Shown piece by piece: positions 1-32,000 of a stretch of DNA of 32,000 bases (position 1 is its first letter; each line of letters starts with the position of its first letter). The notes under the pieces are model-generated. The model searched no databases. It saw only the letters and a list, made by a program, of their open reading frames with translations, and had not been told where the DNA came from. Source of the stretch: Puniceicoccaceae bacterium Marseille-Q1082 (GTDB lineage: Bacteria > Verrucomicrobiota > Verrucomicrobiia > Opitutales > Intestinicryptomonadaceae); the NCBI GenBank assembly GCA_904424815.1, contig CAJGBI010000002.1, forward strand, positions 610,206-642,205, given 5' to 3'. The position numbers were made by a program, and so were the translations under genes.

Positions 1-440
1 TCTACACCGGCAAAATCCGCAACTGGAAGGAGCTCGGCGGCGACGACGCCGAAATCGTGGTGATCTCCCGCGACACCAACAGCGGCACCTACGAGACCTT
101 CAACGAGCTCGTTCTGCGCAAGAACCCCGTCGTCAAGGGCGCCGAATACGTTGGGTCCAACGGGCAGGCGAAGACCCGCGTGGCGTCCACCAAAAACGCC
201 ATCGCATACGTCGGCCTCGGCTTTGCGGACGACTCCGTAAAGACGCTCTCCGTGGACGGGATACTGCCGTCTCCCAAGACCATAGTCTCGGGCAAATACC
301 CGATAGCGAGGCCGCTTTTCATGTTCACGAACAAGTATCCGAAAATGGGCACGCCCGTCTACGACTTCGTGACGCTCCACCTCTCCGAAGAGGGCAGGGA
401 AATCGTGAGGGACCTGGGCTACGTTCCGGTCGCCGAATAG
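1..440 (+). CDS. pstS: Phosphate ABC transporter substrate-binding protein PstS, C-terminal part (5' end is upstream of the window; reading frame begins at nt 3)
   Basis: The frame is open from the window edge (YTGKIRNWKELGG...VISRDTNSGTYETF...KYPIARPLFMF), which resembles PstS-family binding proteins. It is followed directly by pstC-pstA-pstB-phoU. Confidence 0.85.
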   Translation, partial: YTGKIRNWKELGGDDAEIVVISRDTNSGTYETFNELVLRKNPVVKGAEYVGSNGQAKTRVASTKNAIAYVGLGFADDSVKTLSVDGILPSPKTIVSGKYPIARPLFMFTNKYPKMGTPVYDFVTLHLSEEGREIVRDLGYVPVAE

Positions 441-461
441 CGAACCTTATATAAATAAACT

Positions 462-1640
462 ATGAATGCGACAACCGCCGACACGGGGGGCGCGCGCGCA
501 AAGGGCGCGCTGATAATGGACAGGCACAGCTGCGCCGCGAAAATGCTTTTGGGCAGGCTCGGGCGCGGGTTTCTCCTATGCGTGACGGCCGTCCCGACGG
601 CGGCGGTCGTGTTCATTCTGTTCTTTATATTCAAAGAGTCCCTGCCGTTCTTCGAGAACCTCGGCAACGTCAGGGAATTTTTCACGAGCACCAATTGGGC
701 CCCCTCGCGCGAGGGGGATCCGCATTTCGGGTCGCTCGCAATCCTCTACGGAACTCTGATGGTGACCGTGGGCTCCTGCGCGGTCGCGGTTCCGCTCGGG
801 ATAACGGCGGCGATATGCCTAAGCGAAATCGTGAACGCGCGGATTTCGAGAATTTTCAGGCCGATAGTGGAGCTGTTTGCCGCGATACCTTCCGTTGCGT
901 ACGGGTTTTTCGCGATGGCCGTTTTCGCGCCGCTTTTGCAAAACCATGGCGGCATAATGATAAGCGCGCTGATACTGGCGGCGGGTCTGCCGATAGCGGG
1001 GGTTTCGTCGATACCGCTTGCGGAATTCGCCTCGTCAAAGATTTTCAAAAAGCCCTCGCCGGCGGCGGTGGTGGCGCTCAGGATTTTTGCGGGCGCCGCG
1101 CTCTGCTCGGCGGTGGCGTACGCCGCATGGAGGGTTTCGGGGGTCGAGATTTCGAGCGGCACCAACGCCTTCAACGCCTCCGTGATACTGGCGATTATGG
1201 CGCTGCCCACGATAGTCAGCATTTCGCAGGACGCCCTTTCGGCGGTCGGGCGCGACATGCGCGAGGGTTCGCTCGCGCTCGGCGCCACGCGGTTCGAGAC
1301 GATATTCAAAGTCATTCTCCCGTGCGCCAAAAGCGGAATAGCCGTCGCCGTCATACTCGGCTTCATGCGCGTCATAGGCGAAACGATGGTCGTGTGGATG
1401 GCCTCCGGCAACTCTCTCAAAATCCCCGAGCCTTTCTATAATTTCTTCGAGCCCGTCAGAACCCTCACGGCGACGATAGCGGGCGAAATGGGCGAGGCCG
1501 ACCAGACGACGGGCTCGGCGAGGTACCACGTGCTGTTCGCGATGAGCCTCTGCCTGCTCGTCTCCGGCATGGCGCTCAACTGGCTTAGCCAGCGGATAAT
1601 TTCGCGCGGGGCGTTCGCGCGCAAAAAGGGCGGAAAATGA
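462..1640 (+). CDS. pstC: Phosphate ABC transporter permease PstC
   Basis: ATG at 462. The 392-aa polytopic protein has an ABC-permease cytoplasmic loop (DALSAVGRDMREGSLALGATRFETIFKVILPCAKSGI) and GETMVV..GN typical of PstC. ATGA stop/start overlap with pstA at 1637-1640. Confidence 0.9.
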   Translation: MNATTADTGGARAKGALIMDRHSCAAKMLLGRLGRGFLLCVTAVPTAAVVFILFFIFKESLPFFENLGNVREFFTSTNWAPSREGDPHFGSLAILYGTLMVTVGSCAVAVPLGITAAICLSEIVNARISRIFRPIVELFAAIPSVAYGFFAMAVFAPLLQNHGGIMISALILAAGLPIAGVSSIPLAEFASSKIFKKPSPAAVVALRIFAGAALCSAVAYAAWRVSGVEISSGTNAFNASVILAIMALPTIVSISQDALSAVGRDMREGSLALGATRFETIFKVILPCAKSGIAVAVILGFMRVIGETMVVWMASGNSLKIPEPFYNFFEPVRTLTATIAGEMGEADQTTGSARYHVLFAMSLCLLVSGMALNWLSQRIISRGAFARKKGGK

Positions 1641-3340
1641 AGACGTCTACGAGAAAAATATTGGACAAGTCGTTCAGCGCGCTCGCGCTGTCGTCGATGG
1701 CGATAATGTGCGCGGCGGCCGTCGCGTTTTTGGCGCCCATCATAATAAACGGGTCGGGGGCGGTGTGGTTCAAGGCCACCGTCGAGCACTTCAAATTCCT
1801 GCGCGAAGTCCTGGACAGGGGGTCCGCCCGGGAGCTCGCCGCCATGACGGAAAAGTCCGACGCCGCGCGCGAAAAGCTCTATTCGCTGATGCGCGCCTAC
1901 GAGTCTCCCGCCGATTTCAAAAAGATTTCCGGCGCGATAGCGTCCGCCCGCCGCGCCGCCTTCGCCGAAGCCGCCAAAAAGAGCGCGGAATTCGTCAAAA
2001 TTCTCGACGAAAACAAGGGGGCGGCCTCCGCGCCGGTCATAAAAAAGTTCGGGGCGGGGATTTTCGCGGATTACTCGGGGCTCGTCTCGGGCGCCGCCAA
2101 ACGCTCGTCCAGCCCGGCTATGGCCGAATTTCTCGCGGGCGAGAAAGAGGCGTTGCAGGACGGCGCGCGCGCGGTTCTGGAGGACTTCGCCAAAATCCGA
2201 AAATTGAGCGTGCTCGAAAAGGGAAGGGTGCGCCGCGAACTCCCCGCGGCGGCTCTCGAAAACCTCGGGGCGGCCTCGGAAAAGGTTTCAGAGGACAACG
2301 CGGCGTACGCGGCGTTCAAGGAGGGCGTGTGGGAGCTTCTCGGCCCCATGACGCAGGCCGACAAGGAGGCCGCGAAGATGATGCGCAGAAAGTTCGGGCA
2401 GACGCGCATGGACGTGGCGCGCAAGGTTCTCGGCGAGTCCGTGCTGCGGATTCGGGTGAACTCCACGGATTCAAGCGGCAGGCAGACTTCCGAAAGCGTC
2501 CTCGTGGCGGAGAGGTTCAAGGGCACTCCGCTCGCGGAAATGGCGAAGTGCGCCGAGGAGAATTTTACGGCGATGATGCAGCCGCGGAACACTTTTTACT
2601 GGGGATTCCTCTTTGACAGCCCGTACGACTCCAACATATTCGGCGGAATTTTCCCGATGATTCTCGGCACGTTTTACCTGACGGTCGGCGCCATGATTTT
2701 CGCCGCCCCCCTCGGAATCGTCGCGGCGATATACTTCTCCGAGTACGCCAAAAACGGCAGGGTCGTCAACTTCCTCAGAATGTGCGTGGGCACCCTCGCG
2801 GGGGTTCCGTCGATAGTGTTCGGGCTGTTCGGGCTTGCGTTTCTCATAAACACCGTGAAGGTGTCTGAGAGCAAAAGCGTGCTGGCGGGCTCCATAACCC
2901 TCGCGCTGCTGATACTGCCAACCATCATACGCTCCTGCGAAGAGGCTCTCAAAACGGTTCCAAATTCCTACCGCGAGGCCGCCCTCGGGCTCGGGGCGGG
3001 CAAGTGGAGGGCGATATGCACGGTGATACTTCCGGCGGCGCTCCCGGGAATGCTCACGGGGATAATAATCTCGATGGGCAGGGCTGCCGGCGAGACCGCG
3101 CCGATCATCTTTACCGCGGCGACGAGCACGGGGGCGGCGATTGCGCTCGCCGACGTGTTTACCGAGGCCACCCCCGCCCTGCCGTGGAACATCTACAACA
3201 TCTGCTCCGAACACGAAATGGCTGACAAAATCGAGCACGTCCAGTACGGAATGGTGCTGACCCTCATCGCGATAGTGCTCCTCCTCAACTCCGTCGCCAT
3301 CGTGCTGCGCGACAGGCTCCAGAAGAAGCTAAGGGGGTAA
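1637..3340 (+). CDS. pstA: Phosphate ABC transporter permease PstA, long form with a ~280-aa insertion after TM1
   Basis: The C-terminal ~260 aa carry the PstA core ([57 protein letters not shown]). The gene sits between pstC and pstB. Confidence 0.9.
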
Positions 3341-3347
3341 TTTTCAG

Positions 3348-4190
3348 ATGAATCTCACACTCGAAAAAAGAAAAATGACCGAAACGAAGACACAAAACGG
3401 CGGGGCCGCGAAGAGCGCGCCGGACGCGGGCGACATCGCCGTGGTCGCCGAAAACTTTTCGATATATTACGACTACGGAAAGTTCCACGCGGTAAAGGGC
3501 GTCTCGATGGGGCTCAGGCGCGGAAAGGTGACGGCTATAATAGGGCCCAGCGGCTGCGGAAAGAGCACCTTTTTGCGCTGCATAAACCGCATGAACGACC
3601 TTGTGGACGGCTGCACGACCTCCGGGCTTTTGGCGCTCGACGGCGTGGACATCTACCACCCGCGCCTCGACGTCGTGGAGCTGCGCCGGAGGATCGGCAT
3701 GGTGTTCCAACGCCCCAACCCGTTCCCGAAGAGCATATACGACAACGTCGCCTACGGCCCGAGGCTCGCGGGAGGCGTCGGGAGGGCGGAACTCGACGAG
3801 ATTGTCGAGACTTCCCTGCGCCGCGCGGCGCTCTGGGACGAGGTTAAGGACAGGCTCTCGAACAACGCGCTCGGAATGTCGGGCGGCCAGCAGCAGAGGC
3901 TGTGCATCGCGCGCGCTTTGGCAATGCGCCCCGAAGTGCTGCTTATGGACGAGCCGTGCAGCGCCCTCGACCCGAAGTCGACCTCGCGCATAGAGGATTT
4001 GATTGACGAGCTTTCGGGCGAGTACACGATAGCCATCGTCACCCACAACATGCAGCAGGCCGCGCGCGTCTCCGACTACACGGCTTTCTTCTACGAGGGG
4101 CACCTCGTTGAGTTCGGGCAGACGAAGCAGATGTTTACCAATCCGCAAATGAAGCAGACAAACGACTACATAACCGGGAGGTTCGGCTGA
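3348..4190 (+). CDS. pstB: Phosphate ABC transporter ATP-binding protein PstB
   Basis: Walker [10 protein letters not shown], signature [13 protein letters not shown], Walker B LLMDEP, and the PstB-type C-terminus [17 protein letters not shown] lies upstream of ATG 3348. Confidence 0.95.
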
Positions 4191-4191
4191 T

Positions 4192-4899
4192 ATGAACGCG
4201 CATCTCGTAAAGGATTTGGACAAGCTAAAGGCGCAGATACTGCGCGTGGCCGCCGCCGTCGAGGAGAACGTCCGCAAGAGCGTCAGGGCCCTGCGCGAGC
4301 TCTCCGCGCCGCTCGCCGAGGACGTCGTTTACAGCGACAGAAAAATCGACGAAATGGAGGTCGAGACGGAGGAGGAATGCCTGAAAATTCTCGCCCTCCA
4401 CCAGCCCGTCGCCAGCGACTTGCGGTTTGTCATAACGGTGCTTAAAATCAACAACGAGCTCGAGCACATCGGCGACATGTCCGCGAACATCGCCCGCCGC
4501 GTCCCGTTTCTTCTGCGCGGCGGAAAGGCCCCTATCCCGTTCGACATCGACAAGATGACATCGCGCACGGTATACATGCTGAAAAGCAGCATAGACGCCT
4601 TTTTGAACGGCGACGAGCACCTCGCGGTCGGCGTGTGCTCGGACGACTCCATCGTCGACGAGGAAAACCGCAGGTGCTACGGCAACGTCGCCTCCGGCAT
4701 AGCGGAAAATCCGGAGGCGGCGATGGTGTACATAAACTATCTTCTGGTCTCAAAATCCCTCGAGCGCATCGCGGACTTGTGCACCAACATAGCCGAGGAC
4801 GTGATATACATGAAGCGCAGCCTGATCGTCCGCCACAATCTCGACGAGGCGGCGAAAATCATAAAGATGTCCCCGGATTTGGACGGGAGCGAAGCGTAG
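4192..4899 (+). CDS. phoU: Phosphate signalling regulator PhoU
   Basis: 235 aa with a duplicated PhoU helical repeat (ELEHIGDMSANIARR and SLERIADLCTNIAEDV). It starts 1 nt after the pstB stop. Confidence 0.93.
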   Translation: MNAHLVKDLDKLKAQILRVAAAVEENVRKSVRALRELSAPLAEDVVYSDRKIDEMEVETEEECLKILALHQPVASDLRFVITVLKINNELEHIGDMSANIARRVPFLLRGGKAPIPFDIDKMTSRTVYMLKSSIDAFLNGDEHLAVGVCSDDSIVDEENRRCYGNVASGIAENPEAAMVYINYLLVSKSLERIADLCTNIAEDVIYMKRSLIVRHNLDEAAKIIKMSPDLDGSEA

Positions 4900-4933
4900 C
4901 GATTGCGGGATTTTCAAGCGCGCCTGGATTATA

Positions 4934-4972
4934 GGGCCGTCCCGTTTCTTGGGGCGGCCCCGTGCCGTTTTT
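4934..4972 (+). terminator. Hairpin 1 downstream of phoU (10-bp GC stem, then a T5 run after a 7-nt gap)
   Basis: GGGCCGTCCC (4934-4943) pairs with GGGGCGGCCC (4951-4960), one G-U pair, loop GTTTCTT. T5 at 4968-4972. Confidence 0.35.
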
Positions 4973-5004
4973 CCTCCGCGGGAGTTTTTGCGGAGGCGTT
5001 TTTT
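4973..5004 (+). terminator. Rho-independent terminator candidate for the pst-phoU operon
   Basis: CCTCCGC (4973-4979) pairs with GCGGAGG (4990-4996). T6 run at 4999-5004, 2 nt after the stem. Confidence 0.5.
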
Positions 5005-5106
5005 GCGGCGATCCCGCAGGCGTTGCAGATTGCGCGGGGCTTTTGCGGGATGCCCCATGCGCCGGAGCGCGTCGGGGCTATTCAAAATCCCGCCCGCGCG
5101 CCGCGC

Positions 5107-5140
5107 AAAAAAAAGAGAGCGCCAAAAATCAGCGGCGCTC
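5107..5140 (-). terminator. Orphan Rho-independent terminator-like element readable only on the minus strand
   Basis: GAGCGCC (5117-5123) pairs with GGCGCTC (5134-5140) across a 10-nt loop. On the minus strand the stem is followed by TC and T8 (complement of A8 at 5107-5114). No annotated minus-strand gene lies upstream of it. Confidence 0.4.
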
Positions 5141-5379
5141 CCCGCATATATTGCCGATATGTTGCCTATTGACAAAAATTCGGCGGCGCGCCCGCGCGGC
5201 TTCGCGTTCGCCGGATTTGGATGTTTGAGCCTCCGCGCCGCGCTTTAACCGACAGCCTTTCCGCCCCCGCGTTCCGGATTTTCCGAAAATATTCGCGCAT
5301 ATTTTGCAAAAAACGCGGGAATTTGGTTGCCGACGCCGCCGGTTTTGCCCTATTTTGACTTTATTGGCATGATGGGCTT

Positions 5380-6276
5380 ATGGAGAACGCAGTGACCGAG
5401 TTCAGCGAGGAATCCCATTTAAAGGGCAACAAATATTTCAGGGTGGTGCACGGCAAGACGGACAAGTCGCGCTGCGTGGGGTTGCACCGCCACGATTTTG
5501 TGGAGGTTCTCTGGATACGCTCGGGCGAGGGAATGCTCATTTCGGGCGGGAAGGAAAGGTATTTCAGCCGCCACCTGCTATTCATATCGCGCCCCAACGA
5601 AGTCCACGTAATCGAGCCCGCGCGCAATTCCACGATAGACTTTTCCTACGTCGCCATTCCCGGGGGCGTGTTCGCGCGCTTCGTCCGCGACTGCCTTTCA
5701 GAAGAAGACGAATTTTTCCGCGGGAAGTTCGGCGGCATGTCGATGAAGCTGTCCTCGTTCGAGACCGCCTATCTCGACCGCGCGGCCTCGGAGCTCGTCT
5801 GGCAGAACGACTCCCTCATGGCGGTCTACCGCTTTCTGATAAACCTGTACTGGCAGATAAAGAGCGTGTTCGCCTCGGCGCTGCCCGGCAACATGCCCGA
5901 CTGGCTCTCGGACGCCTGCCAGCGCATACGCAATCCCGAAAATCTCGCCCTCGGCCTCGAAAAATTCCGCGAGATATGCGGCAAGGACATGTCGTACATA
6001 AACCGCGCCATGCGCAAATATCTAAATTGCACGCCGACCGAATACATAAACGGCGCGCGCCTGCGCTACGCCAAATGGCTTTTGGCGACCTCGTCGTTTT
6101 CCACGGGCGAGATTTCCGAAATTTGCGGGTTTTCCGACCTGCCGTACTTCTGCCGAAAGTTCAAGGAGGCGTTCGACTCCACCCCGGGCGCGTACCGCGG
6201 CGAGTATTCGCAGATGGGCGGCGACGCGCACGACGGGTCGAGGGCGGTCGCGCAGGAAGCCGCGCGAAAGCGGTGA
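5380..6276 (+). CDS. AraC-family transcriptional regulator (N-terminal cupin-like sensor, C-terminal double HTH)
   Basis: The cupin-like N-terminus is HRHDFVEVLWIRSGEG...NEVHVI. The C-terminal AraC HTH is YINRAMRKYLNCTPTEYINGARLRYAKWLL...GEISEICGFSDLPYFCRKFKEAFDSTPGAYR. Confidence 0.88.
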   Translation: MENAVTEFSEESHLKGNKYFRVVHGKTDKSRCVGLHRHDFVEVLWIRSGEGMLISGGKERYFSRHLLFISRPNEVHVIEPARNSTIDFSYVAIPGGVFARFVRDCLSEEDEFFRGKFGGMSMKLSSFETAYLDRAASELVWQNDSLMAVYRFLINLYWQIKSVFASALPGNMPDWLSDACQRIRNPENLALGLEKFREICGKDMSYINRAMRKYLNCTPTEYINGARLRYAKWLLATSSFSTGEISEICGFSDLPYFCRKFKEAFDSTPGAYRGEYSQMGGDAHDGSRAVAQEAARKR

Positions 6277-6351
6277 TTTTTTTTGAAACTTTGCCGAAGC
6301 GGAGACATTTATAATAAACCTATACAGTATACATACCAAGGAGGGCGCATT

Positions 6352-7632
6352 TTGAAAATTCTGAAAAAGCACAGGCGCGCCGCGGCGTGGGCGGTCGCGC
6401 TGGCGGCCGCCGCATTTGCGGCATATTACTTTTTTCTGCGCGGGGGCGAGCTTCCGGTCGAATACAGGACGGCGGAAGTCGAGAGGCGCGACATGCTGCT
6501 GACCATCGACGCCACGGGAACCGTGGAGCCGGAGGATTTGGTGAACGTCGGCGCGCGCGTGTCGGGCGAAATCGTGTCGTTCGGCAAGGACAACAAGGGC
6601 AAAGAGGTCGACTACGGCTCCGAAATTTCGGAGGGCGCGGTCATAGCGCTCATAGACGACGAAATTCAGAAGTCAAACCTCTTGCAGGCGGAGGCCAACC
6701 TCGAGCGGGCGAAGGCGTCGCAGAAGCAGGCGCGCGCAAACCTGAACGTGGCGGAGGCCAATTTGCGCCAGGCGGAGCGCAACTGGAAGCGCGCCAAGGC
6801 TCTCGGGGTTTCGGAGGCCCTGTCGCAGGCCTCCTACGACTCCTACCTGTCCGCATGGGAGCAGGCCACCGCCGAAATCGGCGTCGCGCAGGCGCAGATT
6901 CTTTCCGCCGACGCCGAAGTGATGTCGTGCGAGGCCGACGTGAAGCTCGAGCGCCGCAACCTTTCGTATTGCGTAATCAAGGCGCCCGTGGACGGGGTGG
7001 TGATAGACCGCATAGTCAGCGTGGGGCAGACGGTCGTTTCGAGCATGAACGCAAGCTCCCTCTTCCTGATAGCCAAAGACCTCAAAAAGATGGAGGTCTG
7101 GGCGTCCGTCAACGAGGCCGACATCGGCAGCATTTTCGCGGGGCAGGACGTCGAGTTCACGGTGGACGCATTCCCGGGCGAAAAGTTTTTCGGCAAGGTC
7201 AACAAAATCCGCCTGAACGCCACGATGTCGCAGAATGTCGTCACTTACATAGTGGAGGTTTCGACGGACAACTCCAACGGGAGGCTGCTCCCGTACCTCA
7301 CCGCCAATTTGAGCTTTATAGTAAAGCGCAGCAAAGGGGTGCTCGCTGTCCCTAACGCCGCCCTGCGCTGGAAGCCTGCGGACTCCATGCTGGCCGACGG
7401 CTGCCCCTCCGAGGCTCCGGAAGGCAAGAGGTTCGTGTGGGTCGAGGCGCCCGACAACAAGGTCAGGCCGGTTGCGGTTTCCATAGGCGTCAACGACGGC
7501 GCGTATTCGGAGGTGGAATCCCCCGATATAAAGGAGGGGATGAAGGTCGTCACGGGCGGGGAAGTCGCGTCGAAGAAGGGCGTTTCGCAAAACCCGTTCA
7601 TGCCCAAAGTTCCGCAGCGCAAAAAGCGATAG
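6352..7632 (+). CDS. Efflux periplasmic adaptor (HlyD/MacA-like membrane fusion protein)
   Basis: TTG at 6352 is preceded by AAGGAGGG (6338-6345). The protein has an N-terminal anchor (AAAWAVALAAAAFAAYYF), a coiled-coil hairpin (EANLERAKASQKQARANLNVAEANLRQAERNWKRAK) and a beta-barrel C-terminal region. The ORF-track start at 6283 (TTG) is less likely. Confidence 0.85.
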   Translation: MKILKKHRRAAAWAVALAAAAFAAYYFFLRGGELPVEYRTAEVERRDMLLTIDATGTVEPEDLVNVGARVSGEIVSFGKDNKGKEVDYGSEISEGAVIALIDDEIQKSNLLQAEANLERAKASQKQARANLNVAEANLRQAERNWKRAKALGVSEALSQASYDSYLSAWEQATAEIGVAQAQILSADAEVMSCEADVKLERRNLSYCVIKAPVDGVVIDRIVSVGQTVVSSMNASSLFLIAKDLKKMEVWASVNEADIGSIFAGQDVEFTVDAFPGEKFFGKVNKIRLNATMSQNVVTYIVEVSTDNSNGRLLPYLTANLSFIVKRSKGVLAVPNAALRWKPADSMLADGCPSEAPEGKRFVWVEAPDNKVRPVAVSIGVNDGAYSEVESPDIKEGMKVVTGGEVASKKGVSQNPFMPKVPQRKKR

Positions 7633-7643
7633 GAGGCCGCTCG

Positions 7644-8339
7644 ATGGGGCTCATAGAATTGAAGGACATCCGCAAGACCTATTTCATGGGCGACATAAAG
7701 CTGCCCGTGCTCAAAGGCATAACGATGTCCGTGGAGAAGGGCGACATGGTTGCGCTCACCGGCGTGTCGGGCTCGGGCAAGAGCACTCTCATGAACATTC
7801 TCGGGTGCCTTGACAGGCCGACTTCGGGCGAATACTGGCTCGACGGCGAGGAAATATCGCGCCTTTCCAATGACGGCCGCGCCGACGTGCGCAACCGCAA
7901 AATCGGGTTCGTATTCCAAAACTTCAACCTGCTGCCGCGCACCTCCGCGCTCGAAAACGTGATAATGCCGCTCGGCTACACGGCGAGCCACCTCTCGGAA
8001 AAGCAGATGCTCGAGCGCGGCAAGCGGATGCTCGAGCGCGTCGGGCTCGCCGACAGAATGGACCACGAACCCTCGCGGCTCTCGGGCGGGCAGCAGCAGA
8101 GGGTCGCGATAGCGCGGGCGCTGGTCAACAACCCCAGCATACTTTTCGCCGACGAGCCCACCGGCAACCTCGACACGAAAATGAGCGAGGAAATCCTGCG
8201 CATATTCAACGAAATCAACTCGTCCGAGGGCGTGACGATAGTGCTCGTCACGCACGAAATGGACGTCGCCAACAGCGCAAAGCGCATAGTGCGCCTCGTG
8301 GACGGGGAAATAGCAAGCGATGCCGTTATAAGAAAATGA
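7644..8339 (+). CDS. ABC transporter ATP-binding protein, MacB/LolD-type (stand-alone ATPase)
   Basis: ATG at 7644 with AGGAGG at 7631-7636. Walker A GVSGSGKST, signature LSGGQQQRVAIARAL, Walker B ILFADEPTGNLD. The track start at 7437 overlaps the adaptor gene in another frame. Confidence 0.92.
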   Translation: MGLIELKDIRKTYFMGDIKLPVLKGITMSVEKGDMVALTGVSGSGKSTLMNILGCLDRPTSGEYWLDGEEISRLSNDGRADVRNRKIGFVFQNFNLLPRTSALENVIMPLGYTASHLSEKQMLERGKRMLERVGLADRMDHEPSRLSGGQQQRVAIARALVNNPSILFADEPTGNLDTKMSEEILRIFNEINSSEGVTIVLVTHEMDVANSAKRIVRLVDGEIASDAVIRK

Positions 8340-9688
8340 AGAGATTCCGCGTATTGAAATGGGCTCTCAAATCCATAGCCCGCAACCCCACCCGCACGTT
8401 TCTGACGACCCTCGGGATAATCATAGGCATAGCGGCGGTAATCGCGGTCATAGAAATCGGCGCCGGCGCGCAGGTGTCGCTTGAGAACAACTTTTCCGAA
8501 ATGGGCGTCAACACAATCCGCGTGTGGCCCGGCCCCGTCACCAGAAGCGGCATAAACAGCGGCTCCGGATCTTGGGCGACGCTGACCGTGGCGGACACCC
8601 GCGCCATCATAAAGGAGTGCCCGAAAGTGACGGCGATCTCCCCGCAGATTTCGGTCAGGGGGCAGATCATCTACGGCAATAAGAATTGGCGGCCGTTCAG
8701 CATAAGCGGCGGCAACGAGGACTTTTTGGAAATATCGAGCTGGAAAGTGGAGGACGGCATTCCGATTTCCGCCGCCCACGTGGCGAGGGCGGCAAAAGTG
8801 TGCCTCGTCGGGCAGACGATAGTGCGCGAGCTCTACGACGGCGCCAATCCGGTGGGGAAGGACTTGCGCATACAAAACGTCGTCTTCAAAGTAATCGGCG
8901 TCTTGAAGTCGAGGGGCGCCAACATGATGGGCATGGACATGGACGACTGCGTGATACTGCCGTGGACGACCATGAAGGCGCGGCTGAAAGGCGCGGGGCA
9001 GACGTCGCTGAGCGCGGTCGGAACCACCACGGACACGTCCACCACCACGACCACTTCCGCCTCCGACGTTTACACGAGCGGCGTGAGCCTCTATCCGCAG
9101 GCGTACAATACCATTCCTCCCGTGAGGTTTTCCAACATAGACAGCATGATAATGTCCGTCGCCCACCCCGACGACATCGCCGAGACCATGGAGAAAGTCC
9201 GCGAAGTTCTGCGCGAAACCCACAAGCTCGGCGACGCGGACGACGACTTCCGCATACGCTCCTTCGCGGAGTTTGCGGACATGCTCAAAAAGCAGACCGA
9301 GAGCGTGGCGAACCTGCTCATGTGCGTGGCGTTCATATCGCTTCTCGTCGGGGGGATAGGCATAATGAACATAATGCTCGTATCCGTCACGGAGCGCACG
9401 CGCGAGATAGGCCTGCGCATGGCGGTCGGCGCGCGCGCGCGCGACATTTTGCAGCAGTTTCTGGTCGAGTCGATAGTCATTTGCATACTCGGCGGGATAA
9501 TAGGGATTGCGGCCGGCCACGGGCTCTCGGTTTTCATGGCCGCAAAAATGGGCTGGCACACGGCGATATCGTACTTTGCGATATGCCTTTCCGTGGGGGT
9601 TTCGGCGCTCGTGGGCGTCGTGTTCGGATATTATCCCGCGTGGAAGGCGGCGCGCCTCGACCCGATAGAGGCTCTCAGATATGAATGA
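8336..9688 (+). CDS. ABC transporter permease, MacB-type (periplasmic core domain plus FtsX-like C-terminal TM module)
   Basis: 450 aa with an N-terminal TM, a large periplasmic domain and an FtsX-type region (GIGIMNIMLVSVTERTREIGLRMAVGARARDIL...YPAWKAARLDPIEALRYE). ATGA overlap with the ATPase gene. Confidence 0.9.
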   Translation: MKRFRVLKWALKSIARNPTRTFLTTLGIIIGIAAVIAVIEIGAGAQVSLENNFSEMGVNTIRVWPGPVTRSGINSGSGSWATLTVADTRAIIKECPKVTAISPQISVRGQIIYGNKNWRPFSISGGNEDFLEISSWKVEDGIPISAAHVARAAKVCLVGQTIVRELYDGANPVGKDLRIQNVVFKVIGVLKSRGANMMGMDMDDCVILPWTTMKARLKGAGQTSLSAVGTTTDTSTTTTTSASDVYTSGVSLYPQAYNTIPPVRFSNIDSMIMSVAHPDDIAETMEKVREVLRETHKLGDADDDFRIRSFAEFADMLKKQTESVANLLMCVAFISLLVGGIGIMNIMLVSVTERTREIGLRMAVGARARDILQQFLVESIVICILGGIIGIAAGHGLSVFMAAKMGWHTAISYFAICLSVGVSALVGVVFGYYPAWKAARLDPIEALRYE

Positions 9689-11186
9689 TTTTATGCGCAA
9701 TATGAAGGGGAATATGGTTTTAGCGGCAGCGGCTGCTGCGCTGTGCGGGTGCATGGTGGGCCCCGATTTCGAGCCTCCGAAGGCCGACATGCCGAATGAG
9801 TGGAGCGCGGGGCGTGACGGGACGGAGATTTCCGATTCCGCCGAACCGCTCGAAATGTCTCCGGAGGCGCTCGCCAAATGGTGGGAGATCTTTGACGACC
9901 CTACGCTCACGTCGCTCATATCGCGCGCGTTCGAGGGGAATCTTTCAATACGCGCCGCCACTGAAAGAATCGCGCAGGCGCGCGCGACTCTCGGGATTTC
10001 TCAGAGCGGATTTTTCCCCGCGGCGAATCTGAACGCCGGCATGTCCGAAGGGGGGCATCCCATAGACGTCACGCACACGTCGTACAGAATGGGGGCGACG
10101 GCGTCGTGGGAGATTGACGTGTTCGGGGGCGTCCGCCGCGGAATAGAGGCTTCGGCGGCGGAGTACAAGGCGGCTATGGCAAACAAGGCCGCCGCGCGCA
10201 TTTCGGTCGCCGCGGAAGTCGCGCAAAACTATTTCACGTACAGGTGCATCCAGCAGGAAATTCTGATAACCAAAAGCAACCTCGAAACCCAGAGGGGGAC
10301 ATACAGGGCGACTCTCGCGCGCCAGAAATCGGGGTTCGTCTCAAAGCTCGACGCCGTTCGGGCGGCGGCGCAGGTAGAGAGCACCTCCGCGCAGCTACCC
10401 GCGCTCGAAAGCCAGCTGGAGCTCACGCGGCACGCGATAGAGTACCTTTGCGGCCTCAACACGGGCGCGCTCAAAAAGGAGCTCGAGCCGGCGGGGACCA
10501 TTCCCGCGCTTGAAAAATTTATCCCTTCCTCGGTGCCCGCCAAGCTTCTCGAACGCCGCCCCGACATAATTTCCGCCGAGTACATGCTGCACTCGGCAAC
10601 CGCCAGAATCGGCAACGCCCGCGCCGACTACTACCCGAAGTTCACCATCACCGGCAACATTTCCTACGAGGCGCCGAAAATCGGCAGCATCGTGCAAAAC
10701 CAGTACGGCACATGGTCGGTCGGCCCGAGCGCCACATGGAATATTTTCCAGGCGGGAAGAACCGTCTACAACGTGAAGTTGCAGGAGGCGCTGACCCGCG
10801 AGGCGGGAGTGGACTGGGAGGACGCCGTCCTCACCGCGGTCAAGGAGGTCGAGGACGCCCTCGTCTCGGCCAAAAAGGAGCGGGAGAGGATAGAGTATCT
10901 CAACCGCATAGTGGACAACTACCGCAAGGCTTTCGAGCTCTCGCGCGAGCTTTACACGCAGGGCGAGATAGAGTTCATAGACCTGCTCGACGCCCAGCGC
11001 TCAATGCTTTCCTCCGAGCAAAACCGCGTGCAGAGCCGCAGGGATTTCGTAAACTATATAGTGGCGCTCTACAAGTCTCTCGGCGGCGGCTGGACGGAGG
11101 AGGACGTAAAGGACGAGCCGGAAAAGCTGGAATGGATTTTCTTCGATTCCCTCGGCGACAATCCGCCGCAAGAGGGCGGCGCGTGA
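9681..11186 (+). CDS. Efflux outer-membrane factor lipoprotein (NodT/OprM family)
   Basis: The signal peptide ends in a lipobox (AAAALCGC). It has the two-repeat TolC-like organisation, including PDIISAEYMLHSATARIGNARADYYPKF and ALYKSLGGGW near the C-terminus. The start could also be 9693, 9702 or 9714. It overlaps the permease stop. Confidence 0.88.
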   Translation: MNDFMRNMKGNMVLAAAAAALCGCMVGPDFEPPKADMPNEWSAGRDGTEISDSAEPLEMSPEALAKWWEIFDDPTLTSLISRAFEGNLSIRAATERIAQARATLGISQSGFFPAANLNAGMSEGGHPIDVTHTSYRMGATASWEIDVFGGVRRGIEASAAEYKAAMANKAAARISVAAEVAQNYFTYRCIQQEILITKSNLETQRGTYRATLARQKSGFVSKLDAVRAAAQVESTSAQLPALESQLELTRHAIEYLCGLNTGALKKELEPAGTIPALEKFIPSSVPAKLLERRPDIISAEYMLHSATARIGNARADYYPKFTITGNISYEAPKIGSIVQNQYGTWSVGPSATWNIFQAGRTVYNVKLQEALTREAGVDWEDAVLTAVKEVEDALVSAKKERERIEYLNRIVDNYRKAFELSRELYTQGEIEFIDLLDAQRSMLSSEQNRVQSRRDFVNYIVALYKSLGGGWTEEDVKDEPEKLEWIFFDSLGDNPPQEGGA

Positions 11187-11268
11187 CGGGCGCGCCGGCC
11201 GGCAACCCGCGGGAATGGGGGAAAATTGTTAGCCGGCAAAGCGTCAGGCGCGCTCCGGCAGCGGCGCT

Positions 11269-11409
11269 TTATGGGACGAGCGATCTGTAAAGCTCGCAGT
11301 ATTTGCCGAACGCGGCTTTGGCGTCGAAATTTTCTACGGCTGTTTGCCGGCAGATTTTTGAGATTTCGGATTTGTCCAAGGCGGCGAATTTTTTGATTTC
11401 CAATACCAT
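11269..11409 (-). pseudogene. Possible remnant: C-terminal ~46 aa of a group-1 (GT4-like) glycosyltransferase
   Basis: GDVNTMVLEIKKFAALDKSEISKICRQTAVENFDAKAAFGKYCELYRSL resembles the usual GT4 C-terminal tail (..v.e.F.w......y.elY). The upstream part of the 94-aa ORF has no GT-like sequence and no catalytic domain is present. Confidence 0.3.
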
Positions 11410-11600
11410 TGTGTTTACGTCTCCGCGCGCGCAAGTTGCGGTATAATTTTGCGGATTTCTTCCGCAATGGGGGCGGCTGATTTGAATTTCCAGCCGCGGT
11501 TTTTCGGATAATCCGCGCAAATGCGGCGCGTCGGTTTCGGGGGACTCGTTCAAATCCGGTTAAATTTTCTTGTCGCGCCCGACGATTATTTCAAAATATT

Positions 11601-11617
11601 CGCATATATAATATGCG
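11601..11617. promoter_or_regulatory. Dyad CGCATAT-ata-ATATGCG containing a perfect TATAAT (11607-11612) upstream of gmhA
   Basis: 7-bp inverted arms read directly from the sequence. TATAAT ends 87 nt before the gmhA ATG. No convincing -35 hexamer was found. Confidence 0.25.
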
Positions 11618-11698
11618 CGCGCTTTCCCCACGCGATTTTTCCGCCGCAGCGCGGCAAGATGCGCGGAAATGCGCGCGGTTGCAATTCTTTGACCGCAT

Positions 11699-12268
11699 AT
11701 GGACTATTGCAAAAACGCGGAGGAGCTCCGCAACGTTTTGGAGGCTTCAAAGGCCCTTTCGCCCGCCGCGGACGCCGTCGGGCGCGAAATCGTCTCCGTT
11801 CTGCGGGGCGGGGGCAAAATTCTAACGTGCGGCAACGGCGGCAGCGCAGCCGACGCCCTCCACATGTCCGAGGAGTTCGTCGGCAGGTTTTCGCGCGAGC
11901 GCCGCAGCCTGCCCGCCGTCTGCCTCTGCGCGGACCCCACGCTGCTTACGTGCATACTGAACGACTACGGCGCGGACAAGGTTTTCTCGCGGCAGGTGGA
12001 GTCGCTCGGGAGGGAGGGGGATTTGTTATTCGGGTTTACGACGAGCGGAAATTCCCTGAACATTGTCGAGGCGTTTGCGGCGGCGAAGAAAAGGGGCGTC
12101 AAGACGGTTCTCGTGTCGGGGAAGGGCGGCGGAAGGCTCAGGGGAGCCGCGGATTTCGAGCTGATAGTCCCATCAAGCTCCACGGCGAGGATACAGGAAG
12201 TCCACACGCTCTTTTTGCACTCATGGCTCGAAGCCGTGGACGAAGCTTTTGCCGGTTCAGGAGAATGA
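11699..12268 (+). CDS. gmhA: D-sedoheptulose 7-phosphate isomerase
   Basis: SIS-domain protein of 189 aa with KILTCGNGGSAADALHMSEEF, FGFTTSGNSLNIV and IQEVH motifs typical of GmhA. Confidence 0.92.
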   Translation: MDYCKNAEELRNVLEASKALSPAADAVGREIVSVLRGGGKILTCGNGGSAADALHMSEEFVGRFSRERRSLPAVCLCADPTLLTCILNDYGADKVFSRQVESLGREGDLLFGFTTSGNSLNIVEAFAAAKKRGVKTVLVSGKGGGRLRGAADFELIVPSSSTARIQEVHTLFLHSWLEAVDEAFAGSGE

Positions 12269-13260
12269 AAAACTATCTGATTGCCGAAACGTACGGGCTC
12301 GGCGACAAGCTGTATACCGATTCGCTCGTAAAAGAGCTGCTTTCGCGCTCCGACACGGGGAAAGTCGCAATGCTCGTCTCGAAGGCGGGCGGTAGCCTTC
12401 GGTTGCCGTTTTACGGCGGGAGGGTGGAGCTCCTGCCGATGGAGTTTGCCTGGAACAGGCGCAGGGCGCAGAGGAATCCCCTGCGGCTGTTGCGCTCGAT
12501 TCTCGCGCCCCGTGCGGCGTTCGGCACGAGGTTTTCCGGCTATGTCGGGCTGTGCCCGCGCGGCGACTTGTGGCAGCGCCTGATACTCCGGCTGCTCGAC
12601 GCCGCCCCGATAATTTCCTACGGGTATTCCCGCGGCGAGGGTTTTTTGGAAAGAATCCTCGGCCGCTCGCGCGAGCCCGTCATGGAGGCGCGGATTTCGT
12701 TCGCAAGGCAAATCGCGCCCGACCTCCTGCCAAAGCCCGGATTTTTGCGCGATCCCTCCGCCCCCGCGAGGCGCGGGGAGGTGTTTCTCGCGCCCGAGGC
12801 GTCCGACCCAAAGCGCGAGCTCGAAGAGTCAAAGTGGATTCAGATTTCCCGCGAACTGCGCAAAAACGGCTGGAAGACCGTGCTCGTAGTCCACGCGAAT
12901 ACGGCGGTTTCAAGGGAAAATTTCGGGGAGTTTTCGGAGGTTGCCGACCTTCCGGTTCCGGATTTGATAAGGCGCGCGCAGGGCGTCGGGTTTGCGGTGG
13001 CGGTGGACTCGTTCATGGGGCATCTGCTCGCCGCGTGCGGGGCGGGGGTAGTCTCGATATTCGGGCCGCAGCGCCCCGACGTGTGGGCTCCGGCGGCGGA
13101 GCGCAGGCGGGTGGTGTATAAAAATTTCCCGTGTTCGCCGTGCGGCAAAGAGCTTTCGGAGTGCCCGCTTTGCCGGAGCGGCAAAAATTGCATACAGTCC
13201 GTTTCGGCGGAGGATGTGGTTGCGGCGTTTTACGATTTGGCGGGCGGCGAGCGCCCCTAA
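12265..13260 (+). CDS. Glycosyltransferase family 9 (heptosyltransferase-like)
   Basis: ATG at 12265 (ATGA overlap with gmhA). N-terminal GLGDKLY; C-terminal VDSFMGHLLAACGAGVVSIFGPQRP...FPCSPCG..C, matching the GT9 pattern D(S/T)G..HLA...G.P.v.lFGP...C.PC. The track ORF start at 11521 is spurious. Confidence 0.85.
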   Translation: MKNYLIAETYGLGDKLYTDSLVKELLSRSDTGKVAMLVSKAGGSLRLPFYGGRVELLPMEFAWNRRRAQRNPLRLLRSILAPRAAFGTRFSGYVGLCPRGDLWQRLILRLLDAAPIISYGYSRGEGFLERILGRSREPVMEARISFARQIAPDLLPKPGFLRDPSAPARRGEVFLAPEASDPKRELEESKWIQISRELRKNGWKTVLVVHANTAVSRENFGEFSEVADLPVPDLIRRAQGVGFAVAVDSFMGHLLAACGAGVVSIFGPQRPDVWAPAAERRRVVYKNFPCSPCGKELSECPLCRSGKNCIQSVSAEDVVAAFYDLAGGERP

Positions 13261-13766
13261 AAGTCGAACGCGCCGAGCGCCTCCATTTCTTTGGGCGACT
13301 TCACTACGGCGTACGCCGCCGTTTTGCCCGCGCTTTCGGAGAGCAGATAGTTGCGGACTACCCCCGCGCGCGAGGCGGCTTCGATGTCGCGCTCCCTGTC
13401 GCCGAGCGACACCGAGCGCGCCATGTCAATGCGGTGCCTGTCGCGCGCTTTCAGGAACATTCCCGGGTTCGGCTTTCTGTCGGGGCCGTCCAGAAGCGGG
13501 CAGTGGAACACGTCCGCAATGCGCACCCCGCGTTTTTCAAACTCCCCGAGCATGTGCGCCGTGAGCTTGGCGAAGTCTTCCTCCGAGTAGTACCCGCGCG
13601 CTATTCCCGACTGGTTTGTCGCGACGATTATTATGAATCCCCGCGACTGCGCCGCGCGGCATGCGTCGAAAATCCCGTCGACGAACTCGAAGTCCGAGAT
13701 TTTGTGGACATAGGCTTTGTCGGCGTTTATCACGCCGTCCCTGTCGAGAAAAAACGCGCGCGTCAT
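13257..13766 (-). CDS. gmhB: D-glycero-D-manno-heptose 1,7-bisphosphate phosphatase (HAD-IIIA)
   Basis: ATG at 13766. Motifs FLDRDGVIN, VATNQSGIARGYY, RKPNPGMF and GDRERD. ATGA overlap with the hldE stop. Confidence 0.88.
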   Translation of the reverse strand: MTRAFFLDRDGVINADKAYVHKISDFEFVDGIFDACRAAQSRGFIIIVATNQSGIARGYYSEEDFAKLTAHMLGEFEKRGVRIADVFHCPLLDGPDRKPNPGMFLKARDRHRIDMARSVSLGDRERDIEAASRAGVVRNYLLSESAGKTAAYAVVKSPKEMEALGAFDF

Positions 13767-15238
13767 TTTTTTTCGCGCCCCATCTTGGCGATTATTTCCG
13801 ACGTCGAAAAATTTTCCAGCCTCTTTATCCGCACCGCCTTTCCGCCCGCGGAAATGACGAACTGCGCCTCGGGCCACTTGTCCAGCTCGTAGCCCTCTTT
13901 GGCGATCACGTCGGGGCGCAGGGTTTTGACGAGCTCGAGGGCTGTGTCGCCGCCGAACACGCACACGGCGTCGACGCACGAGAGCGCCGCAAGAACCGAC
14001 GCCCTCGTCAACTCGTCCTGCACGGGGCGGCCGGCGCCCTTGAGCCTGCGCACGGAGTCGTCCGAATTTACGCCCACGACGAGGAAGTCGCACTCGCGCC
14101 TGGCCTGTTCGAGCGAATAGAGGTGCCCCCTGTGCAGCAAATCGAAGCATCCGTTGGTAAAGCCCACGCGCAGCCCGTCCGCCCGCAGCCTTTCGGCAAT
14201 CCTCCCGAGCTCTTCGGCGGTTGCGATCTTTTCGGACGCCGGGCGGGCGGTTCGGGACAGCTCCGCCTCCATTTCCCTCATGGAAACCGTCGCGGTGCCG
14301 AGCTTTGTCACGGCGATTCCCGCGGCGATGTTGGCGGCCTCCATAGCCTCCTCCACCGTCGAACCCGCCGCGAGGCAGAGCGCCATCGCCGAAATCGACG
14401 TGTCCCCCGCTCCGGAGACGTCGTAGACCTTTCTGCGCTTGGTGCGCGCGCATACGGCGCCCCGCGCGTCGGGCGCTTTTGCGTAGAACATTCCGTGCTC
14501 CCCGAGGGTGACGACAAGCCCCCCGATGCGCGCTTTTGAAAATATTTTTTTCGCCCCTTCCGCAATCCGTTCGGCAAATCCTTCCGAGTCGGGATCGACT
14601 TTCGCGCCGGAGACGGCTTCGAACTCTTTGAGGTTTGGCTTTACGATGTCGGCGCCGCGGTATTTAGAGAAGTCGTCCCCCTTGGGGTCTACGACGACTT
14701 TTATGCCCCTCTCCGCCGCCTTTTCGACGACGAACGCGGCAAGCTCACCGGAGACGAAGCCCTTGCCGTAGTCGGAGAGCACCGCGATGTCGGCGTCCGC
14801 GATTTCCTCCGAGACCGCGCGCTTGGCCTCGGCGAGCTCTTCGGGCGACGGCGGGGCGATTTCCTCGTCGTCTATCCTCAAAATGTGGGTGTTTGCCGAG
14901 ACTATGCGCGTTTTTGCCGTCGTCGGAACGCCGTCTCTGGCGGCGAGGCGCGCGGAGATTCCGCCGGATTTCATGAGGCATGTGATTTTCTCCCCGTCGG
15001 CGTCGCGTCCGACCCGCGCGACCGCCGAAACCTTCGCCCCCAGAGCGGCGATGTTGGCTGCTACATTCCCCACGCCGCCGAGCATGGAGACTTCGCGCGT
15101 CTTTTTGAAAACGGGCACGGGGGCTTCGGGGGATATTCTCTCGACTTTGCCGTATATAAAAGTGTCGAGCATGGCGTCGCCGACGCACAATACTTTCAGC
15201 GACGGAAATTTTTCCAATAATGCGGTCAGGTTCTGCAT
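13763..15238 (-). CDS. hldE: Bifunctional D-beta-D-heptose 7-phosphate kinase / D-beta-D-heptose 1-phosphate adenylyltransferase
   Basis: 491 aa. The N-terminal ribokinase-like domain has VLCVGDAMLD...PEAPVPV...VSGAGDT. The C-terminal cytidylyltransferase-like domain has FTNGCFDLLHRGH...VGVNSDDSVRRLKG. Confidence 0.93.
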   Translation of the reverse strand: MQNLTALLEKFPSLKVLCVGDAMLDTFIYGKVERISPEAPVPVFKKTREVSMLGGVGNVAANIAALGAKVSAVARVGRDADGEKITCLMKSGGISARLAARDGVPTTAKTRIVSANTHILRIDDEEIAPPSPEELAEAKRAVSEEIADADIAVLSDYGKGFVSGELAAFVVEKAAERGIKVVVDPKGDDFSKYRGADIVKPNLKEFEAVSGAKVDPDSEGFAERIAEGAKKIFSKARIGGLVVTLGEHGMFYAKAPDARGAVCARTKRRKVYDVSGAGDTSISAMALCLAAGSTVEEAMEAANIAAGIAVTKLGTATVSMREMEAELSRTARPASEKIATAEELGRIAERLRADGLRVGFTNGCFDLLHRGHLYSLEQARRECDFLVVGVNSDDSVRRLKGAGRPVQDELTRASVLAALSCVDAVCVFGGDTALELVKTLRPDVIAKEGYELDKWPEAQFVISAGGKAVRIKRLENFSTSEIIAKMGREKK

Positions 15239-15343
15239 CGGTTCCGTAGTTTATGGCAATGAAATAAATGTCTATCGCAGTTTTAGTTAAATCAAATAAC
15301 GTTGACAAACCGAAAGGTCGAAGTCAAATGTCATATTCGATAT
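15239..15343. promoter_or_regulatory. AT-rich divergent promoter region between hldE (-) and the GT4 gene (+)
   Basis: A 105-bp AT-rich spacer in a GC-rich context. The plus strand has TTGACA (15302-15307), a 16-nt spacer, then TCAAAT (15324-15329). Confidence 0.25.
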
Positions 15344-16369
15344 ATGAGAAAAATTTGCGCGCAAATATTTGTCACGAACGTTCCCTCATTTTACAAGTTA
15401 AATCTGTACAACGAAATAAACAAAAAGCAGCGCGTATTGGCCGTTTTTACGGACGACGGCGACCCCACCCGAAACGCCGACTTCTACAAGGGGTCGGCGG
15501 AGTTTGAAAGCGTCAGTCTGGGCGGGAGGCCTTTTTTGTCGAAAGCCGCGGCGCTGCTTAAAATAATATTTTTTTGCGAATATAAAATGCTCGTCCTGGG
15601 GGGGTGGAACAGCGCGTTGCAATGGATTTGCGCGTTCGCCTCTCCGCGCCAGAAAAACGCCCTCGCGCTGGAATCGAGCATATTTGAATCCACCGTAAAG
15701 GGGTGGAGGGGATTTTTGAAGAGGATTTTTTTGAGCCGCGTATACAAGGTTTTCGCCTCCGGAAAAATGCACAAAAAACTGCTCGACGCTCTGGAATACC
15801 GCGGGGAGGTCGCAATAACAAAAGGCGTGGGAATATACAACATAGTCGACACGCCCCCCTTTGCGCCGAAATCCGAAATACGCAACTTCATATACGTTGG
15901 CAGGTTCATACCGTGCAAGAACCTCGAGAACCTCGTGGAGGCGTTCAAAAAATTCCCCGACTGCACGCTCACAATGGTCGGATACGGGGAGCTCGAAGCC
16001 AAACTGCGCGCGGCGGCGCCGAAAAACGTAAAATTCGTCGGCGCGGTCGAAAACGCGCGGCTGCCGGATTATTACAGGCAAAACGACGTGTTCATTCTGC
16101 CGTCTTTCAGCGAGACCTGGGGGGTCGTGGTGGAGGAGGCGCTGAACAACGGGCTGCCCGTGATAATAAGCGAAAACGTGGGGTGCAACGGCGAGGCGGT
16201 CGAGGACGGCGTGAACGGCGCGGTTTTCAAGTTTTCAGACAAAGACCCTATTGCGCGGGCTATACGGCGGATTAGGGAGCCTGCATTCTACAATAAAATC
16301 TCGCAGAATATAAGAAAAACGGATTTCAGGGAAATTGCGGGGCGCCAAATTGATTGCTACTTGGCGTAA
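15344..16369 (+). CDS. Glycosyltransferase family 4 (group 1)
   Basis: ATG at 15344. C-terminal GT-B motif FILPSFSETWGVVVEEALNNGLPVIISENVGCNGEAVEDGVNG (the E-x7-E region). Confidence 0.85.
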   Translation: MRKICAQIFVTNVPSFYKLNLYNEINKKQRVLAVFTDDGDPTRNADFYKGSAEFESVSLGGRPFLSKAAALLKIIFFCEYKMLVLGGWNSALQWICAFASPRQKNALALESSIFESTVKGWRGFLKRIFLSRVYKVFASGKMHKKLLDALEYRGEVAITKGVGIYNIVDTPPFAPKSEIRNFIYVGRFIPCKNLENLVEAFKKFPDCTLTMVGYGELEAKLRAAAPKNVKFVGAVENARLPDYYRQNDVFILPSFSETWGVVVEEALNNGLPVIISENVGCNGEAVEDGVNGAVFKFSDKDPIARAIRRIREPAFYNKISQNIRKTDFREIAGRQIDCYLA

Positions 16370-16451
16370 TTGTATAACTATGCATTGTAGCGAGTTATCT
16401 GCAAGGGCTTTTCTGCTTGCAATAAAATTTAAAAAATAAATTATTTCCGGA

Positions 16452-17624
16452 ATGAATAAAAAGGCAAAAGTGGCCGTGGTCGCGGGGACCCGCCCGGAAG
16501 TCATAAAAATGGCTCCCGTGTATCGCGAACTGAAAAAGTCCCCCGTTCTGGACGTCGAGTTCATATCGACCGCCCAGCACAGGCAGATGCTCGACCAGGC
16601 CATGTCCATATTCGGAATATCCGCCGACTTCGACATGGACGCCATGCGCCCGGGGCAATCCCTCAATTCGCTGATGTCGCGGCTGATGGCTTCGTGGGAC
16701 GAATACTTTTCCGCCCGCCGCCCCGACGCGGTTCTGGTGCAGGGCGACACCACCACGGTGCTGGCGACCGCAATAGCGGCATTTCACGCGGGGGTGAAAA
16801 TCGGGCACGTCGAGGCGGGGCTGCGCACTTTCAACATGCGCTCGCCGTTTCCGGAGGAGATGAACCGCCGCCTTTGCGACCCGCTCGCCGACTGGTGCTT
16901 TGCGCCGACGAAATCGAATTGGGACAATCTCGCCCGCGAGGGAATCCCCGCCGAAAAGCGCTTTGTGACGGGCAATACGGTGATAGACTCGCTGCTCTGG
17001 ATGCGCGGCAAGCTCCGCTCCGACGGAGTTTCGGCTTCGGGGGTTGCCGCGCGCTGCTCGATTCCCGAAGATTTCTCAAAAAAATATTTGGAGGGCGGCG
17101 CGCCGTGGATTCTCGTCACGGGGCACAGGCGCGAAAATTTCGGAAAAGGTTTTGAAAACCTGTGCCTAGCCCTGGGAACGCTCTCCGAGAAATATCCGGA
17201 CGCCGGAATCCTCTATCCAGTCCACCTGAACCCCAATGTGCAGGAGCCCGTGCGCAGGCTGCTTTCGGGGCGCGCGCGGATAGCGCTGATTCCGCCCGTC
17301 GGCTACGAGGACTTCATCTGGCTGATGGACCGATGCGCTTTCGCCATATCCGACAGCGGCGGCGTGCAGGAGGAGGCCCCGAGCCTCGGCAAGCCCGTCA
17401 TCGTCACGCGCGACTCTACCGAGCGGCCCGAGGGCGTGGAGGCGGGGACGTGCGTTCTCGCGGGCACCGACCCCGAAAAAATCGTCTCCGAGGCGTCCGT
17501 TCTGCTCTCCGATCCTGCGGAATACGCGCGCAGGAGCTCTTTGAAAAACCCGTACGGCGACGGGCGGGCGGCGGAAAAAATAAGGGAAATTTTGGAAAAA
17601 TCGCCATGCTTGCGGACTCTCTGA
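16452..17624 (+). CDS. wecB: UDP-N-acetylglucosamine 2-epimerase (non-hydrolysing)
   Basis: VAGTRPEVIKMAPV, VQGDTTT, HVEAGLRTF, SDSGGVQEEAPSLGKPVIVTRDSTERPEGVEAG and NPYGDGRAAEKI are all typical of WecB/MnaA. Confidence 0.93.
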   Translation: MNKKAKVAVVAGTRPEVIKMAPVYRELKKSPVLDVEFISTAQHRQMLDQAMSIFGISADFDMDAMRPGQSLNSLMSRLMASWDEYFSARRPDAVLVQGDTTTVLATAIAAFHAGVKIGHVEAGLRTFNMRSPFPEEMNRRLCDPLADWCFAPTKSNWDNLAREGIPAEKRFVTGNTVIDSLLWMRGKLRSDGVSASGVAARCSIPEDFSKKYLEGGAPWILVTGHRRENFGKGFENLCLALGTLSEKYPDAGILYPVHLNPNVQEPVRRLLSGRARIALIPPVGYEDFIWLMDRCAFAISDSGGVQEEAPSLGKPVIVTRDSTERPEGVEAGTCVLAGTDPEKIVSEASVLLSDPAEYARRSSLKNPYGDGRAAEKIREILEKSPCLRTL

Positions 17625-18757
17625 CAATCGCGACAATCCCCCTGTACGACAATTCCGCGAAAGCCTACAAGCTCGGCGGCGTCGAAAGCTACATGCGCGC
17701 GCTCGCAAAGGCCGCGCACGAGAGGGGCGCGAAGGTTGACGCCTACCAGATTTCCGACTCCGAATGGACGCGCGACGAGGGTTTTTTCACCCTGCACGGC
17801 GTTCCGGTGAAGGGGGGATTTTTCAAGCCCGCAAACCAAAAGCTCTTTGAATACGCGCGCGAGAGGGCGTCGGAGAGGGGGGCGATAGTCATATCGGGCG
17901 ACCACATGAACGTCAAGACCCGCGACCCGCGCGCGATAGTGGTCGAGCACGGCATCGCGTTCGACTACCCGATAAGCGGAAGCGGCCCGGCGTTTTGGCT
18001 CAAATCCTTCATAAAACTTTTGCGCTGCGTGCGCAACGTCGCAAGGTTCCAGTATGTCAACAACACCGTGTGCGTGGACTACAACCACTTCAACTGGCTG
18101 AGAACCATATCGTCTCCGCGGGACGGCGCGCGCATGAAGGTAATCCCCAACTTCTGCTCCGGCTTCATTCCCGACGCGGAGTTTGAGGAAAAGCTCGCTT
18201 CGCGCAGAACCCGCAAAAGGCGCATAGTGTTCGCCCGCAGGTTCGTGTGGTACAGGGGAACGGAGCTCTTTGCGAACGTGGCGGAACGCCTGCTGCGGGA
18301 GTTCGGCGACATCGAAATAACCTTTGCCGGCGAGGGCCCGCAGGAGGGGATTTTGCGCGAAAAGTTCGGTTCCTCCGAAAACGTCAAAATAACATCGTTC
18401 CATCCGGACGAGACTTTCGAGTTCCACAAGGGCTTCGACTTGGCCGTGGTTCCGACGATATTTTCCGAGGGCACTTCGCTCTCGCTCATAGAGGCGATGG
18501 GCGCGGGGTGCCTGCCGGTCTGCACGCACGTGGGCGGCATGACCAACATAGTTGTGGACGGTTTCAACGGGATGATGTCCTACCCCGACGAGGATTCGTT
18601 TTACGAGTGCGTCCGCGGCGCGCTGCTTGCGGCTCCCGAAAGGTTCGACGCCATGGCGCGCAACGCGCGGGAGACCGCCCAAATGGGGCTCGACTACAGG
18701 TCGTGGTCGGAAAAGTGGATTTCTTTTATAGACCGGACGGTCGCGGCTCTCGGCTGA
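17606..18757 (+). CDS. Glycosyltransferase family 4 (group 1)
   Basis: ATG at 17606, a 19-nt overlap with wecB. Motif VVPTIFSEGTSLSLIEAMGAGCLPVCTHVGGMTNIVVDGFNG. The track start at 17162 is an alternative frame of wecB. Confidence 0.85.
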   Translation: MLADSLTIATIPLYDNSAKAYKLGGVESYMRALAKAAHERGAKVDAYQISDSEWTRDEGFFTLHGVPVKGGFFKPANQKLFEYARERASERGAIVISGDHMNVKTRDPRAIVVEHGIAFDYPISGSGPAFWLKSFIKLLRCVRNVARFQYVNNTVCVDYNHFNWLRTISSPRDGARMKVIPNFCSGFIPDAEFEEKLASRRTRKRRIVFARRFVWYRGTELFANVAERLLREFGDIEITFAGEGPQEGILREKFGSSENVKITSFHPDETFEFHKGFDLAVVPTIFSEGTSLSLIEAMGAGCLPVCTHVGGMTNIVVDGFNGMMSYPDEDSFYECVRGALLAAPERFDAMARNARETAQMGLDYRSWSEKWISFIDRTVAALG

Positions 18758-18779
18758 AATTTTTTTAGGGAAGGCGAAA

Positions 18780-20039
18780 ATGAAATTATTTGCGGAAAAA
18801 GACACGCCGTTTCTTCTTTGCAAGTCCGACAGAATATTGGTGTTCATAATGTTCTTTTCGTACTTCTTTTTCTACGGGCTGCTGAACCTAAACTTCTTTC
18901 TGGAAATTCCCACGGGCATACCGTCGGGGCTGATGAGGCTCACGACTTTCGGGCTCGCCGGATTTTTCGTTTTGAAAGACTTTTCAAACGGCGAGTACCC
19001 GAGAATGACGGCTTCCATAATCTGCCTCGGGGTGTTTTTGCTGTATTACTTCTGCGTGTTCGTCGTGGACGAAAACGTTTTCGGGGCAAATTTCGACATG
19101 TCCACCGGCAGTTCGATGCAGAGGGGCAAACTGGAGGTGGCATACCTGTTTTTCATATCGGCGCTCTCGTACTTCCTGATGTTTTTCGCCGGCCGCAGGC
19201 GCATGGCGTACGTGCTCGCAAACCCGTCCCTCGTCTACATTCCGTCGCTGCTTTCGGTGCTGATAATCATCCTTACCAACATAAGGGCGTTCGGCACCAT
19301 GGACCTCTACCAGACATACCTCTACGACTTCGGCGACGTCAGGCGCGCGGCGATAATCGGTCCGGTGATGAACCTCATAATGGTTTCCCCATACCTCATG
19401 TTCTTTTCGAGAAACAAGCTGTGCAACTTTTTCTGGGGGCCCCTCGGCTGCGCCGCCGCCCTCGCGTGCGTGCTCATCAGCGACAGCCGCACGACTATCG
19501 TCACGATGTTCCTCGTATTGGCGTTTTATGCGGTGGTCTCAATCCGCCAGATATATTCCACGGTCTACGCGATCGTGGTATATGCGGCGGGGGCTGCGGT
19601 GTTCATACCGTATCTTGTGATGTCAAAGGCATTTGAGAGGTTTGCGAATCTCGAAAACATTTTGGACTACAACCTTAAGGCGGACGACCAGCTCTCGCGC
19701 ATAGGGCTTATAAAGGACGGCCTTTCGCAGTTTCTCGACAGCCCGATTATCGGCGGGCACATCTATCTCATAGGCGGGGGATATTCGCATTGCACGCCGG
19801 TTACCATCATGTATTCTACGGGGCTAGTTGGGCTTTCCCTGATATTGGTCGCCGTCGGCGGCATAATAAGGGGTGCGTTCGCGATAAGGGAGATTTTCCG
19901 CGAAAAGTGCATCTGGATTTTCGCCCTCGCGGTGGTGGACATCTGCGGGATGATGATAAACGGCGACACCATGGCGTTTTTCTGCGGCAGCTTTTCCGCG
20001 CTTCTTATGGCAAACGCATTCGCCGCCGACCGCAGGTAG
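18780..20039 (+). CDS. Wzy_C-family polytopic membrane protein (O-antigen polymerase candidate)
   Basis: 419 aa and very hydrophobic. SDSRTTIVTMFLVLAF, then the periplasmic-loop pattern QLSRIGLIKDGLSQFLDSPIIGG...YSHCTPVTIMYSTGLVGL (R...P.GG....H....G..G). GGGAAGG lies before the ATG. Visibly lower GC than the neighbouring genes. Confidence 0.7.
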   Translation: MKLFAEKDTPFLLCKSDRILVFIMFFSYFFFYGLLNLNFFLEIPTGIPSGLMRLTTFGLAGFFVLKDFSNGEYPRMTASIICLGVFLLYYFCVFVVDENVFGANFDMSTGSSMQRGKLEVAYLFFISALSYFLMFFAGRRRMAYVLANPSLVYIPSLLSVLIIILTNIRAFGTMDLYQTYLYDFGDVRRAAIIGPVMNLIMVSPYLMFFSRNKLCNFFWGPLGCAAALACVLISDSRTTIVTMFLVLAFYAVVSIRQIYSTVYAIVVYAAGAAVFIPYLVMSKAFERFANLENILDYNLKADDQLSRIGLIKDGLSQFLDSPIIGGHIYLIGGGYSHCTPVTIMYSTGLVGLSLILVAVGGIIRGAFAIREIFREKCIWIFALAVVDICGMMINGDTMAFFCGSFSALLMANAFAADRR

Positions 20040-20040
20040 G

Positions 20041-21024
20041 CTACCGCACGATAGTCGGGAAGATTTTGTTGAGGCAGAATTTTATCGGAACCGCCGCGAG
20101 GAGGGCCGCCGCCATCAAAAGCAGGTTTATTGCGAGCGTCCGCGCGGTAAAAGTTTCAGGATAGCTTATCGAGAAAAATATTTTGAGCGCCCCGCGGCAC
20201 CACGAATAGACTATGAGGTGCGTGCAGAATATCGTGAGAGTGTTCGCGGCTATCCACCGCACGGGCGCGCAGTACGGTATGCGTTTTGCAAGCAACGCTA
20301 TTCCGCCGCAGCCCGCTATCGATATCGGAATGTACAGCAGCGGGTTGCCGAAGCGCATTGTCGCCATTTCATACGGCAGGTTGAAGGGGCACGCGAAGAA
20401 CGCGGCTGCGCAGAGAGCCAGCCCCGCCATGGGCGCAAGCGGCGAATCCGCCGCTTTGAACGCCTCCGGCTTTTGCGAGTGGGCGCGCATCAGCAGGCTG
20501 CCGAGCTCGAAGTAAAAGAGGGCGACCAGCGCGATGTTTGCGCACCAGAATCCCTCCGTGCCCCGCAATAGCCACGCCGCGCAAACGGCGATTGCGAGCG
20601 TGAACGGAAGCAGGAATTTCGGCGAGCGCGAAATTTTCCCCGACAGAAAGCAGAATATTGAGGCGAAAAACAGCGCGGACAAAAACCACAGCACCGAGAG
20701 GTTTCCGAGGGCGAACCTTTTCAGGATTTCGGCAAAGTCTATTTCCATGCGGCCGTATTTTGCAAACTGGGCGTATACGCAGTAGTGCGCCAGCAGCAGC
20801 GCGCCGAATATGAAATACGGCAGGATCAGGCGCTTGAACTGGCGCTTTGCGAAGTCGGAAAACCGCCCGTCCAGCCCTTTGGCGAACGCGCCGGAAATTA
20901 TGAAAAACAGCGGCATGTGGAAGCTGTAAATCCAGTGGATTGCGCCGGCGGGAAATGTGAGGTGTCCGGCGAGGACGAGCAGTATCGCCGCGAATTTTAT
21001 CTTGTCGGGGAGTTCGTATCTCAT
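20041..21024 (-). CDS. Acyltransferase family 3 membrane protein (glycan O-acetyltransferase-like)
   Basis: 327 aa and polytopic. The N-terminal KIKFAAILLVLAGHL...FHMPLFFIISGAF is typical of the acyltransferase_3/OafA family. Confidence 0.85.
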   Translation of the reverse strand: MRYELPDKIKFAAILLVLAGHLTFPAGAIHWIYSFHMPLFFIISGAFAKGLDGRFSDFAKRQFKRLILPYFIFGALLLAHYCVYAQFAKYGRMEIDFAEILKRFALGNLSVLWFLSALFFASIFCFLSGKISRSPKFLLPFTLAIAVCAAWLLRGTEGFWCANIALVALFYFELGSLLMRAHSQKPEAFKAADSPLAPMAGLALCAAAFFACPFNLPYEMATMRFGNPLLYIPISIAGCGGIALLAKRIPYCAPVRWIAANTLTIFCTHLIVYSWCRGALKIFFSISYPETFTARTLAINLLLMAAALLAAVPIKFCLNKIFPTIVR

Positions 21025-21025
21025 T

Positions 21026-22273
21026 TTATTTTGCGCGGAATTCCCTGCCGCGAATTATGAAGAGCCTCTGCGTGAGTAGCGCGTATTCCGCCAGCACAGC
21101 GACGGCGGCGACGGAATATACGGAGATCGCGCCGCAGAAGTACAACCCGAATACGAGGCAGACGTAAAATACCGAAGTCCACACGGAGGTTTTTATGACG
21201 ATGGAGTTCGACTTTATCGCGCCTATGAGCGGGAAGCCGAGCAGTATTGCCGGAATGGTCGCGTAGGATTTGAGCATTATTATGCGCATCGCGTCTATTA
21301 TCTCGCGCGAGGGCGTGTTGTAGAAGAGGTCTATTATCAGCGGCGCAAACGCGATGGCGATTGTCGCGAAAACCGCGCTCGCTGCCGACGCCGCGAAAAA
21401 TATTTTCCAGAAAAGCCCCAGGTTTTTCCGCTTTATCATGTACGGGTACATGGCAATCTGTATGGGCTGGATTACGGCGTTGTAGGCGTCCACGAGCTTT
21501 CGGGCGGCGGAATAGACGCCGGTCGCCGCGTTGCCGCCCACCAGCCCGAGCAGGAATGTTCCCGACTCCGCTTGCAGCGTATTGCAGAAGTTTACGAGCG
21601 CGAACGGCGAGCTCCCGCGTATGTGTTTCCAAATCTGCCCGATCCCAGCGAATCTGAACGCCATTCCGAATTTTATGTGCGCCACGGCTATGCCTATTGC
21701 GCCGCTGAGCAGGCTGCCGAGCGAGTAGCAGAGCGGGGGGATCCAGACGTCTTCGGGGCCCCTCACGACGAAGAACATCGGCACCATCGTGAGCGTGCGC
21801 GCCGAGAGCGTGATGTAGGTTATGAACTTCATCTTCTCCACCGCCTGGAAAAACCACGAAGGGAAGAGCGCCTCCCCCACTACTATGCCGAAGTAGAGAA
21901 AGTAAACTTCGCGGTGGGCGTGGAAGGCCTCGAAGCGGAAGACTATCGCCGCCATGGCGGCGAACGCGGCGGCGGCGAAGGCGAGCTTTGCGGAAATGAC
22001 CGACCAGAACGCCTCGCGCGTCTTTTGCGCGTCGGAGATATTGGAAGCTATGTAGTGGGTCGTGTAGAAATTGAATCCGAATTGCGTGAACGCCATGAAG
22101 TACCCTATGAACGCCTGCGCGAAGTACACCAGCCCGAACATTTCCACCCCGAGCGTCCTGAACAGGAACGGAATGAGAATCAGCGGCACGATGTAGTCGA
22201 ACCCCTTTATGGCCGACAGGCTCAAAAGGTTTTTGAACAGGGGGGAAGCGAGTGTGCGGCGCAGGATTCGCAT
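21026..22273 (-). CDS. wzx: Oligosaccharide flippase (Wzx, MOP superfamily)
   Basis: 415 aa with ~12 hydrophobic segments. The N-terminus LFKNLLSLSAIKGFDYIVPLILIPFLFRTLGVEMFGLVYFAQAF is typical of the Polysacc_synt family. Confidence 0.85.
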   Translation of the reverse strand: MRILRRTLASPLFKNLLSLSAIKGFDYIVPLILIPFLFRTLGVEMFGLVYFAQAFIGYFMAFTQFGFNFYTTHYIASNISDAQKTREAFWSVISAKLAFAAAAFAAMAAIVFRFEAFHAHREVYFLYFGIVVGEALFPSWFFQAVEKMKFITYITLSARTLTMVPMFFVVRGPEDVWIPPLCYSLGSLLSGAIGIAVAHIKFGMAFRFAGIGQIWKHIRGSSPFALVNFCNTLQAESGTFLLGLVGGNAATGVYSAARKLVDAYNAVIQPIQIAMYPYMIKRKNLGLFWKIFFAASAASAVFATIAIAFAPLIIDLFYNTPSREIIDAMRIIMLKSYATIPAILLGFPLIGAIKSNSIVIKTSVWTSVFYVCLVFGLYFCGAISVYSVAAVAVLAEYALLTQRLFIIRGREFRAK

Positions 22274-22276
22274 CTG

Positions 22277-23497
22277 TTATTTTTGCAGCCTTGCGCTGAA
22301 TTTTTTCAGGGCGTTTTTGGCGGGGGCGGGCATGGGGACGCGCCTTATGGCGAACGACAGCGCCCTTTCAAAAAGCGACGGCATTTTGACGAATTTTTTC
22401 AGGGCGGGCAGCATTCCCTCCTCCCGCGCGAATTTCAAAAATTCCGCACGCGGCGCGCCGGACGGCTCGCGCACGCCTTTTAGCGGTCCGACGCATTCGT
22501 AGGCGGGCGCTATTTCAAATTCCTTCGTTTTCCCGAGGGCGGAGATTTGCGGCAGGAGCTTTGCCGCCCTTTCCGTATTGGCGCAAACGAGCGAGCAGCC
22601 GCGCCCCGCGCTGAACTCCTCCGAGAGCCTTTCAATTCCCCAGAAGTCGGCTATCGTAAAGTCGGCAACGCGCTCTTTGCCCGAAAAGCGGCACGAGCCG
22701 CATGACTCCCTTGTGAAAAGCCCCTTTACGAATCCCCAGTAAAGTATGTCGTGGTCTATTTTTTTCTTGGAGCCGTCGGCGAACCTGAATTCGGCAAACG
22801 AGCTGCGGTCGGTTCCGAATCTCCTGCCCTTGTTTCTGAAAGAGTATCCGGAGATTTTTTTGCCGTAGAGTTTCTCGCAGCCGCGCAGGTAGCTTTCGGT
22901 CAGCTTTGAATTGCTCACGCCGTGGCAGGCGACGTCCACCGTCAGCAGGGTTTCATAGTCCTTTTTCAGAAACAGTTTCAGCGCCGCGATTTGGCACGCC
23001 GTCCCCGAGAAGAGAACCTTTTTTCCGTCGCGCAGTCTGGCGCGGGTTTTCAAAAAAATCCCCGACGTGCGGCTTTGCAGGTATTTCGACTTTCTAAACT
23101 TCCCGATTTCGGAGAGGCTTTCAATTTCGGAGTGGGCGGCCTCCGAGCGCGACGCGGACTCCACGCCGAAAATCGCGCATTTTTCGTCCCCGCCGCAAAA
23201 CGCCTGCGCTATCGCGGTGAACGCCCCTCCCGACGAGCTTTCGGCAAAAACCTTTTCGTCGTTGTGGACAAAGGCGTGAGTTGAGATTATCCCCGAGAAG
23301 AGCCCGCGCGAATTTTCCCCCGCTACCGGACAGACGGAGGCGCACATCCCGCAGTCAACGCAGGCGGAGGCGTCGAGTTCGGGGTATTCAAACCCGTCCG
23401 CGTCGGGGGCCATCGCGAGCGCGGACTTTGGGCAGACTTCCGCGCAGGCCGCGCATCCGCAGCAGTCTTTGCGCTCTATTCCGGTTTTGAGCTTCAT
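22277..23497 (-). CDS. FrhB-like (coenzyme F420 hydrogenase/dehydrogenase beta subunit family) Fe-S protein
   Basis: ATG at 23497. Two ferredoxin-type motifs near the N-terminus (CCGCAACAEVCP and CVDCGMCASVCP), followed by an FrhB-like body (SSSGGAFTAIA...FSGTACQIAAL...ACHGV). The track ORF extends spuriously to 24094. Confidence 0.85.
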   Translation of the reverse strand: MKLKTGIERKDCCGCAACAEVCPKSALAMAPDADGFEYPELDASACVDCGMCASVCPVAGENSRGLFSGIISTHAFVHNDEKVFAESSSGGAFTAIAQAFCGGDEKCAIFGVESASRSEAAHSEIESLSEIGKFRKSKYLQSRTSGIFLKTRARLRDGKKVLFSGTACQIAALKLFLKKDYETLLTVDVACHGVSNSKLTESYLRGCEKLYGKKISGYSFRNKGRRFGTDRSSFAEFRFADGSKKKIDHDILYWGFVKGLFTRESCGSCRFSGKERVADFTIADFWGIERLSEEFSAGRGCSLVCANTERAAKLLPQISALGKTKEFEIAPAYECVGPLKGVREPSGAPRAEFLKFAREEGMLPALKKFVKMPSLFERALSFAIRRVPMPAPAKNALKKFSARLQK

Positions 23498-24618
23498 TTT
23501 TTCAGTTCCGTGCCGAGGGCGCATTTCAAATAGTTTTGGGATTTCGCGAGCTCTTCGGCAAATTTGGCGTCCGCGCGCGAATAGTCCAAATCTCCGGATG
23601 CCGGCGAAGGGTTTGAGGCGGAAATTATCCGGTCCGGCGGAAGTCCGAACCTCTCGAAAATGTCGTCTATGCGCGTGTCGAAAGGGTTGCTTTTTATCGC
23701 GTATACGTCCTTTCTGAAATGCAGCCCGAAGGCGGCGCCGTGGAAGGAACTCGCGACGACCGCCTTCGCGTTGACGAGGAGGTTCAGGAACTCGCGCGGG
23801 CCCGCGTCGAATACGGTTTTGTCTACGCCAAGCCCGTAGTTGTCGGCGATTCCGAGCGCGATGGAGGCCGCCGGCAGTCCGTACCGCTTTTTTACCGCGC
23901 GCAGGGTCTGCCGCGCGAGCTTCCTGTCGGGCAGCACGAGATACGCGAAAATATAGTCTCCCTTTAATATGGGCTCCGCATCCATTTGGCTTTTCCACCA
24001 TTCGGGCGAGTGGAGAAATATCGGGTCGAGGACCGCTTCGACGGGCTCTTGGAGTATTTCGGAAAGTCTTTCGGCGCCCGATTTCTCGCGGCACGACAAA
24101 AAGTCTATTCCCGAGATTATCCGCCGCATGTTTTCCGCCTCGTCAGCCGATATCTGCGATGTCCCCACGCTCGGGGCGTAGGCGACGGTGCGCTTTCCTA
24201 ATCCTTTTGCAAAGCACAGCCCGCGGGCGGGGACGATGTACCTGGGGTGCCAGATGGCGTCGCTGCCCGCAACGTATGCGTCGAAAACCGGAGGGTCGCG
24301 GTTTATGGCGTCTTCGCCGACGTATTCGCGCGTGAGGCGCCAGCCGCTCCTGAATTGCGCGAACCTCTCGCGCGACTTTTCGATGTTGCGCGCATTGGCA
24401 AATCTTGCGAGGTTTCCGAGAATCCGCCTCGGCAGCTTTGAAAGCCCGTCGACTTTCCAGTCGTATTTTGAATTGTATATGCGGCGCAGCCCCGGGAGCC
24501 AATAGTTTATCACGCTCGTTTTTGCGCCGAGCTCGTTCAGGCGGGCGTACAGTGAAAACGCCTGCAAGTCCGAGCCGAAATTGCGGAGGTTGTGCTGTGT
24601 TATAAGGCCTACGTCCAT
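23494..24618 (-). CDS. Polysaccharide pyruvyl transferase family protein
   Basis: ATG at 24618. MDVGLITQHNLRNFGSDLQAFSLYARLNELG and VASSFHGAAFGLHF are typical of the PS_pyruv_trans (CsaB/WcaK-like) family. ATGA overlap with the FrhB-like gene at 23494-23497. Confidence 0.85.
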   Translation of the reverse strand: MDVGLITQHNLRNFGSDLQAFSLYARLNELGAKTSVINYWLPGLRRIYNSKYDWKVDGLSKLPRRILGNLARFANARNIEKSRERFAQFRSGWRLTREYVGEDAINRDPPVFDAYVAGSDAIWHPRYIVPARGLCFAKGLGKRTVAYAPSVGTSQISADEAENMRRIISGIDFLSCREKSGAERLSEILQEPVEAVLDPIFLHSPEWWKSQMDAEPILKGDYIFAYLVLPDRKLARQTLRAVKKRYGLPAASIALGIADNYGLGVDKTVFDAGPREFLNLLVNAKAVVASSFHGAAFGLHFRKDVYAIKSNPFDTRIDDIFERFGLPPDRIISASNPSPASGDLDYSRADAKFAEELAKSQNYLKCALGTELKK

Positions 24619-24657
24619 GCCGAGAGCGCAGTAAATTAAAGCCGCAGTATATTTGCG

Positions 24658-24690
24658 CGCGCGAAAGAATGTCGAGCATTCTTTTGCGCG
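24658..24690. promoter_or_regulatory. 33-nt near-perfect palindrome in a divergent intergenic region (operator or RNA hairpin candidate)
   Basis: CGCGCGAAAGAATG-TCGAG-CATTCTTTTGCGCG has 14 paired positions (13 Watson-Crick plus one G-T) around a 5-nt centre. It lies 40 nt from the pyruvyl transferase ATG and 58 nt from the ligase-like ATG. Confidence 0.4.
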
Positions 24691-24747
24691 GCGCGGGCGG
24701 CAGCATTTTTGTTGCAATGCGGGGGCGCCGTAAAATAGAAAAGGGCA

Positions 24748-26106
24748 ATGGATGCACTCGTGAAAAACCGCTTTGCGCGGCGCGGCGCGCTGTTTGCGCT
24801 ATGCGCGCAGACCGTATTGGCGACATGGCTGCTTTCGGGCACGCGGCCGGAATTTCTGCTGCCGATGTTCGCGGCCGCCCTTATCGCGTTCGCATTTTGC
24901 GTCGCGGGGGGAATGTTCGCGCGCGACGGGGTTTTTGCCAAAACCCTCGCGTTCGCGTCGCTCTTTTTCATAATAGTTTGCGCCGTCCAATATTTCAACC
25001 CGTTCGCGGAGTATGTGGTTCGCGAAAAGTTTTCGTTTCTTGCGGGGCGCGCGCACGTCGAATGGCTGCCCGTTTCCGTCCGCGCGGAGTTTGCGCAGGG
25101 CAACGCGCTCTCGTCGCTGTGCGTTTTGCTCGCGGCCTTCCTGACCACGCTTTCGGCGGCGGCGTTTTCCTCCGACCGGCGGGCGATGCGCGGGCTGCTT
25201 GCGCTGTTTGCAGTCAATACCCTTTTGATGGGTGCGTTCGCCGTGTGGCAGCAGGCGGAGAAAATCCCAATGCCTTACGGGATTTTCCACACGCGGGCGG
25301 GCTTCTACGGGAGTTTCTTTCTTTCCAACGCGGCGGGGGCGTACCTGAATATGGGGGTTGCGGCGCTCGCCGCATGCGCCGCCGCGTTTGCGCGGCGAGG
25401 AGCTGCTGGCGGGGCGTTTGCGGCGTTTTGCGCGGCGGGAGCGGCGTTCGCCTCGTACGCTTCGGTCCGCTCGGGAAGCCAGGGGGCGGCGATAATATGC
25501 GCGCTCTTGTGGTGCGCGATTTTCATTGCCGCCGCATGGCGCGGACTCGCCTGCGCTTTCGGCGAAAAAATTTCTGCGGCCGCGCTTTCGCTCTTCCTGC
25601 TCGCTGCGGGGGCGGCCGCGGCATTTTGCGCGGCGGACGTTTTAGAGCCGTCGGATTTGCTCTCCGACCGCCAGATTGAGGAATCGGCAGTATCGCGCAT
25701 TGCGATATACAAGTCCGCCGTTCCGCTCGCCAAAGAGCGTCCCGTGTGGGGCGCGGGCGGCGAGTGTTCGAGGTATATTCTTCCGATGATCCGCAAGCCA
25801 GGGGCGTCGTCGGTTGCGGAGGCCCCGAGCAGGCCCCATTCGGACGCGCTCGAATACGTTTTGGATTTCGGCATTTCGGGTGCGGCGGTTTTGGCGGCGT
25901 GCGGCGCGGCGTGGGCGGCGCAGATATGGAAAAACAGGCGCGCGCTCGGCTTCGCAAACGCCGTGTGCGCGGCGGGCGCGCTGTCGTGCCTCGCCCACGG
26001 AACTTTCGACATGGAGTTGCACATACCGTCCACAATGATCGCTTTCGGGCTGATGTGCGTGTTCTCATTTTCTCCGTTCAACAGGGGAGGCCGCCGTGAA
26101 GTATAA
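24748..26106 (+). CDS. O-antigen ligase family (Wzy_C domain) membrane protein, WaaL-like
   Basis: 452 aa and polytopic. Periplasmic-loop motif SRIAIYKSAVPLAKERPVWGAGG...RPHSDALEYVLDFGISGAAVL (R...P.G.G....H...LE...E.G..G). Confidence 0.75.
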   Translation: MDALVKNRFARRGALFALCAQTVLATWLLSGTRPEFLLPMFAAALIAFAFCVAGGMFARDGVFAKTLAFASLFFIIVCAVQYFNPFAEYVVREKFSFLAGRAHVEWLPVSVRAEFAQGNALSSLCVLLAAFLTTLSAAAFSSDRRAMRGLLALFAVNTLLMGAFAVWQQAEKIPMPYGIFHTRAGFYGSFFLSNAAGAYLNMGVAALAACAAAFARRGAAGGAFAAFCAAGAAFASYASVRSGSQGAAIICALLWCAIFIAAAWRGLACAFGEKISAAALSLFLLAAGAAAAFCAADVLEPSDLLSDRQIEESAVSRIAIYKSAVPLAKERPVWGAGGECSRYILPMIRKPGASSVAEAPSRPHSDALEYVLDFGISGAAVLAACGAAWAAQIWKNRRALGFANAVCAAGALSCLAHGTFDMELHIPSTMIAFGLMCVFSFSPFNRGGRREV

Positions 26107-27007
26107 ACTTTTGCTTCTGCTTGCCGCGCTCTCGGCGGCGGGAATATGCGTCGACTTTTTCGGCGGAAAAGACGCGAACCTCGAAGTCGCGCGGAGGATT
26201 TACGCCGGCGCCGAAACCGATTCGGGGCCGCTATACCGCAACTGCGCCGTCGGGCTCGAAAAGGCGAAGGCGGCGGTTGACGCCTTGAAGCGCGGGGACT
26301 CCGCCGCGTTCGACAGGCTGATGTTCCAGTCGTACGTAAACTTCCAGTCGTCGAATAAGACCGCCGCGGAGCCGTATCTCATAGAGGCTGTAGATTTGCT
26401 GGCGGGCGCGGGGCAGCCGAAGTGGCTGGCGGAGTTCATAAAGCTCGGAAACGTCTCGGTGGACTTCGCGATATGCGTTTACGGGTGCGCGGGAAGTCCG
26501 GGGATAATGGGGGCGTTCACGTACGATTTCATTGAAAAAAATTTTAAGGGGACATCCGCGCGTTCGTGGCTCATATGGGCAAAAAACGACTACCGAAAGA
26601 TTTCTGCAGAAAAAGCCGAGCGCGACCTGATATACGCGGGCGTGACGTTCGGGCTCCCGCAGAAAAATATGGAGTTGTCCAAGTGGAAGATTTTTTCCCG
26701 CCCGCTCGCGGCGTATCTGTCCAAGCTGAAAGGGAGGGAGGACTTGTACAAAGTTTTCAGGGAAAAGTCGCTTTCTCCCGACACCCTCCATGAAGTCCGC
26801 GCGGGGCTTTTCGAGTATTGCGAGTACGCCGCCAAAATTTTCGCCCGCTGCGGCGACCCCGCCGCGTCCGTCGCCCTTTTGGAGAGCCTGCCGGACGGGC
26901 GGAGAAAAAACCTTTCGATAAAGCGGACTATCCGCGGCATTCTGAAAAGCGCCGGCGGGCGGGAGGAAATCGAAAAATCCGAAATCGGGCGGATTCTGGC
27001 GGAGTAG
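26096..27007 (+). CDS. Hypothetical exported or membrane-anchored protein of unknown function
   Basis: GTG at 26096 is preceded by GGGGAGG (26084-26090) and overlaps the ligase-like gene by 11 nt. Hydrophobic N-terminus MKYKLLLLLAALSAAGICV. I recognised no motif in the remaining ~280 aa. Confidence 0.6.
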   Translation: MKYKLLLLLAALSAAGICVDFFGGKDANLEVARRIYAGAETDSGPLYRNCAVGLEKAKAAVDALKRGDSAAFDRLMFQSYVNFQSSNKTAAEPYLIEAVDLLAGAGQPKWLAEFIKLGNVSVDFAICVYGCAGSPGIMGAFTYDFIEKNFKGTSARSWLIWAKNDYRKISAEKAERDLIYAGVTFGLPQKNMELSKWKIFSRPLAAYLSKLKGREDLYKVFREKSLSPDTLHEVRAGLFEYCEYAAKIFARCGDPAASVALLESLPDGRRKNLSIKRTIRGILKSAGGREEIEKSEIGRILAE

Positions 27008-27014
27008 GCGCGGC

Positions 27015-27632
27015 TCAGCTCCTGCCGCCCTTGGAATACTTTTCCACGGTATTTTTGTTTACCGGCGTGGAGTCCACGCAGAATACGACTTTCACGAGCG
27101 TCAGAAAAAATATTTTCGCGTCGAGCGCGAAGGAAATTTTGTCGACGTATTCGAGGTCTTTGGCGATTTTGCGGTCTACGGTGATCTCGTTGCGCCCCGA
27201 GACTTGCGCCAGGCCGCTCAGCCCGGGCAGGACGTCGTGGCGGCGCATGGATTTTTCGTCCAGGGCGTCCAGCTCGTAGTCCAGAAACGGCCGCGGCCCG
27301 ATAAACGACATGTCGCCTTTGAGTACGTTGAAAAACTGAGGGATTTCGTCGAGGCTCGTCTTGCGCAGGAACGCGCCGACTTTCGTTATTCGCCGCTCGT
27401 CGGGCAGCAGCTTTCCGTCCGCGCCGCGCTCGAAGGACATTGTCCTGAATTTGTACAGGTTGAATATCTTTCCGCGCAATCCCGCGCGCCTTTGGGATAT
27501 CACGGCGGGCGAGCCCATGGAAACCCTTACCACAGCCCATATGAGCGCGAATGCCGGCGACATCAGGATTATCAGCAGAGCCGAACCCGCGGCGTCCAGG
27601 AGCCTTTTTATGCAGTCTTTGTAAAGTTTCAT
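27015..27632 (-). CDS. Small monotopic phosphoglycosyl transferase (bacterial sugar transferase, PglC/WbaP-C-terminal type), the initiating enzyme
   Basis: ATG at 27632. KRLLDAAGSALLIILMSPAFAL, QRRAGLRGKIFNLYKFRTM, SLDEIPQFFNVLKGDMSFIGPRP and PGLSGLAQVSGRN are hallmark Bac_transf motifs. Confidence 0.9.
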   Translation of the reverse strand: MKLYKDCIKRLLDAAGSALLIILMSPAFALIWAVVRVSMGSPAVISQRRAGLRGKIFNLYKFRTMSFERGADGKLLPDERRITKVGAFLRKTSLDEIPQFFNVLKGDMSFIGPRPFLDYELDALDEKSMRRHDVLPGLSGLAQVSGRNEITVDRKIAKDLEYVDKISFALDAKIFFLTLVKVVFCVDSTPVNKNTVEKYSKGGRS

Positions 27633-27668
27633 TTTCCGAGTGGGGATTGCCCGTCCTCTTCCCGCCGC

Positions 27669-27697
27669 GCCGATTCTCGGCATTCTGCGGAATCGGC
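27669..27697. promoter_or_regulatory. Inverted repeat between the GT-C and phosphoglycosyl transferase genes, next to an AT-rich patch
   Basis: GCCGATTC (27669-27676) pairs with GAATCGGC (27690-27697) across a 13-nt loop. It is flanked by the AT-rich stretch 27698-27726. No U-tract follows on either strand. Confidence 0.2.
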
Positions 27698-27744
27698 AAA
27701 TAGTAATATATTTAAGAATAAAAATACGGGGTGTCGAATCTCCG

Positions 27745-29079
27745 TCAAGATATTTTGCTCGGGCCTCCCGAAGCGTGGTCGGCTCCGCAGAGAGGAGTTT
27801 TCCCCGAGGAAATTTCGGGCGCGCGGTTTTCTCCGGAGCGCAGAAGGCCGGCGAGCGCGGCGCCCGCATAAATCCAGACGATGGGCATCATGGGGTAGTG
27901 GTACCTGTCGGTCACCATGAACGGAAGCGTGAGGGCGACCACGAGAACCGGCGCCGCCGCCAGGGCGTTGCGGGCGCGCGGCGGGCTTTTGAGGTTTTTT
28001 GCCAGATACAGAGCAAACAGCGCGAGAGCCGCATAGTACGCGAGGCTCTTGACAAAAAGCCCCGCGCAGTATTTTACCGCGAACGCCTTGTCAGACAAAA
28101 TTTTTTCCCTTATCGACGACAGGCCAGTGCCTTTTTCGAAACGCTCGCTCCATGTGTCGAACCCGAGCAAAACCGCGGTTTTCAGAGGCAGCTGCGAAAG
28201 GTACGCGGCGGGGTTTTCGGCAATCCATCCGGCGGCGGCGTCCCTGAACAGGGCATCTTTTTGGGCGAAGTTCAAGCCGCCGAAACCGGCCGGAATTTTT
28301 TTGCGGTAAAATTCGTCCCTTTCAAAGCCGAACCCGACGAGGCCGTTGGCGAACTTGTTCGCGCTTCCTGCGAGGTTGAGGCCGGAGGTTGCGGACTGGA
28401 AGGCGAATATGCCGCATGAGGATTTCGATGCGAAGCCTATCGCCGCCGCCGCGAGCGCCGCCGAGGCGCATAGCGCCGCAATTCGCGCGAAGGCGTATTT
28501 GCGCTCCAATGCGGCGTACAGGGCTATTCCCATGAAGTACGCAATCGCAAGCGGCCTTATCCAGTTGCCGAGCGCGAGCATAACCCCCGCGAGCGCGAAG
28601 TTCGCCCACTTGGATTTCGGCAGAACCGCCGCCGCCACGGCAGCCGACATTGAGAACGCGAACGGGACTTCCGAAAAATACCCTATGGGCAGAAACCAGT
28701 TGCTGTACGCCGCGGCGTAGAGGAGCGCGGAGCACGCGGCGGCGGTTCTGCCGAAAAATTTTTTCGCGACGAAGAACACGGAGGCGAGAATGCCAGCCGA
28801 CATCAGCAGGTTTATCCAGCCGAATCCTCCGAACGTCCCGAAAATCCTGCGGTGCAGGACGAGCATGTTTACGTATCCCGGGGCAAAGAGGAAGCTGTCG
28901 CCGAGGTTTGTTTCCGACGGATACCAGCCGCCCGATTCCATTGCGCGCTCCGCGCAATAGAGGTAGGTTTTTTGGTCGTCGGACGGCGCGAATCCCGCGT
29001 TTTGCAGGAGCAGTAAAACCTGAGCGGCAAACAGCGCGGCGACGGCCGCCAAGGCGATTTTCCCGATGTGGTCGCGCAT
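27745..29079 (-). CDS. GT-C fold glycosyltransferase (ArnT/PMT-like, GT39/GT83-type), predicted polyprenyl-phosphate-sugar dependent
   Basis: ATG at 29079. 444 aa with many TM segments. The first loop carries the acidic pair and the GT-C-like pattern FAPSDDQKTYLYCAERAMESGGWYP. Confidence 0.72.
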   Translation of the reverse strand: MRDHIGKIALAAVAALFAAQVLLLLQNAGFAPSDDQKTYLYCAERAMESGGWYPSETNLGDSFLFAPGYVNMLVLHRRIFGTFGGFGWINLLMSAGILASVFFVAKKFFGRTAAACSALLYAAAYSNWFLPIGYFSEVPFAFSMSAAVAAAVLPKSKWANFALAGVMLALGNWIRPLAIAYFMGIALYAALERKYAFARIAALCASAALAAAAIGFASKSSCGIFAFQSATSGLNLAGSANKFANGLVGFGFERDEFYRKKIPAGFGGLNFAQKDALFRDAAAGWIAENPAAYLSQLPLKTAVLLGFDTWSERFEKGTGLSSIREKILSDKAFAVKYCAGLFVKSLAYYAALALFALYLAKNLKSPPRARNALAAAPVLVVALTLPFMVTDRYHYPMMPIVWIYAGAALAGLLRSGENRAPEISSGKTPLCGADHASGGPSKIS

Positions 29080-29080
29080 C

Positions 29081-30502
29081 TCAAAAGGGCTTTGCGAGCG
29101 CGAAGGCGGCCGCGAACGCCGCCAATAGCGCGTAGTTGGATTTCGTCTTGAACGCATACACCAGCGGGTCGGAGCTCACGAGCCCCCGCGCGGCGTCGCG
29201 CCAGATTTTCCACAGGAAAAACCCTATCGGAAGCGTTCCCAGCAAGAGCGCGTCCGGATTTTCGTAGTACGCCCTCGCCCCCCTCTGCGTGTAGACCGCA
29301 TACACCGCGACCGAGAGCGCGCAGGAGGCGATTCCCGCGGCGCGCGCGGCTTTGGCGTTCGCCCGCCCGTATCCGCGCGCGCGGGCGGTCTCGGCGCTCT
29401 CGGAGAGCTCGACGCACCTTTTGAGCAGAGCGAGCCCCAGAAACAGGAAGACCGAAAACGCGGAGAGCCAGAACGATATTTTGCAGTCTATGGCCTCTCC
29501 GCCGCCGAGAACGCGCAGATAGTAGAGGCACGCTAGAACCGCGACGTCCACGAATGCCACGCGCTTGAAGGCGAAGGAATACCCTATTGTTATTGCGGCG
29601 TAGGCGGCGAGCGCGAGAGCAAATTCCCGCGGGAGGGCGGCGGCCGCCGCCACCGCGGCGGCCGCGAGCGCGAGCATCAGCGCGATTCCCGCGGGTATGG
29701 GGAAGTCTCCCGAAGCGAACGGGCGGCTGCGCTTGCTGGGGTGCAGCCTGTCGGACTCGATGTCGAGCAGGTCGTTTAAAATATACGTCGCGGAGGCGCA
29801 GAAGCAAAACGCGAGAAACGCTGCGGCGGAGTTCAATGCGTCGCCTAAATTAAAATATCTGTGGCTCGAAATCAGGGCGACGAACACGAGCAGGTTTTTC
29901 GCCCACTGGTGCGCGCGGACGGCGCGAAGGGCGGCGGACGCCGAAAGCTCCGCGCCCCCGCCGATTCTTACGGTCTCTTTCCCCCCGAGCCTCCTGCGGA
30001 TTTTCTCCGCGAACTTTTCGCCGCCGACAACCGCGGCTGTCCGCGATTTCTCCCAGACCGGAATGTCGGATGGAGAGTCGCCCATATAGTCAAAGTTGCC
30101 GTCGCCGAAAATTTTTGAGCAGAGGGCGGCCTTGTTTTCGCCTTTGAGGTTGATGGTTTCGGAAGAGCCGTATACGCCGTCGAACAGCCCCGTCCGCGCC
30201 GCGATTTTCTCCGCGAGCTTTTCGTCGCACGCAGTGACGAGCCAGATTTTTGCGCCCGCCCTTTTGCGCTTTTTTATATAAGAGACCGCCGCCGGATTTA
30301 CCGGAAGCCTTTCGGCGAATTTCCCGAATTTTTCCGCCAGCCTTCTTTTTGCGAATGCCCGCCCCCTTGCGAGCATAAGCGGGACGAGCGCCAGGTAGAA
30401 CGGGTTTTTGCGCAGGGCGCGCGCGACGAGCTCCCAAAGGGAATCCGAGCGAATCAGGGTTCCGTCGAGGTCTACGCACAAGTTGTCGGCGCTGCGGGGC
30501 AT
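29081..30502 (-). CDS. Fusion protein: N-terminal HAD-family phosphatase plus C-terminal UbiA-family polyprenyl-phosphate phosphoribosyltransferase-like domain
   Basis: HAD motifs are VDLDGTLI (DxDxT), LVTAC and GDSPSD. The UbiA part has RAHQWAKNLLVF, NDLLDIESDRLHPSKRSRPFASG (NDxxDxxxD plus KRxRP) and about 8 TM segments. Its stop is 1 nt from the GT-C start. Confidence 0.85.
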   Translation of the reverse strand: MPRSADNLCVDLDGTLIRSDSLWELVARALRKNPFYLALVPLMLARGRAFAKRRLAEKFGKFAERLPVNPAAVSYIKKRKRAGAKIWLVTACDEKLAEKIAARTGLFDGVYGSSETINLKGENKAALCSKIFGDGNFDYMGDSPSDIPVWEKSRTAAVVGGEKFAEKIRRRLGGKETVRIGGGAELSASAALRAVRAHQWAKNLLVFVALISSHRYFNLGDALNSAAAFLAFCFCASATYILNDLLDIESDRLHPSKRSRPFASGDFPIPAGIALMLALAAAAVAAAAALPREFALALAAYAAITIGYSFAFKRVAFVDVAVLACLYYLRVLGGGEAIDCKISFWLSAFSVFLFLGLALLKRCVELSESAETARARGYGRANAKAARAAGIASCALSVAVYAVYTQRGARAYYENPDALLLGTLPIGFFLWKIWRDAARGLVSSDPLVYAFKTKSNYALLAAFAAAFALAKPF

Positions 30503-30651
30503 TGCGGGGCAGTGTATAAGGCGCCAAGATAAGCGGCGCGGGAGGCCTTTGGCAAATAAAAACGGTTTTGCGCGCGCCGCGCGATTTTTTGTTTTACGGC
30601 GGCTTGACTTTTCCGATTCGGGTTATAAACAGAGAGAATTTTTTTACGGAT

Positions 30652-30795
30652 ATGGAAACGAACAGCGAAACTAAAAAGGAAAGCCGCGAGTGCGGCAAGG
30701 GCGAGGCTATCCGCCGCGGCGCCAACATCCAGAAGTACGTGGACAACTACGACAGGATTTTCCGCAAAGGCTCTTCGAGGGCCAAATCCAAGTAG
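30652..30795 (+). CDS. Small basic hypothetical protein (47 aa)
   Basis: ATG at 30652 gives METNSETKKESRECGKGEAIRRGANIQKYVDNYDRIFRKGSSRAKSK. Third codon positions are GC-rich, as in the neighbouring genes. TTGACT (30604-30609) and TATAAA (30624-30629) lie upstream but only 14 nt apart. No clear SD sequence. Confidence 0.3.
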   Translation: METNSETKKESRECGKGEAIRRGANIQKYVDNYDRIFRKGSSRAKSK

Positions 30796-30882
30796 CATTC
30801 CGAACGCGCGCTTTTGCCCGTCCGATGATGCGCTTTGGAGCGGCGGGTAGAGGGGGAATTTCTGCGCCGGCAGCCGTCGGCG

Positions 30883-31878
30883 TCAAAAGCTTTCGGGCCT
30901 CCAAAGCAGCTTCCGGAGCATTCTAAACGCCCGTATGAGACCGCGCAAAAACTCTCCGGCAATTGGTACGGAATAGGCTTTCGACATCATTCCGGCGGTT
31001 TCCCCCGCGGTGAGCGAGGCGAGGAATTCCCGCTTGCGGCGGTCGTCCGCGCCCGCGAACTTTATGTGGCGCGCGAGCCATTCCGCGTATGAAATGCGGT
31101 ACGCGAACCTGTGCGCGCGCGAGCCGTTCATGAGGATTTCCTTGAACAGTCGGTTGCGGTTGACGATTTCCTCCCGCGTGGGTCCGTTTGACGTATTTTT
31201 GGAATCCTGCCCCGCGTGTATGCGGTACACGAAGAGGTTTTTGTCGGCGAGCACGACGGCCTTTCCGCCGCCCGTCGCGTCTATCATTACGGGGGTGTCG
31301 CCGATTTTTCCGTACACGTTGGGGCGGTTGCGCGCGCGCAAGTCGGCGGTTCTGTATATCGCCGACGAGTACGACGCCCGCCCGTCGCAGAATATGTAGG
31401 CGGCGAAGTCCTCGCGGCTTTCAAAGGCGAAGGCTTTTCTGGACGCGCTTTTCCATTCGACGCGCCCGCCGCTTTCGACGCGCATGTACGAATAGTTTGA
31501 GGCGAGCACCGCGACGTTCCCGAAGGAGTTTATCGCAGCCACGGCGCATTCGACGTACTCCGGATTGGCGAGGTCGTCGTCGTGCATGAACATCGCGTAC
31601 TTGCGGCTTGCGCCTGCGAGGGCGGCGTGGAAGTTGGCGTCGGCGCCGATGTTTTTCGGGTGGCGGACGTAGCGGAATTCTCCCTCAAAGCGCGGCCGCA
31701 TCTCCTCCACGGTTTCCGCCGTTCCGTCGGAGCTCGCGTTGTCGTACACGGACACGGAGAATCCCCGCGCGGTCTGGGCGAGCAGGCTTTCGAGCGCCTG
31801 GCGAAGGAGGGGCGCCCTGTTAAAAGTCAAAACGCAGACTTCCAGGTCGCTGGCGGTTATTTTGTCCGGAGTGTCCAT
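30883..31878 (-). CDS. Glycosyltransferase family 2 (GT-A fold)
   Basis: VCVLTFNRAPLLRQALESLLAQT...VSVYDNASSDGT...FMHDDD are the classic GT2 N-terminal motifs. No obvious TM segments. Confidence 0.88.
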   Translation of the reverse strand: MDTPDKITASDLEVCVLTFNRAPLLRQALESLLAQTARGFSVSVYDNASSDGTAETVEEMRPRFEGEFRYVRHPKNIGADANFHAALAGASRKYAMFMHDDDLANPEYVECAVAAINSFGNVAVLASNYSYMRVESGGRVEWKSASRKAFAFESREDFAAYIFCDGRASYSSAIYRTADLRARNRPNVYGKIGDTPVMIDATGGGKAVVLADKNLFVYRIHAGQDSKNTSNGPTREEIVNRNRLFKEILMNGSRAHRFAYRISYAEWLARHIKFAGADDRRKREFLASLTAGETAGMMSKAYSVPIAGEFLRGLIRAFRMLRKLLWRPESF

Positions 31879-31899
31879 ATTCGGCGCGGCCCCTGCGGG

Positions 31900-31998
31900 T
31901 CAGGAGCGGTTCCTTTTTAGAAGCCTTTTTGCGGCGGAGCGGCTCAGTCTTCGGAAAAGGCGTTTGCATTCGAGCCATGACAATTTTAGAACTGCGGC
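31900..31998 (-). CDS. 3' end of an upstream minus-strand gene truncated by the window edge (product unknown)
   Basis: The frame is open from the window edge to TGA (31900-31902), reading ..AAVLKLSWLECKRLFRRLSRSAAKRLLKRNRS, 21 nt upstream of the GT2 start. A second frame is also open here, so the assignment is tentative. Confidence 0.25.
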   Translation of the reverse strand, partial: AAVLKLSWLECKRLFRRLSRSAAKRLLKRNRS

Positions 31999-32000
31999 GG

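Follow-up and report, generated by a model that had tools for sequence, protein, structure and literature searches.

Two minus-strand genes in the stretch of DNA analysed here (the window, 32,000 nucleotides) probably encode the enzymes that make and transfer the sugar donor in an extracytoplasmic pathway of pentofuranose glycosylation, of the kind found in Citrobacter youngae serotype O1. One encodes a fusion of an HAD and a UbiA domain, a predicted bifunctional polyprenyl-phosphate phosphoribosyltransferase and phosphoribose 5-phosphatase, and the other a 444-amino-acid candidate glycosyltransferase with a GT-C fold. The central idea was demonstrated experimentally and published in 2024 as a ‘three-component system’ (PMC11127046); the locus therefore adds an example of a known mechanism and leaves the understanding of that mechanism unchanged. 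It differs from the published system in the lack of a nearby flippase, the compact GT-C protein and the Wzx/Wzy context in a gut member of the Verrucomicrobiota.

The genes are arranged as listed in Table 1. The sequence-only reading of this DNA had placed the stop codon of the fusion gene 1 nt from the start of the GT-C gene, and the minus-strand junction indeed reads ...AAG CCC TTT TGA G ATG CGC GAC..., with the stop at 29083–29081, a single spacer base at 29080 and the ATG at 29079. We preferred this 444-amino-acid start to a 470-amino-acid open reading frame from 29157 because the N termini of homologues are conserved and independent gene calls on metagenome contigs agree. An AT-rich spacer of 112 nt precedes the phosphoglycosyl transferase, which that reading had correctly positioned next on the same strand; its start is most likely the ATG at 27632, given the sequence and the metagenome-contig gene calls, and its family matches mark it as the initiating enzyme of the glycan pathway. 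The proposed Wzx/Wzy locus is likewise borne out by one Wzx and two Wzy_C proteins in the window, the Wzx gene being the sequence marker of a Wzx/Wzy-dependent glycan locus. The 380-nt spacer 5′ of the fusion gene matches no Rfam family and is likely to be the promoter region of the two-gene unit, judging from one σ70-like match (30555..30526; 9 of 12 positions of a consensus that may not suit Verrucomicrobiota). The same proteins, at 92–98% identity, populate clusters that each hold more than 100 members and span many samples, and these are therefore real genes and not chance open reading frames.

Table 1 Features of the pentofuranose locus and its surroundings
Feature	Coordinates	Strand	Details and evidence
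HAD::UbiA fusion gene	29081..30502	(-)	473 aa; stop codon 29081-29083 included
N-terminal HAD domain	29948..30502	(-)	approximately residues 1-185, cytoplasmic; Pfam and HAD-IB match
C-terminal UbiA domain, nine-helix, DPPRS (Rv3806c) type	29084..29938	(-)	phmmer and Foldseek
TGA-G-ATG junction, fusion gene to GT-C gene	29077..29083	(-)	read from sequence
Compact GT-C-fold glycosyltransferase candidate	27745..29079	(-)	444 aa; AF2 model, Foldseek, weak PMT_2
Small phosphoglycosyl transferase	27015..27632	(-)	205 aa; Bac_transf PF02397 E 3e-56; TIGR03025 229 bits
Non-coding spacer 5′ of fusion gene	30503..30882	(-)	380 nt
Wzx-type flippase (Polysacc_synt)	21026..22273	(-)	PF01943 E 1e-39
Wzy_C-domain protein (polymerase or ligase)	24748..26106	(+)	PF04932 E 1e-12
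Second Wzy_C protein	18780-20039	(+)	

Both domains claimed for the fusion protein are recognized by Pfam (HAD, PF12710, residues 11–149, E = 7e-12; UbiA, PF01040, residues 209–436, E = 4e-18), TIGR01488 (HAD-IB) also matches the N-terminal domain, and the motifs DLDGTL, GDSPSD, RAHQWAKNLLVF and NDLLDIESDRLHPSKRSRPFASG are all found as quoted. The NCBIfam model NF006088 covers the protein over its full length (residues 5–470 against model positions 11–479 of 482) with 487.8 bits, compared with a cut-off of 351. The next-best profile matches are models of decaprenyl-phosphate phosphoribosyltransferase (DPPRS), with 112–146 bits, whereas models of quinone, heme and chlorophyll prenyltransferases score only 15–45 bits. 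Solved structures rank in the same way: phmmer finds Mycobacterium tuberculosis DPPRS (8J8J) at E = 5e-26 and the 4-hydroxybenzoate prenyltransferase UbiA (4OD4) at E = 6e-4, and a Foldseek search with the AF2 model (pLDDT 89.4, pTM 0.85) places 8J8J first (target-normalized TM-score 0.81, rmsd 3.4 Å, E = 1e-10), with other UbiA folds at 0.62–0.74. Within the UbiA domain, NDLLDIESDRLHPSKRSRPFASG aligns with NDVRDVEADREHPTKRFRPIAAG of Rv3806c. By profile ranking and predicted fold, the UbiA domain is Rv3806c-like, as the earlier reading held, and is not a quinone or heme prenyltransferase; the modelled HAD domain resembles phosphoserine-phosphatase-type HAD enzymes.

The residues expected for both activities are retained. 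The HAD motifs comprise D11-L-D13-G-T (motif I), T90, K124 and G141-D142...D146, of which D11, D13, K124 and D146 are invariant, and T90 nearly so, in 19 diverse homologues. The UbiA domain carries N243-D244-xx-D247-xxx-D251-R252 (encoded at 29747–29776) and, in a later cytoplasmic loop, K361-R362-xx-E365; here N243, D244, D247, D251, R362 and E365 are invariant across the 19 homologues. A biochemically studied homologue is ORF15 of C. youngae (AWU66546.1), an HAD–UbiA fusion that makes undecaprenyl-P-ribofuranose (Kelly et al., PNAS 2024; PMC11127046) and whose product farnesyl-P-Ribf was identified by mass spectrometry and NMR. The ORF15 D18A mutant accumulates farnesyl-P-ribose-5-P, revealing that the HAD domain removes the 5-phosphate; N247, D248, D251 and D255 are needed for activity, and a later R/E loop holds R366 and E369 (PMC11127046). 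The fusion proteins of C. youngae O1/O2 share with ours the N-terminal HAD domain, the Rv3806c-like UbiA domain and catalytic motifs that are equivalent by position and spacing, and N243, D244, D247 and D251 appear to match N247, D248, D251 and D255 by motif and spacing only. Our protein also shares 37% full-length identity with a homologue from Rhizobium sp. CCGE531 that is listed in Fig. S12 of the same study, found with ORF15 as the search seed (PMC11127046). We infer the bifunctional activity from close homology to characterized enzymes for the UbiA domain and from ORF15 biochemistry for the HAD domain; the suggestion that the HAD domain supplies the dephosphorylation step is thus upheld by its intact catalytic motifs and by the D18A phenotype of the homologue.

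The only sequence family detected in the 444-amino-acid protein is PMT_2 (PF13231), at E = 0.005 and 17.4 bits against a gathering threshold of 26.1. Because 17 of 27 members of the wider family match PMT_2 at E ≤ 0.01 (best, 3.4e-8), the profiles indicate that the family is related to PMT_2 at the superfamily level; a profile search of solved structures with the family found no relative by sequence. The AF2 model (pLDDT 73.8, pTM 0.79) contains a helix at residues 5–26, loop helices at 34–49 and 67–80 and then about 11 more long helices. GT-C enzymes, together with the GT-C-like GPI-transamidase subunit, account for 18 of its first 20 Foldseek matches in the PDB. AglB, STT3, GPI mannosyltransferase I and ArnT are among these top matches and ALG9 and Pmt4 stand lower down, all with modest scores (E from 6e-4, TM 0.34–0.47). 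GT-C enzymes typically have 7–13 transmembrane helices, short helices in the first extracytoplasmic loop and a conserved acidic residue behind the first transmembrane helix, and all of these hallmarks are visible here. The acidic residue, Asp35 (28975–28977), lies in the first extracytoplasmic loop and is invariant even in distant members; R175 is invariant and D391-R392-Y393-H394 is conserved. Predicted fold and family-level evidence therefore support a GT-C fold with moderate confidence, and to this extent the earlier assignment stands. Its choice of ‘SDD...GGWYP’ as a typical ArnT/PMT-like pattern does not, as this string is no recognized family signature and the PMT_2 match stays below the cut-off. 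The protein is also shorter than ArnT, and its partner gene suggests a different donor.

In the published system, ORF15 (PRP-PPPRS) works with ORF14, a transporter, and ORF12, a GT-C enzyme and the founding member of GT136, in which a carbohydrate-binding module (residues 503–652) binds the O-antigen backbone (PMC11127046). The locus described here is alike in having a GT-C-fold partner beside the fusion gene and in its LPS/O-antigen-type setting. It is unlike that of C. youngae, an enterobacterial host with an ABC-transporter-dependent glycan, in its Wzx/Wzy-dependent glycan and its gut verrucomicrobial host, and in lacking both a dedicated small transporter and the C-terminal module of ORF12. 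The 444-amino-acid protein ends about 30 residues beyond its last helix (394–414) in a low-confidence, unstructured tail, and no β-rich carbohydrate-binding module follows the last transmembrane helix in the model. A candidate GT-C protein from Rhizobium sp. CCGE531 (Fig. S12), the sole proxy compared, showed no similarity to it (hhalign probability, 0.15); homologues of that Rhizobium protein are also absent from 80 other fusion loci.

We propose that the UbiA domain, at the cytoplasmic face, would move ribose-5-phosphate from PRPP to polyprenyl phosphate, presumably undecaprenyl phosphate, and that the fused HAD domain would then strip the 5-phosphate to give polyprenyl-P-β-D-ribofuranose. 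A protein encoded outside the locus would flip the lipid-linked sugar to the other side of the membrane, and the 444-amino-acid protein, a putative polyprenyl-P-pentofuranose:glycan transferase on account of its fold, its conserved Asp35 and its conserved gene pairing, would pass the pentofuranose to an acceptor at the outer face, most likely the Wzx/Wzy-built glycan of the same locus. The order of events parallels that in M. tuberculosis (Rv3806c DPPRS, Rv3807c, DprE1/DprE2 and Emb/Aft), which has the closest solved relative of the UbiA domain (8J8J) and in which PRPP likewise yields polyprenyl-P-ribose-5-P that is dephosphorylated and then used by GT-C enzymes outside the membrane. There, however, the phosphatase is separate, and is described as unrelated to HAD-family phosphatases (PMC11127046), the lipid is decaprenyl rather than, presumably, undecaprenyl, and the transferases are large Emb/Aft enzymes rather than a single compact GT-C protein. 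The Gtr systems of Shigella and Salmonella (GtrA flippase, GtrB synthase and Gtr* GT-C enzyme) also make a lipid-monophosphate sugar in the cytoplasm with which a periplasmic GT-C enzyme modifies a Wzx/Wzy O antigen, but they use a GT2 synthase with UDP-glucose instead of a UbiA enzyme with PRPP, and they encode GtrA, of which the present locus has no homologue; the sugar here would be a pentofuranose.

The partnership of the two genes extends well beyond this genome. In a relative with 58% identity (L092), the fusion gene (6581–7999) is followed by the GT-C gene (8001–9302) in the same order and with the same 1-nt spacing. Elsewhere the pair is found next to exosortase/EpsI and, in reversed order, beside a melibiase; another family member stands among housekeeping genes, where HAD and UbiA are encoded separately, and further pairs are found in loci of Alpha-, Gamma- and Zetaproteobacteria (L074 (E = 2e-32), L072, L066, L036 and L034). 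The pairing thus recurs in several phyla and in five or more independent arrangements, among them reversed order and split genes; a pattern of this kind usually signals functional linkage, and it bears out the link between the GT-C gene and the fusion that had been proposed. Three family members stand alone with no UbiA neighbour, so this lipid donor may not be the only one that the family uses.

Three of these other contexts are not polysaccharide loci, and the acceptor therefore need not be an O-antigen-type glycan. The donor pathway could be as proposed while the sugar is delivered to lipid A/core, protein or another envelope polymer, an alternative that we consider unlikely but the most serious of those weighed here. 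The pairs beside exosortase/EpsI, melibiase and housekeeping genes would fit it, as would the missing carbohydrate-binding module and the known action of GT-C enzymes on lipid A (ArnT) and pilin (the Pseudomonas aeruginosa Araf system). Against it, the pair is flanked on the same strand by a GT2 gene and by that of the initiating phosphoglycosyl transferase, both here and in the 58%-identity relative, and it is constant among strains that differ elsewhere in the cluster.

The sugar transferred is most likely ribofuranose, because neither a DprE1/DprE2-like epimerase nor one like ORF13 of C. youngae was found nearby; the absence of an epimerase points to ribofuranose, as in C. youngae serotype O1. 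The earlier reading had noted no DprE1/DprE2-like gene in the window, and six-frame profile searches for DprE1-like (FAD_binding_4) and DprE2-like (short-chain dehydrogenase, SDR) proteins gave no true match there or in 10 kb beyond it (about 42 kb in total), so that the conversion to arabinofuranose performed in M. tuberculosis is not expected. One apparent DprE1-like match was an out-of-frame artefact. Among 80 related fusion loci, a DprE1-like gene adjoins the fusion in 51, a DprE2-like gene in 47 and both in 42, so most members of this protein family probably lead to arabinofuranose more often than to any other sugar. These counts, together with the ability of ORF12 to take both Ribf and Xylf donors (PMC11127046) and the coverage of only about 42 kb of the genome, leave some room for the same machinery with an added step, in which a DprE1/DprE2-like or ORF13-like SDR encoded elsewhere epimerizes polyprenyl-P-ribofuranose to arabinofuranose or xylofuranose before flipping and transfer. 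We regard such a step as improbable: where DprE-like epimerases exist in the surveyed loci they are directly adjacent to the fusion gene, whereas here epimerase-free stretches of about 29 kb and 10 kb flank the fusion on its two sides, and both DprE-like genes are also missing from 24 of the 80 loci. A single free SDR lies nearby, past the end of the window; this 293-amino-acid protein is encoded inside an RfbF/RfbG/RfbH block and shows no similarity to the epimerase candidate from Rhizobium.

A transporter of the lipid-linked sugar is less easily placed. The small C. youngae transporter, called MATE or SMR, is proposed to flip lipid-linked ribose (PMC11127046), but six-frame searches for SMR/EamA, GtrA and LPG_synthase_TM gave no true profile match in the same 42 kb or so, which also contain no small multi-transmembrane open reading frame. 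The earlier picture of a compact, self-contained two-gene system thus holds as two translationally coupled genes but less readily as self-contained, since a flippase is required in the published model. In a rough survey, a candidate flippase lay within about 7 kb in only 43 of the 80 related loci, so such a gene is often missing in cis, and here it may be elsewhere in the genome.

It is very unlikely that the adjacency of the two genes is incidental, with the fusion product used elsewhere and the 444-amino-acid protein either taking a hexose or aminoarabinose lipid donor in the manner of PMT_2/ArnT or being no glycosyltransferase at all. The weak direct PMT_2 match, the lack of a solved-structure relative by sequence and the members without a UbiA neighbour are compatible with that explanation, but the 1-nt gap and the recurrent pairing across phyla argue against it, and nothing else in the locus is a candidate for using the lipid donor. 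That the UbiA domain is instead an aromatic (quinone-, heme- or chlorophyll-type) prenyltransferase with an HAD domain unrelated to sugar chemistry, as the automatic database name ‘4-hydroxybenzoate polyprenyltransferase/phosphoserine phosphatase’ of some relatives would have it, is effectively refuted by the profile scores, PDB ranking and best fold match given above and by the glycan-synthesis context.

If the pentofuranose pathway operates as proposed, it would extend α-pentofuranose side-chain synthesis to a human-gut member of the Verrucomicrobiota (CAG-312/Opitutales lineage), and the predicted ribofuranose decoration could affect immune or phage recognition. More tentatively, the 444-amino-acid family (157 representative clusters at E ≤ 1e-30) might form a distinct group of compact (approximately 410–450 amino acids), PMT_2-related, polyprenyl-P-pentofuranose-dependent transferases that lack a carbohydrate-binding module and are separate from GT136, making up with the HAD–UbiA synthase a minimal module of two genes that has no flippase of its own; since the pair is also found away from polysaccharide loci, this module may act on acceptors besides O antigens. 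As a recurrent partner of the synthase, this compact GT-C family would be a small and useful candidate for glycoengineering and for CAZy family assignment.

The 473-amino-acid HAD::UbiA fusion matches NCBIfam NF006088 ('UbiA family prenyltransferase', PRK08238) from end to end (487.8 bits; cut-off, 351). Three decaprenyl-phosphate phosphoribosyltransferase models come next (112–146 bits), and models for quinone, heme, chlorophyll and archaeal-lipid prenyltransferases score no higher than 15–45 bits. Among solved structures the best sequence match is Mycobacterium tuberculosis DPPRS (Rv3806c, 8J8J; E = 5e-26), followed by a 4-hydroxybenzoate octaprenyltransferase (E = 6e-4), and the segment NDLLDIESDRLHPSKRSRPFASG of the fusion lines up against NDVRDVEADREHPTKRFRPIAAG of Rv3806c. 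A confident AlphaFold2 model from 19 homologues (pLDDT 89.4, pTM 0.85) has an N-terminal Rossmann-like domain and nine long helices, and 8J8J is also its top structural match (target-normalised TM-score 0.81, rmsd 3.4 Å; other UbiA folds, 0.62–0.74). The N-terminal domain of the model matches phosphoserine-phosphatase-type HAD enzymes; searched alone with phmmer against solved structures, the HAD domain had no match. Invariant in the 19-sequence alignment are D11, D13, K124 and D146 of the HAD part, with T90 nearly so, and N243, D244, D247, D251, R252, K361, R362 and E365. The sequence-only reading, which proposed a lipid-linked pentofuranose module, would have been undermined by a UbiA domain that grouped with quinone or heme enzymes or by loss of the HAD catalytic aspartates. 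Instead, DPPRS ranks first by both sequence and fold, and the aspartates are present.

Citrobacter youngae O1 ORF15 is built in the same way, with a HAD domain at the N terminus and an Rv3806c-like UbiA domain at the C terminus, and is the subject of a study that names the two parts 'phosphoribosyl-phosphatase' (PRP) and 'PPPRS' (Kelly, Duong, Nothof, Lowary and Whitfield, PNAS 2024; PMC11127046). ORF15 converts PRPP and farnesyl-P to farnesyl-P-ribofuranose, as established by MS and NMR; the HAD-domain substitution D18A causes the 5-phosphate product to build up, and activity requires N247, D248, D251 and D255 (PMC11127046). The authors describe a 'three-component system' of synthase, small transporter (ORF14) and GT-C enzyme (ORF12, founder of CAZy family GT136), in which epimerases set the sugar: the SDR ORF13 leads to xylofuranose and DprE1/E2 homologues to arabinofuranose (PMC11127046). 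Their ORF15-seeded candidate loci include Rhizobium sp. CCGE531 plasmid CP032687.1, and our fusion, used as a query, recovers the fusion gene of that strain at 37% identity over its full length. Because ORF15 has the same architecture and the fusion finds the same Rhizobium gene, the sequence-only reading is a rediscovery of this published system. Neither the mechanism nor the fusion architecture is novel; the new elements are the host lineage, the Wzx/Wzy context, the lack of a flippase gene in cis and a compact GT-C family that may differ from GT136.

Open reading frames, Pfam matches and direct reading of the sequence bear out the predicted fusion, its 1-nt gap to the gene of the 444-amino-acid GT-C candidate and the small phosphoglycosyl transferase (PGT) on the same strand. 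On the minus strand the junction reads ...AAG CCC TTT TGA G ATG CGC GAC..., with the fusion stop at 29083–29081 and a single spacer base at 29080. An alternative start at 29157, which would give 470 amino acids, is disfavoured by the N termini of homologues and by genes predicted independently on six metagenome contigs. A 112-nt AT-rich spacer separates the 444-amino-acid ORF from the likely PGT start. Gene order along the window is pst/phoU, AraC regulator, MacAB–TolC, GT9 heptosyltransferase, HAD protein, HldE-like kinase/adenylyltransferase, two GT4 enzymes, UDP-GlcNAc 2-epimerase, first Wzy_C protein, acyltransferase and Wzx. An FrhB-like protein and pyruvyl transferase come next, followed by the second Wzy_C protein, a 303-amino-acid protein that belongs to no known family, the PGT, the 444-amino-acid protein, the fusion and a GT2 enzyme.

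Features of the locus and of related loci (window positions unless a related locus, L-numbered, is named)
Feature	Position	Strand	Remark
HAD::UbiA fusion, 473 aa	29081-30502	-	PF12710, residues 11-149, E 7e-12; PF01040, residues 209-436, E 4e-18
444-aa ORF (GT-C candidate)	29079 to 27745	-	ATG 1 nt past fusion stop
PGT, 205 aa	27632 (likely start ATG)	-	PF02397, E 3e-56
First Wzy_C protein	18780-20039	+	
Two-4Fe-4S-motif protein	22277-24717	-	FrhB/FdhB C-terminal domain; gene directly downstream of, and overlapping, a polysaccharide pyruvyl transferase gene
Second Wzy_C protein	24748-26106	+	
303-aa protein	26096-27007	+	Hydrophobic N terminus; 11-nt overlap with end of Wzy_C gene
DprE1-like match, rejected	28872-29849	-	HMM positions 24-197 only
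108-aa ORF, upstream of fusion	30472-30798	-	Rejected as a small membrane protein
LPG_synthase_TM representative	L020:8902-9888		
PF01593 flavoprotein representative	L024:16244-17548		
EpsI, exosortase (EpsH), fusion, GT-C gene	L090:4518-9278		
HAD (169 aa), UbiA (288 aa), GT-C genes	L114:3546-6266		Housekeeping surroundings
PF01593 flavoprotein	L111:624-2126		Short contig; between GtrA and GT-C family member
Stand-alone GT-C member	L088:8001-9308		50% identical to 444-aa protein
Stand-alone GT-C member	L109:6001-7272		31% identical to 444-aa protein
RfbF/RfbG/RfbH, 293-aa SDR, 591-aa TPP enzyme	L001:245-6155	+	Same cluster as window 30883-31878

Sequence evidence that the 444-amino-acid protein is a GT-C enzyme is thin. 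Its own PMT_2 match lies under the Pfam cut-off (E = 0.005), and the profile of its family matched nothing when compared by sequence with solved structures. A word-based search retrieved no more than 28 relatives. An exhaustive profile search gave 157 representative clusters at E ≤ 1e-30 and 2,203 at E ≤ 0.001; almost all have a length of 410–450 amino acids and are matched from end to end. A narrower alignment scanned on metagenomes returned close gut relatives only. PMT_2 is matched by 17 of 27 sampled family members (best, 3e-8). The AlphaFold2 model (pLDDT 73.8, pTM 0.79) gave modest Foldseek scores against the PDB (E from 6e-4; TM 0.34–0.47), with 18 of the first 20 matches being GT-C enzymes or a GT-C-like GPI transamidase subunit; AglB, STT3, GPI mannosyltransferase I and ArnT are among them, with ALG9, Pmt4 and ALG3 lower. 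Even in distant members Q20, D35, P54, N71 and R175 are invariant and Y39 and R392 nearly so. GT-C enzymes carry a catalytic acid just past the first helix, and D35 lies directly past the first helix of this protein. From the superfamily matches, the ranking of folds and the invariant D35, we conclude that the protein probably has a GT-C fold, as the sequence-only reading had suggested.

Judged indirectly, membership of GT136 looks unlikely. The model has no C-terminal carbohydrate-binding module, and a comparison of the protein with the candidate GT-C from Rhizobium detected no similarity (hhalign probability 0.15); the Rhizobium protein itself has no relatives across 80 other fusion loci. 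Because these two proteins are unlike and the latter lacks relatives in those loci, the GT-C partners of these synthases appear to be diverse. It is a tentative and rather doubtful idea that the compact family comprises separate pentofuranosyltransferases that form a minimal two-gene module, possibly acting on acceptors other than O antigen.

Pairing of this GT-C family with HAD/UbiA genes recurs in several unrelated arrangements, which is more telling than the 1-nt gap and supports functional coupling of synthase and GT-C enzyme, but is no proof that all members of the family draw on this donor. The 1-nt gap is repeated in a 58%-identity relative in the same kind of cluster. Elsewhere the GT-C gene follows a full-length fusion, the pair coming directly after EpsI and exosortase (EpsH); precedes the fusion in a melibiase context; or follows separate, adjacent HAD and UbiA genes. 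Fusion-adjacent members also occur in Alpha-, Gamma- and Zetaproteobacteria (L074, with E = 2e-32 and a 13-nt gap, L072, L066, L036 and L034). Three family members stand alone; two of these, from different lineages, adjoin the gene for ribosomal protein L28 and have no UbiA gene in their vicinity. The exosortase-linked pair hints at pentofuranose decoration tied to a PEP-CTERM/exosortase system, and the separate HAD and UbiA genes either represent a split fusion or stem from a frameshift in the assembly.

For the epimerases and flippases, the neighbouring ORFs of 80 genome loci (L007–L086; related fusions of 36–41% identity among the matches listed) were clustered and the cluster representatives annotated; the counts are approximate owing to crude ORF calling and partial loci. 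DprE1-like (FAD_binding_4) neighbours were present at 51 of the 80 loci and DprE2-like (adh_short) neighbours at 47, with both at 42 and neither at 24. Profiles derived from these clusters were then compared with six-frame translations of the window and of contigs reaching 10 kb past its end. No true DprE1-like or DprE2-like protein was found in either, which upholds the earlier statement that the window has no such oxidoreductase. One DprE1-like match was rejected: the part of the profile that it hits derives from ORFs extended too far, in the wrong frame, into the fusion gene, and the true DprE1 region of the profile is positions 209–641. Past the window end the order continues from GT2 through a pyruvyl transferase and another GT2 to a TPP enzyme, a 293-amino-acid SDR, RfbH, RfbG and RfbF (all three above equivalog cut-offs) and an MsbA-like exporter. 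The SDR is unlikely to be an ORF13-like epimerase; it lies inside the CDP-sugar block and does not resemble the Rhizobium epimerase candidate. Given this and the lack of true DprE-like proteins in the window and the 10 kb past it, the sugar is most likely ribofuranose.

No flippase candidate emerged at this locus, nor at nearly half of the related loci. GtrA-like neighbours occurred at 19 of the 80 loci, SMR/EamA-like at 14 and LPG_synthase_TM at 14, with at least one type at 43 loci; the profile search of the window and the 10 kb beyond found none of the three, and a scan of hydrophobicity detected no small ORF with several TM segments. The 108-amino-acid ORF has two weak hydrophobic stretches only, and lacks a gene-finder call and a homologue cluster. 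LPG_synthase_TM (PF03706) is the transmembrane/flippase part of MprF, and proteins of this type may be a further flippase for polyprenyl-P-pentofuranose. In one 792-amino-acid protein (P0111) the domain is joined to the N terminus of a HAD-UbiA protein. The main text of PMC11127046 contains neither 'MprF' nor 'lysyl' and does not mention this type. A PF01593 amine-oxidase-like flavoprotein, found near HAD-UbiA fusions at 14 loci, is a further candidate for sugar modification in these systems.

By homology to characterised enzymes, the UbiA domain would convert PRPP to polyprenyl-P-ribose-5-P on the cytoplasmic face, and the fused HAD domain would dephosphorylate it. A separate protein would then flip the lipid-linked sugar, and the GT-C enzyme, judging from its fold, invariant Asp35 and conserved pairing, would transfer it on the outer face. 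Genomic context points to the Wzx/Wzy glycan of this locus as the putative acceptor.

Both proteins have identical or almost identical copies in clusters of 134 and 222 members drawn from many human-gut assemblies; the named members are 'Verrucomicrobia bacterium CAG:312_58_20' and 'Verrucomicrobiota bacterium', and a cluster at 92% identity bears the name 'Opitutales bacterium'. In six loci of the same species from different samples (L001–L006), the gene cluster differs from strain to strain; the fusion and its GT-C partner do not vary. L005 differs in its Wzx/acyltransferase block and carries a pyruvyl transferase that is truncated, and L002 and L004 have no 423-amino-acid pyruvyl transferase separating their two GT2 genes. 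In L001 the RfbF/RfbG/RfbH, SDR and acetolactate-synthase-type TPP enzyme genes suggest a route through a CDP-3,6-dideoxyhexose in which a TPP-dependent step adds a branch, perhaps giving a yersiniose-like sugar. Neither window Wzy_C protein matches an NCBIfam model; presumably one is the polymerase and the other the O-antigen ligase. Pfam and NCBIfam gave no match for the 303-amino-acid protein; a related locus (L092) has a gene of similar size (310 amino acids) at the equivalent position.
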